DNA of 63,680 nucleotides, the filler included, from Lenisia limosa (lineage: Eukaryota; Protista; Breviatea), in assembly GCA_001655205.1 (NCBI GenBank). It is 16 parts of 16 records of this genome, joined end to end, with 100 filler letters (N's around TTAATTAATTAA, not from the genome) between each part and the next. Parts side by side here need not be neighbours in the genome. Positions count along the whole stretch, not along the records: positions 4,482 to 10,957 come from LPNZ01006849.1; 15 more parts are not named here. One strand, 5' to 3'. Below, in pieces: positions 1-63,680 of this stretch. Below the pieces are notes generated by a model. The model had not been told where the DNA came from and did not search any database. It was given only the letters and a program-made list of their open reading frames with translations. Both the position numbers and the translations under genes were made by a program. The first letter of the stretch is position 1; every line of letters begins with the position of its first letter.

Positions 1-126
1 AAAGAGGAAGGAGGGCTCAACCTACTTAAAAGAGGAAGGAGGGCTCAACCTACTTAAAAGGGGAAGGAGAGCTCAACCTACTTAAAAGAGGAAGGAGAGC
101 TCAACTGACTTAAAAGGGGAAGGAGA
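1..126. repeat. 28-bp tandem repeat (AAAAGAGGAAGGAGGGCTCAACCTACTT), ~4.5 copies, truncated by window start
   Basis: Unit recurs at 28, 56, 84 and 112 with few substitutions. Confidence 0.9.
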
Positions 127-471
127 ATTGCCTCTGGCTTCTAGTGACGACCCCCCGCATTAGTGGAATGAAAATGATACATCAATCAGTTATAGCACAT
201 AAGATATACACCTGAAATTACTGCTCAACTTGTCAGTAGGAGGCCGTCTTAACTCCTGGAAAATTAAGAAACGTTTTTGGATATTTAATCAGAAGAGAAA
301 GAATGGAGACTTGTCGGTCAATTATCATATGAGTGTATAGTGGTAATATTGGAAAATGCTAACTGGTGAAACGACCCACAAAAGTGATGCGATGATACAT
401 AACCACACCCCCGCCCCCCGTTTTTGGGCCTTTTTTTATAGATATTTAGTATATCATATAGGTGGGGTCAC

Positions 472-3123
472 ATGAACGCGCCCAGTAACATGAACGCGGC
501 GCCCACTTTTTGAAAAATGATCCTTTTTGGGCCAAAAACCCTTTATAAATCACCGGTATGTTTTTTAAATAAATAAACAGTTGGAAAGCAAAAATAAGCC
601 AATTTTTTTTGATAGAAAATTCTAGAATAGTCTCTGAAAAAGTTCAGTTCATTTCCCTTTACTCGAGATTTTTTTTGTGTGAAGACCCACCCCCTTTTTA
701 CTCTTCAGAAGTCAATTTTTTTTGTAGGTCTGGAATGTGGCGGGCTTGATAGGGGGGTTGTATGCCGATTGATTTCTGGAATTGTTTTTGAAAACACACA
801 TTTTTACAATGAGACTAATCATCAGTATAATTAAGCCGCTTTTTGCAAGAAATAGTCCGATTTCGCCAGTATTTACTCATTTTTAGGCGGAATTCACGAT
901 TGTTCTTCTGAAGGATTTAGTGGGAGGGTCAATCATTGTGGTTTTGATAATATTTCGAAAAATATGTTCTTTTATGTGTAGCTACTACTACAAAACGTAA
1001 TTCAATTCCTGTAAAAACAATCCAGAAAACAGCTATTTTATATATGATTCTATGTTAGTGAATTTCCAGAATTTTTTAGGTGACAGTTTCAATACTAATC
1101 ACTTTTAGAAAGTATTTGCAATGGATGCTTTTTAAGAAGGCTTCAACAAACTCAGTGATAAAGTTGGCATGATTCTTTAAAATTTCTTGATTTCTTATTC
1201 TCCCATCTTTTATCACCCATTTTGCAGAGCCAGTATAAATTGGAGTACCTTCGCTTGGAAGGCACCAGCGCTACACTTTCCAGAACCTGAACAACCATGA
1301 AAAAATTTTCACTGTATTCTCCATTGCTTGGGACTTGAATAAGCCCGTTCCTTCAGAGCGAGAGGTGCAAACAATGCTCCAAGTATGATTACTTTGCTAT
1401 AATATAACACATTAGCTGAAGTCAAAGGCAACTGTACACAAGTACAAGGATGGTTACGTGCCAAAGACAAAGGGAGGGCAAATAAAGCTTGACCCTGGTC
1501 TTGAACCAGCGTTGCTATCCCAACTTTATGAACAAATACTCACAGGAAATGCCCCAGAATCATCAAAAGTGCGTGAAATGGTTTGTTTTTTGCCTTTTTG
1601 ATTTCATCTAGGCTGAAAAACTTATTTCTCAGCATGTTGGCAAAGTTGTGAAATTATCAAGAATGTGGATACCGAGGTTTATCAAGAAGTTCCCCATCCT
1701 CAAAACTGCTGTGAGATCCTCTAAATTACTACTTATTATGTAGAAGCCCAACTCTCTTGACAAATCAAGATCTACTGCACATGACCCAGCAAGATATATG
1801 CAACATGCTACTGCTCTTGCAAAGGTTCTTCATGAAAACAAAATTCATCCAAAACTCATATACAATTGTGACGAAACCATGGTTGAAGTATCAGAGTCAA
1901 CCCCCGCCAAAGTTATCACACTCAATGAGTCAAAGAATATTTACAAGCTTTCGTCTGATGGAGGACAAGTATCTCATATCACCCTGGTGGCGACCATAAG
2001 GTAAGTATCCACTTCTTGTATCACCCCCAGCACCAATCTGGAAAATGTAAAACCTGTCTTTCTTGTTGCACAAAAAACATCGAAAGCGGAAAATGCTATT
2101 TTGGAAGAGCATGACGCAATCATAATTGAAGCTGCAAATAGCTGGCAGGTTTGTTAGCCTTGTGTTTTGAAGACTTCAGAACGTCCAATCATTCACAGAG
2201 TATGTCATGGCTACCCTTATTCCACAAGTTGAAGCAGATCGTGTGAGACTTGGGCTGTCAAAGGATATTTGGGCACTGTTCAAGATATGCCTTTGTTGCC
2301 CTGTAGGCCCTTTTGAGACATAATATCCTTCTTTACCTTTTCCCTTCACACACTTCACAGTGCACTCAGCCTCTTGACTTGTTGATATTTGGCGTTCTCA
2401 AAAAAGCGCTCAACTTTTGAATACTCCTGCCATAATTCAAGAAGTCAAATCTGCAAAGAAGGAAAATCAGGACCCTCAAGTTGCCAAAGATGCATGGGTA
2501 AACCTGGCCGAGATCCGAGATACAATTACGGAGGCTGAAATCAAGTATTTCCATGATAACCCTGACTTGTTGCCATGGACATCTCATTGGAAAGGACCCC
2601 AATTTGGCGTTTAGTCCTGGTACTGGTCCAAGAAGATCGATTACGCCGACCACAGAGTTACAATGGTACGAACGACTCCTGGAAGAGTTCAAAGAAGAAG
2701 TTGCTGAAAAAGAACGTGAGTTAACTGCTGTTTTCTTAACTTTTAGGTACAAAGCATCGTGAAAGTATGAATAAGAGAAAAAGGACAGCCTTAAAAAGAC
2801 GGGCAACAACTGCAGTCCCTGGTAAAGAAAGTGTTTGATTGTAATTTACATTTCAAGAACCGAAAAAAATAACCCGTGCTAAAAAAGGGAAGGCTCACAA
2901 TAACGCAACTAGAGTAAGAGGTCACGATTTTCCTGACTATTTTAGGCCTAGTCATTTCCTAACATTTGGATTTTGTGCGTTATTGTTTTTGTCAAAGTGT
3001 TTTGCTGTAATGTAGAAAGTTTGATTCAAAGAGTTGCAAAAACAATTATTTTTTTGAATACTTTCCTGATATTAAGAAAAATCGAAAAAGTGGGCGGCGC
3101 GTTCATGTTACTGGCGCGTTCAT
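472..3123 (+). mobile_element. pogo/Tigger-like (DDE_1) DNA transposon copy 1, bounded by ~39-bp inverted repeats
   Basis: 472-511 ATGAACGCGCCCAGTAACATGAACGCGGCGCCCACTTTTT is the near-exact reverse complement of 3085-3123; the IRs enclose a DDE_1 transposase. The outermost termini and TSD are not resolved. Confidence 0.8.
1230..2762 (+). pseudogene. Intron-containing pogo-family transposase (HTH + DDE_1), probably degenerate
   Basis: Removing GT-AG introns at 1383-1415, 1581-1611, 1711-1743, 2001-2030 and 2149-2179 gives ...SKVREM|AEKLISQH...WIPRFIKKFPILK...IYNCDETMV...HITLVATIS...ANSWQ|NVQSFTEYV...QPLDLLIFGVLKKALN. The middle catalytic Asp motif is disrupted and frameshifts are present. Confidence 0.85.
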
Positions 3124-3229
3124 TTTATTTATTGTTTTAAAAAAATACAAATTTTACCNNNNNNNNNNNNNNNNNNNNNNNNNNNNNNNNNNNNNNNNNN
3201 NNNNNNNNNNNNNGGCCCCATGTATTCGA

Positions 3230-4165
3230 ATTAAAACCTGGGGGGTACTGCGCCGGCGACTGTGACGGCGACGTGGGGGACATGGGGTTGGGTCCCGGGG
3301 GTCCCTACGAAGTTAGACGTTAAAAATTTAAATAATACAAGGTTGTATCTGACCGGAGCCGTCCTTCATATTAATATAGTATTACAATTTTCATCCTTAA
3401 AACGAATGGCGCTCACCTTATTGAATCTAGGTCCTTGGAAGTCGTCATTTCTCATGGGGCCTCCTAAAGTGTCAAATGGATTCACTGGGACTTGCTTATG
3501 GTCCAGAAAAGACCGGTAAAATATCGATATCTATCGGGGACTTTTCGAAATACAGTCTATTTTGGGACCGTAGTGAAGTCCTCATTATTGAAAAAATCCA
3601 TATGAGTCTCGCAAATGTGATTACTATGACTTATAATCAGTCTTTATTAAAAAAAAAAAAAACTAGAACCCACCTTGAGGGGGACCAGGTCTATTTGAGG
3701 GGGGCACCTGAGGAGGGCCTTGGCCGGGGGGTCCNNNNNNNNNNNNNNNNNNNNNNNNNNNNNNNNNNNNNNNNNNNNNNNNNNNNNNNNNNNNNNNNNN
3801 NNNNNNNNNNNNNNNNNNNNNNNNNNNNNNNNNNNNNNNNNNNNNNNNNNNNNNNNNNNNNNNNNNNNNNNNNNNNNNNTTCATTCAAGCACAATTTTAT
3901 TTTTATATAAAATTCACTCACTCGTGATAACCTTGTCCACCATGAAAGGACTACCGCTGTATTACTAATTTAACCACCGATCATTTGCTTTGAATCCACA
4001 AACAAAATACACAGTGTTTTGAGTTAACTTCTTCAAACTCCCATTTTTATTTCTCATTTCTTAATAAACCAACCTGGAAGGCCCTGGCCTTGAGGGGGAC
4101 CAGGTCTATTTGAGGGGGGTCCCTGAGGAGGGCCTTGGCCGGGGGGTCCGGGGCGGTTCGGGCCT
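3230..4165 (-). CDS. Pro/Gly-rich protein, 3' exons with repeated exon units (partial)
   Basis: Minus-strand exons GPNRPGPPGQGPPQGPPSNRPGPPQGQGLP (4078-4160), a near-identical unit at 3663-3734, GGPMRNDDFQGPRFNK and GPPGPNPMSPTSPSQSPAQYPP; most have visible AG/GT ends. Confidence 0.55.
3486..3582. mobile_element. hAT-type MITE family, degenerate copy
   Basis: Shares the core GACCGGTAAAATATCGAT and eroded TIRs with the 56472-56570 copy. Confidence 0.65.
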
Positions 4166-4381
4166 AATGTGTCAATCCAAGTTATCGTATCAAAATGAAC
4201 TTTATTTAAGCGTTAACAGAATGAATATTGTGATTCTCAAAATATAGACAAAATGTAATTATTTGTGAACAGCCTTCAGTGTAAATTCAACAGGAGAATA
4301 TTTAAATGGTGTAGTGGATAGAAGGCTTGGATCTGATGTTAGGTGTATATTTATTTCTACATATGCAGGTGTTCTCTTCTT

Positions 4382-4481
4382 NNNNNNNNNNNNNNNNNNN
4401 NNNNNNNNNNNNNNNNNNNNNNNNNTTAATTAATTAANNNNNNNNNNNNNNNNNNNNNNNNNNNNNNNNNNNNNNNNNNNN
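4382..4481. other. Artificial 100-bp contig linker (44N-TTAATTAATTAA-44N). The core also occurs at 11002, 15670, 20818, 26856, 29186, 34498, 36792, 41109, 42601, 45893, 51207, 55160, 58109 and 62281
   Basis: Identical six-frame-stop 12-mer embedded in N runs 15 times; genes are cut at these points. Confidence 0.97.
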
Positions 4482-4880
4482 CAGCATCGCATCCATCAAA
4501 GCTGGATGGACAGAGCGTAGAAGGAGGGAAAATGGAAAATGTGAAACAACTAACAACAAAACAAGTCATGCTCATATCATATTCTTTTTTTTGAGTTCAA
4601 CTTCCAACTTCACAATTCAATCCTGCCAAATACATGTAGAATAAGCCCAGCGATGTTACTCAAGTTAAGCACCAAAGGACAGCTCATCCCTTTGTCACAA
4701 CCACACTGATTGTCAATATCGTACCAGACATTTGCAGTTCAACCATTGCAGTTTATTTCACAAGACAAAAGCAGAACCATGAACTTTTGAAGTTGCTTTC
4801 CCTTGATTTTAAACCCCTTCCCATCCCAAATTCTGTTTAATGTGAAAATTCTTAAAGAACAGCCCCCCATCACCCTCTTT

Positions 4881-5580
4881 TCACTGCCTTCGCAAGAATG
4901 ATATGGTACTATCTTGGAATGCAGCGGGCACACTAACCTCTAACTCCGATGCGTTTTCGGCGGCTTTACGTTCGAATTCTTCGAGCTTCTCTTGCCAGAG
5001 GGCGGTGAGGCTCTCTTTCTCCCTTTCATACGTCTGATCTAGCTCATCCTGAAGAAGAGAGTTCGAATTAGCAACTTCTTCTTCCCTCACAACTTCAATC
5101 CTAGATATATCAGCAAGGTTCACTGTCAAAACGACCATTTTACTCGAAACTGACAAAGAAAAGCCTTCAACTGACTTTTTCTTCAAGGCTACAGTCTTGT
5201 CGTGGATACCTTGTGCTTCAACATAACGTTTTGCCGACTCAGCTTCGATCAACTCGAGTTCCAGGCTTTCACTAAAATACATAAGCGAACAAGACCTTTA
5301 ATTCGCCTACAGCTGGGACTCTAAATCAGCAACGCTGCCCATTGTTTGCTTTCCAGATGTCTAGAAGTCTATTCTGTCTTCAAAAAAATAACAATTACAG
5401 AAACAACTCGGAATATAACTAAAGTATGAGGGCACTATGGTGGCAATATGGGGGTCAAGATGAAACGCCGCTCTTTGTGACAGGAGTGCGGATTGAGGCA
5501 AACGCAGAATCGGATTTTAACCGAGCCTTTTAAGAGAGCTTTGCCTTGCTCTGACTGTCTTATTTCAACACCTAAAGAAT
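4881..5580 (-). CDS. Coiled-coil protein fragment, unidentified
   Basis: E/K-rich heptad-like ORF 4881-5282 (LELIEAESAKRYVEAQ...LWQEKLEEFERKAAENA) plus possible upstream exons. Confidence 0.4.
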
Positions 5581-5927
5581 AAATTTATATTATTAACATT
5601 CTTTAAACAATATTTATTAGCGTAATATCCCCCAACGGTCCAAGTTCTGAAGGTAGAGGCAGAACTTTGTTTCGCTCAGTAAGAATTTCTCAAGACCCTG
5701 GGTCAATTTTGTCTTTTAGGGTCGGGTCGAAAATTTTTGGCAAGAATTCCATTTTTTGTTATGTTTAAAATTTTTGAGTTAATGGATAATGCTACATAAG
5801 TCATAGATTAGCTTCAACAATGGCCCCAAGGGCGGTTATAGATTCGGTCTGATGGGGCTTAACCCTTTTAATGTGCTTGGTTTATGTTAATTGTGAAACC
5901 TATGACTATACACCCTAACTTACCGCA

Positions 5928-8152
5928 GAAAATCCATCGTTTAGTTGCAGAAGGAAACGTTGTTGAGCTTAATGTAGAGCTAGCCTTACATATATCAGAC
6001 ATTGACTCGCCATGGGTAAGTTTGGCTGTTTTTTTAGAACTCTAAAGAGGTCCTCTCTCTGGGACTTGACTAGTTTTCTATGAGAACCTCTTCGTCTCAC
6101 GTTAACATAGAGAGGACTAACGCCACTCACAATTGCGGCCTCGGTCGGTCACTTAGAGACTGTGAAACTTCTTCTTGAAAGGAAGGCAAATGTCGATGGA
6201 TACCCTTCAAGCTCACAGTCTACTGTAAGTGTTGAACAGTATCATGAACTTTATGCTCACAAGTCCCAGTTTCTAGGGGTTGTTTTCCCACCAATTGTCT
6301 GTGCTGCAGGCCAGGGTCACCTTGGAGTCGTACAAACGCTTCTACAGGCTGGAGCTAACATAAACCTGCAGACAGCCCTTCTCCAGGTTTGGAATGAGTT
6401 AATTTTTTTTTGGTGTTCTTTGTTTTGTGAAGGGCACAGATCTTTTAAGACAGAAATTATGGATATAACTGCCATAGCAATGTCGCAAATCCTCAGTTGG
6501 TATCCAATCTCTTCGGCTCATGTCGCCAAAGGGAGCCTCACAGGTCAATGCCTTGTGGATGGCAGCAGTTAGGGGACAGATAGAGGTTGCAGACTTCCTC
6601 CTGCAGAATGGAGCGAGCTTTCCTTCTACAGAGAGAGGGACCTCTCCTCTGACTGCGGCAGTGGATAATGAGTGTCTTCCGGCCGTCGAATATCTAATAC
6701 CGAAGTCCTCCATGGAAATAAGGGTAAGTGTCCCAAGAATGCCGCTCTCTTGCAGTTTCCTTCTTGATCACTTCCCGGTTTCCTTTTTTGAAAGTCACCC
6801 TGCAGACCCAAGCCCTGAATCTTGCACTTCACAAGTCCTTCCATGAGGCTTCCCTGTTGTTAGCAAGACAGACGCCGATTCCCAAGGTTGGCTCTGTTTT
6901 GGGTCGCGATTTGTGATGATTCCCTCATATCTCGTGCATCCTTTGACATTCTTTCGTGTTGGTTTCCTCCGTAGCATCAAGTATTTTTCCTTATTCCTCC
7001 ATATCTAAGGCCACTGGGGATAATAATGGTTATTCATTGCGGTGCTCAAAGCCACCTCATTGCTTTGTCATCTTCGGTTAGAAGCCCTGTTCCAGGGCCG
7101 AAAAAATATTGCATTTCAATTGAGACACTACTCCCCCGTTTGAATGTAGCACAAGTGTAAAATGGATATTTATTCTCAAATGAAGCCATAAATGTCCTTG
7201 GGTTCTATTTTTTTTTTTTATTTGAGTTAATTTTTTTTGGACTTGAGGTCTGGCAGAACACCCTAAGTTCTTGTACTTTATGACAAGCTCAATCTGGGCT
7301 TATTTCCACAGATACAAAGTGATTTATTGGACAAGCTGGATTTGATTTCTCATTTCTGTGTTGTCCACAAACCAAGTATCTAGCTTTGTTTTACCCCGGA
7401 CAGGGCCTGGTAGCAGAGTACGCACAAGACGAGTTCAGGATGGAGTACTTACTACTCACACTGGGTGCTTCACCGAATGACAGAGATGCGGTATGTTGTT
7501 GTTCTTATTTGGTGTTACTTTCTTCTTTCAATCGTTGATTCTTTTTTACTTTTTTTTTTTCTTTTTTTCTTCTTCTTTTCGTCTGTGTTCTTCATTTGCA
7601 ACTGGGGTGATTCCTTAAAAAGTCGAAAGTGTTCCCTCGATTCCACATCTTTCCTGCTGTACATTCGCATCACGCCCTCCAGGACGGCACGCCCATTCTC
7701 AACATTATCCTGGCTGAGATCACTACGCGGCCGAAGCAGGTCGAAAACGTCTACAGGCGCGCCACAATGCTTCTTGACGCCGGTGCCAAGCCCAGTCTCA
7801 GGGATGCTGTGGGGGGGGGGGGGNNNNNNNNNNNNNNNNNNNNNNNNNNNNNNNNNNNNNNNNNNNNNNNNNNNNNNNNNNNNNNNNNNNNNNNNNNNNN
7901 CTAATCACGATTAGGGTAATGTATGCATAGTGAGAGTTTTGTAGCTTTAATGATGATCAAAGAGCAATTCTCTATGATATCTTTATCCACAAGAGAAAGC
8001 TTGGAGTTTGATATGAAGCTTGCTAACTTCTCAGAGAGGCAACTCGGCATTCATGACGGCATGCAATAACACCGGGCTTCACTCATGTCTGGTCCGGTTC
8101 ACTTCCCTTCTTCTGTCCTATGACAAACACGCCGCCGCTGTTCCCAATTTGG
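5928..8152 (+). CDS. Ankyrin-repeat protein (multi-exon)
   Basis: Exons encode GLTPLTIAASVGHLETVKLLLERKANVD, PPIVCAAGQGHLGVVQTLLQAGANIN, NALWMAAVRGQIEVADFLLQNGA, TSPLTAAVDNECLPAVEYLI and RGNSAFMTACNN. Confidence 0.9.
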
Positions 8153-8614
8153 TAAGTGCTGTTATTCTTGGAGGCAGGGGTGTTTGGTTGCCAAATGTGT
8201 GGGGTCTTCTTGTGTGTGAGAAAGCACATAATTCCTAGCCTTTTTTAAGCCTTTTTTAACCACTAGCTTGGCGAACATGCTCATATTGCGTGTCCTCTCC
8301 CCGATTCTCTTATAAGGAAAGTCAAGGCCCAAGTACGTGTGGGTTTTTTTTTTATAAAAATAATTATCTTCAAAAACACTCATGTCAAACCAGGTTCGAG
8401 ATTCGCACGCGCGGATCCCCCAGGATTATTTGTCAAATTTAGAGGCAGTACCAGCTCTAGAGAAGGTAGTAGGGATGGTGTGGACGGCTTCTTCTGTTAT
8501 TAGTATGACACCATATTGTCTTAGGTTTTATTCTCCACCACTGAGAGCGATATAAATACTATCACATATGATGCAATGAACTCTAGAATGGTAATATGCT
8601 ATATAACCCCTCGT

Positions 8615-10190
8615 TCAGAAGAAGGCAGTGAAGCGTCCCCGTATGGATCCGAGTTTATCACCCCCATTAATGCCGCCCACCCCCGGACAAGTCTCCATTA
8701 AGTCCCCGACACTCACTTCGGTAAGATGTGGGAACTGAAAGAAAAATTGGGTTTTGTGCAAATAGTTTTCGAAGTTACCGTGTCTGAAATGAGCGGATCT
8801 GATTTGTAATTTGCCTCTTATCAATCTCAATTAACCATCGCAATTTCTTTGTATTTTTATTTTTTATTTTTTTATTTCCATTTTCACTTTCATAAATTTT
8901 CCAATTTTACTGTNNNNNNNNNNNNNNNNNNNNNNNNNNNNNNNNNNNNNNNNNNNNNNNNNNNNNNNNNNNNNNNNNNNNNNNNNNNNNNNNNNNNNNN
9001 NNNNNNNNNNNNGGTGAAGGTCAGCCTTGGCCTTGGCGAAATCCCGGACCAGTCTTCCAGTGCCGGGTCCCTACCTTTTGCCCAGGTCTGCTGCGGCTTA
9101 CTGAAAGACTACATTAATAAATCCTGAGATACAAGCAATTGATGGATAGAGTAAATTGTTTTTTTTTGTTTTGTTTTTTTGGTGTTGTTTTTTTTTTGTT
9201 TCATTCATTTTCATTATTCACGGGATACGGTGCTGCAGAAGCGACTGGCCTGGACTTTGTTTGTTTTGCTGTTCATAACCCTCGTGTGTTGGCAGCCAAC
9301 AGAGTTGATTTTGGGCTTTATTTATTTCATTTTCATTACCCCCCCCCCCCAGCTGCCAAACATGGNNNNNNNNNNNNNNNNNNNNNNNNNNNNNNNNNNN
9401 NNNNNNNNNNNNNNNNNNNNNNNNNNNNNNNNNNNNNNNNNNNNNNNNNNNNNNNNNNNNNNNNNNNNNNNNNATGCCCAAATTCTCCAGCAACAGCAGG
9501 AACTTCTACAACAGCAACAACTCATTAACCACCTTCTCCAACAACAACAACAGCAGCAGCCCGCTGCTGCAGCCCCCCAAGCCAATCCTTTCCAACAGCA
9601 ATCCCCTTTATTGCACCACCCTGTCCCCTCAGCTGCCCCCCTCATGCAGCCGCCTTCACTCNNNNNNNNNNNNNNNNNNNNNNNNNNNNNNNNNNNNNNN
9701 NNNNNNNNNNNNNNNNNNNNNNNNNNNNNNNNNNNNNNNNNNNNNNNNNNNNNNNNNNNNNNNNNNNNNNNNNNNNNNNNNNNNNNNNNNNNNNNNNNNN
9801 NNNNNNNNNNNNNNNNNNNNNNNNNNNNNNNNNNNNNNNNNNNNNNNNNNNNNNTAAAAGATTCTCCATCTCTAACTTTTAAATAAAGTGAAATTTTATT
9901 GTCCAAAAAGGAAGACTGCCAGGTTTCATTTAATTTTTATTCAGGGGCCCATCACTTTGCTAACGGAATTCAGTCGAATGCGTCTGTCCACTCCACTGCC
10001 ACCACCGCCTTCGACCAGTTGTCACAATCTAACATGGTGGGCTGCACTCTTTTGGTTCGACACTAAATGCAAGAAATACTGGCAAAATCAAGAGCAATAA
10101 TCTAAACGTCTTCCAGGGGGGATCTGTATCCTCAGCTCCAACTGCGACCTTCGAGAATATGCCAAATAATTTCGTTTGTGGGGTATTTAC
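8615..10190 (+). CDS. Pro/Ser/Gln-rich low-complexity exons, probably the C-terminal part of the upstream ankyrin gene
   Basis: Same contig and strand; exons KKAVKRPRMDPSLSPPLMPPTPG, QILQQQQELLQQQQLINHLLQQQQQQQPAAAAP and AHHFANGIQSNASVHST. The join to the ankyrin part is inferred. Confidence 0.55.
9245..9352 (+). repeat. Intron-3'-end repeat family, representative copy (Introner-like candidate)
   Basis: CCCTCGTGTGTTGGCAGCCAACAGAGTTGATTTTGGGCTTT...poly-C-AG; related copies occur in more than 12 introns of unrelated genes. Confidence 0.8.
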
Positions 10191-11439
10191 TTACGTACGT
10201 ATATCATATAGTATACGTATACGTATACTAGGACATGTACACTATACTGTATATACTCGAGGTCCTAAACTATATTGAGAAAAATGCGAGCATAAACTGA
10301 AAAAAATTGCGCGAGCGTGGCGCTAAAAAAATTAAATTTCCACGATAAAGTGCTGATCTTGCAAAAAACAATTTTTTGAAAGGTTATATTTTTCTTTGTT
10401 TTCCTTCATAAACAAATTAAGTGTGTAGATCTCAGAAATATATTACTGTTTTGAAGGGGAATAGCTGATTTGGCGACCGTAAATAATTAACGACATTAAT
10501 TCGATATAGCGACATAATTTTGGACCTTGAGCATATAGTATGTATGATGCTTGACTACTTTGTATGCTTTGGTAAAAACAGTGTCATCCAATTACTTTAG
10601 CCTCATTAATATCATATGATATAGCTTTTATAATTATAAGCCAAATCAATACAATGTATACATCAATACATTTGGTCTTAAAATGTATGTTTTACCAAAA
10701 GTTAAAAATTTTGAGCTTTGTATATCGGAAACACTGACCCTTCAAAGGAAGCTTTCAAAGCCCCTTGCCTTCAAGACCAAACAGTTCATATGGGACAGGT
10801 GAAGGGGAGGTATTCTTGATAATCGGAAAACAGAATTGAAAGATGGGGATGGTTGGTATTTCATTACACCAATGTTCACCATCAGTGGTACCTTTGTTTG
10901 AGTGTTGATTTTTTTTATTACTTTTTTTTTATACATATTTTCCCTTTTTCCTTCCCCNNNNNNNNNNNNNNNNNNNNNNNNNNNNNNNNNNNNNNNNNNN
11001 NTTAATTAATTAANNNNNNNNNNNNNNNNNNNNNNNNNNNNNNNNNNNNNNNNNNNNTCCTCTCTAAATGTTGACATACATCCGAGGCCCTATATGTTAA
11101 TTGTTTTCAAAAAAAAAGTGAAGCCTACTCGGTATCAGCTGTATCTTCAATTCTATCAGAAAAAAATTGTTGAAAAAAATTCAAACTGTAACAAAAGGGG
11201 AAAACAAAAGAAAAAAACTGGTAAAAAGACGAATGAACTGGACTGAACTGAACTGATATTTTTGGAAAATGAAAATCCCAAAATAGTGTAATTTTTTGAA
11301 AATCTCAACTAAAACGGTAAAAAAATCCATTTGTATTGATAAAAATAGAAAAAGATTGACGAAAAATCATAAATGACACGGTTTCTCATAAATGACACGG
11401 TTTCCGTGCAGCAGCATATGATATATCATATCATATAGT

Positions 11440-12070
11440 ATATATATATGATCGATATGAAAAAAGTCATATTTACTATATGACATTTGCCATATTTGGG
11501 CTTCATATGCGTCATATTTTTGACATTCCGGTGACGTGTCACCAAAGTTTCCTTTTTTTTTTTTTCCCCTCACTTATTACCCTGTCCCCCTTGTCCCGTT
11601 AAGGATCATGATATTTGCATAAACTATGAAATTTGCGGCCGTTCACTATTCTATTTTTTTTTTGTAATTCTGGTTTTCTCAAGTAATTCTGCTTTTTTTT
11701 TATTATTTTTTTTTTATTTACGAGATTCACTCTTTTTGGGTAAAACAAGTCTAAAATAGGTAGATATATTGTGTTTGTTTCGAAAAATTAGAAGTGAAAT
11801 GATCTTGACGTGATTTGTTTTCTACTTCATTTCAAAAGTTGGTTTCAAATTCTTGTCAAAGTAAAATATTTGAGATACATAGAGCTCTAAATATTAAGCC
11901 CAAATTTTAAACTTTGAATTCCTTTTGAAGCCTATTCTAGATAACAAAAAAATAAATGCAGAATTACCGAAACAAATCAGAATTTTGAACGGATATTTGT
12001 TTGAAAATGTGATCGTTTTGAAAAAATATGATGAATTTCCCGAAAAATATGACATTTATAATTTCCCTAG
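11440..12070. repeat. Dispersed repeat shared with 23880-24135; this copy is interrupted by ~380 bp
   Basis: 11480-11630 and 12010-12070 align to 23915-24060 and 24085-24135 (CATATTTGGGCxTCATATGCGTCATATTTTTGACATTCCG...AAGGATCATGATATTTGCATAAA). Confidence 0.8.
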
Positions 12071-12122
12071 GATAATAAGTAATGATATAACATTATTATT
12101 ACCCTGCCTATCCTCTCTCTAG

Positions 12123-15100
12123 GTTGTTGTAGCACCGCTTCTTCGTCGCCTTGTGCATCGAGAAACTCAGGAGTTCATTCAAAGTAGGCTGTATTCTTAT
12201 TTTAAGCTGTGACTAGCTCATATAGTCATATTGTCAACTCTTTAGAATGATTCCCTTTTTTCATTTGATTTACTCACAAAGCCACCCTCCGTGAGATGAT
12301 CCGCACATGCGCCAAGAAGAAGAAGTCGCTTCAACTTCCCATTCTCCTTCAGCTCCGATTCCTTGCTGCTGATTGGGCCTCTGTACGTACTTTTCCTGTT
12401 CTTTTCCTTTTTCATTTAACCCGATTAGAATTTACAAGTGTCTATTTTTACAAACTACTTTTTTTTTTGTTTCACAGTGAAGGGAAATGAACCTGCAGAT
12501 CCTGCAGTTTCAGGCCTCAAGGACCCCAAAGTATGCCTTGCCTCATTTGCTTGCTTTTCATGTTTTTCTTTCCTTACATGAAACATTTGCAGGAAGGGTT
12601 CCACACTCATCTCCCCACCCGTGAGACTGGTCCGTCTGAAACACAGCTTTATCTCATTCGCGCTATTGTCCACTCTCTCGCCACTGCCAAGAAAAGCGAC
12701 TTGAAAGGCAGGCGTTCTGCGCATGTAATTGTATTGCTGTTTTTTTCGTTTATAATTTTATTTTTTTTGTAATTCAAGTGTTTTTTAACGTTCAAGGGTC
12801 GCACGTAAAGGAGTTGGATGCCTTTTACAAACGCTCAGTTCACTACAAGTACCTGCTCAACTACATGGGCACGCTTAACGTAAGTTTGTGTACAGCTCTT
12901 AGTGTCTGACCTCTCAGGAGTGTAACGATCTTGGTAACCTGTGGTATAGAGAGTTCTACCTTGAGCTCAGCAAGAGGCTCCAATTCCCAATCGAAATGTC
13001 CCTGCCTTGGATTGTCACCGAGCAGATTGTCTCCAGAAAAACCTCTGCCCTTATGGAGTCGGCTCCGTCTTGATTTTAACACTATATAGATACGTTCTTT
13101 ATCCCCTGGATCTTTACAACGATGCTGCTCATTTGGCGCTCTACAACCTGAAACAGCAGTTCTTGTTCAACGAAATTGAGGTAAAGCAGTTACAACATAT
13201 TATTTTTTTGTTTTGTTTTTAGTCAGATATTTTTTACACCCCAGGCTGAGGTCAACCTGTGCTTTGACCAGTTAATCTTCAAACTATCGGACTCAGTCTT
13301 TGCCGCATACAAGACCAAGGTTGCCGCGCTCCAACTTGACACTCGCTACAAGGTTGGTTGAGACATTCAATTCAAGCTATGCTATCTCATTGGTTTCTGT
13401 ATCGATTGAGCTCTATTCTTCTGATCATCAGCACATGCTTTCTGAAACAGAAACCGGACGGTTCCATCCCGTCAAGTCGCGTTACGAGGTCCTCTTTCAG
13501 CAAAGGCATTTCAACCTATTGGGACGCTCGCTCAACCTCAACCATCTCATTGCCCAGGTCAGTCAACAGATTGATTTTGGTAACTATCCTGACTTACCAC
13601 TCCAGCGTCTGAATACACATATTTCGTCTAATCTTGAGATGGCCCTCAGACGATTTGAAGGAAATGATCTCACCGCGCTCCCCGAGCTTCTGTCTCTGAT
13701 CAACAACATTAAGGCCACACATGCTGAACTTTCCAAGGTGCCATCATTATGTTGCCCTCTTACCACATGTAGCACTTCCAGTTACATCCTTTCGATGATA
13801 TGTGGACTGAAGCAACCGAAAGCTCTTCTGCCACTTCCTATCGGTATGCCCCCACCACCCCCATCCCGTTCTGTCTCTCTTTTCTATGCTCTCACTCCGC
13901 AGTGATCGTATCATTCTTCATTGTATCCCTGAAATGGTGTTTGATCTTCTCCCCAACTTCGCCTACAATAGGTTGGCTACCATCCATATCATTTTCATCT
14001 TATTTAATTACCATTCATTCTCAAGAAGAAACTCTATCTCCCCCCCCCCCCTTTTGTTTTNNNNNNNNNNNNNNNNNNNNNNNNNNNNNNNNNNNNNNNN
14101 NNNNNNNNNNNNNNNNNNNNNNNNNNNNNNNNNNNNNNNNNNNNNNNNNNNNNNNNNNNNNNNNNNNNNNNNNNNNNNNNNNNNNNNNNNNNNNNNNNNN
14201 NNNNNNNNNNNNNNNNNNNNNNNNNNNNNNNNNNNNNNNNNNNNNNNNNNNNNNNNNNNNNATGTACGGCTCCAAAGCCCTCTCAATGGCGTATCATGCT
14301 GCCTTCCAACTAAGACGGTTTGTCATCAAAACAGTTACTATTACAATAGTTTGACCTGCTGACTCGTTGAGAGAATGATTGGCTTTTGTATGTACATACA
14401 GCATGGATAATAAAAAAATTAGCTATCAATGTGCTCGAGCTTTACATACATCACTCTAGATCATACTTCGGTCGTGAGCATATTCAAGCTCTTGTGGAGC
14501 TCTGTGGTCTCCCTGGCCTTTCACTCATCATCAATGAAGTCATGAAGGCGCTCGATTCTCGGTGTGCATAGGGTCTTCTTAATGTGTTTTTCAATTGAAC
14601 GCATGCTGACCTATCAGAGTCGACTCCTCTCTTCTGCCCTACTTTGAGCAGCTTCTCCAAGGAATGCCTGGAAACTCAAAGGTCTGTTATTTAGAACTCT
14701 TTGATGAAGGAAATTGAACTCAATTATTTGACTTGATACTAAAAACTAAATGTTGCAGCTGCCTGCTCATGATTACGGACCAGACGCTTGCAGTGCGTAT
14801 TTCCAGGCCAAACTCAAGCCAATCCTCACATACCCTGAAGTCCGCTCCGGCGTCTTCCAGGTTTGTTGTTGTACATCTATGAGTCTTTGGTTCTGTTTCA
14901 CCATGAATGATTGAGTAGGCACTCCGCGAACTCGGTAACACTATGGCCTTCTGCCAACTTATTGATGCCGAACTTTCTGTTAAGAAGGGTTGCGAGGCAT
15001 ACACAGCAGTGGCATTCAATGGCTCCAAGGTTTGTTGATAGCCGTAATATTTTCTAGCATAACACACCTAACCCTTAGGTGGCAAACGGCCCTGAACCGT

Positions 15101-15625
15101 CGAAGCAGCTGCCGGACATTGTTGATGGCCTTGCCACCGCCATCAAGCAGCTCGGAACCTCACTTGTGCCTTCTGCTGTTGTTGATGGACTCAAGGTTTG
15201 ACTCACCTTTAGTCCTTTTTCTTCTTTGGTATGTTGTAAACAACAAAGCGTACCAAGCTCATTTTTAGGTGCGTGCTGAGAGAGCAATCCAGCAAAGCGC
15301 GTCGAGTGCAGATTCTGGTTTGTTGTCTTACATCGTCACAGATGGTCACAGATCCAGGTGCTACTATTCTGCCGTTCGTCTACAGCCGCATTAAAGACAT
15401 GATTGTGCGTCACAAGGCCAAGTTGGACCCCCCTAGTCCCACTGGTGAGCGTTGATCAGTTTTTTCCTTTTACTGTCTTGTGACATTGGTCCTACGTAAG
15501 ATCTCACCCCCAGGTATCATTTCAATCGAGACCTCGGAACAGTTCTACCGCTTGTGGTCAGCCCTTCTTTTCTTCCTCTGCTCACAGCCTGATGACAACG
15601 ATATGTTCGACTTTGGAGACGGACT
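12123..15625 (+). CDS. CYFIP: CYFIP/Sra-1/PIR121 (WAVE regulatory complex subunit), internal multi-exon fragment with both ends cut off
   Basis: Spliced exons give [96 protein letters not shown] and QFYRLWSAL...FGDG, all hallmark CYFIP motifs. Confidence 0.97.
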
Positions 15626-15725
15626 NNNNNNNNNNNNNNNNNNNNNNNNNNNNNNNNNNNNNNNNNNNNTTAATTAATTAANNNNNNNNNNNNNNNNNNN
15701 NNNNNNNNNNNNNNNNNNNNNNNNN

Positions 15726-18700
15726 AACACCCCTTCATTGGTTGCTTAATTCCCTCTCATGCGCCCAGAACACCCCTTCATTGGTCGGCCTACAACGGCG
15801 ATTCCGAGTTTTGCGATTTCCTTCTTGAGCTCCATGCCGACCCGAACTCACACGACCAAGGCGGCCGCACACCCCTGATATGTGGGCGGGGGGCAAGTTG
15901 TTATACGCTGATATGTGTGTGGGGGTACTTTCTTCCTCTGTTTATAAAATGTACTTCCAATTTTCCACCAGTTTAATTTATCCGAATACTACGATATTCC
16001 CCCCCCCCCCCNNNNNNNNNNNNNNNNNNNNNNNNNNNNNNNNNNNNNNNNNNNNNNNNNNNNNNNNNNNNNNNNNNNNNNNNNNNNNNNNNNNNNNNNN
16101 NNNNNNNNNNNNNNNNNNNNNNNNNNNNNNNNNNNNNNNNNNNNNNNNNNNNNNNNNNNNNNNNNNNNNNNNNNNNNNNNNNNNNNNNNNNNNNNNNNNN
16201 NNNNNNNNNNNNNNNNNNNNNNNNNNNNCGGTTCGGTCAAGGTAGTTGAGAACCTGCTCAAACATGACGCGTCGCCGCTGCTCATCGACAACGAAGGAAT
16301 GCGTGCTGTCGACCACTCCAAATACCACAAGTTCAAAGAGATCACCGTGATCCTTAAGAAGGCCATGCAGAGGGTTGGCGGGGCATTGTATGTCGAAGAG
16401 CATGTTTTATCCTGCAGAGGCTTTTCAAATTCTGCTTTCTTCTGTTCCCCATATTCTTCACCATATTGACTCATACATACTACTTCTTCGCTTCAGTCTT
16501 AACCAACACCTCACATCCGTCCAGATTCGGACGCACTCCTCCCAAGACGGGCCAATTGACATGGAAATGATGTCATCAAGCACCCCGGCTGGAAGTCCTA
16601 GGGTGGGCGAGAGGGGTATTGAAGGCGTTGAATCATTTTCCTCTGTTTAGAACTTCTTGACTGAAATTAGACCAAGTTTTCCTTGTTTTAAAGCAATTTT
16701 TTCCAGTTTGAGATCATCTTTCCCCTCTTTCCCCTGTTTAACGTTTAACGAACTCCAGAGCCGGGTTGATCCGTCGGATGAAATTTGNNNNNNNNNNNNN
16801 NNNNNNNNNNNNNNNNNNNNNNNNNNNNNNNNNNNNNNNNNNNNNNNNNNNNNNNNNNNNNNNNNNNNNNNNNNCTTTATTGTTATCTAGAGCCTCACTT
16901 CGGATCAAAAAAGACCGGTAAAATATCGATAGTTTTCGACCATTTATCTATAAATCTTTTCGAACCGAAGGGAAGCCTTAGTCATCTCATATTAGAAAAA
17001 GATCTGGACTAGAGCTTCATTTCATTTTCAACGGGGGATAGCGCTGTATGTATTTTGCGGGTCCCGCCACTTTTTGGGACGAAAGATTGCATGTCTTATT
17101 GCTCAGGAAAGGGACGCGGCAATTGAAGAGCTGCAGCAGACAAAAGCCATGATGTTGAGAGCTCAGGTGGGTGGCATTAGAACAAATAGACGGCCAATAA
17201 GGATATTTCATAGCCTTTGGCTTCAAAGAGAGCGAACAGTGGTTTGGAATCCATATCATCAAAATTGTAGGTACATTACTGATGGTGGTGGTGATAATGC
17301 AATCATGTGGTGGCTGTCATGCCATTTTGGGTTTTCATGAAGTAGTGCAGATTTGACCTTTTCAGAAGCAGATCTCAGTGACATCGGACGAAAGTGACCA
17401 GAAAACACTGTGGGGCTTTATTTCGTCTGTAGATGACAAGAATGAATATAATATGAGATCCAAAAAAAATAAATAATAATATTGGGATACCATAAACAAA
17501 TATTAGCATACACTGACCTTTCAGTGAGCTGATGGCAGAGCTTGAGGGTTTCAAGGGGGACGCGCATGAACTGCGCATTGTCGTGGAGGAATTGGTGGGT
17601 GGTATTATTCGTTTTTTTAATACCCCTTTTCGATTCTCAACACAGTTAGTTCTTTTCTTTTGTATTTCAATTCTCAACACAGTTCTTTTCTTTTGTCTGT
17701 TCTCCTGAGTTTACCAGATTTACAGAGTTGATTTGGGCTTTTTTGTTTCATAAATTTTCCAATTAACCCCCCAAGAAACGCAGCAACGCCGAATGGGCAC
17801 GAAAAGATGCGCGCGCGCGTTTGTGGTCTGGCAGCTCCTCAATATCGAAACAGGTGGGCGGATGGAGCGGATTTTGATGACATTGAAGGCTGGAATGATT
17901 TGCATAAATTCTACCTGTTTGTCTAATTATTCACTCTGATTATCACCCCAAGTACCTCTGTTATTGCCTGTAACTTTTGATACACTATTTTGCCTCATAT
18001 TTAACTTTCCTCATCTCATGCTTTGAACCTCATATTTTACTGTAACTGTGATACATGGTGACCGGGATAAGTCTTGACCTATTTTCCATGATATACACAG
18101 TGACCAACATAAGTCTTGACCTATTTTCCATGGGAAATCATTTAGCAAATCGGTGAAGACTTATCCCATGTGCCTCGTATTTGACATTTCAGGCGTCATC
18201 CAATGGAGAAGAGGACCCTGTTGTTCTCCGTTCCAAGGTTGGAGGCTATGTTTACCCCTTCTCTACTCCCTGCTACTCCAATGCTCTTCCACTCCCTGCT
18301 ACTCCAATGCTCTTCCACTCCCTGCTACTCCAATGCTATTCCACTTCCTGCTACTCCAATGCTATTCCACTTCCTGCTACTCCAATGCTATTCCACTTCC
18401 TGCTAATGCTATTCCACTCCCTGCTACTCCAATGCTATTCTGATTTTCTTACTCTGAACTCCTTTCTCTATTGTACTGTATGATTTAATTGCTCTTCTCA
18501 TACCCCGCGCAGATTACACAGCTTCAGCACAAGTTGGCTTCTGCGGTGCAATCAAGGGAGAAAACCGAGAGAGAGCTTGAGGATATTAAGGTGGGGGACG
18601 GGGCACTGGGAGCAGAACAATATGGTTGATGAGTCGTCTCCTTTTCTTCCGATTGTGGTAACTTCCTCATTTGGTAACTTCATAGATGGCGTCACGAAGC

Positions 18701-20341
18701 TCCTCACAGTCCCTTACCCACCGATCCACAAGCGGACGAGATAGCCGGGCCAGCCAGGGCAGTCTCGGAGGAATTCCTATTGAGCAGTCCAGCCAAGCGC
18801 AGGAGGAGAAGTACATAGCCCTTACGAAGAAGGTTGGTGGTGCTCTTTTGGAAGTTGTCTTGGTTGCTGCAAATCTTGATATAGACTATTTTTTTTGGTA
18901 TGTATAAAACCTCATCTGTGTTCGAAGTGTTTAACCAACGTCTTTATTATTCTTTTTCTTCCTTTGTCCCCATTGCTACCCCTCCCCTCTCCCCGTTTTT
19001 TTTTGTAAACGTATATTTAAAAAGGCGAATCGAAACTATAAGCAATAAAGGAGGACAAGACAGTTTAGTACACTGGAGTGATGGGATTGGCCTTGTTTGT
19101 TTGCCTTTTTCAACCATCGTGTGTTGTCAGTCAACAGAGTTGATTTGGGTTTTTTTTCTCCTCATAAAATTTTCAATTTTACCCCCCCCCCCCACCACCC
19201 AGGTGGCCCACCTTGAAGCCAGACTTGCCTCCGAAATCGCCTCAAGAGAGCGCCTCATTGCTGAGGAGACTGAAAAGGTGCACGCGGCGGCGGTGGTTGT
19301 ATTAGGGCTTCACTTCGGTTCGGAAAATACCTGTAAAATATCGAAAATTTTCGAAGACTCATCGAGATATTCGGTCTTTTTTTCGAACCGAAGTGAAGTC
19401 CGGTGGTATTTTAGATTTTGGACTGTATATGAGTTTTTAAAACACATACAATATTTTAGGCTGTTTTTGTGTTATAGATTTTTGTTTGTTACAGTTTAGA
19501 TTGAGGCAGAGGCAGAGGAGGAAATGATGCTGATTAAGAAGGAGATGGAGTATGAGCGGACGCACATCAATTATGAGGTTGGCGCGTGTATCATTAGTCG
19601 AGATGAAGACAATTGTTATATCATTTAGGGATACCATAAACATGGGGATACAATAAACATAATACCTACCAAGAGAGCATCTCTTTTGCATCTTGGAGTA
19701 TCAACAATGCCTTTTCGATAACTTCGAAAATATTTGTTAATTTACTACAGAGTCCCATATTGTTGGCCGTTTTCATAGATTTAGGAGGCCTCGGAGGCCT
19801 TGGAGGAGCTAGAGGCGCTGAGGACGGAACTTGCCTCGACCAAGGAGGAAAACTCGACCATGTCAGACCAGCTGCAGATCCTGACTGCTGAGAGGGACCT
19901 GGCTTTGAGCAGAAACGAGGAAGTGGGAGGGAGGGACTTGGCTTTGAGCAGAAACGAGGAAGTGGGAGAGAGGGACTTGGCTTTGAGCGGAAACGAGGAA
20001 GTGGGAGGGAGGGACTTGGCTTTGAGCGGAAACGAGGAAGTGGGAGGGAGGGCTTCCTACGCTTCCAAAAAAGACAAGTAAAATATCGATATTTATCGAG
20101 GTTTCCATTTGTACGGTGGAATTATTGATTTGTTTGTTTTGTTGTTTATCAACTCTCATGTGTTGTCAGCCAACAGAGTTGATCGGGCTAAATTTCCTTC
20201 GTTTTACCCTGCCCTCCGCAGATGGAGAAGGAACTTGATAAGGGCAAACTGTCACTCTTGGAAGCCTCTCTTGCTAAGGCAAAGGACGAAAACACCACTC
20301 TCCGATCCAACCACATCGCTAACCTCAAGAAGCAGTCAGAG
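15726..20341 (+). CDS. Ankyrin-repeat + long coiled-coil protein (ankycorbin/UACA-like architecture), partial
   Basis: RTPLHWSAYNGDSEFCDFLLELHADPNSHDQGGRTPLI and GSVKVVENLLKHDASPL, followed by many short heptad exons (ITQLQHKLAS, VAHLEARLASEIASRERL, LEELEALRTELASTKEE, MEKELDKGKLSLLEASL). Confidence 0.8.
16888..16980. mobile_element. hAT-type MITE copy (intronic)
   Basis: TAGAGCCTCACTTCGGATCAAAAAAGAC...CGAACCGAAGGGAAGCCTTA. Confidence 0.8.
18265..18437. repeat. 26-bp intronic minisatellite (CTGCTACTCCAATGCTCTTCCACTCC), ~6.5 copies
   Basis: Period read directly; it explains the three overlapping open frames in the ORF track. Confidence 0.9.
19303..19400. mobile_element. hAT-type MITE copy (intronic)
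   Basis: TAGGGCTTCACTTCGGTTCGG...CGAACCGAAGTGAAGTCC; flanks GGTTGTAT/GGTGGTAT. Confidence 0.85.
19890..20052 (+). repeat. 39-bp in-frame tandem repeat (ERDLALSRNEEVG x4) spanning an exon/intron donor
   Basis: GAA|GTGGGA recurs at 19923, 19962, 20001 and 20040. Confidence 0.9.
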
Positions 20342-20873
20342 GTATGCTGGGTTCAATTCCTGACTGTTCCGTTTTTTTTTCCTTATAAAAAAATTCTAAA
20401 CAAAACTATGTGTGAGCGACTTGTAAATCCATTCAACTCCACCCCACCCCCCTCNNNNNNNNNNNNNNNNNNNNNNNNNNNNNNNNNNNNNNNNNNNNNN
20501 NNNNNNNNNNNNNNNNNNNNNNNNNNNNNNNNNNNNNNNNNNNNNNNNNNNNNNNNNNNNNGAGACTGTTAATTCACAGAAGGTGGAGAGGTTTACATAA
20601 GTTTCTTGCAAATAATAGTTTTCCTTATTAGGCAAGTGATGGTGTTTTTGTGGCATTTTATTGATTATATTATAGTCGGAAATTGCCGCACTCAAAACGA
20701 AGGTCAAGAACTTGTCGTCCTCCCGTTCTACTTTGGTGGGTCTTGGAAGGTCTTGGAACCCATCAACTGATTTNNNNNNNNNNNNNNNNNNNNNNNNNNN
20801 NNNNNNNNNNNNNNNNNTTAATTAATTAANNNNNNNNNNNNNNNNNNNNNNNNNNNNNNNNNNNNNNNNNNNN

Positions 20874-21505
20874 ACAAACCAGAAGCTTGAAGAGGTCAGA
20901 GTGGTCCTTGACAAAGCGAGTAGCCCACTTGGCTTAGAACGCAACATCTTTTTCGGTGGACTTCAGAACGAGTTCAGAAGCCTGTAATTGTTACTGGATT
21001 CTCAACATACCGCATTGCAAAAATAAAGAATATTGTAGTCTGTTACTGTGTTCAGACAAAAAAAAAAATCGCATCACCAAGACAATATAATACCCCTTCA
21101 AACTTTGTGACGAAGAATTTTCATTGAGGGGGGACGGCGGCAGAACTGTTCTTCACCAATCCAAGAGATCAGGGGGCCAAGGAGACCTTCAGGGAGCTTA
21201 GTGTTTCTGCCACCCTTTGAGCTGCCAATAATGATATTTTCAGTGTTAGCTTTACAGAGCCGGCTGATGGTGGGCTGGGGGATGCCTGTAGCGAAAGAGA
21301 GAGAGCGCTGAGAATAACGGACTCCTTGTGCGGAGGCCTCCTTTTGAAGGAAATCAACCTTCTCCTGAGTAGAAAGAGCTTCAAAGCCTTGAATATGGCG
21401 CTTGACACGCTTGAGGACCTCTCCTTCTTCACGAACCTTTTCAGAGAATTGATGCTTCTTAGCTCTAGGGGCTACCATGTTATAAATACACAAATTTACC
21501 AACAA
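20874..21505 (-). pseudogene. pogo-family transposase copy 2, N-terminal HTH part; the rest is lost at the contig end
   Basis: ORF FEALSTQEKV...TGIPQPTISRL...GGRNTKLPEGLLGPLISWIGEEQ...MKILRHK, intron 20982-21103, then ASELVLK..*AKWATRFVKDH with an in-frame TAA; homologous to copy 1. Confidence 0.8.
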
Positions 21506-22747
21506 TGAAAGGACTTTGAGGAAAAATGAAAAACTTTTTCAATTTCAATATTCGTGAACGCAATTGCGTCGGGGCGCATTCACCAAATTCAAAAACTTCT
21601 CATTTCTCTAGGTAATCATCCATACTTTGACTTTTTTCCGTACAAACATTTATTTGTCACCTGTGTCATTTATTTAACTACACAAANNNNNNNNNNNNNN
21701 NNNNNNNNNNNNNNNNNNNNNNNNNNNNNNNNNNNNNNNNNNNNNNNNNNNNNNNNNNNNNNNNNNNNNNNNNNNNNNNNNNNNNNNNNNNNNNNNNNNN
21801 NNNNNNNNNNNNNNNNNNNNNNNNNNNNNNNNNNGTCCCGTGATACATGTTTTGTCCCATCACATATCAGATAATATATACTATATCATATCATATTTAC
21901 ATATATATAATACGGTATCAATATGAACCGTATATCATATGATATACTATATATGATATATACTAGTTGCTATATGTCACACCTCATAAAAATAACATTG
22001 AATGTCCATTGTCTTTTGGTCTGGATAATACTTCAGTTTGTTTTATTTTTCTGATTTTCAAAAATTTCTCAAAATAAAATCCAATCAATTACAAATTCGC
22101 AATTATTTCGAGAAACTACGTTTCCAGGAAAAATAAATGTTACAAAGTAATTTTTTTCAACAGATGTTGGCATAGAGCAAAAGAAAGCAATGCAATTATT
22201 CACTCTGTCACAAAAGGATGCAGAAATCAAAGGTACAATAACTCAATTCCGTACTAATATGCCAGCTAAGATGTCTACAATTTATTGTCAAGAAGCGCAA
22301 ACCTTTTTTGGGGAGACATTACAATGTGATTGTTGTGTCGGTTTCTAGATTAAGTAAACCGCATAACTAACAAGATTCACCTCCACTTCCAGCCATATCA
22401 TGCAGGGAAAATCTATGAATACGTTATGACGACTATCGCTTACCTATTATCCCACAATAACTTAATCCTTGAGATATGTAGTATTGTTTTATGATATTTA
22501 TATAGTTAAAACCGCGAACATGATTTGAAAAAAAAAGTAGGCTTTTCTTTCAATTTTTGACCCAATACGCCCTTCTTTTCCCCTCTTTCATATTTTTTGC
22601 AAATTATCGCCCGAAACACTCCTTTATACAAGGTTTTATTCAAAAAATAGGCAGGAGTATCAATACACATGCAAAATACTACCTTCATGACCCTTCAATA
22701 TTTCATGCAAAATACAATAAAAACATGGATTATAGGCCTAAAATCGA

Positions 22748-23305
22748 CCCTGTGATAAAGTAAAGACGTTCTTGCACCAACAGTTTTGAATTTTATAACT
22801 CTTGAGCAACCTAGAGGCATATACTACATGTAAGTATAGAAAAAGAGACAAATTGGCCAAAAATGGGCAAAAATATGATAGATGTTAATAAACCAATCTA
22901 ATTTGACTGTCACCTTTTGTGCTGTTCCAGAATGATAAATGGGTTACTGACGCAGCATATACTTTAATCAGACGTCTATTTTGTCCATTGGTTCCATTAT
23001 ATAGCCTGAACAAGGAAAATTCTTGTAAAATCCGTACAAAAGTTGACTTAAGATCCGAATTCTCCTTAAAAATCTGCGTCTATTGTGGGGCACTTTTATT
23101 GGCTCAAAATGCTGTTTCTGAAAGAGGGGGTTTTCAAAAAACATTTTGGCGTAAAGGAAACTGGGTGACTCCAGCCTGGTTCGATTCTGATCAAAAGATA
23201 TTTTTTTAAAAAATTTTACCTCTTTTTGGTCAAAATTGCTTTGTTTGATGTTATTGATAGTCTAGTGCTCAAAACTGCCGAATTTCACACAAAAAAGGGT
23301 GCAAA
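22748..23305. repeat. ~550-bp diverged direct repeat, copy A (copy B at 25339-25890)
   Basis: Colinear blocks CCTGTGATAAAGxAAAGACGTTCTTGCA, CAGACGTCTATTTxGTCCATTG, GCTCAAAATGCTGTT and AAAGGAAACTGGGT in both copies. Confidence 0.85.
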
Positions 23306-24473
23306 AGATGACTCTAAGCGTCAGATTTCAAGAACTTTTCGTGATACTTGGCAACACTCTCTAAAGTTGCAGTGTTTTTTGCTATCATTAGGCTCAATTG
23401 AACAATAAAGTGTACAAATAAATCAGCTGATCTTAAGATTTTGCTGTGCTAAATTTATGCCTCTCTTCCTTCTTTTTGGGCGTATCTTTTGGCTTAGATT
23501 ATATTTTGATGAGGAAATTAACCTTTTTCAGGATCTTCCCGTAAGGTCTCTGTCAACGGCTGAATGATCTCCTTAGACCTGTCTGCTTTCTGCCTTCTTA
23601 AGGAGCTTCTTGGGGAATGGTTTTTGATAAAAATGTTTAAAATGGTAATTTTTGCTGTGTGGTGTCGCTCTGTCTACTAAATGCATTTCTGAACTCAAAT
23701 TATTACGTATTTCCAATTATTGCTAATATTTCTTGCCCATATGGTTCAAAACTGTTATATTTGAGAGAAAACACAAGGGAAACGCTTATTTAGAGAAGAG
23801 AAAAATATGGCAAATGTCACATTTATATGACAAATCTCATATTTTAGATGAAATAATGCCATATTTTTCTAAAAACAACGTCATATTAATTTGAAAAAAA
23901 GTCATATTTATATGACAATTACCATATTTGGGCCTCATATGCGTCATATTTTTGACATTCCGATGACTTGTCACCAAAGTTTCCTTTCTTTCCCCCTCCC
24001 TTATTACCCCCCTGTCCCCCTTGTCCCGTAAAGGATCATGATATTTGCATAAAATATGATATTTATTTAAAAATATGGTCGTTATGAAAAAATATGACGA
24101 ATTTCCCGAACAATATGACATTTCCAATTTCCCAAGGGTGCCTTCACCTGCGGAGGCTGTCGCCGCGAGGCCGCCAAAGAAGTAAAGGTTGAACACTATT
24201 TACCCTTATAGCTCGATTCGCTCATTGACCCCTCCCCCCAGCAGAAATTGTTTTACCTATACTATCCCCCCCTCCCCCAAAACAAAAGACATGCTCCCAT
24301 GGCCCTTTACAGTTAGGGAAGGAGGTGAGCCGGTTAATAACATGGATAATATGAATAACAATGCCACCCCTTCTGTCTTCCACCCAAAATAGGAATGCAA
24401 GCAGAATGTTTGGGTTATTCACAAGACACAATGCAACCCCCAAACATGATAGCTCAAGACCGGTATGGATATA

Positions 24474-25033
24474 CAGTGTGCAGCAAAATTATTGCGCCGT
24501 TTTGCTTTTTCCATAACTTGTCACTTTATATATTTTTTTTATTTTTATTTTGGGGGGGGGGGGGTTAAAAAAAAAAGGANNNNNNNNNNNNNNNNNNNNN
24601 NNNNNNNNNNNNNNNNNNNNNNNNNNNNNNNNNNNNNNNNNNNNNNNNNNNNNNNNNNACATCGCTTTTAAATAACACTTTTTAGGAAATCACCTCAAAA
24701 TATAAAAAACCAAAATATTGAGAAATTAAAGTGTAATTTTGTCCCATCGTTCAACAAGATTACTACCAAAGCACCCAAGGTTTGATTTAGTCGGAGTAGC
24801 CATATTTGTACGATTTATTTGGAATCCAACTTTTAAATCCTCCCCTGGGTTGCCCAATCCCAAGATTTAAACCCAATTGAACATCTTCGGCAACATGATT
24901 CCGGACCAAAATCGAAGCACTAAAAGCTGAATGGAACACCTTTCCAGTGGGTGGGCTTCGCAAATTAATTGAATCAATGCCTGCTGGATGTGCAGCCGTT
25001 ATTCAAGCAAAGGGAGGACTAACTAAGTACTAA
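24474..25033 (+). mobile_element. Tc1 (DDE_3) transposon relic, internally deleted
   Basis: TA|CAGTGTGCAGCAAAATTATTG resembles a Tc1 left TIR; 24846-25033 encodes WVAQSQDLNPIEHL and LIESMPAGCAAVIQAKGGLTKY*, the canonical Tc1 C-terminus. No right TIR was found. Confidence 0.85.
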
Positions 25034-25338
25034 TTCTTGTATAAAATATATAAATCATATACTATGTAGTATTAAATCAGCACAAGAACCTTTTTATATC
25101 AGAACATCACGAACGTGATTTCGCACTCTATCGTGAATATGGGTGCTTCGCTCCTGACTACGAGAAAACCTGAGAACTGCCGCGAACCTCTTCGTGCTGC
25201 CCTTGAGGTTAGTCACTTTGTTTTGTTTTTTGCTTCCAATATAATGTTGTCCTCCCCCTTTTACAACTGGGATAAAATCTGACACTCAAGCTTCTCGCTT
25301 TCCGCCAGAAGAAGCTGTTCTCCCTGCCGAAAAGCATC

Positions 25339-25890
25339 CCTGTGATAAAGCAAAGACGTTCTTGCATCAATTTTACCACTCGTGAGCAACCTAGTAACAT
25401 AAGTAGAGAAAACGAGACAAATTGGGCAAAAATGAGAGTATTTTACCCTAAAATGGGCAAAAATTTGATAGAAGATGTTAATTAATCAAGCTAAATTTAC
25501 TCACTTTTTGTGCCGTTCCAGAGCGGTAAATGGGTGACTGACACAGCATCTGCTTGAAACAGACGTCTATTTCGTCCATTGACTCCAATATATAGAGACC
25601 AAAAGTATATTCAAATATCTCAAAAACACTACATTTTCTCCAAAAATGGACTTCAGATTCTAATTCTCCTTAAAAATCTGCCTTTCTATTGTGGACACTT
25701 TAATATGCTCAAAATGCTGTTATTCTGAAAGAGGGTTTTCAAACAATTTTGGTAAAAGGAAACTGGGTCACCCCGGCCGGGTTCGACTGATCAAAATACC
25801 TTTTTTCGATTTTTTTATCTTCTTTTTGGTAAAAATTGTTTTCTTTTGATGTTATTGGTAACTACAGAATTTCACACTAAAAAGGGTGTC
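25339..25890. repeat. ~550-bp diverged direct repeat, copy B
   Basis: See 22748-23305. Confidence 0.85.
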
Positions 25891-26964
25891 ATTGAAGCGA
25901 TTTATGTTGATTTTTGGCTTGTACGCGGTTTTAATCCCTCAATGTTTTGACCAAGGGACCACCTAACAAAGCAAAACGGTCTTAATTTAAGAAGAGCTGG
26001 CGTATCATCTCACTAAAACCGCGATCGATGGAGTCAATTGGAAGAGCCAGACCTGAGAGTAACATATTCTTGGAACAGTATATAGTAACGTTGACATTTT
26101 TCAATACGACTTATCCGTTTTTACGTGATGGGGCTGATGCTGAGAGGGGAGGGGTTAGAATTATTTCGATTCCTCTTTTTCAAGTTCCTTCACTAATAAC
26201 GTAACGAAACGTAATGACGCTAAGGTTAAAAAATATTCATATTATCATTACTATTATTTGTGTTCAAAAAAACAACCAACTTTTGCTGATTCAAAAATTT
26301 GACTACCAGATTCAAGACTTCGACAAAACTCGGTTGTATTTGAAAACATTAACTGAGCTGAGGTATCTTCTAAAAAAAATCAATATGAATTTCGATAACC
26401 AAAAAATACATACATATTTTAAAAAATGAGAATAAAATAACAAAGACCTTGGGTAGCGCAAAGCAAATCAACTTCTTCATAAGCCCCACTTCTTGTCAGC
26501 AATAACAGAGGAGTAAGAACCATCTGTATTACATACATACATTTATACAAAACAAAATAAGCAAAAATGATTTCAGGAGTTCACGTGTTCTCAACTTCCT
26601 CCACAACTGATCGATAATGCTGAAAGTTTTAGAAAGAATTGAAGTGTTTTTTTTTGTCGATTTTATATTAGAAATTGGGGTTTATGAACATTTCTTTCTG
26701 CTATTTTCTTCTCTCTGTCTGAACAACGCAAAATATGAGTAAAGGAGGAACCCAGCAGCTTTTTATTAGAACTGGGCCTGAATATGATATCTCATTTTTA
26801 TAGGATCATGANNNNNNNNNNNNNNNNNNNNNNNNNNNNNNNNNNNNNNNNNNNNTTAATTAATTAANNNNNNNNNNNNNNNNNNNNNNNNNNNNNNNNN
26901 NNNNNNNNNNNGCTTTGATCAGTCTTGATTAGTGTTGATTATTTACATACGTATCGTATACGAT

Positions 26965-27085
26965 ATGATCATATGAACGACTTTCAAGTCGAAATGATGA
27001 ACAAAGATAACACGAGGGTTCATCCTGAGTCTGTGTAGAAAATGATAGTTCACACGTGTGAGAATGATCCAAAAAGTGAATGGGC
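26965..27085. repeat. Dispersed repeat shared with 50560-50745 and partly 305-340
   Basis: TTCAAGTCGAAATGATGAAC...GAGGGTTCATCC and AAAATGATAGTTCACACGTGTG..ATGATCCAAAAAGTGA occur in both copies. Confidence 0.85.
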
Positions 27086-27182
27086 AAAATATGTCACATA
27101 CAATGTCTTAATATTTGAGTGAAAAGTATCTTATCATATGTTTATAATATATCATCGACCCCCACATTGACAGCCCAATTGC

Positions 27183-28905
27183 TAGAATACTGCGACAAAA
27201 AGTCCATGAAAATGACGGTGAGGCGGCAATCACAGCTGTTTATCACCACTTGAATTTCTCCCTGGGGGGGGGGGAGAGATGAGGGGGGACGGAAAAACTA
27301 GGGCTCTGTGTAATTAATTGACAAATCAATTTCAAAATTTGAAGTTGGACATAGTGTAACGAGAACCCTATCCCAAACACTTTAATTTTTACTTTTGTCA
27401 ATTAATTTCCTCAAAAAAAATTGATTACACTGATCCCAAAACAATCCATTATCAACCTAAAAACCACCCAACCGAAAGAAGATCAGAAACACCGGGGTTG
27501 AGCTCGACAATTCGAGGGTCATTCCAGGTAACTAAGAAGCCGAGGTAGATACTGTTAACGAGGGGGAGCGGGTAAAAAGGGAAAATGGACTGAAACAAAA
27601 AAAGGCCTAAGATCAACTGTGGCTAACAACACACGAGGTTTAACCCCCCTCCCCACTCCCTCTCCAAGAGGGAAGGGAAAGGGAAAGGGGGGGAGGGTTA
27701 AGAAAAGTTCGTATCATTTTTCTGTTTCGTATGATGTGATTTCTTTTGTTCTCTTGTTTCTTTGAATTACAATTCAATTGATAATGGGTAAAAAAATGAA
27801 CGCTATGCCAAAAAAAGAGTGTCAAAACCAAAGAGGAAAGAACAAGGAATTATCATTGTTTGTAAACTACCCTCTTACTCCGCAAGGATCTCAAAAGACA
27901 GGTTGAGACCACTTACCTGGAAAATGAGAGAATAGAGAGCGCAAGGATTCATCGAGGATGAAATTATTCAGGATTAAATGAGGATTTATCACGAATTTAC
28001 GAGGGACTATCTTGGGTTTTAAAATTTTTCACACATTTAAGACAAACGGAGGATTTATCGAGAGTTATCGAGGATTTATTTCAAAATTATTTATCGATGA
28101 TTTATCGACCCCCCCCNNNNNNNNNNNNNNNNNNNNNNNNNNNNNNNNNNNNNNNNNNNNNNNNNNNNNNNNNNNNNNNNNGAGGTGCGCTGACAGCCGA
28201 AATATCGGTATTAGGGGGGCCTTCCGTTACATATGCGTCCAATCTAACGAGTAAGTGGAAATAGGAAAAAATCAACTCAAATAAAATAAAAATGTATCTT
28301 TTTTTGTACACGATGAAATCCAATATCGAATGGAAAAATTGTCAAAATGAAACCGCACTTCTGAAGGGAGATTTCACTATCTGGAGTAGCCTCAGTAGTA
28401 ATCGTGTCAAAATCCGAGTCAATAAACCCCTGAATGTGTAAGTCAAACGAAACAAAGCCCCCCTCCCACGCACCAAAAACAATAGACACCCAAACGAATA
28501 CCATAACTAATTTACTCATTCAGAATTTCATATATGCATATATTGTCTAAGGCTTCACTCTGAATAAGTCATATATCGATAGTTTACCGAACTTGTTCGT
28601 ACCTGGGTGAAGCCCTAAATATAGACCGTCCACATACCATAACTAATATAGCTTGGTTTCTGATTGAGACTTGGCTCATTACTGAGGCTAAAAGGATTAG
28701 ACCGATGTCTAGGGCTTCCTTACACTCATCATTACCACCACACATCATCATTATTATTATTATCATCATCATCAATATCATCAAAATCATCAGCATCACC
28801 ACATTCATCATAATCATCGCGACAGCCCTGCATACTTCCAATTGTGAGTTTCCCGGGTATCGACGTGGTGTTACTGCATTTGGCCGGATACCACGCTACT
28901 AGATT
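27183..28905 (-). CDS. PstS-like (type 2 periplasmic-binding-protein fold) domain protein, multi-exon, partial
   Basis: Exons join as VSGLNLSFEILAD|IYLGFLVTWNDPRIVELNP|GEIQVVINSCDCRLTVIFMDFLSQ, matching PstS L.L....LADIFLGKI..WND..I..LNPG...VV.R.D.SGT..FT.YL. Confidence 0.75.
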
Positions 28906-29241
28906 GGCAATAATCTGAGGGGAGGTAAGGGGGGCTCCACTATGATCCGAAAAAGTCGATAAAATATCGATAATAATCGAAGATATATCGAGAAAATCCC
29001 TTTTTCGGATCGAAATGCGTAGTGAGAGATACACATGGGCTGTGAAAAAAAATGAAAAAAATAAGAATATAATATAATATAATACACCATATCATATAGT
29101 ATATCATATACTGATACCATTTTTCAATATATTTGTTTTGGNNNNNNNNNNNNNNNNNNNNNNNNNNNNNNNNNNNNNNNNNNNNTTAATTAATTAANNN
29201 NNNNNNNNNNNNNNNNNNNNNNNNNNNNNNNNNNNNNNNNN

Positions 29242-32200
29242 ATGGAAACGGATTCAGTCATCATTGAGGAGGTGGGGGAAGGGTGTTGTTAAGAAGGTGA
29301 TAGTGGTGATTGCCCTCGTGTGTTACCCACATGTTGAGCCGCCAGAGTTGTTTTTGAGTTTATATTTTATCCCCCCCCCCCAGGAGTCTGAAAAAAGCGA
29401 CTACAGCCTCATTCTGTTGGCTTTCATCGTCATTCTTTGTTTAGCGATTGTCCTGGCATGTAGGGGGGATCTGAGATAGTGTTGAAATAAAAATATCCAA
29501 TGGTAAGCCATAACATGATATTATACTATTGGTCACTAGATGGACTTGGTTAAAACGCTAGTTCACAAGTTAAAGTGACCCAAAAAGCGATACGACTATG
29601 CAAATCAACTCAGGATACATTCAAACATTTTGATGCCTTATGTGAATTGTATTTTATAACATGTATAACTGCAACCTTAAAATGATTTATTTTTTGAGTA
29701 AGAGTCTTTTTGAACATACGTATTGAAATCTAAGGATAATAATATTCATTGACCTCTGCAGTCCAGTACTTCCAAAACTCAAAGAACATGAAGAACATCG
29801 CTGAATCTCTTTGGAAGGTTTGCGGATCATTGAAAGTTGCTTGAACGCAAGTAACCTCTTTAATTCGATCCAAAGTGAATCACTCACTTCAATAATACAG
29901 CTCCTGCACTTAGAGAAAGAACCTCAATCCTGATTTTTTTTTACCCGTTTCGCATTTCCCGTGAAAGACTGATCGCTTAGTTGGACCCTGCCGAGCTGAC
30001 TCTTGGAGATATCCTTGCTGAGACACCCATGGGACAGGTCTACTCAGGTATTTGGGGAGAGACTTGCCCGCTGACTAACTAATCCTTATTTTATTCCTGT
30101 ACTTCCATATCATTATATCCAAATACTTCAATTCCACTCATGAGGAGAACTCCCTGCCTCTCCGCCTTATAAGATCGGAATTCTTATTTATGTTTGATCC
30201 TAAAAAGACTCTTGCAAAAAATGAATATTTTTTTCCTTAATGTTATTCATTTTCGGCCAATCGTGGAATTACCTGAATTTCCTCCATAGGCCTCTATCGC
30301 AACCAAACCGTCGCATGTAAGCTCATCAAACGTGGCAAACCTATTAAGGTATGGTGGAAAGCAAATTTTTGAACAATAAAAGATAAATTAGAAAGGGGAT
30401 GAAAAAAAACAACAACAATGTCCAAACCACATTGTGTTGAGGGAAGAATGATCCTGTTTGATAGCTTTACACAAATTCCCCTTTTCTACTAATGTGTACG
30501 TTCTTTTCAACCAATTTTTGTACATCAAAAATACCTTCGCATCTTCCCATTTATTTGATTTATTGGTACCCTTACTTTATTCTCATTGCAGGGAGTGGAT
30601 AACAGCCAGCTCAGTAGTGATGAAGTGTCTCTCCAGAGCCTGCCAGGTTTGTTCTTCTGGCCCCGGTTAACTCAGTCATTACCGTTTATTTTTTTCAATT
30701 AATTGCACAAAACATTCGTCTGATTTTTTTGTCGCTTACATGATTTGTACAATTTTTACAAAACACTTGAATTACCAAAATTAATGATGATTGAGGATTC
30801 AATTGACACTTGGCTCTGACATCCCCAGGAATGACGGAATCCGTGTCTGCATCGAAGTTTTCTACGTCCATTACCCTTGCCAAAAACTCAAGTGTCCATA
30901 AAAACAAAATCGTGGGTTTGGGCTCTTTCTTCATCAAGGTATAATAAATACTCCCCATAAAAAACTTTATATTTACCCTCCTCCACTCCCATATCACCTC
31001 GGGCGCGGAAGTATGGTAATTTTGTTTTGGTATCCCTATTTGTTTCCCAAGAGTTCTAATGTAGATTATTTCTCTTGTTTAGAAAAACGATATATAATTT
31101 TCTCATGACTTTGTTCTTATAGTAACTTTTTTTGGTTTACCAGTCTATTTTATTAAATGCTCATAATGATTTTTTCCTATCTATGCTTTTGTTGTAACTT
31201 CCTCTAAATTCTCACTATAAACCTTTTCTCATCAATCCACTCAGGCGCGTAATCTTTTCGAATCTGAATGTAACGTCATCTCCAAACTGAAGCATCCGAA
31301 CATAGTTCAGTTCATCGGCGCTGCACCATGGAGCACCAGCTACATGATCCTCTATGAGCATCTCTACTGCAACCTTGAACAGGTCAGTTAAGGCGAAGGG
31401 GCAACTACCCGGTGCAATTAATTATTAATTTAACAAAGTTATCCGACATATTTTGAAATTTTATGGTTTACCCTTTCTTCACATTTAAGGGAGTACAGAG
31501 GCACTTCAATGATTTCACTCAAAACCAGCTGGTATGGGGCCTTCATCGATTTGGGGGTTTTGTGTTCATAATTTTCTATTTTTGACTCCACAGCTTTTAT
31601 TTCATCAATGTTCATTTTACCCCTGGTATCAACCCTCGTATGGTACTAGCCAACAAAGTTGATTTGGTCATTTTTTTGTTTCATAAGTGTTGCACTTTAC
31701 CCCCCACCCCTCCCGTAGTTCTCGATGTCCTTTGACATCTTTGAAGGGCTGCTCTATCTCCACACCCAGAATCCAGTGGTGGTGCATTGCGACATTTCGC
31801 CAAAGAACATTCTCCTTTCAGACCATTTCGTTGCGGTGGGTTGTGGATTAGCAGCATCAACTAGCCTAATTCGGATAGTGTTTCCATATTTGGAAACTAA
31901 TCCCCTTAGAAACTCGGAGATTTCGGCCTCTCAGTATACCAAAAAGGCAAGATCAGCATGAGAGGCACCCCCACTCACGTCGCCCCTGAGGTTCTTAATG
32001 GTGGGCTTTTCATCTTGCTTGCATTTTTTATTACAAATGACTACAACTGATATCTTGCTTTCTGATTGGTTCTGTTTTGGATAAGGTAACCATCCTGAGA
32101 GCAATCCTTTTTATGTTTAAGCACTCCTTTCCTATAATTCTTCCTTTATCCCTTCTAGGAAGCTCTATGTCTATTCTCTCTTTATCTCTTCCAGGAAGCT

Positions 32201-34222
32201 CTATGTCTATTGAAAGCGACATTTTCTCTGCGGGACTGATTCTGCTTCAACTATGGACCGGACAAGTGAGAACTGAACTGTTATATTTCTGTTGCAAGTA
32301 TTAGTTTTTGTGTTATAATTGTACATTTTACCTCCCCCCCTAGGAGATTCACCCGACAATCAGTCGCCTCGCAGTTGTTCAAGGCCATAGGGAGGGAACG
32401 CTTGTGGTGGGCGGTGGTAGTAATGGCGCTCTTATTTGGGGATAGTAACTTGACTTTGATGCTATTATGAACTCTTGTTGTCTTATTCTGAGGGTTATAA
32501 TATTACAATGAAGTGGTGATGGTGTTTAAATGAAGGCATGAGAAATTATAAAAGCGCATTTGTGGATTATATATATAACTGTCTTTAGGCTGACATTCCC
32601 TCAACAATCCATCCTATTGTGGCGTCCATCATTGCCCGCTGCTTATCTTACACTCCTTCAAACCGCCCATGCGCATCTGAAATCGTGGAAGCGCTGAGAC
32701 CACTTAAGCCCTCAGCTGGGGTGGCCCCTGATCATGTGGGGGTATTAGTGATATGCTAGAAGTAAAGAACAGGGGGTGGGGGTTAGGGGAATTGGAGTGT
32801 CTGTTCACCTTTTTGGTGATCATTTCATTATTTTTTATGATCTGAAGTATAAACTGCTTCAGCCTGATACTTTCATCAGTATCCCTATAAACATGCCATC
32901 GACATGCACCACCATTTGACCATCTGTAGTCTCGCCAAGCTGACCTGCTTAACTCGGTGCTTCCGCCACATATTGCAAAACAACTCATTTTGGTGGGAAG
33001 GGGGGGGGGGTCACTTTTGTTTTTCAATTCCAATATTATGAGGAAGGCGAGCGAGGTACTCCTTTTTCATTTTTCATTACATTTCATATTATGTAGGGCC
33101 AAGAAGTTCGGCCCGAATCATTCGATGATGTTACAGTCATGTTTACCGATATTGTCGGTATGCTTAGATTATTTGCGGATACTGTTGATATGCTTATATG
33201 ATTTTGGTTCACAGGTGATGGTGAATTTTTGTTCATTACTTTCCTGTTTCATTTCTGAACCAATAACCGTTGCAACATAGTCGGTATTTTCTCACCCTTT
33301 TCACTTTGGTCTGACAACACTGAATGTCGATAGTCATCGATCAGTTGATATTTTACCAGTCTTTTCCGTAACGAAGAGAATTCTTATTCGCCTCCCCAAC
33401 AGAGTTGATTTTGGTTCCTTTTTATTTGTTTCATACAATTACAATTTTACCCTCCNNNNNNNNNNNNNNNNNNNNNNNNNNNNNNNNNNNNNNNNNNNNN
33501 NNNNNNNNNNNNNNNNNNNNNNNNNNNNNNNNNNNNNNNNNNNNNNNNNNNNNNNNNNNNNNNNNNNNNNNNNNNNNNNNNNNNNNNNNNNNNNNNNNNN
33601 NNNNNNNGGTATTGTGATAATGAAGTATGACATGATATTTCCAGGAATTTGTGGATATTAGACAACCTTTTTGAATGTAATGGCAAATAAAGTCACTATT
33701 ATTGCTTAAATGGATTGGCTTTGCTTTGGGTTGTCTGTGAAAGTAATAAACCATCAGTTTAGTTTTGGATACAATCCTCGAATTATCTTTAACTCACCTG
33801 AAAAATTGACCCCAAGTTAAGTTTCATGTTTGAACTATCCAAACCATACAACGCGTATAATAATTAAAAAAGTTGCATTTCATGACAGATCTATTCGAAT
33901 CATATAGGTAGTAGTACGAAATGAACAAATATTAAATGACAATTTTAAATGTTTTACTCCGCAGATTCGCTCTTTGACAAACTCACGAAGAAGTATCAGC
34001 TCTTCAAGGTGGAAACTATCGTTAGAAGGGGGGTTACAGCTTATAAAACATTCCAACTTCAGTTTTCTTAATTGGTATGTACCTTTTGTGATTCCTAAAT
34101 TCACCATTTTCATATTTTCGCCAGCAGTTACACCCTAGGGAGACTCCTATATGGTGGTTGGAGGCCTTGTGGATCAGAACCAGAACCACCCGATGCTCTG
34201 TGCTCTTATGGGCCTTGAAATG
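29242..34222 (+). CDS. Transmembrane protein kinase-class III nucleotide cyclase fusion (receptor guanylyl-cyclase-like order), partial
   Basis: TM YSLILLAFIVILCLAIVLA; kinase VACK, KLKHPNIVQFIG, HCDISPKNILL, KLGDFG, GTPTHVAPEVL, SDIFSAGLIL, RCLS..P..RP; cyclase PESFDDVTVMFTDIV, FDKLTKKYQLFKVETI|GDSYMVVGG. Confidence 0.9.
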
Positions 34223-34647
34223 GTCTGATGGGGTTAAGACTGAGGCAAATGAAGCACTTTTTAATGGTCTTTGATATGGCACTGCTGGACTAAAATGATG
34301 GTGTAAAAATAGCCAAATGAGGGGAATAATGAAAGATATTGGGAAGCGAAATGGGGCACTACTGGACTGAGGCTTTAGTACAAAAAATACAAGGGAAACG
34401 TTGCTACTTTTCGAGGACATCTGGCTTTTTTCAGACCAAAGTGAAGCCCCCCCNNNNNNNNNNNNNNNNNNNNNNNNNNNNNNNNNNNNNNNNNNNNTTA
34501 ATTAATTAANNNNNNNNNNNNNNNNNNNNNNNNNNNNNNNNNNNNNNNNNNNNTCCTGGCGGGAGGGAGGGGTACAAGAAATAGAAGTGAAATGGGGGAT
34601 GCTAGATGTGGCAGTGGCTTTGCTAAGATGTATCTATTTATGTCCCT

Positions 34648-35627
34648 AGATTTCTGGTTTTGATGGACGACAATTCGTAGTGGAGGCCTCGGGAGCTGCT
34701 GCCTACTTGGCACCTTCTGAGTTAGTTACCTGTCGATTCATATCCTTTTATCCACTCCAGTGCTATCAAATGGACAGTATACTCTGATGGTATCTTTTTT
34801 GGGGTGACAGGATGCATTGAAGAGGCAGTAAAGACGGTCCAGAAGTTTGCTACCAGGTATGAGTTTTGGTTAAGCTGGTCTTTTTATATTATTTTTCCAC
34901 CCCTGAAAACAGGGATGAGAACTGTATGACAGTTCTCTCAAGAAGCAATGAAGAATGAGCTTCCTTTTTCCACCTACACTGGTGGAGATTGTTAGCCAAC
35001 TTGGCTTCGAAGCAGTAAGCATCTGCTTCAAAAATGCCTCTATGAAACAAACAACATTATGGAACTTGGACCCTTAACTCCAACAAGTCGGCTCCCGTGT
35101 CCTCGCGACTTCGCCATTTCAATGCTCAAGATTCCTGACGACATTGAGACCCTTTTGGTATCCAGTTCTAATTTTTGACGAGGCAAAGAACAAGTATTGA
35201 GATTCTTTTTTGAATCTTATATCCCTAGATCATCCCTTTCCTTTATGGTGCCGCGACGACCAACCCGCAACCGTGGACCATTCGCCTCCCAGGGTCATAC
35301 GAAGGTACCTTTTCTTACGTTTCTTGACCAAATGCTTCCGTACCAGACTTGAAGGCATGTTCAAGAAGTCCAGCTCTTTCCGTACCATCATCATCCAGTT
35401 TACGTGTTGGGACATAAAGAACACTATGTTTAGTAGAGATTAATATATCCAAAACTGATGTGGCTGCCTTCGTGGCAAACTGGCCAATTGCCAACAAGGA
35501 CACTTACGAGCCATTCACCACCCCTGACACCACTTTCGAGAAGTACGTCAAGTCTGTCGCCACCGACGGTTTCTTCCTTGACCAGGTCGTCGACCTAGAG
35601 GCCTATAGGATGATGACTAAGAAGTTT
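34648..35627 (+). CDS. Unidentified multi-exon protein with an OTU-like segment
   Basis: ANKDTYEPFTTPDTTFEKYVKSVATDGFF resembles the OTU helical region (FEPFVEDD..FEKHV.SL...GTF); upstream exons are LPCPRDFAISMLKIPDD and RRYLFLRFLTKCF. One exon needs a frameshift. Confidence 0.5.
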
Positions 35628-36559
35628 GTTGGTTATACATGTCTTTTGAAAACATATTTCTGTGTTCTCTTTAACAAAGGCATCATTTCTAAGAAAAGTT
35701 ATTTGTACCATAACGAGCATGTTCATGAACTGTTGTCTGATTTACCAAGTTAGATCCTAGATCTTTTTGAATATCTAACTGATGTAGAACCTATGTACTT
35801 CCAATGAAACGCCTACTCCCCACTCAGTATGTTCCACATTATATTTCCAGGTTCAGTTAAAGAAAACAATGTTTCAAATGTTGATGAAGGCCTGAAGCTG
35901 CAGCTTGTTGAAACTGCGGTATAGGGATGAGGGCACTGAATGGTTTACTATTCCTATTCCCAATGAAGAATAGTTGATATTTTTTGAGGCTGCATATTTC
36001 AACCAACATTCTAATAATTTTATTTTTCACGGCCTTCTTTCTTAGTTGATTTATTCTGTACCGGCTCATTTACCCATATCACTTTGCAGTGGAAGGTTTC
36101 CAACTCACTCAAACGTTTTCTTATTTGTCTACTGATTTTATAAAAGATTTCACCACTTCCGTTTGCTTTCTTTCGGCATTGCACTCAGCCAGTATATGAA
36201 GGAGCTTGGTCTTTTTATAAAGATCAGGGATACGAATTAATATATTCGCGTCAAAAAGCGGCCGGGTAGTGGGAAGGAGAGGAATTGGAAAATTTCTGAA
36301 ACAAAAAGGCAAAATCAACTCTGATGGCTAGTAACACACGAGGTTTGGGTTTTCACACACACACACACAAACGAAGGAAATTTCGATGAAGAATATTGTT
36401 ACAAAGGTACTAATCACGAACCGAATAAAATCAGAAACTCCAAACAAAAAAACAAAAAATAAGGAAAATTTATGAAATAAAAAAATATAAACACACTCAA
36501 CAAATGTATCTCCATCAAGCCAAACCCTCAAAAGACCCCCCACCCCTCGCCAGATTACT

Positions 36560-36724
36560 TTTAGGCGTTATTTACAGTTTATAATGGTTTTCGGTTTCGC
36601 TGATCTAATCCCAACGCCAACATCATTATCAGTGTCATCCATTCGAATAGTCAGTGCGTGGATGATCTTCATGACGTGGACAGGCTGAAGTGACTCGGCC
36701 TTGAGTAGACTCGAGAGGAACTGG
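36560..36724 (-). CDS. Isolated exon of an unidentified gene
   Basis: Poly-C-AG acceptor followed by FLSSLLKAESLQPVHVMKIIHALTIRMDD. Confidence 0.4.
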
Positions 36725-39032
36725 AGGGGGGGGGGTAAAATTGGAAANNNNNNNNNNNNNNNNNNNNNNNNNNNNNNNNNNNNNNNNNNNNTTAATTAAT
36801 TAANNNNNNNNNNNNNNNNNNNNNNNNNNNNNNNNNNNNNNNNNNNNCTATAATATTTCAAGTAACTATGATTTAGGAATAAACTAGAGTGTAACAAACA
36901 CTTTTTTTGCTGATTTTTTTTTTGGTTCAGTGATCGATGATCACCCCCTCAAAAATTTTGGTCACAATTTTTGAGGCCATTCCACTCTTCTTTCTTCTGT
37001 TTCCGATAAATTTAATATAAAATCATCAAAACTAATGTTTTGGTCAAGAATATAACACTTTTCAATGTTGCATCTCAATTTGTAAAAAAACCTTCCAACA
37101 AGATCTTGTGCTGATCTGTCTCAAAAATTGACTTTCTATAAAAGCCTTCCTGAGACATTTTTTCAACGTTTTTATAATTTTATTGTATGTATGTAGTTTT
37201 TGGTTTAAATTTTGTTGAAATAGCCGGGTTAAAGTGGAGAAAATAATAATTTACGGAAATACGGATAATTTACGGGAATTCTGCGCGGTAGCATATAATA
37301 TCAAATTGGGTTCTAGAGTTTAGCGAAAGAGTCATCTGAAATATAGTTTTTTATAATGTATTATACAGTATATGATATACTGTATATGATAAATCATATA
37401 TATTCCCTTGGGTGTGATATAATTTGCATATTAGATAATCATAAAACGCACAAAGTAAGCTGGAAAGCGTTAGAACTGACGGAAACACGAGAGGATAATT
37501 GATAGAAAACCGGTCAAAGAGAATCAAAATTAATATACTGAAAAAACCTGTGATTTCACTGGTAAGAACATTGCAAAGGCAAGGGGTGAAATTGAAGAAT
37601 GTAAAAAAATTTGCCTCGCTGGTACAATGGAGTAGTCCAAATGGTTTTCAAAAGGTTCGATATTAAAATTGCACCTATATTTTGGGAGAATAAAGCATGC
37701 ATCTGGTACAGTTTGAGAATTTTGAGAAAATGAAATATGAAGAACGGAATCGCTATTGAACTGGTTAAAGAAATAAAATAAAAAACCATTTCAAAATGGG
37801 ATGAAATTCCCTTCCCGATTATAAACTGTTTCAGATTGAACCATGGCTGAACTGACTCCTATTTCTATAAAACAAAAGTATTTGCGATTCACAATAATAA
37901 GAATACCCCTTCATTGTGGTTCAATATTATTTTCAAATGTGCAAACAGGTAGCCCCAGACACATCAAATAGAAGTTCAAAAGGGTTTGTTTTTTTAAAAA
38001 ATATAGTTAATTATGTATATAATGAAGTTATGAAGATGTTGAAGATTCATAGGGGTTCCAACGAGTGACTATTATCTAACACCAATAGAAGATTTGAATG
38101 ATGCATTTTATTCAAATAAGCTTTCTATCACGACAGGCATGAAGCAGTATCACGAACAAGGAAATTACCATTCACGCAAAACCATATCCCTCTCAAAATG
38201 TTCTCTGGGCTGAGAGATGAAAGTGATTTTTACCATTTGCCTCTACTTTCCCGAATTTCAAGCCTTGTTAAAGCTCCCTCCTCTGCCTCTTTGGGGCAGA
38301 GTGAGCTCTAGTCATTCCGAAAGGAATACAACAGGAGGAATATAATTCCCCGATCTTTCTTCAAACTAACTTGATCAGGTACACCTCCTTCGTAAGAAAC
38401 CTTCGCTAACTCCCCTTCAGCGAAAAGGATTTGTCACTGTTATGGTTACATCGCAGACGCTACAGAGCAGTAATCATCACCATTTTGATTTGAAACCCAA
38501 ATGATTCAGAAGTTCTATACTTGCCTAATTGGGTAAACAGGTTTTTAATAGTCAAAAGCAGCCGTATCTCAAAATCGAACGTAACGGCCAGACCCCCAAA
38601 ACCCTTAAAATGGTTGAATCGAATACAAAATGCCTTTAGTAGGCTCGAGATACAAAGCCTTGTTACATTGACTGAAATTACGAAATACGGACTGAGATAA
38701 CCAGCAAGTAAAGGCTCCACAAGTCAGCTAAGGCCTCAACACTTGAGCACAGAGGAGTCGCTGCAAAAAGCAAAGCATATTTTATTTTTTTACAAAAAAA
38801 ACATGAGAAAAATCAAGGCCATCATAGTATAGAGGTCTCTTAATGCACCTGGCATCTCAAAAAAAAAGTATCATTATATTAACCAAGATTAGAAAAGGGA
38901 CGAATATATAAAAAATTCCTTATGGTAAGTCAAAGTCAATTCACTTCATTTTCAAAAAAAAACAAGGGGGGGGGGGTAGAGTATTACTTTCTTCCCAAAC
39001 GTTTATTAGGGGTTCCTCTTCTTCCTCACTTA

Positions 39033-41030
39033 GCAGAGGAAGATAGTCAGGAATCTCGGCGAAGCAGGTCATGGCGGACTTGACGTCACCCTTCTTGTGG
39101 ATGTTTCTAAACACAGTCTGGAACCAGTTGCCGAGATCCTTGTCTATAATACATCAGATTACCACCACCTTTCAAGATAACTCTGGAATAAAAAGAAAAC
39201 AAATATTTTCATTATAAAGGCCTACTCTTGCCCTTCGTCAGTGCCTTTGAGGAGAAGTACCGCGGCCTTCTTAGCTCGATGAGTTGATCAAAGTCGGTGA
39301 TGTTCATGTCCTTGTACACAGTACGGGCGATGGTGTCAACATGAGCACAGGACCCAGGGTCGTTATCCTGGAGCTGAAATGTGAACCATCAATAGTTATT
39401 GAATTACAATGTGTATTTCAAGTAACCTTTCCAGTCTTGAGTTGTTCCACTCATTATGACAAAAACAAAGATACCCACTGGTACAATTTGACTATATCTC
39501 GGCAGCGTGACCAAAAAGTGTCTTAGGTAGTGCCTGTTTTAAAAACGTAACATCTTCTCTCAGTCTCCTGTGTGTTATTAAAATAACTATCCTATATTGT
39601 TAACAAAATGGATATGGAAAACGTTTGTAACAAAATGCCCGTGATCATCATTTTCTTCACTAGACCATTGGTAAAATTGGTGCAAAGTGTGAAAAAGACG
39701 GTCAAAGGTTAAATCTCAACAAGAATATAACGACAAAATACCATGGCGAGGCTTGTCAACGGTAACTCTGGGAATCCTTCGAGTTCTTGCTAAGAGTGTA
39801 AATATAGGTCAAAAAGGTAATGGAGGAAATGCATAAAGTGAGACATTAGAGGAAAATACAACAAACCTTGAGGCTTCCTTGTCACTTTACGTTGCTTTTG
39901 GAGGTTTTCAGCTTCGACTTCTATACCATGAGACAGGAACTAAACAACAACCAAAAAAAGTAACTACAACCACATACCTGCAATAATTGCCTCTTCTAGT
40001 TGACGGCCCCTCTCGGTCTCAGCAGCCTCCACTTCCTGGAGAAGCCTGGCCTTGTAGTGGTCAATAGTCGACGGGGTGATATCAACGCGCTTCTTTTTGG
40101 GAGAAGTTGTTTCATAGATTGTCACCAGGACAAACTTGACGCAGTTGCAGTTGGCCCAAGGGAGGGTGTCACGGTTGGCAAGGAAACGCTCGACTAGAAG
40201 CGGTGAGTTGGTCACGGTACTTTACAACTTCTACCCAAGCGTCCGTGGCAACGGCAGCGTCCTCATTCTCCTTGGCAGTCTCAATCAAGGAAATGAGTTC
40301 GGGGGTGTTAAGGATGAATAAAGTGCTGTTCTGGTAGGTGGCAGGGTGGCTTTAGTGAAATGAATTGTCCCAGGAAGATGAATGGCAAGGCGGGAAGGAT
40401 CAACTGAGAGACCGCTATCAACGGTGATAACAAGGCCTGCAGCGAAAGCACTTTTGATCTTTTGCGGGGATGAGGCAGTATGGAAGGCTTCCAAACATGC
40501 GGAAATGGCAACACAATGGTTGTGAGCGGCATTGGAAATCATAAGGGGCTTTCTTGATGAGGTTGGTGCGGAGGGTGGAGTGGAGGATGGTCTTGAGAAC
40601 GCCAAAGGTGCGGAGATCAAGGTGGCTTGGGAGGTATGATGTGAGGAGAAAGTAACGAAGTAGGGCAGGGGCATATCTTGACAGGTGACCGTCAAGAATA
40701 AGAAGTGCAGGAGCATCGGAGGGGAGGCCAAGCTTTTCGTGACAGCAGGCACGAAGACGTCAAATCTCCAGGCAGTGAAAGATACCAAGTTCTAATACAA
40801 TAAAGAGAAACAATAATAATAGTAATCATTCTACACAATAAAGAGCAAACTCTCACAAATGCAAAAAAAGGTACAATAGCACTATAATCCACAATTGTCA
40901 TACCTGCCATCCATTGGGGGTGTGATAGGCCTTGGCACCATACTCTTTGAGGATGGCCTCTTCTTCTCTGACAGTCTTCTGGTTTACAAGAAACACAGGA
41001 GGGACTTGAACAGGACCAGTGCTACATAAG
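39033..41030 (-). mobile_element. pogo-family DDE_1 transposase copy 3 (intron-containing; N-terminus lost at the contig break; possible long C-terminal extension)
   Basis: KSPPVFLVNQKTVREEEAILKEYGAKAYHTPNGWQ|NLVSF...KLGLPSDAPALLILDGHLSRY...HLDLRTFGVLK...FLANRDTLPW...ITPSTIDHYKARLLQE; one frameshift near 40735. The exons at 39033-39930 are attached by inference. Confidence 0.85.
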
Positions 41031-41164
41031 TGATAAAGGATTTCAGCAGCCCCCCCCCCCAACANNNNNNNNNNNNNNNNNNNNNNNNNNNNNNNNNNNN
41101 NNNNNNNNTTAATTAATTAANNNNNNNNNNNNNNNNNNNNNNNNNNNNNNNNNNNNNNNNNNNN

Positions 41165-42470
41165 GTAGCATTCCCCGTCGATAACCAAACCCGACCTTTC
41201 TGGGTGGCGTTTTTATTAACCATTCCAAGATCGTTGCCAAGCTATATTATCCAATATTGTCTCACATTACCTCACATTATCTAATTCTCAAAACAGTGTT
41301 GATTATTACCCCACATTCGATCATAAAACTGCAAATATATGCCAATAATATTGAAAACCCGACCTTTTTGGGTGACCTTTTCCCCGGCCTGGGCGGCATT
41401 TTTATTGATAACCATCCCAAGGTCGTTGACCAGCTGCATGATAAGNNNNNNNNNNNNNNNNNNNNNNNNNNNNNNNNNNNNNNNNNNNNNNNNNNNNNNN
41501 NNNNNNNNNNNNNNNNNNNNNNNNNNNNNNNNNNNNNNNNNNNNNNNNNNNNNNNNNNNNNNNNNNNNNNNNNNNNNNNNNNNNNNNNNNNNNNNNNNNN
41601 NNNNNNNNNNNNNNNNNNNNNNNNNNNNNNNNNNNNNNNNNNNNNNNNNNNNNNNNNNNNNNNNNGAACAAAAAAGCCCAAATCGGAATCAAACCTGTTG
41701 ACTAGCATTGAAACAATACAAGGGTAAAGAACAACAATACAAACAAAGCCCAGCCGGTCGTTTCTGTAGTACCGGGGTGAAAGGGCTATAATGGTAGGTC
41801 TGTTATAGGTCTAAGTCTGTAATGACAGGTCTGTGATAGGTCTGTGACAGGGGAGTGATAGGGAATAATCGTAAAAAATATGATAAAAAAAAAGTGATTA
41901 CGAGAGAAAAAAAAGAAATACTATTAGCCCCCCCTCTCCACCTTCAAATTGACAGTTCTTGAACATACACGCCAGACCCGTGTCCTTCTAGTGGGGTCAG
42001 TCACAATATGAAAAAAAAAAAAAGGNNNNNNNNNNNNNNNNNNNNNNNNNNNNNNNNNNNNNNNNNNNNNNNNNNNNNNNNNNNNNNNNNNNNNNNNNNN
42101 NNNNNNNNNNNNNNNNNNNNNNNNNNNNNNNNNNNNNNNNNNNNNNNNNNNNNNNNNNNNNNNNNNNNNNNNNNNNCCATTTTGAACAAAATTGACAATA
42201 AAACATTCAAAAAATAAATAGGCCGGATTTGATTGATATGGCGTAATATTCTTAGGCTACCTTACTAGAATGAGAAGCTAACCACCTTACAGTCACACTC
42301 ATGTGTATTTGATAATCCATACGAATCCCCAAACCCCCCTCAAACGTTCATAAGGCTCTCCGCATGGTCCTCGAGCATTTCCTTCTGGACGATCTTGATG
42401 ATCTTGGGCAGGGAGTCACGATGGAGGTAATTTGTCACGCGTGCAGTCTCGTTATCAAGAGCTTTTTGAA
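41165..42470 (-). CDS. Unidentified gene fragment with duplicated short exons
   Basis: LVNDLGMVINKNAAQAGEKVTQK|gt (41357-41436) and LGNDLGMVNKNATQK|gt (41190-41235); upstream exons QVQKALDNETAR and DSLPKIIKIVQRK. Confidence 0.45.
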
Positions 42471-42656
42471 CCTGGGATGTTACTACTCCACAGAAACACC
42501 CCCATCAATAATATCTAAACTACATAATTATGTGTTCCTCCAACCCCCCCCCCCCCNNNNNNNNNNNNNNNNNNNNNNNNNNNNNNNNNNNNNNNNNNNN
42601 TTAATTAATTAANNNNNNNNNNNNNNNNNNNNNNNNNNNNNNNNNNNNNNNNNNNN

Positions 42657-45577
42657 GAGTCAACATCGTGTTGATCAAAGGTTAGAGAGGCCCGGGCCTA
42701 CATCTACAGACGCAGGTGTTATATATGATTATGTACATGTATATAGCACTGCACTCGATGTTGCATGTATTAGATAACACAGTGAGAGAAGTGGTTAATC
42801 ACCAAATATTTTGTTTATTTGTCTTTATATGTTTCCCCTCCTCTTGGTCGGTTTGCTGCGTCGTAATTCATACTGTGAAGATTACCTGAAATGGAATAGT
42901 TTCTATCTTGACAAATTGACCAACCCTCCCGATCCTCTTACTATCTAGCCAAAGCAGCGTCCCCTGCCTCGTCTTCTGAGACATCATCACAAGAACCCCC
43001 GCCCCCTCCAGGTGCACATGGCTCCACTTCGGTTCAAAATAAAAACTTAATTTCTTGACAAATTTTCGTTATTATTGATCTTTTTTGGACCGAAGTGAAC
43101 TTGGTCCACTGTGTTTTTTCAAGTGCTTTTTGTTTTTGTTTCATAAATTTTCCAATTTTGTACTCCTCCCCAGGACNNNNNNNNNNNNNNNNNNNNNNNN
43201 NNNNNNNNNNNNNNNNNNNNNNNNNNNNNNNNNNNNNNNNNNNNNNNNNNNNNNNNNNNNNNNNNNNNNNNNNNNNNNNNNNNNNNNNNNNNNNNNNNNN
43301 NNNNCCGGTTTCGGATAAGAACATCGTTCAAACTCCTGCTGTGGGTTGGTCTGGTGATGTGTACGTCTATGTGGATAGTATGCCTTGAAATTCCCCATCT
43401 CTACCACATGATATTCTCATCTCTACAGATACTAGCAATATTTTATACAATATAAATATGCATATGACATATCGTGATAAGTCAGGCTTCCCTACTGTCC
43501 GAAAAAGACCGTAAAATATCGATATTTATCGAGGATTTATCGAGAAATTCTGTATTTTGCCCAAGTGATAAGTCTTGACGGGTTCTTTCTATCAAATCAC
43601 ATGATCCCCTCTTACTTTTCAGGAAAATGAGGATGAATCAAGTTCGAGTGATGATGATGAGGATGCTGCCATTGTGGTGCGTTGTGTACCTTTTGGGTGA
43701 CCCTTTTTTTTTGGGTGGTATTTTTTTGAGGTTACTTTTTTACGTTATTAATTTTTCAGCCCAAGCTTCAAGATATGAAAATCGGTGAGCGGATGAGGCT
43801 ATGATGTCGCACATTTTGTTTTTGGGCAAGAAATAGTACAATAATAATCTTAGAAACAAATAAATACCTTGGGATCAATTATTTATCCAAAATTCAAGCA
43901 GCATGGTTATAATATTCATGTTGAAAAGCATCTGAAGGAGGAATACCTTCCTACTGATATGGTGATTTATAAATTATTCAGTAAAATGTTATTATTTCAT
44001 ATTCGACATGATGGAAAAAACAACTTACTCTGATAATAACGTATATATGTATACTACCAGAAATTTCATTCCTCCATTGCCTCACCTAATGTTTTCCTCA
44101 GACGCCGTGCCTCTTGAAGTGCCTAAGCCTGGTGAAAAGGTCCAATTCAATGCTTTCGAGGTTTGTTATCCTTACTATAATACAATATAGTATATTATAT
44201 CATATCTTTTAAGCATGATGTTGTGGACGACTTTGGCCGTTGTTTTATGCTTTGATATGAACATATCGATATAAGATAGCAATATTATACGATATCTATG
44301 GTATATTTAAAATAAAGGTAAACATGAGCTCTCTTCAAGCTCTTCAGGATTGTAATTGTTGTCAGAAGAGGTAGATATTATCCTATTTTGATGAGATTAA
44401 AGGATTTCTTGTCTCAATTTATAATGTGTATATCAAATTAACTATGTGTAGTGGAGTGAGGTGTTCCACTCCGAAAGAGACAACGTTGCCTGTGAGATTT
44501 TGACTACCGAGATTTCCTATGTCACCGCCCTCGGGGACTGTATCGCCGTGAGGGGAGGAGATCTGTTAAACAAAAAAAAACTATTGTTTTACATTCATAT
44601 TTTGAGAATGTGGGTAGATCAATTAATCCTCACCTACTATTAATCATTGTTTACTTCTTTGAAAACGAAAAAGGTCTTCTTATACACTGACCGCGATAAG
44701 TCCTGACACGATTGACTAAAGATAACACTCTATATCTGTACCAGGACTTTTTGCGGCCAGTTTACTGACCAGGATAGTCCTTGCCGATTTGTTATGATTT
44801 CCCAAAGAAAATTGGTCAAGATTAATCCCAGTGTACATATCAAATCTGTTAAATATACAGTGACTGGGATATTCTTGACCGATTTTCCTTGAGTGTAGCA
44901 AATCGGTCAAGACTTTTCCAGGTCACTGTAGTTTCAAGTCTGGAATTGAAGAAGATGGATCGCATTATTCACCCTTTCCAGAACTACCTCCGCCCGTTGG
45001 CCGCCAATCAAAGTCTCTCGTAAGGAATTATGGGGAGGGAGGGGGTTGGTGACGAATTGAGTCATAGTCTCTGTACGTGTGGTATCTGTAATAGCGTCAT
45101 ATTTTATTGAAACGACAGTATTTTCAAGTTTTATGCTTATATTATCATGATCCTTTTCGTCGACGCTTCAATAAAGATAATTCTGTTCTTTTCAAGATAT
45201 TCAGTATTTGCTAATTGTCAAATTAATTCCAACTCTCATGATATGCTACCTCAGTATGAGCTAATTAATATTTCATCAAGCTTCAACACTCCTCTCAACA
45301 GATTCACTCCACCCCCCTTTTATGCCCGGCCATAGCTGATTTTGGGCTTCAATGTTTACAAACTTTCCAGGGCTTTGTCTCTTTTGTTGTTTTCAGCCCT
45401 CGTGTGTGTTGTCGGCAGAGTTGGTTTTGGGCTTTTTATTGCTTCATAAATTTTCCAATTTCACCCCCCGCTCCCCAGAGGCGACCAGGCTTCGACTCTC
45501 TTCAGTAACATCGAGGAAATCCACTCGATCAACGCTGAACTGCTCTCTCAGCTCCATCACAGGATCCTTACCTGGAA
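42657..45577 (+). CDS. RhoGEF (Dbl-homology domain) protein, partial
   Basis: SERDNVACEILTTEISYVTAL, NYLRPL and STLFSNIEEIHSINAELLSQLHHRILTW are DH-domain motifs, preceded by acidic/Pro-rich exons. Confidence 0.88.
44858..44928. mobile_element. Tc1/mariner-type MITE (CAGTG TIR, TA TSD); related copies at 44686-44835, 18050-18165 and 43565-43590
   Basis: TA|CAGTGACTGGGATATTCTTGACC...GGTCAAGACTTTTCCAGGTCACTG|TA. Confidence 0.85.
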
Positions 45578-46013
45578 GTATGGGGGGCTAATTGTGTGTG
45601 ATCATTAAATCCACCTGAAAATATGGGGGGGTGAAGTTATGGTGTAAAGCATATGATGGGGAGTGATGTGATTGTGTTTGATCATTCACTCTACCTGAAA
45701 ATAGAGAGGTCGGGTCTTTGGAAACTGTCCCTTTTACTGTGACAACTTATTTCACATCATATGCTTCTATGCATTTAGAAAGCTGTGTGTACAGAGTTTT
45801 GAAGCAAATGATTGGGTGAAGTACTGTTATATAATTTAATATCTCATANNNNNNNNNNNNNNNNNNNNNNNNNNNNNNNNNNNNNNNNNNNNTTAATTAA
45901 TTAANNNNNNNNNNNNNNNNNNNNNNNNNNNNNNNNNNNNNNNNNNNNCCTACATGACTGAGAAGCCGAAAGTTATCATCACGATGGATAAACGAGTGGG
46001 GGTGGGGTGTAAG

Positions 46014-46112
46014 TAGGGCTTCACTTCGGTTCGAAAAAAGACGGAATTTCTCGATAAATCCTCGAAAACTACCGATAGTTTACCGGTATTTTTCGAGCCG
46101 AATGAAGCCCAA
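46014..46112. mobile_element. hAT-type MITE copy
   Basis: TAGGGCTTCACTTCGGTTCGAAAAAAGAC...CGAGCCGAATGAAGCCCAA. Confidence 0.85.
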
Positions 46113-46224
46113 GGGGTGAGGCATCTCACTTGAGTGCGAATCTCATATTAAGGGGTGGTGGGTTTTGTATATAGCTATCTATTGTATGCTGAGGAGGCAA
46201 GCAGAAAGCTGGTGCACAGAGTTG

Positions 46225-46325
46225 TTAGGCAAATGATTGGGTGAATTATTATTATTACAATAATTCAATATCTCTTGTAAGCGTGATGGTGTGGACTTCT
46301 TCGGCCAGATACAACCTTATTTTTT
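46225..46325. repeat. Dispersed repeat (GGCAAATGATTGGGTGAA...AGCGTGATGGTGTGGAC...); copies near 8470, 44212 and 48885-48975, inverted at 46790-46875 and 62830-62890
   Basis: Shared motifs read directly. Confidence 0.75.
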
Positions 46326-46436
46326 ATTTCTCAATGCTAACGTTTCAGATTGTCTCAGCGTACACTTTCACGTTTCAGATTGTCTCAGCATACCTCTTAC
46401 GTTTTAGGATGTCTCAACGTACACCACCCACAAAAA

Positions 46437-49400
46437 ACTTGTTCTCAGTCGATTCAACGATGTGACCTTCACTTTCATGCTCTTCAACGAAACCTCCGAT
46501 ATTACCAGTGGGGGGGGGGGGGGTNNNNNNNNNNNNNNNNNNNNNNNNNNNNNNNNNNNNNNNNNNNNNNNNNNNNNNNNNNNNNNNNNNNNNNNNNNNN
46601 NNNNNNNNNNNNNNNNNNNNNNNNNNNNNNNNNNNNNNNNNNNNNNNNNNNNNNNNNNNNNNNNNNNNNNNNNNNNNNNNNNNNNNNNNNNNNNNNNNNN
46701 NNNNNNNNNNNNNNNNNNNNNNNNNNGATTTATTAATTTGGAGTAAGAAATGGGTTTTTAGGTTTTATATATTTTATTTTTTTTTCATTACACTATCACG
46801 CTTAAAGAGATATTGGATAATAGAATCTGGCCGAAGCCATCACGCTTAAAGAGATATTGCATTATAGTATTGGCTGAAGTCGTCACCTGGCCACAACTCT
46901 CTCCTTTTTTACTTTTGCTCATGATTTTTACCAGAAATTTTTAGTAGGGTTTCACTTCGGTTCGAAAAAGAACACTACAATATCGATAGATTTCGAGGAT
47001 TTATCGAGAAATTCAGTCTTTTTTTCGAGCCGATGTGAAGCACTATTTTTTATTCTCCAGTCAAGGTCACAACATGTTGCGCCTAGACCATGTTCGCATC
47101 CACGCAAACCACATTTTTGTGAACAGTGTCGGAACCGGAAACTCCGTTGTGGTGGGGNNNNNNNNNNNNNNNNNNNNNNNNNNNNNNNNNNNNNNNNNNN
47201 GGGGGGTATTTTTTATTTTGTTTGTTTTCCCCTTTTTATTCTTTTCTCTTTTCTTTTTTTTAGAGGGGGTGGCGGGGTTTTAGTAGTGAGCATACGTGGG
47301 GAGCTGTCCGTAGAGCTTCACTTTCGGTTCCAAAAGACGGATAAAATATCGATATCTATCGAGGATTTATTGAGATTCAGTCTTTCTCTGGAGCCGAAAG
47401 TGAAGCTCTAGTTGTCCTATACGTTCCACAAACATTCAATTGTTAATAGAACAGATCCGTTCGAGCCACTTGTACAACAACAACCAAGCTTCCAAGCCCA
47501 GCATTGAAATGTTTGGGTTCCAGAGAGGTTTGTTGTTCTTTGTTTTTTAAATTGTCCATTTTTACTCCCCCCCCCCTCGCACCAATTTTCCCGAATTTTT
47601 AGGCCACTCGCATGGTGGAGGTTTGACAACAATCTGCCTTTCTCATGGCTATGTAAGGGAGGGGGGGGGTGTTGTTGCTTTCATCGAAATTTCTTTTGTT
47701 TTACTCTCTCCTCTTTTCCAGGACCCAGACTCATACTCCGAAGCCACCTTAGGCCCTGTTAATACCGCCTACTCCCCGACTTGTATCATCAACGCTGACA
47801 CCAAGATGATTTGCGGTGGGTGTGGAACTAGGGATGGTTCAAAAAATGACTGAATTTTTCGATAAATCCTCGAAAACTACCGATACGAACCGAAGTGAAT
47901 CCCTAGGTAGAAAGAAAGAAATTTCGATGATGTGTTGTTAACCAACATAGTTGATTTTGGGCTTTTTTTATTATTATTATTTGTTTCATAAAGTTTCCGA
48001 TTTTACTCGCTGACAATATACAGGGTCAAGCAGTGTTACAGTGTCAGACATCGGTTACCAAGTGTGCGGCTGGAAGAACGTCTAGATCTCCCGCTGTTTC
48101 TGTAGTTGTGTATTAACATTTTTCATTTGATTTCCGCGGCTGTCAGTATCATATGATATCTACCATACAGTATAATTCCACCATTTGCATAACGTTTGAA
48201 AGTATGGTAATCATTTCTGCGTTATAATTATATGATATTCTTGTCATAGATAACAATATCTTTGGCGTGTTGGTGTAGATAGTTTTGGCCGGACAATAAT
48301 CCAATCGTAACGGTGTGACCAGCTTCGCCATTTCCCAATGAATATCTAAAGGAAGCGTCATCTGCCATCGCCACCGTCTTTAAAGGGCATCTGCCAGCCA
48401 CCAAGTGTTTTAAAGGAAGCATTCCAGTCCCAGTCGGTTTCACGGAAGAAAAAGATAGTAAACGAAGAAAGTAACCAAATTAACGAATTATCTTGTTGGT
48501 AATTTTCTTCAATGACTTGTATCACGAGCCCTGACTTTTTTTGGAGGGAATTGCATGTTATATGGAAATACGAAGAAATTTAAGAGATTCCCTTGATTGT
48601 CACTCCCCCTCCCTCAATCACCACCAATATCTTCATCCCCTTGACCNNNNNNNNNNNNNNNNNNNNNNNNNNNNNNNNNNNNNNNNNNNNNNNNNNNNCA
48701 TAAATTATCCAATTTTATCCCCCCCCCCCCTTTCTCAGAGTACGCTTGGATTTGTGACATTTTGTACATTCTTCAAACCAGAACTTTTCACCCTAGTGGC
48801 AGCCGACACTCCGAAGATACGCGACGGTTTCTGACTTTTTATATCTTTTGGCCAATTCAAGGGGAGGTCCAAATTATCGGGGGTAGGCAAATGATTGGGT
48901 GAATATTACACTATAATCCAATATCTCTTATTAGCGTGATGGTGTGGACGGCTTTGGCAGACACAACCCTGTTTTATTTTTTCTCATTGCAAATATTGCA
49001 CTACACAAGGTAGAAGAACAAAACAATACATTAGAAAACCTATACGATATGAAAACATCGAACCGTAACACCTACTAAAACAAGAAAATAATAAATAGAG
49101 ACATGGAGATTACTGCAGCCTAGAAAAGTAAAATAAAGCAGGAAACAGTAACTCAGGGGATTGGTAGGTCTGTGATATGTCAGAAAGCAATGTTTTCAAG
49201 AATTCATTTATCCCCCAGATATTATAATACTATACCTAGGGTTTCACTTAGGTTCGAAAAAGACTGATAAAATATCGGTATTTATCGAAGATTTACCGAG
49301 AAATTCAGTCTTTTCTTGAGCCGAAGTGAAACCCTAACTATTCCCTCAGATAATATAGTACTACACCACCAGATACTATCAAAAGTTATCATCAAATATT

Positions 49401-50510
49401 ATTCATATATATGTACGTGTAACACTATTACACATAATCATGCCTCCACCCGATATAATACTATAATACGTATACGTAATCTAGAGCTTCACTTCGGTTC
49501 GAAAAAGACCAGTAAATATCGATAGTTTTCAAGGATTTATCGAGAAATTCAATCTTTTTTTGAACCGAAGTGAAGCCTCCTACTCATTGCTGTATGCATA
49601 TATATAGCCAAATCAAAAAATATAACACGGATCCTCAGATCGCTACGTTCGGAACCATATCAAAAAGGTTGCATTTTTTGTGAACCATAATGAAAAAATG
49701 AATCATTATATGAAATGCCCTTGCTCACACCCCAGGTTTGTCAGCCTCATTGCTGCCGTAGCACATGACTACAAGCACCCAGGTTGGGTAAACGGAGATG
49801 CATTCTAATTCGGGCTTCCCTACGGTCCCAAAAAAGACCGAATTTCTCGATAAATCCTCGATAAATATCGATATTTTACCGGTCTTTTCTGTAGGGAAGC
49901 CCTAATTTTAATACTCTATCAAGCGTTCATGTCCTCTTACATATTATCTGATATACAGTGACCGGGAGAGGTCTTGACCGATTAGCCATTTGATTTCCAA
50001 GGAAAATTGGCCAAGACTTATCCCAGTCACTGTATTAGATGATGATGACGTTGTGTCTTAATAGTGGTAAAATAATATATGAAAGAGTGTTTTTGGCATT
50101 TCATTTGATAATAGCTGTAATCCTGCGAGTACCAAGATATCTAACTGTTTAGGTGTGAATAACGCCTTTTTGGAGAACACCAATGATCTGATTGCGCTCA
50201 CCTACAACAACATTTCGGTGGGGGGTGGCATTGTCAATAAGGCTTCACTTCGGTTCGAAAAACACCGGTGAAATATCGAGGATTTTCGAGGATTTATCGA
50301 GCAATTAAAAAAACCGAAGTGAAGCCCTAGATTATCAAGCTTTATCTTTGAACCAGTTTCCACTGTTTGTTATCAACCAATAGAGTTGATTTTGGGCATT
50401 TTTTTTGTTAACACCAACAGCCTCTGGAGAACCACCATGCGTCAACCAGCTGGCGATTGGTCATTGACCCCCTGTACAACTTCATTGAGGACCTCCCTGC
50501 GAACCAGTTG
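46437..50510 (+). CDS. Class I cyclic-nucleotide phosphodiesterase with an unidentified N-terminal region, partial
   Basis: FVSLIAAVAHDYKHP|GVNNAFLENTNDLIALTYNNIS|PLENHHA is the PDEase_I HD motif (49737-50508). Three upstream exons (46437-47812) splice in frame with each other; their link to the PDE exons is inferred. Confidence 0.88.
46945..47045. mobile_element. hAT-type MITE copy
   Basis: TAGGGTTTCACTTCGGTTCG...CGAGCCGATGTGAAGCACTA. Confidence 0.85.
47311..47410. mobile_element. hAT-type MITE copy
   Basis: TAGAGCTTCAC...GTGAAGCTCTA; flanks GCTGTCCG/GTTGTCCT. Confidence 0.85.
47829..47905. mobile_element. hAT-type MITE copy (shortened)
   Basis: TAGGGATGGTTCAAAAAA...GAACCGAAGTGAATCCCTA. 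Confidence 0.75.
49237..49336. mobile_element. hAT-type MITE copy
   Basis: TAGGG...CCCTA; TSD ACTATACC/ACTATTCC. Confidence 0.9.
49482..49579. mobile_element. hAT-type MITE copy
   Basis: TAGAGCTTCACTTCGGTTCGAAAAAGAC...GAACCGAAGTGAAGCCTC. Confidence 0.85.
49810..49904. mobile_element. hAT-type MITE copy, subfamily with GGGCTTCCCTACGGTCC TIR
   Basis: TSD ATTCTAAT/ATTTTAAT. Confidence 0.85.
49956..50032. mobile_element. Tc1/mariner-type MITE
   Basis: TA|CAGTGACCGGGAGAGGTCTTGACC...GGCCAAGACTTATCCCAGTCACTG|TA. Confidence 0.88.
50238..50329. mobile_element. hAT-type MITE copy
   Basis: TAAGGCTTCACTTCGGTTCG...AACCGAAGTGAAGCCCTA. Confidence 0.85.
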
Positions 50511-50773
50511 GGGGGGGGGGGATGAATGGCGTATGTGTTAACTTATATTCACGAGTGATATGGTCATATGACCGACCTTCAAGTCGAAATGATGAACGAA
50601 GATACCATGAGGGTTCATCCCGAGTGTATCAGAGTATCATTGAGACTTGTCGGTCAAATATCATATGAGTGGATGTGAGGTATCATATCACTGCGTGGAA
50701 AATGATAGTTCACACGTGTGAAAATGATCCAAAAAGTGATTGATGAATGGTTGCGTAAATATACTCTCAGGAA

Positions 50774-50873
50774 TAGGGCTTCACTTCGGTTCAAAAAACT
50801 AGTAAAAAATATCGATAATGTTCAAAGATTTATCGACAACTTCAGTCTTTTTCCGAACCGAAGGTAAGCCCTA
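50774..50873. mobile_element. hAT-type MITE copy
   Basis: TSD CTCAGGAA/GTCAGGAA. Confidence 0.9.
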
Positions 50874-51350
50874 GTCAGGAACCGAATAATGAGGCTAATA
50901 TGGCCTATCTAACTCATTAACATTGGACATGATAATGACTGAAGCGGTATGGCTTCCTCCCACTGACACCAGCATATGTAGCTGACTTTTTAGACGAACT
51001 GAAATCAGGAGTCGATTTGTGAGTCTCATTCTAGCTACTGACATGAAAATGTGAGTTCATTTGTGGACTTTATTCTGTTGAGTCCAACCATATTTGATTT
51101 CCGGTTTCACTCCTTCGTGTTGCTTATTTATTCTGGTCAAACCACTTTCGTTACCCCCTCCCNNNNNNNNNNNNNNNNNNNNNNNNNNNNNNNNNNNNNN
51201 NNNNNNTTAATTAATTAANNNNNNNNNNNNNNNNNNNNNNNNNNNNNNNNNNNNNNNNNNNNGGCCAGATACATCCTTATTTTTTTTATTTCTCATTGCT
51301 ATAATGTTATTATTGACATATTATTTGACACCATCTCTGGTTACGTACAG

Positions 51351-51900
51351 CTAACTTTGGTCAACCCATCCATCAAGGTTGATGAGATCCATTTCCACAT
51401 CATCAAATGCTGTGTATGAACCGTGTCGGTAGAACTGAAGTGCCTACATAATCAGTATCCGACTAGCCCAAAGAGAGAAAAATAGGTCTTCAAAGACCAA
51501 TGAGAGGCATTACCCCCTCAAACTTGGGCAGTATAGTGACCAAAGATTCCGCGACCTTAATGGGTTAAAAATATCGCAAAATGACGGTGGCACATACTCA
51601 ATGAATGGTCAAAAGTATGAGAGCTGTCCGAGAATTCGCTTCCCCACTAAAACAGTGAATTGTGGTTTATTAAGTGGAGTAATATGTAGTAATAAAAAAA
51701 TCAAAATTTTTCATATAGTAATATCATAGTATATTATAATATAGTACTACATATAAATAATACTAATTTATTCGATCATATGCGTGCCTCCCCAAAAATA
51801 GCAACTGTTCACTTTTCTCTTCACCCTGCATTGGAACTGTTGCTCACAGAATTCATGACAAGACGTGAGAGAAGGCGGCCTGCTGGACCACTACTGTGTT
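51351..51900 (+). CDS. Possible PDE C-terminal exons on the next contig
   Basis: DEIHFHIIKC resembles PDE LIKCAD; KT*EKAACWTT resembles KPWE...WT but contains a TGA. Confidence 0.4.
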
Positions 51901-52029
51901 AGTCATTGAATATGAAGGGTCAAACTGTAATTATTAAAAAGTATTGGAAGAACAACACTCTACTAAAAATGGAGAACCTCTACAGTATACCGTGTAGTTA
52001 ATCCGATAAACGCGTAGCCAGTAGTAAGC

Positions 52030-54240
52030 AGGGCGATATTATTGTCACCACCTTGACCAATGGCATGATGTGTACCTAAGCTGAATAGATGAGTCGTGGT
52101 TGATCTGCAAATAGACCAACAAAATACTGTTTCCACTCTTATATCTGAGATGAGAAAGGCGAAACGTTGTAACTGTTACCCCCTCCCCACATAGTTGGTT
52201 CAGCAGGCATATTCATAAGCCGGTAAGTACCGCTTCCTGCAGGGTTGTCAGTGATCTTGGCTGCGACAACTGTATCAGGGGAAATACTACAATGGTCAGA
52301 AATAAGTGATATCATAAAATATAATAATCTCAGATGATACACGGTATACAAAGAAAGCCTTTATTGTGCCAAATATGTACTATGATTTAACTTTATAAAA
52401 ATACCATACTGTGACCTGGCACTACCCCAGTCCTTTAGCTATTAGTAACTTCCCCTCAGACCTGGTACTAGGAGAAGGTCTCAGCCAAATGACATTAAAT
52501 TCAACCTAATGGCATAAATACATTTAGAATTATAGCTTGTACATCATTTGTCTGTATTATGTAAGATCGGGAATGCTAGCCAAAATCACAAATTAATCAC
52601 CATTTGTGGACAAAGGGACGCGCAGAGAACTTGGAACGTTCTTTCAGACTTGGATGCTCCCTCAAGAATTTCTACAATCTAATCCGTTAGTATCTCAACA
52701 CTTCAAGTTTAAGTAATACCAGCTTCATTCCNNNNNNNNNNNNNNNNNNNNNNNNNNNNNNNNNNNNNNNNNNNNNNNNNNNNNNNNNNNNNNNNNNNNN
52801 NNNNNNNNNNNNNNNNNNNNNNNNNNNNNNNNNNNNNNNNAGTTTCACGGTTTGTCTGCATGGTAAACTGCAGGAAAGGGGACGTAGATACTGAATTTCC
52901 CACACGGAGGAAGAGTTCCACTGAGTCTGACGACCTGGTGGTCAGAAGTAGGCACCCGAGGAGTAAAATATGGCAAGAATTACAAAAGCGACTCCAACAC
53001 TTCACTGTGGTAATAAATTCAGATCCCAACTGGCTAGGATATATCACAAATAGAAGCAAAATCGAGCGTAACCTGTGTGATTCGTTTTTAGTGTATTACT
53101 AAAAAAGAAAATATTTTTGATGTAAGAAAGCAAAAGCGGTGTGACAAAAATCTTGCTAACATCTTTTGGGCAAATTATTAGCAACAATATCCCCAAGTGT
53201 TGTGAGCCGGCCGCATCCTATGTAAAAAGTAGTGAAAAGATGACATCACCATAACATTTGTTAAGATGTCGTGAATTTTCTGGGTTGGCACCCTGCTTAA
53301 TCTCATTTTATCCAACCCACACGATGTGCTCAGCAGTAGTTGTCACCAAATAAAGTCCTGGGGTATTGACAACGATACGCGAACCAGAAATTTCAACGTT
53401 TCGCTCCATTAGTACACCAGCTCTAAGTAGTAAGTTTGTCAAGAGCTTCAATTACACTTTAAAAAGGTTTTCCTCCTCACCTGTTTTCTGTCCATTCAGT
53501 GTAGGCGTTGTATGTTCCAGTTTTAATATTAGCGTAAGAGGATCCTGCAAATCGAGATGGTTGTTCTACAGGGTTAACGTTATATTTTCAGTAGGAGGTG
53601 AAGATATAAATGGCGGGGTGATTGATTCTATCAAAAACAACCGGATTGCTACATATAAAAAAAAAACAGATAAAAACCTCAAAGAGTATAGAAAAAGAAG
53701 CAAAATAAGAAAGAGAAAATAAAAGAAGGGGACGCCATTTTTTATAAAGACGCCATCCTACCATCATCTTCAACAATCGGTCTCCATTTGGAGTTGAAGC
53801 AAAGAACAGTATTGCCGGTTTCATTAATCGTCCTGGAGGTGGGGTAGAATTACAGAAGTGATTTCAATCTGAGTAGAACTTATCATTCGTGAACAAACAA
53901 AAAGACGAAGGAGAAGAGTGGTGGAACTTATTTCCACTCTTCCAACCTGAATTGGCCGTTTGTTATCGTATCACAAGTGGGTAGTAAGGCCTCAGGAACT
54001 GCCATTAATGACAGGTGCCCAGCCTCAATTGTCTGTGTTCATGACAACAAAATGAAAATGGATGATTGGTAAGTATAACGTGGCTATATCACGGCTATAT
54101 CTATCAATGCAGGTATGAGTAAGCCTGGTCCTCTGGTCCCTTCAGCCTCCAAACCTCGGCAACAATATGCTCCTTAAATTTTAATTCATTACTGGCTCCA
54201 AGAAGGACACAATAGATGGTTGGCAAAGAGAGCAGTAGCC
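52030..54240 (-). CDS. Unidentified multi-exon gene (low confidence)
   Basis: AG/GT-bounded GC-richer blocks such as TIEAGHLSLMAVPEALLPTCDTITNGQF, TINETGNTVLCFNSKWRPIVEDD and VAAKITDNPAGSGTYRLMNMPAEPT. Confidence 0.35.
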
Positions 54241-54524
54241 CCAAATAACTAAGATATAAGTACAGTCCCAACTCAACTTACGTTACAATAAGTGGATGGT
54301 TTTTCGGCATTGTATTATATTATTTCTTTCTATTGATTAATTATCGAATTGTTTAGCCCATGGTTTAGCCTGTTCCAAGGTTCGGCGAGAAAACATCATA
54401 TTTTTAAAGGGCACAAAAGGAAAAATGACAATGCCCACTTGCCACTTTTGACCTTTTTTTCCTTTTTTCGACAGTAACAGAGACAGGTAGGGTGGTAGTG
54501 ACAGAGACAGCGAATCAGCAGAAT

Positions 54525-55061
54525 ATGGCGGAAAAAACTGAGAAGTTCGTCTTACCTACGTTCTTTTCGAAGCCCACAGTTGACCTATCGCCCCTTTCGA
54601 CCCCTTCACGCTCTCCTGTTACTCAACAAAGTTTTAAAACGCAGAAATTGTTGCCTTCGAAGCGAAGGGTTCCTTCTCCCACTAATGTGGGCAACCGTTT
54701 TGCTTCCAGTTACCATTACTGCTTACCTACCCGTTACCTTTACCTTATGACCAGAAAAACCCGATCAATTCACAACCTCAAGTCCAATCGACCAAGAATG
54801 CGAGGTTTGATTGGCAAGGGTGCCAAGATATGTGTACTTTTTTGGAACTGCCCTTTCTCATGTTCACAGTTGCAGTAATGCTGGCAGTAATGAAGACGTT
54901 GCTGGTATGAAATAGGGAGTGTCAGCTTCAAGAGTTGATAAATGTGTAACATCTTTTAGAAAGAGATGCCGAAGACCAGCGATATGTTGTTGGACTACCA
55001 CCGTTTATAATGGAACAGCAAATGGCCAAATCATCACTTGGCGAATCCCCAACCAAAAAAA
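54525..55061 (+). CDS. 5' end of an unidentified Ser/Pro/Lys-rich protein
   Basis: MAEKTEKFVLPTFFSKPTVDLSPLSTPSRSP... followed by short GT-AG introns; cut by the linker. Confidence 0.45.
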
Positions 55062-55337
55062 GGTCGGTCAATTATAAACTTTCCTATATTATATCATATC
55101 TCTTTCAATTTTTAANNNNNNNNNNNNNNNNNNNNNNNNNNNNNNNNNNNNNNNNNNNNTTAATTAATTAANNNNNNNNNNNNNNNNNNNNNNNNNNNNN
55201 NNNNNNNNNNNNNNNGCTCACACCGATGTGGGTTTTGACTGGCATGTTCTCAGAATCAGAGTGACTTGATGTGTTATTTTTCTGAGCAAAACAGGAACCT
55301 CATAATTCATGGCCCTTTCGTAACATTCCAACCTTTC

Positions 55338-57880
55338 AGAGCACGCCTGCTAAGTACCGCGCCTCTCTGGAGAAGTGTCTGCTTGTTGGAAGGTGGGAAT
55401 GTAGTTGTGATTTATATCAACAGGTTTCAGTCATACATAGGTCTTCCTTACGGTCCCAAAATAGACTGCGATAAATGGTCTTTTTTGGACCCTAGGGAAG
55501 CCCTAGTCAGTCATACCAAGTGGTTTCGAAGGTGTGACCGATTTTACGGTTTTAGATCTGAGGCGTTCTCACGTTCCCGTAAGATCGACCCCCAGGATGT
55601 CAAAAACCTCAAGGTTGGACTGATCTGATTGCTGATATTATATTCTTTTTATATCATCGAAGACATTCCAATTTCCTGTTTTTAATGGCTTTTAGATTAC
55701 TTCAGAACCCAGTTCCACAAACTCTTCTCCCCTTGGTTAGCTGATACCTTTTTTATGCTATTGAAAATTTTTAAATACCTTGTGTTTTACTTTAAGATAT
55801 GAAATACCTTGTTCTTTCTTTTAAGATCTTCAATAACTCGTTTGACCCCCTTGACTGTTCACATCATTGACCCCGCTTTTTCTCACCCCTCTCCACTATT
55901 CTCACAGTGATGGGATGCGGTGCCGNNNNNNNNNNNNNNNNNNNNNNNNNNNNNNNNNNNNNNNNNNNNNNNNNNNNNNNNNNNNNNNNNNNNNNNNNNN
56001 NNNAAATGTTCCAATTTCTCTCACCCCCTTCCTCAGGTACCCCTGTAGCCCTGCCGCCTGCCTCAGTGTTCCTCTCCACTACATCTCTCGACCCTGTGCA
56101 GCTCAATATCCAATGGGCGTATTTATGTGGGTGTAAAATGGGACAATTATGATTCAACCAAATACAATAATATATAATATGTTCAACTTCAACATTGAGG
56201 GCACGGTATCATGCCCATAGTCTCCCTTAGATGAACACCTACCTACCATGCCCCCTATGTTGATACTACTGACACATTAGTCACGATAGTTGCGGCGGCG
56301 ACGACGACGAGTCAGCCGACAAACGTGCCGTTCAGTGGCAGTGCTCTCACCCTCGCTCTTCCTCCTCCGGGTAGGTCACATGGGAGGTTATGCTGCGAGA
56401 GGAATTATGTTTAAGTTCAAGATTTGTTTGCGATACTCAACTTATCATCAGCCTTTGATTCTGATCATAACTAGGGCTTCCCAACGGTCCCAAAAAAGAC
56501 AGAATTTATCAATAAATCCTTATGAATATTGGTATTTTAACGGTCTTTTTCGGACCGTAGGAAAGCCCTAATCATAACCCTTTTTGCGGCCCTTAATACT
56601 CCAAAACCATTGTGCCCTTCAACTGACATACCAGGTGCTAGTGCTCGGGATGTTGCCAATGTCTCAGTAAAGTACATGAAGCACTCCGATAAACACATCA
56701 GGTATGTAGTGTGCTGCAGAGTGGGGGAGGGGAGGTTAAGCTACATACATGCCATGTAAAGGAGNNNNNNNNNNNNNNNNNNNNNNNNNNNNNNNNNNNN
56801 NNNNNNNNNNNNNNNNNNNNNNNNNNNNNNNNNNNNNNNNNNNNNNNNNNNNNNNNNNNNNNNNNNNNNNTTGTTACTCAACCCGTGTATTATGGAGGTG
56901 TGGCATACAGTATTATCCTGGCTGTGTGCATACATACGAATGTGATGCTGTGGGGGCGTAACTATGGGCTTCTCCTGTACTAGGCTTTGTAATTATTTCG
57001 TAAGTCCTTCACCCCTCTAGATCGTGTGCAGCCTTCGCAGCATCCTTCCTCCCCCCTCAAGACGTCCTACCCAGTATTGAAGCGCTGGAAAACGACGATT
57101 TCGTGGGCCTTTGTCAAAGCTTCTTGTTCATGTGCCCCATGTACCCCTCCCCTTTATATTCACAATATCCACTCTGATACCCTCTGGTTCGTCGTTTATG
57201 CATATTATCCAGTATAGAACTCTCCCCAATGTCCGCTTTGGTATCAATAGCTATTATGATGTGTCTTTTTAAAAGTTCATCAAAAGAAAGTAATATATTC
57301 ATACCAAGTAATAAATTGCATCAAGACAATTGTAACAAGTGCTTGCATTTGGCTGGGCATTTTACCAACTCCGCAGGGGCAAAGTGAGGAGACGTTCGCA
57401 ACAGTTGCCCAGTTCTATGACCTACATGCCCATCGATTTGACCCAGAACTTCTCGAAACCTACGCTGGACTGAGGTGGCATGTTTTAAGGTGAGGGGGAT
57501 GAGCACAACACCCAGTCAATAGTTCAGCCCTGTCAATTCTAGCTTCTGGTTCAACAATTTACTCTGAGAATGCTGATATTTTAGGTTTATTGATGCTGCA
57601 GTAGCCAAACTAAAGGATAACCAGGTAGGCTTGGATTGGAAGAGAGGCATTTGAGCCTCAATTTGGTCCGAAAGACAGGAACAACTAATCTTCCGAGTTT
57701 TTGGAGACATATTCGTTACAAGAAGAAACCTCCCTTTGACCCAAGGGTTATTGCGCTAACACCATCTCTTACCTTCTTACCCGCTTATTCCTTACCCCTC
57801 CCCCAGGCGGTCAACGCAGCATGTGAACTTTCCATCACCAGTCTCCTGTCTCCTGTTGTGTACCAGCTGTGTCCCATTGG
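55338..57880 (+). CDS. Multi-exon fragment, unidentified; could be the upstream part of RME-8 or a separate gene
   Basis: Exons STPAKYRASLEKCLLVG, GRLGLEERHLSLNLVRK and AVNAACELSITSLLSPVVYQL; no decisive motif. Confidence 0.4.
55438..55505. mobile_element. hAT-type MITE copy (shortened)
   Basis: TAGGTCTTCCTTACGGTCC...GGACCCTAGGGAAGCCCTA. Confidence 0.8.
56472..56570. mobile_element. hAT-type MITE, best-preserved boundaries
   Basis: TAGGGCTTCCCAACGGTCCCAAAAAAGAC...GGTCTTTTTCGGACCGTAGGAAAGCCCTA with a perfect 8-bp TSD ATCATAAC. Confidence 0.93.
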
Positions 57881-58228
57881 TGAGTGTTGGGCTTTTTGTC
57901 AAAAATGTAAGGTGTTTTATGGGGCTGATGCTCAAAATGGAAAAGTTGAACTCTTTCTGGATTTAATGCTCCATCACTGTCTACAGGATATCAAACAACC
58001 AAACCACTTACACAGCAATTATCTCCCTTTCCTAACTCTAGACATCACCCATTAATTTTCTATTNNNNNNNNNNNNNNNNNNNNNNNNNNNNNNNNNNNN
58101 NNNNNNNNTTAATTAATTAANNNNNNNNNNNNNNNNNNNNNNNNNNNNNNNNNNNNNNNNNNNNATGGTATATAATGTGGATCCCCCCCCCCCCTCCTAA
58201 TTATCATATTTGACCTCTCTCCCCCAGA

Positions 58229-61200
58229 CGATTGAACTTGTTATGAAGCTTGCTGCGTGCAACGTCTGTGTAGACAGTTTGGAAGGAAAGAGCCTCATCA
58301 AGAAAGTTATTGTCCTGTTGCAGGTGAGGGATTTGGCATGGTGGTAACTTATTATCAGGCTAACGTTCTTCAATTCACCATATTAGGAAGGAGTTTTAGT
58401 GAAAAGCACTGAGCAGATCCTCGACATCCTCCTCGCCCTCTTCGCAAAAACTTCGTGGGGGGAGGGTTTACCATTTGTTCTGGTTGTTTCTTGTTGGATA
58501 AAGCTTCTTGTCAGCACTTTGTCGGGTATATCAGCTTGATGGCAGAGTAACTTTTTTTTAGTTTGGTCAAGGAAGGCATGGACGCTGGAGCCATTCTGTT
58601 CCTTCTGTCCCTCTTTGTATACCGTCAAACGAGGACACCGCCAACCCTTGGAGTATGCTTGGCGTTGGGGTTTCACAATGTGTGTATTGTTTTGGTGTTT
58701 AATAATTTTGAGATGCAAACTGTGTTACCAAGGTGTTAAGATATTTATTTTGATTTTTATTTAATTAATGTGTCATAGTATGCTCTGAAAAATGTGATAA
58801 TATGAAGAGCTTCGGCGAGGTAGTCTCTTTATTAGTTTATTTCTCTCATTTGGACATAGTAATATTATCATATAGTTGTATCTTCTTTTCTTTTCTTTTT
58901 GTATTATCTGACCTCTTTCCAGGACCAACAACGCAGAGCAAAGGCTGCCAACTTACTCATTAAAATGGCTTCAGACCGAGTTCATGGTTCAAAGGTGAGG
59001 GGGCACCTTGAAGTTTCCCCCTTCAATTTTTTTGTGTGCAATATCGAATTACTCTCACCAAATTTAGGTTACCCTTCAAGTAAGCAAGTACCTTCCTCCT
59101 GCCTTCATTTCTGCCATGCGTGAAGACCCTGATACAGCAGTCCAAACATTTGATGAGGTACGCGATATTCCAAAGGAGGTGTAAATCAAAATAGAGTATT
59201 CTGTTTTATGTTTTGGTGAAGTAGTTATTAATTATCTTCTATTCTTGGTTATCAGAGCTACATCTGATCGTTTTTCTTATCCATTGCTTCAGGAGCACAC
59301 CAACCCCGAGCTTATTTGGACGGACACTATTCGTGAGGAGATTCGTACCATCATCAGACGCCATACTAAGGAATGGTACACGACGTTCAGGTTGGGTTGG
59401 TGGCAAGGATCTCCTTTCAATGAGTTTTTCCTTGGGCTTCACTTCGGTTCGAAAAAATACTGAATTTTTCGATAAATCCTGGAAAACTATCGATATTTTA
59501 CCGGTCTTTTTCGGACGAAAGTGAATCTTCCTTACACAGTTTATTCCATAATCAATATGGCTTCCAAAACTAGTCGTTTGGTTGCTATTTATATTACTCC
59601 ACACCTACCCTAACAATTCCCCAGCACCAAGCCCAATGCCGTGTGGAGTGTCAACGATGAGTTCAGAATTGAGATCTCGGAATTGAAAGATGAGGTTCGG
59701 GAGTGGGGTATTTCTTCTCAGTAATCGTGTTTGAGTTTTGTTACTGATTTAAATTAGGTCTGTGTTGCAGGAGTTTACCTTCGACTCTTCCTTAAGAACC
59801 CCAACTGGGCCCTCAGGCATCCTCGTCAGCTCCTGGAGAGTCTTGCAGAAGAAATCCTGTGAGCGCTACAACAATGTTTACACTGCGGCAAAGGGCTGAG
59901 TGACATGATGATAGAGTGTTTCAATACCTTAACACAACTTCAGCTCTGCGTGTTCTCGTAAAACGATCAACAAGGACCGAGTGGAGTTGCTCCTGTCAGC
60001 AGCTGTTTCTCTTCTGCAGNNNNNNNNNNNNNNNNNNNNNNNNNNNNNNNNNNNNNNNNNNNNNNNNNNNNNNNNNNNNNNNNNNNNNNNNNNNNNNNNN
60101 NNNNNNNNNNNNNNNNNNNNNNNNNNNNNNNNNNNNNNNNNNNNNNNNNNNNNNNNNNNNNNNNNNNNNNNNNNNNNNNNNNNNNNNNNNNNNNNNNNNN
60201 NNNNNNNNNNNNNNNNNNNNNNNNNNNNNNNNNNNNNNNNNNNNNNNNNNNNNNNNNNNNNNNNNNNNNNNNNNNNNNNNNNNNNNNNNNNNNNNGCCTA
60301 AAGTGGTTGCCCATATTGAGAGGCATGGTGCTTCAATCTACATTGCCCAGGTGAGTTAGTGCTTTCACCATGAGTCCTAGTAATAGAGACTTTACTACAA
60401 AAAAAATAAAAAAAAAAAAGATCGAAAGAAAGAAAGTCGTGACTTTGTAGTTCCTGGCCCAACTCTGTGAGTCCCGGGCCTGTGTTGAGGTTTTGGGCAC
60501 GGTCAAAACTGTCAAGGCAATCACCGTTTCAATTGGAACGTAGGAGGCGCTGTGGTGATTTATTTTTCTTCTTGCTTTGTATACCCATTTATTATGGTCA
60601 CAGAGGGGGGGGGGGGGTACTGTGATTTGAAAGTTACTGCCAGGTCATCTAAAAAGAAAACAAAAAATCAAAATACTTAACCACAGTAACAGAGTCCCGA
60701 CTTTACATAAACATCTCCCTTCAGAGGTTGACTCTTCAGGACAAAATCCTCCGACGTGATTGAGCTTCTTGTAGCCACTTGCGAGAGAATGGCCACTAAA
60801 AACAACTGTGCAAGAGGTGGGGGAGCTCGGTGTTCCCTTAGACGTCATGGTTAAAGGCATCTTATATAGAAGCATCTTTAATACCCTCACACCGTAGGAT
60901 GCGTGGTCTCTCAGGCATCCAAGGACGGTCTTGTTGATACTCTCCTGGATATCTTGGATGACGACTCAAAGTTTGCATCCCGCGTGTCACCAACTGTTTG
61001 TTGGGTGTACGGGAAGGGCTTTTCCGCAAATGATTAGTGAGTAGTAGAATGATGTGAGGGTGGGGGGTATGAAAAGGGATTTATACAAGTGTGTAGAACT
61101 GACGATTGATGTTTTTTTTTAAAAAAAGGACAATACTCTGCATTTGTCATAATCTCTAAGGCTGACACTATCAGGTTAAAGCGTATTGTGTGAGGGCACT

Positions 61201-61473
61201 CAAGGCAATGACAGAAGATTTGGCCCATGGTGCGATTGTCGAAGAAGCTCTGGCTGCCTCTGCAGCCTGGGCATCCTACCGTGACCAACGCCACGATCTG
61301 TTCCTCACTTCCAAACCAGTTGTGACTGGTCTTTTGACTGGTAGGTTGAGCTGACTGTAAATGTGACGCCTTTTTTCTCTGTAATGTGACGCCTTTTTTC
61401 TCTTACCTTCTTTCAGGACCAACTTCTCAATCCGCTCCCCAAACAAACAATCTACTCACCGCTCCCACGAGGT
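58229..61473 (+). CDS. DNAJC13: RME-8/DNAJC13 (receptor-mediated endocytosis 8), C-terminal multi-exon fragment
   Basis: RAKAANLLIKMASDRVHGSK|VTLQVSKYLPPAFISAMREDP...HTNPELIWTD...VAGVYLRLFLKNPNWALRHPR...VKAYCVRALKAM...WASYRDQRHDLFL match the RME-8 C-terminal IWN and ARM region. Confidence 0.95.
59433..59530. mobile_element. hAT-type MITE copy in an RME-8 intron
   Basis: TGGGCTTCACTTCGGTTCGAAAAAATAC...CGGACGAAAGTGAATCTT. Confidence 0.8.
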
Positions 61474-62339
61474 AGGAGAGCAAATGATCCACTGTGACTT
61501 GTTTTTTTTTTTTTGTTTTTTTTCAGGATCAAAAAGATATGGTTGTTACTCAATAACAAAACAAACAACATCCAAAAACATCCAACAGAAAAGGACAAAA
61601 TATGGAGAACTTCACGCTAGCTTTTTAAGAAATTACTTGAATACACCTTGACAGGAAAACAAACAAAATATCTGGACTGGAAAAACAAAAAGATCAAAAA
61701 AAAGGATGATTTAACCCCCACCAAACAAATATAAAAATTCGAAAGGTTTTGAAAGGACAAAAAGATGTATTTATCGAAAAAAACATTTGAATTTGAAAGA
61801 ACAAGATTTGAAAGGACAAAAAATATATTTATCGAAAAAACATTCAGTCAAACAAAGATAAAGATACATAGGAGAGCGGCGGTGGAGTGGACGGGGACGG
61901 ACTGGAGGGTGATCTCTTCTGGAGCGGGGCGGTGGGCGGTCTGGGCAGCGGGTAAACAGACTAGAGCGAGGCGGCGGGATGGTGATCACTTCTGTGGTGA
62001 CGCGGCGGGTAATCTGGGCACTTGGAGTGCAAACTGTTTTATGGGTTTCACCTATCACATAATAATGTATTACGGATGGCATTCAATTGTTGTAAATCGA
62101 ATAGGTGGAGGTATGAGGGAAAGAAAAGGGAAAGTTGGTTGGGTAGTTATGGGTGAGGCTGGAACAAAGGTGAGGTTAGTGAGGTGGTGGGAGGTGAGTT
62201 ACGCCAGGTACGCCCGGAACGACGGACATATGGGGCNNNNNNNNNNNNNNNNNNNNNNNNNNNNNNNNNNNNNNNNNNNNTTAATTAATTAANNNNNNNN
62301 NNNNNNNNNNNNNNNNNNNNNNNNNNNNNNNNNNNNCCC

Positions 62340-63665
62340 CCCTACAATAGTTCCATCATCATTCTCATATTCGACTGCCACCGCCAGCACCGAATCGGTG
62401 GGACGCTTGGTGTTTCTTTCTTGGTTGGCGACCACCAAAATAGCACCGATCTTATCGACAATGTCATGATCCACAATAAGCTAGGGAAATGTAAGGGACG
62501 TCATAAATTGAGGAAATGAAGTTGGGAAAAGGTAACTTGAGAGAGAGCAAATGCAGTCATATTATTCTTTTGCAAACGAAATGTAACTTTAATCATAATT
62601 TGGGTTACTTATGTGGTTTGTTCAACGCTCTTTATCACTTCAGTAATGTTGGTCCAATTACCTCAAGAGGACCCAAAACGGCTTGTACGTCCATTGCAAC
62701 CTGTATAGTAAGTACAGGACATTTCTAAACCACAATATGGGGAAATTGAGTGTTGGAGTATGGAATGTAAGGTTATTTTGAAAGAGATAAGAAAACAACG
62801 AAAAAAAGTTTGTATTTGGACGAAAAGGTTTACACCATCACGCTTTTTAGAGATATTGGATTATAGTATATGGCCGAAGCCGTCCACANNNNNNNNNNNN
62901 NNNNNNNNNNNNNNNNNNNNNNNNNNNNNNNNNNNNNNNNNNNNNNNNNNNNNNNNNNNNNNNNNNNNNNNNNNNNNNNNNNNNNNNNNNNNNNNNNAAA
63001 CACAGCTCTGCGTGGATCCCTGGCATTCCCCAAAACATTTCGCTTAAAACTAGCTCTAGTAAGGAGTGGGGAGATGTTTACGCCAAGAAGGCTCGGTCGC
63101 AAGTTATATTTAGGGCTTCCCTTAGGTCCAAAAAACACCGGTAAAATATTGACATTAATCGAGGAATATTGATTGTTTGGAGGTAATTATATTACTTGCT
63201 CCCAACAAAGCTCCGAAGATTCGAGCGTCCAACCAACTTTCGGGTGTTTTGGAGGGGGGTTGACTTGGGACATGTGCAGAGCCAGGAGAGGTTCAGGGGT
63301 GTGAGGGCCGAGCTAGGTAGGGGGGTAAATTGGATTTACGAAACAACAAAAAGTGGAAAATACGGTTTTTGAATCAGACAGGAGAAACAAGGGGGGATTG
63401 AAACAAAAACCACCAAAGCCAGTCGTACTTCGAAGTAACCATCCAAACAACATCAACAAAAAGAATAATAATAATAAGAAGAATAACAATAATAGTAATA
63501 AATCGTGAAACAAATGAAAAATTCGTGAAAAAAAACTAATAAAAATCAACAAAAGCAGTCATGCTCCCGGCGTACTTTGAGGTGGTTTTGATCCCATAGG
63601 TTGAATTGCCTCGCTAGCGAGTGAGCCGGCTGGAAGTTGACTGGACGTTCGGCGTGGATGTTCTG
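62340..63665 (-). CDS. Unidentified multi-exon gene fragment
   Basis: Poly-C-AG acceptors; exon IVDHDIVDKIGAILVVANQERNTKRPTDSVLAVAVEYENDDGT plus upstream GC-rich exons. Confidence 0.4.
63111..63170. mobile_element. hAT-type MITE, 5' half
   Basis: TAGGGCTTCCCTTAGGTCCAAAAAACACCGGTAAAATAT. Confidence 0.75.
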
Positions 63666-63680
63666 GGGGGGGGGGGGGGG

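What the first reader, a model, noticed from the sequence alone, without database searches (positions are those of the whole stretch)
9245..9352. Polarised, hairpin-containing repeat that forms the 3' end of introns in many unrelated genes (Introner-like candidate)
Seen: a ~100-nt family, consensus (C)AACCCTCGTGTGTTGGCAGCCAACAGAGTTGATTTTGGGCTTT..GTTTCATAAATTTTCCAATTTTACCCCCC..AG, with a palindromic core (TGTTGGC-A-GCCAACA inside AACxCTC...GAGTT). Plus-strand copies ending at acceptors of plus-strand genes: 9245-9352, 17720-17780, 19085-19202, 20150-20221, 29310-29383, 31630-31718, 45360-45478, 47940-48024, 50370-50420, and running into N masks at 33395-33454 and 43100-43174. Reverse-complement copies lie only in minus-strand genes: 27560-27650, 36275-36360, 41665-41760, 63320-63440. 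In the 112-nt intron 29272-29383 the repeat makes up most of the intron. By contrast, the hAT MITEs sit at variable intron positions. Known: Introners are transposons that create introns by carrying splice signals. Inference: this is either an old intron-generating element or a structured cis-acting 3' splice-site module.
Basis: partly seen in the sequence, partly recalled or inferred. Interest (0 to 1): 0.85.

Follow-up and report, generated by a model that had tools for sequence, protein, structure and literature searches.

The report
Mobile repeat supplying intron 3' ends
A young mobile DNA repeat with roughly ten thousand copies sits, always pointing the same way as the gene, at the very end of introns in many unrelated genes, where its tail and a run of about 12 C's lie just before the splice acceptor; it looks like a retroposon that lands at the ends of existing introns rather than a proven maker of new introns.

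Summary
The repeat is real. The window copy spans 9222-9350, 23 nt longer on the 5' side than reported, and is followed by AG at 9351-9352 and an open exon. DNA contigs of the source sample pile up on it at about 10,000-17,000 times single-copy depth, while polyA RNA holds almost none.

I recovered the unmasked contig and six more contigs of the same organism (99 kb). They hold 33 copies that are 85-97% identical to a ~150-nt consensus.
- 24 of 29 copies with a complete 3' end finish 0-16 nt before an AG followed by exon-like DNA (control 20%, p about 1e-12).
- All five copies on the window's own contig are sense to their RNA-supported host genes.
- In 150 gene-caller ORFs that read through a copy, Pfam homology (kinesin, guanylate cyclase, ankyrin) starts right after the poly-C/AG.

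Copies are 3'-anchored, often 5'-truncated and stacked head-to-tail. They lack TIRs and a general TSD signal. Their 5' end never abuts an exon (0 of 38). This fits a poly-C-tailed retroposon inserting at the acceptor end of existing introns. It does not match an Introner that is itself the whole intron, though that reading is not excluded. The hairpin has no structural support.

Unexpectedly, 10-16-nt C runs before AG and G runs after GT are common across these contigs.

The parts
9222..9338 (+). Family A element, body and tail of the window copy (model positions 1-124). It comprises conserved block A (GCTGCAGAAGCGACTGGCCTGG), the palindromic core at 9288-9302 and a T-rich tail ending TTCATTA.
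   Evidence: nhmmer hit L001 969-841, which maps to window 9222-9350, 93% identical to the consensus. Depth peaks of 631k and 375k in X1.
9339..9350 (+). Poly-C tract (12 C) ending the element; it acts as the pyrimidine tract of the intron.
   Evidence: Sequence; the same length in the independent contig L001. A poly-C follows the tail in 27 of 29 3'-complete copies.
9351..9352 (+). Predicted acceptor AG of intron 11.
   Evidence: The reading frame stays open from 9353 through the N gap, which really holds 33 nt. It is in frame with exon 11 if spliced from 9085. No RNA joint was seen for this weakly expressed gene.
9086..9352 (+). Predicted intron 11 (267 nt). It consists of about 70 nt of unique 5' sequence, an older degenerate copy or tail (about 9160-9221) and the full copy.
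   Evidence: All three frames of 9013-9150 hit stops after 9085. GT at 9086 gives phase-0 continuity ...LPFAQ|LPNM.... The donor GTCTGC is not RNA-verified.
9160..9221 (+). Older, internally deleted tail-like remnant lying directly 5' of the full copy (ends GTTTCATTCATTTTCATTATTCAC).
   Evidence: Direct repeat D8, 9195-9216 against 9317-9338, 86%. The same tail-before-head arrangement is seen in 12 of 14 full copies.
8882..8913 (+). 5'-truncated (tail-only) family A copy at the end of intron 10. It continues into the N gap as 13 C + AG, then exon 11 (GTAAACTTCG...).
   Evidence: Exact 22-mer of the consensus. nhmmer model positions 97-136. Gap content read from L001. Exon 11 is in frame with exon 10.
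8721..8913 (+). Visible part of intron 10 (208 nt in the unmasked contig), donor GTAAGA.
4482..4552 (-). 5' end of a full minus-strand family A copy (M1), with the older tail upstream of it. The rest of the copy and its acceptor (CCCCAG|GAAAAG) lie just left of the piece, in the 585-nt intron of the minus-strand coiled-coil gene (donor at 4937).
   Evidence: L001 5628-5769. Gene strand fixed by the RNA joints 5100-5174 and 5272-5310.
7809..7823 (+). RNA-supported donor GT followed directly by 13 G.
   Evidence: An X2 RNA contig ends its exon match at 7808. The G13 is confirmed in L001.
7824..7922 (-). Antisense copy of a second family (B) that shares the tail-plus-homopolymer end. It lies tail first immediately after the donor poly-G and is partly hidden by the N gap.
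   Evidence: nhmmer family B hit L001 2229-2291, E 5e-16. Tail score 46 against a null 99th percentile of 32.

Best explanation
Family A is a young, non-autonomous mobile element of about 150 nt plus a 10-16-nt poly-C end, with roughly 10^4 copies.

Shown:
- Copies lie in the sense orientation at the extreme 3' end of introns of unrelated genes.
- The tail (UUUUAC, which fits the yUnAy branch-site consensus) and the poly-C sit 0-16 nt before the acceptor AG. The element therefore provides the branch-site and pyrimidine region of the intron.
- It is spliced out with the intron, since it is nearly absent from polyA RNA.

Inferred mechanism:
It spreads as a retroposon by target-primed reverse transcription. 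A G-rich 3' end of nicked DNA (the complement of a C-rich tract just inside an intron border) pairs with the poly-C end of the element RNA. The copy is then made from its 3' end inwards. This would explain:
- a constant 3' end and variable 5' truncation;
- head-to-tail stacks, including chimeras with a second family;
- poly-C on both sides of nested copies;
- the rule that the poly-C end always faces the nearest exon (sense copies at acceptors; rare antisense copies right after donors, leaving GT + poly-G).

On this reading it mostly lands in, and lengthens, pre-existing introns and renews their 3' splice region. It does not create introns by itself.
For: Copy number and youth:
- Depth is 10,000-17,000 times single copy.
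- There are 33 copies in 99 kb, 85-97% identical to the consensus.

Position:
- 24 of 29 3'-complete copies have an AG within 16 nt of the poly-C, followed by GC-rich DNA with an open frame, against 20% at control sites (p 8e-13).
- Pfam matches start right after the element: kinesin at residue 63 with the element at 16-62, guanylate cyclase at 49 with the element at 2-47, ankyrin at 164 with the element at 117-160.

Orientation:
- All five copies on the window's contig are sense to genes whose strand is set by RNA joints.
- The DUF676 and ProRS genes are sense to their copies.
- In the 150 ORFs there are 226 sense-frame hits against 2 antisense.
- 14 of 17 neighbouring pairs at least 400 nt apart are co-oriented.

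Removed from mRNA:
- RNA depth over the repeat is 33-89, against DNA depth of 10^5-10^6.

Retroposon-like anatomy:
- Model start positions are spread over 1-97 while 29 of 33 copies reach the 3' end.
- 12 of 14 full copies are preceded by another tail or a poly-C.
- Family B tails are joined to family A heads.
- One non-nested truncated copy has a 9-nt target duplication, TTCAAAATC.
- There are no TIRs.
- A second family shares the tail plus poly-C.
- Antisense copies sit tail first after donors: window 7809 onwards, P0014 and P0098.
Against: - No reverse-transcriptase partner with the same tail was found.
- No Pol III-type head was found (ARAGORN and Rfam negative).
- A poly-C tail is unusual for SINE/LINE elements.
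- Target duplications are absent in 27 of 28 copies. Nesting in poly-C could hide them.
- About two thirds of the G/C homopolymers at splice sites have no recognisable element next to them. The homopolymers may therefore have another origin.
- Some sense copies are preceded by poly-G (L007 5419, L002 9885), which the simple priming model does not predict.
- The 9-mer GTACGCTGG that begins full-length copies is also the donor of intron 12 of the window gene, which hints that the element can supply a 5' splice site.
- No RNA junction was seen for the window intron itself.
- All extra contigs were reached through ORFs that contain a sense copy.
Confidence: 0.55

Rival explanations
1. True Introner. 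The element inserts into exons and the insertion becomes a new intron. It brings its own 3' splice region and either its own GT (full copies begin GTACGCTGG) or a GT recruited upstream. The unrelated 5' parts and the stacks are later additions.
For: - Thousands of similar, sense-oriented intronic copies in unrelated genes.
- The element carries a complete 3' splice module.
- Full-length copies start with GT in some cases, and the same 9-mer serves as a donor in the window gene's intron 12.
- Exons are short (about 115 nt), so intron density is high on this contig.
- Introners derived from non-LTR retroelements and from unknown mechanisms are documented (PMC12130899).
Against: - None of 38 examined 5' ends abuts an exon.
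- Every full copy sits behind 60-430 nt of other intron sequence.
- Variable spacers of 0-16 nt between the poly-C and the AG look like residues of a host acceptor.
- Tail-only copies cannot have made an intron alone.
Confidence: 0.2
2. Homopolymer-first model. Long C runs before AG and G runs after GT are a host feature of this genome (expanded splicing signals or a mutational bias). Families A and B are ordinary repeats that merely home to, or recombine at, these tracts by a DNA-level process such as microhomology-mediated repair or gene conversion, not retroposition.
For: - 75 runs of 9-19 nt in 99 kb, 68 of them polarised toward exon-like DNA.
- Only about a third have an A or B tail beside them.
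- Poly-C flanks both sides of several copies.
Against: - 3'-anchored 5' truncation, chimeric head-to-tail junctions and one clean 9-nt target duplication point to copying from a 3' end.
- The homopolymer lengths are very uniform (11-14), as expected if they are copied with the element.
Confidence: 0.15
3. A selected, structured cis-acting RNA module (hairpin plus 3' splice signals) kept similar by function rather than by recent transposition.
For: - Block A and the tail are well conserved.
- The module sits where splice signals are needed.
Against: - No thermodynamic signal (z -0.08).
- No consensus structure or compensatory change; stem variants break pairing.
- Copies lacking the palindrome persist.
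- No Rfam family matches.
- Truncated and stacked copies are typical of mobile DNA.
Confidence: 0.04
4. Assembly or sequencing artefact (poly-G/poly-C read tails creating false joins).
For: - The window's N gaps sit at these homopolymers and have the wrong length.
- Both assemblies probably use the same reads.
Against: - The runs are placed precisely with respect to AG/GT and reading frames.
- An RNA contig splices at the GT + G13 donor.
- The tail-poly-C junction recurs in thousands of contigs.
- The same lengths are found in two assemblies.
Confidence: 0.02

Closest known systems
Introners (intron-generating transposable elements; Micromonas, Aureococcus, dinoflagellates and others; PMC9860276, PMC12130899)
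   Same: - High-copy, non-autonomous elements found inside introns of unrelated genes.
- Co-oriented with transcription.
- Carry a splice site. Some Introner families carry only the 3' site; some derive from non-LTR retroelements or unknown mechanisms.
   Different: - Here the element is only the 3' part of the intron, and its 5' end never meets an exon in 38 cases.
- Copies are stacked and 5'-truncated.
- There are no TIRs and no general TSD signal.
- The end is a 10-16-nt poly-C.
- Intron creation is not shown.
Fungal introner-like elements (PMC3609843)
   Same: Hundreds of similar introns, with degeneration into ordinary introns proposed.
   Different: The fungal elements are whole introns with predicted stable secondary structure. 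Here there is no structural signal and only the 3' portion of the intron is involved.
SINE / non-LTR retroposons inserted by target-primed reverse transcription; partial-tandem copies of Penelope-like elements (own knowledge)
   Same: - Short and non-coding.
- Constant 3' end with a homopolymer tail, and variable 5' truncation.
- Head-to-tail chimeras.
- A tail shared between two families.
- One 9-nt target duplication.
   Different: - No tRNA, 7SL or 5S head.
- Poly-C instead of poly-A or a simple repeat.
- No partner found.
- Extreme site preference for the last ~16 nt of introns.
Alu exonisation, where the poly-U of an antisense Alu serves as the pyrimidine tract of a new 3' splice site (own knowledge)
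   Same: A retroposon's homopolymer end is used as the pyrimidine tract before an AG.
   Different: Alu acts in antisense, sporadically, and creates alternative exons. Here sense copies serve the constitutive acceptors of roughly 10^4 introns.
Repeat-mediated bridging of intron ends in teleosts ((GT)n/(AC)n at opposite intron ends; own knowledge)
   Same: Complementary simple sequences near the 5' and 3' ends of introns (G runs after GT, C runs before AG).
   Different: Pairing within one intron was seen only in a few examples here and was not tested statistically.

Membership tests
Introner | Many near-identical copies in introns of unrelated genes | tested here: met
   Depth 10^4 times single copy; 33 copies in 99 kb; 461 ORF hits; hosts include kinesin, guanylate cyclase, ankyrin, DOCK, UNC-93, IQ, ProRS and DUF676 genes.
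Introner | Co-orientation with the host gene | tested here: met
   5 of 5 on the RNA-anchored contig; 226 sense against 2 antisense frame hits; 14 of 17 neighbour pairs co-oriented.
Introner | The insertion itself is the intron: both intron borders at or next to the element's ends | tested here: not met
   The 3' end lies 0-16 nt from the AG in 24 of 29 copies. The 5' end abuts a tail, a poly-C or unique intron DNA, never an exon, in 14 of 14 loci copies and 24 of 24 ORFs.
Introner | Transposition signatures (TIRs and/or TSDs) in the DNA-transposon type | tested here: not met
   No terminal complementarity. Mean flank match is 3.68 against 3.48 +/- 0.37 for permuted pairs. A single 9-nt duplication was found.
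Introner | Host intron positions are recent (absent in orthologues of relatives) | not testable with these tools
   No eukaryotic gene structures of relatives were reachable, and the organism is not identified.
Introner | Spliced out of mature mRNA | tested here: inconclusive
   The element is nearly absent from polyA RNA contigs (depth 33-89, against 10^5-10^6 in DNA), and protein homology begins right after the AG. No junction read was obtained for an element-bearing intron.
SINE / TPRT retroposon | Constant 3' end with variable 5' truncation | tested here: met
   Model starts at 1-97; 29 of 33 copies reach the 3' end.
SINE / TPRT retroposon | Pol III head derived from tRNA, 7SL or 5S | tested here: not met
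   ARAGORN finds only two unrelated tRNA-Cys genes. Rfam E<=1 gives nothing over any copy.
SINE / TPRT retroposon | Target-site duplications | tested here: inconclusive
   1 of 28 copies (L004 6791-6871, 9 nt). The others are nested in poly-C or lie at acceptors.
SINE / TPRT retroposon | 3' tail shared with an autonomous partner | tested here: inconclusive
   The tail plus poly-C is shared with a second non-coding family B. No RT-encoding partner was seen in 99 kb or among the Pfam hits.
Known structured RNA (Rfam) | Match to a covariance model | tested here: not met

The most novel reading that the evidence does not exclude
Insertion of short retroposons in this organism is physically aimed at exon-intron borders. 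Their copied homopolymer ends (about 12 C before AG, about 12 G after GT) have become a widespread component of splice-site definition, marking on the order of a tenth of all splice sites. That would be a splice-site-targeted class of mobile element that continually rebuilds intron ends and may occasionally found new introns.
Probability: 0.25. Interest if true: 0.85.

Novelty: new variant of a known kind. Interest (0 to 1): 0.7.

Why it matters
If the picture holds genome-wide, a single young repeat family provides the branch-site and pyrimidine region of roughly ten thousand introns in one eukaryote. Mobile elements would then be remodelling splice signals wholesale, not only creating or disrupting introns.

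The strict 'poly-C end faces the exon' rule, together with the abundance of G and C homopolymers just inside intron borders, points to an insertion mechanism or a splicing signal tied to exon-intron boundaries. I could not find such a mechanism or signal described. It offers a tractable system for asking how introns grow, how 3' splice sites turn over, and whether Introner-type intron gain can start from elements that first specialise on existing introns.

Tried and rejected
- An exact-pattern scan of JGI metagenome contigs with the core motif found nothing.
- ORF look-ups failed at first because the public gene calls on this assembly read TGA as Trp. The route through P0001 worked.
- Self-trained codon model for gene strand: it converged on low-complexity codons and was discarded.
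- GC-segment open-frame test for strand: too ambiguous with 100-nt exons.
- Pfam scan of ORFs near copies: only 4 informative hits. The single 'antisense' hit (ankyrin, L001 3553-4011) was a mis-assignment to the neighbouring gene's copy.
- tRNA-like, 5S-like and hammerhead origins were considered and not supported.
- A resemblance, recalled from memory, between the tail-to-head junction and U5 snRNA loop I was not supported by Rfam on loci containing that junction.
- Lariat or circular-intron templates as the source of the tail-head junctions: the junction sequences (TTTTAC + 0-4 nt or poly-C + ACGCTGG) do not fit a branch-A-to-G or AG-to-GT join.
- Organism identification through ESM Atlas neighbours was uninformative.
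- Literature searches for poly-C/poly-G intron ends found no matching description.
Full report
**What is in the window.**
The piece 4482-10957 is eukaryotic, with many short GT-AG introns.
- PolyA RNA contigs (run X2) confirm a minus-strand coiled-coil gene with introns 5100-5174 and 5272-5310.
- They also confirm a plus-strand ankyrin-repeat gene: intron 6225-6269, and an exon 7682-7808 whose donor at 7809 is GT followed by 13 G.
- The finding's segment lies in the last 131 nt of a predicted 267-nt intron (9086-9352).
- All three frames of the preceding exon close after 9085. GT at 9086 and AG at 9351-9352 give an in-frame join...LPFAQ|LPNM....
- A DNA contig shows that the N gap after 9365 really holds 33 nt that keep the frame open.

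**The repeat is real and very abundant.**
- DNA contigs of the source sample (run X1), laid at 80% likeness, pile up over 9158-9357 with a summed depth of 195,620, against about 37 on single-copy flanks.
- Per-site depth is 631,079 at 9254 and 374,837 at 9292. That corresponds to roughly 10,000-17,000 genome equivalents, from 5,117 laid contigs.
- PolyA RNA holds almost none of it (depth 33-89), as expected for sequence that is spliced out.

**Getting more copies.**
- A gene-caller ORF of the window (P0001) led to the unmasked contig of a public metagenome assembly (L001). L001 matches the window and extends 762 nt to its left.
- It shows that the gap after 8913 hides 13 C + AG followed by exon 11, in frame with exon 10. 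The tail-only copy at 8882-8913 therefore also ends at an acceptor.
- Left of the piece, the minus-strand gene carries two reverse-complement copies. Each ends at an acceptor of that gene...CCCCAG|GAAAAG and ...CACGCAG|GGGCG, followed by coiled-coil coding sequence.
- All five copies on this contig are therefore sense to RNA-anchored genes.
- Because the repeat is open in two frames, gene callers read through it. A profile of its frame-a peptide found 461 ORFs at E<=0.001 among 1.84 billion representatives. All 20 that I checked come from the same assembly.
- Six further contigs were fetched through these ORFs, giving 99.4 kb in all.

**Anatomy of the family.**
- nhmmer finds 33 copies in the 99.4 kb.
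- The model consensus is 137 nt. L006:11831-11966 and L003:8271-8403 are 96-97% identical to it. The window copy is 93% identical, and the range is 85-97%.
- Full copies extend 13-15 nt further 5' (ACGCTGGAGTGAT, sometimes preceded by GT).
- 14 copies start at model position 1-2. The others start anywhere from 9 to 97. 29 of 33 reach the 3' end.
- The 3' end is a tail (...TTTCATAAATTTTCCAATTTTAC, often + T) followed by a C run, usually 10-16 nt.
- Of 14 full copies, 12 are preceded directly by another tail or by a poly-C. These are head-to-tail stacks within one intron. In 24 ORFs that include the 5' end, the upstream peptide is again tail- or poly-C-derived, twice from a different family.
- There are no terminal inverted repeats. 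Flank similarity is at the level of permuted pairs. The exception is one truncated copy away from an acceptor (L004 6791-6871), which has a clean 9-nt duplication.
- ARAGORN and Rfam find no tRNA-like head, ribozyme or other known RNA.

**The hairpin.**
- The perfect palindrome is a feature of the window copy only. The family majority has T where the window has G at 9292.
- The copy folds no better than shuffled sequence (z -0.08).
- Sixteen aligned copies give no consensus fold, variants in the stem are not compensated, and two copies lack the region.

**Position and polarity.**
- In 24 of 29 3'-complete copies an AG lies within 16 nt of the C run (directly after it in 8). It is followed by DNA of about 52% GC with an open frame of at least 72 nt. 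The same test at random intron-like positions succeeds 20% of the time (p 8e-13).
- Three of the exceptions are followed by another copy or tail that itself ends at an acceptor.
- Among the 150 listed ORFs, Pfam finds kinesin, guanylate cyclase, ankyrin, IQ, DOCK DHR-2, UNC-93 and UBR-type domains in the same frame direction as the element.
- Where coordinates were obtained, the homology begins immediately after the element: kinesin 63-121 after element 16-62, cyclase 49-87 after 2-47, ankyrin 164-193 after 117-160.
- In the loci, the DUF676 and prolyl-tRNA synthetase genes are sense to their copies.
- Six-frame consensus peptides hit the ORFs 226 times in sense frames and twice in antisense.
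- Neighbouring copies at least 400 nt apart are co-oriented in 14 of 17 pairs.
- Caveats: the extra contigs were reached through sense-copy ORFs, strand anchors from homology are few, and no RNA junction was obtained for an element-bearing intron.

**Does it create introns?**
- The 5' end of the element never meets an exon (0 of 38).
- Host introns have 60-430 nt of unrelated or older-copy sequence upstream.
- The spacer between the poly-C and the AG varies (none, TC, TT, TCC, up to 16 nt), which looks like the remains of a host acceptor.
- Tail-only copies could not have formed an intron alone.
- This fits insertion at the 3' end of existing introns better than de novo intron formation.
- Against a firm verdict: some full copies begin with GT, and the same 9-mer GTACGCTGG is the donor of the window gene's intron 12, which is hidden in the N gap 9662-9854. 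Ages of the intron positions could not be tested.

**A broader pattern.**
- The 99.4 kb contain 75 G or C homopolymers of 9-19 nt.
- Oriented as poly-C, the DNA downstream is exon-like (GC 0.51) and the DNA upstream is intron-like (GC 0.36) in 68 of 75 (p 1e-11).
- About 38 are poly-C + 0-16 nt + AG|exon. About 20 are the mirror case, exon|GT + 0-9 nt + poly-G.
- Only about a third have a tail of family A or of a second family B next to them.
- Family B has a different body but shares a related tail and the poly-C.
- Family B occurs in sense at acceptors. It also occurs in antisense, tail first, right after donors, including the RNA-supported donor at window 7809. Two ORFs show antisense family A tails directly after exons.
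- The rule is therefore that the homopolymer end of these elements faces the nearest exon.

**Most likely mechanism (inferred).**
A poly-C-ended retroposon is copied from its 3' end after a G-rich DNA end just inside an intron border primes on the poly-C. Reverse transcriptase stalling and template jumps would give the truncations and head-to-tail chimeras, and re-insertion into resident poly-C tracts would give the stacks. Sense copies at acceptors survive because they bring a branch-site-like UUUUAC and a pyrimidine tract. Antisense bodies after donors are rare, perhaps because they are selected against.

Weak points are the missing RT partner, the missing Pol III head, the unusual poly-C, the mostly absent target duplications, and the many bare homopolymers.

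**Comparison with known systems.**
Introners are documented from many transposon classes, including non-LTR retroelements and unknown types. Some families carry only the 3' splice site. This family works like an Introner in supplying a splice region in sense orientation at genomic scale. It fails the defining test that the insertion is the intron. I file it as a new variant: a splice-acceptor-homing, poly-C-tailed short retroposon. The organism could not be identified, and I found no description of such elements or of such homopolymer-flanked splice sites. Prior description elsewhere cannot be excluded.

Noticed in passing
window 7809-7823; L001-L007 generally: G and C homopolymers of 9-19 nt are extremely common (75 in 99 kb). 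They sit just inside intron borders: poly-C 0-16 nt before AG, poly-G 0-9 nt after GT. Two thirds have no recognisable repeat beside them.
   Followed up: partly
window 7824-7922 (minus), L004:6790-6998, L007:2603-2785: A second repeat family (B, about 110-nt body, ...AATATTCTTCATTGAAATTTCCTTCGTTTTAC + poly-C) shares the tail and homopolymer end with family A. It occurs in sense at acceptors and in antisense right after donors.
   Followed up: partly
window 10300-10510: Another interspersed repeat (X1 depth up to about 10,000, i.e. a few hundred copies). Its translation (RASLRFEKRLNFSINPRKLSIF-like) recurs in many of the ORFs.
   Followed up: no
window N runs 7824-7900, 8914-9012, 9366-9473, 9662-9854: The N runs begin at or near G/C homopolymers and do not reflect true gap sizes (48, 59, 33 and 106 nt in contig L001). 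They hide an acceptor, an exon start and a donor.
   Followed up: yes
hidden in window gap 9662-9854 (L001:529-552, minus): The donor of intron 12 reads GTACGCTGG + 15 G. The 9-mer is identical to the start of full-length family A copies, and a tail-like stretch ending CCCCAG follows 20 nt later.
   Followed up: partly
window 5272-5310: An RNA-supported intron of only 39 nt. Other introns are 45-90 nt and exons average about 115 nt.
   Followed up: no
L001 and the other ENA contigs: The public gene calls on this metagenome assembly read TGA as Trp (P0001 and P0002 run through TGA). This creates artificial ORFs through introns. Those ORFs made the repeat searchable as protein.
   Followed up: yes
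L003:166-237 and 718-789: Two tRNA-Cys(GCA) genes 550 nt apart.
   Followed up: no
L004:6091-6289, L007:979-1205, L007:5419-5602, L002:9885-9973: Introns with a G run near the 5' end and a C run further 3' that could pair as a 10-14-bp stem. I did not test whether this occurs more often than chance.
   Followed up: no
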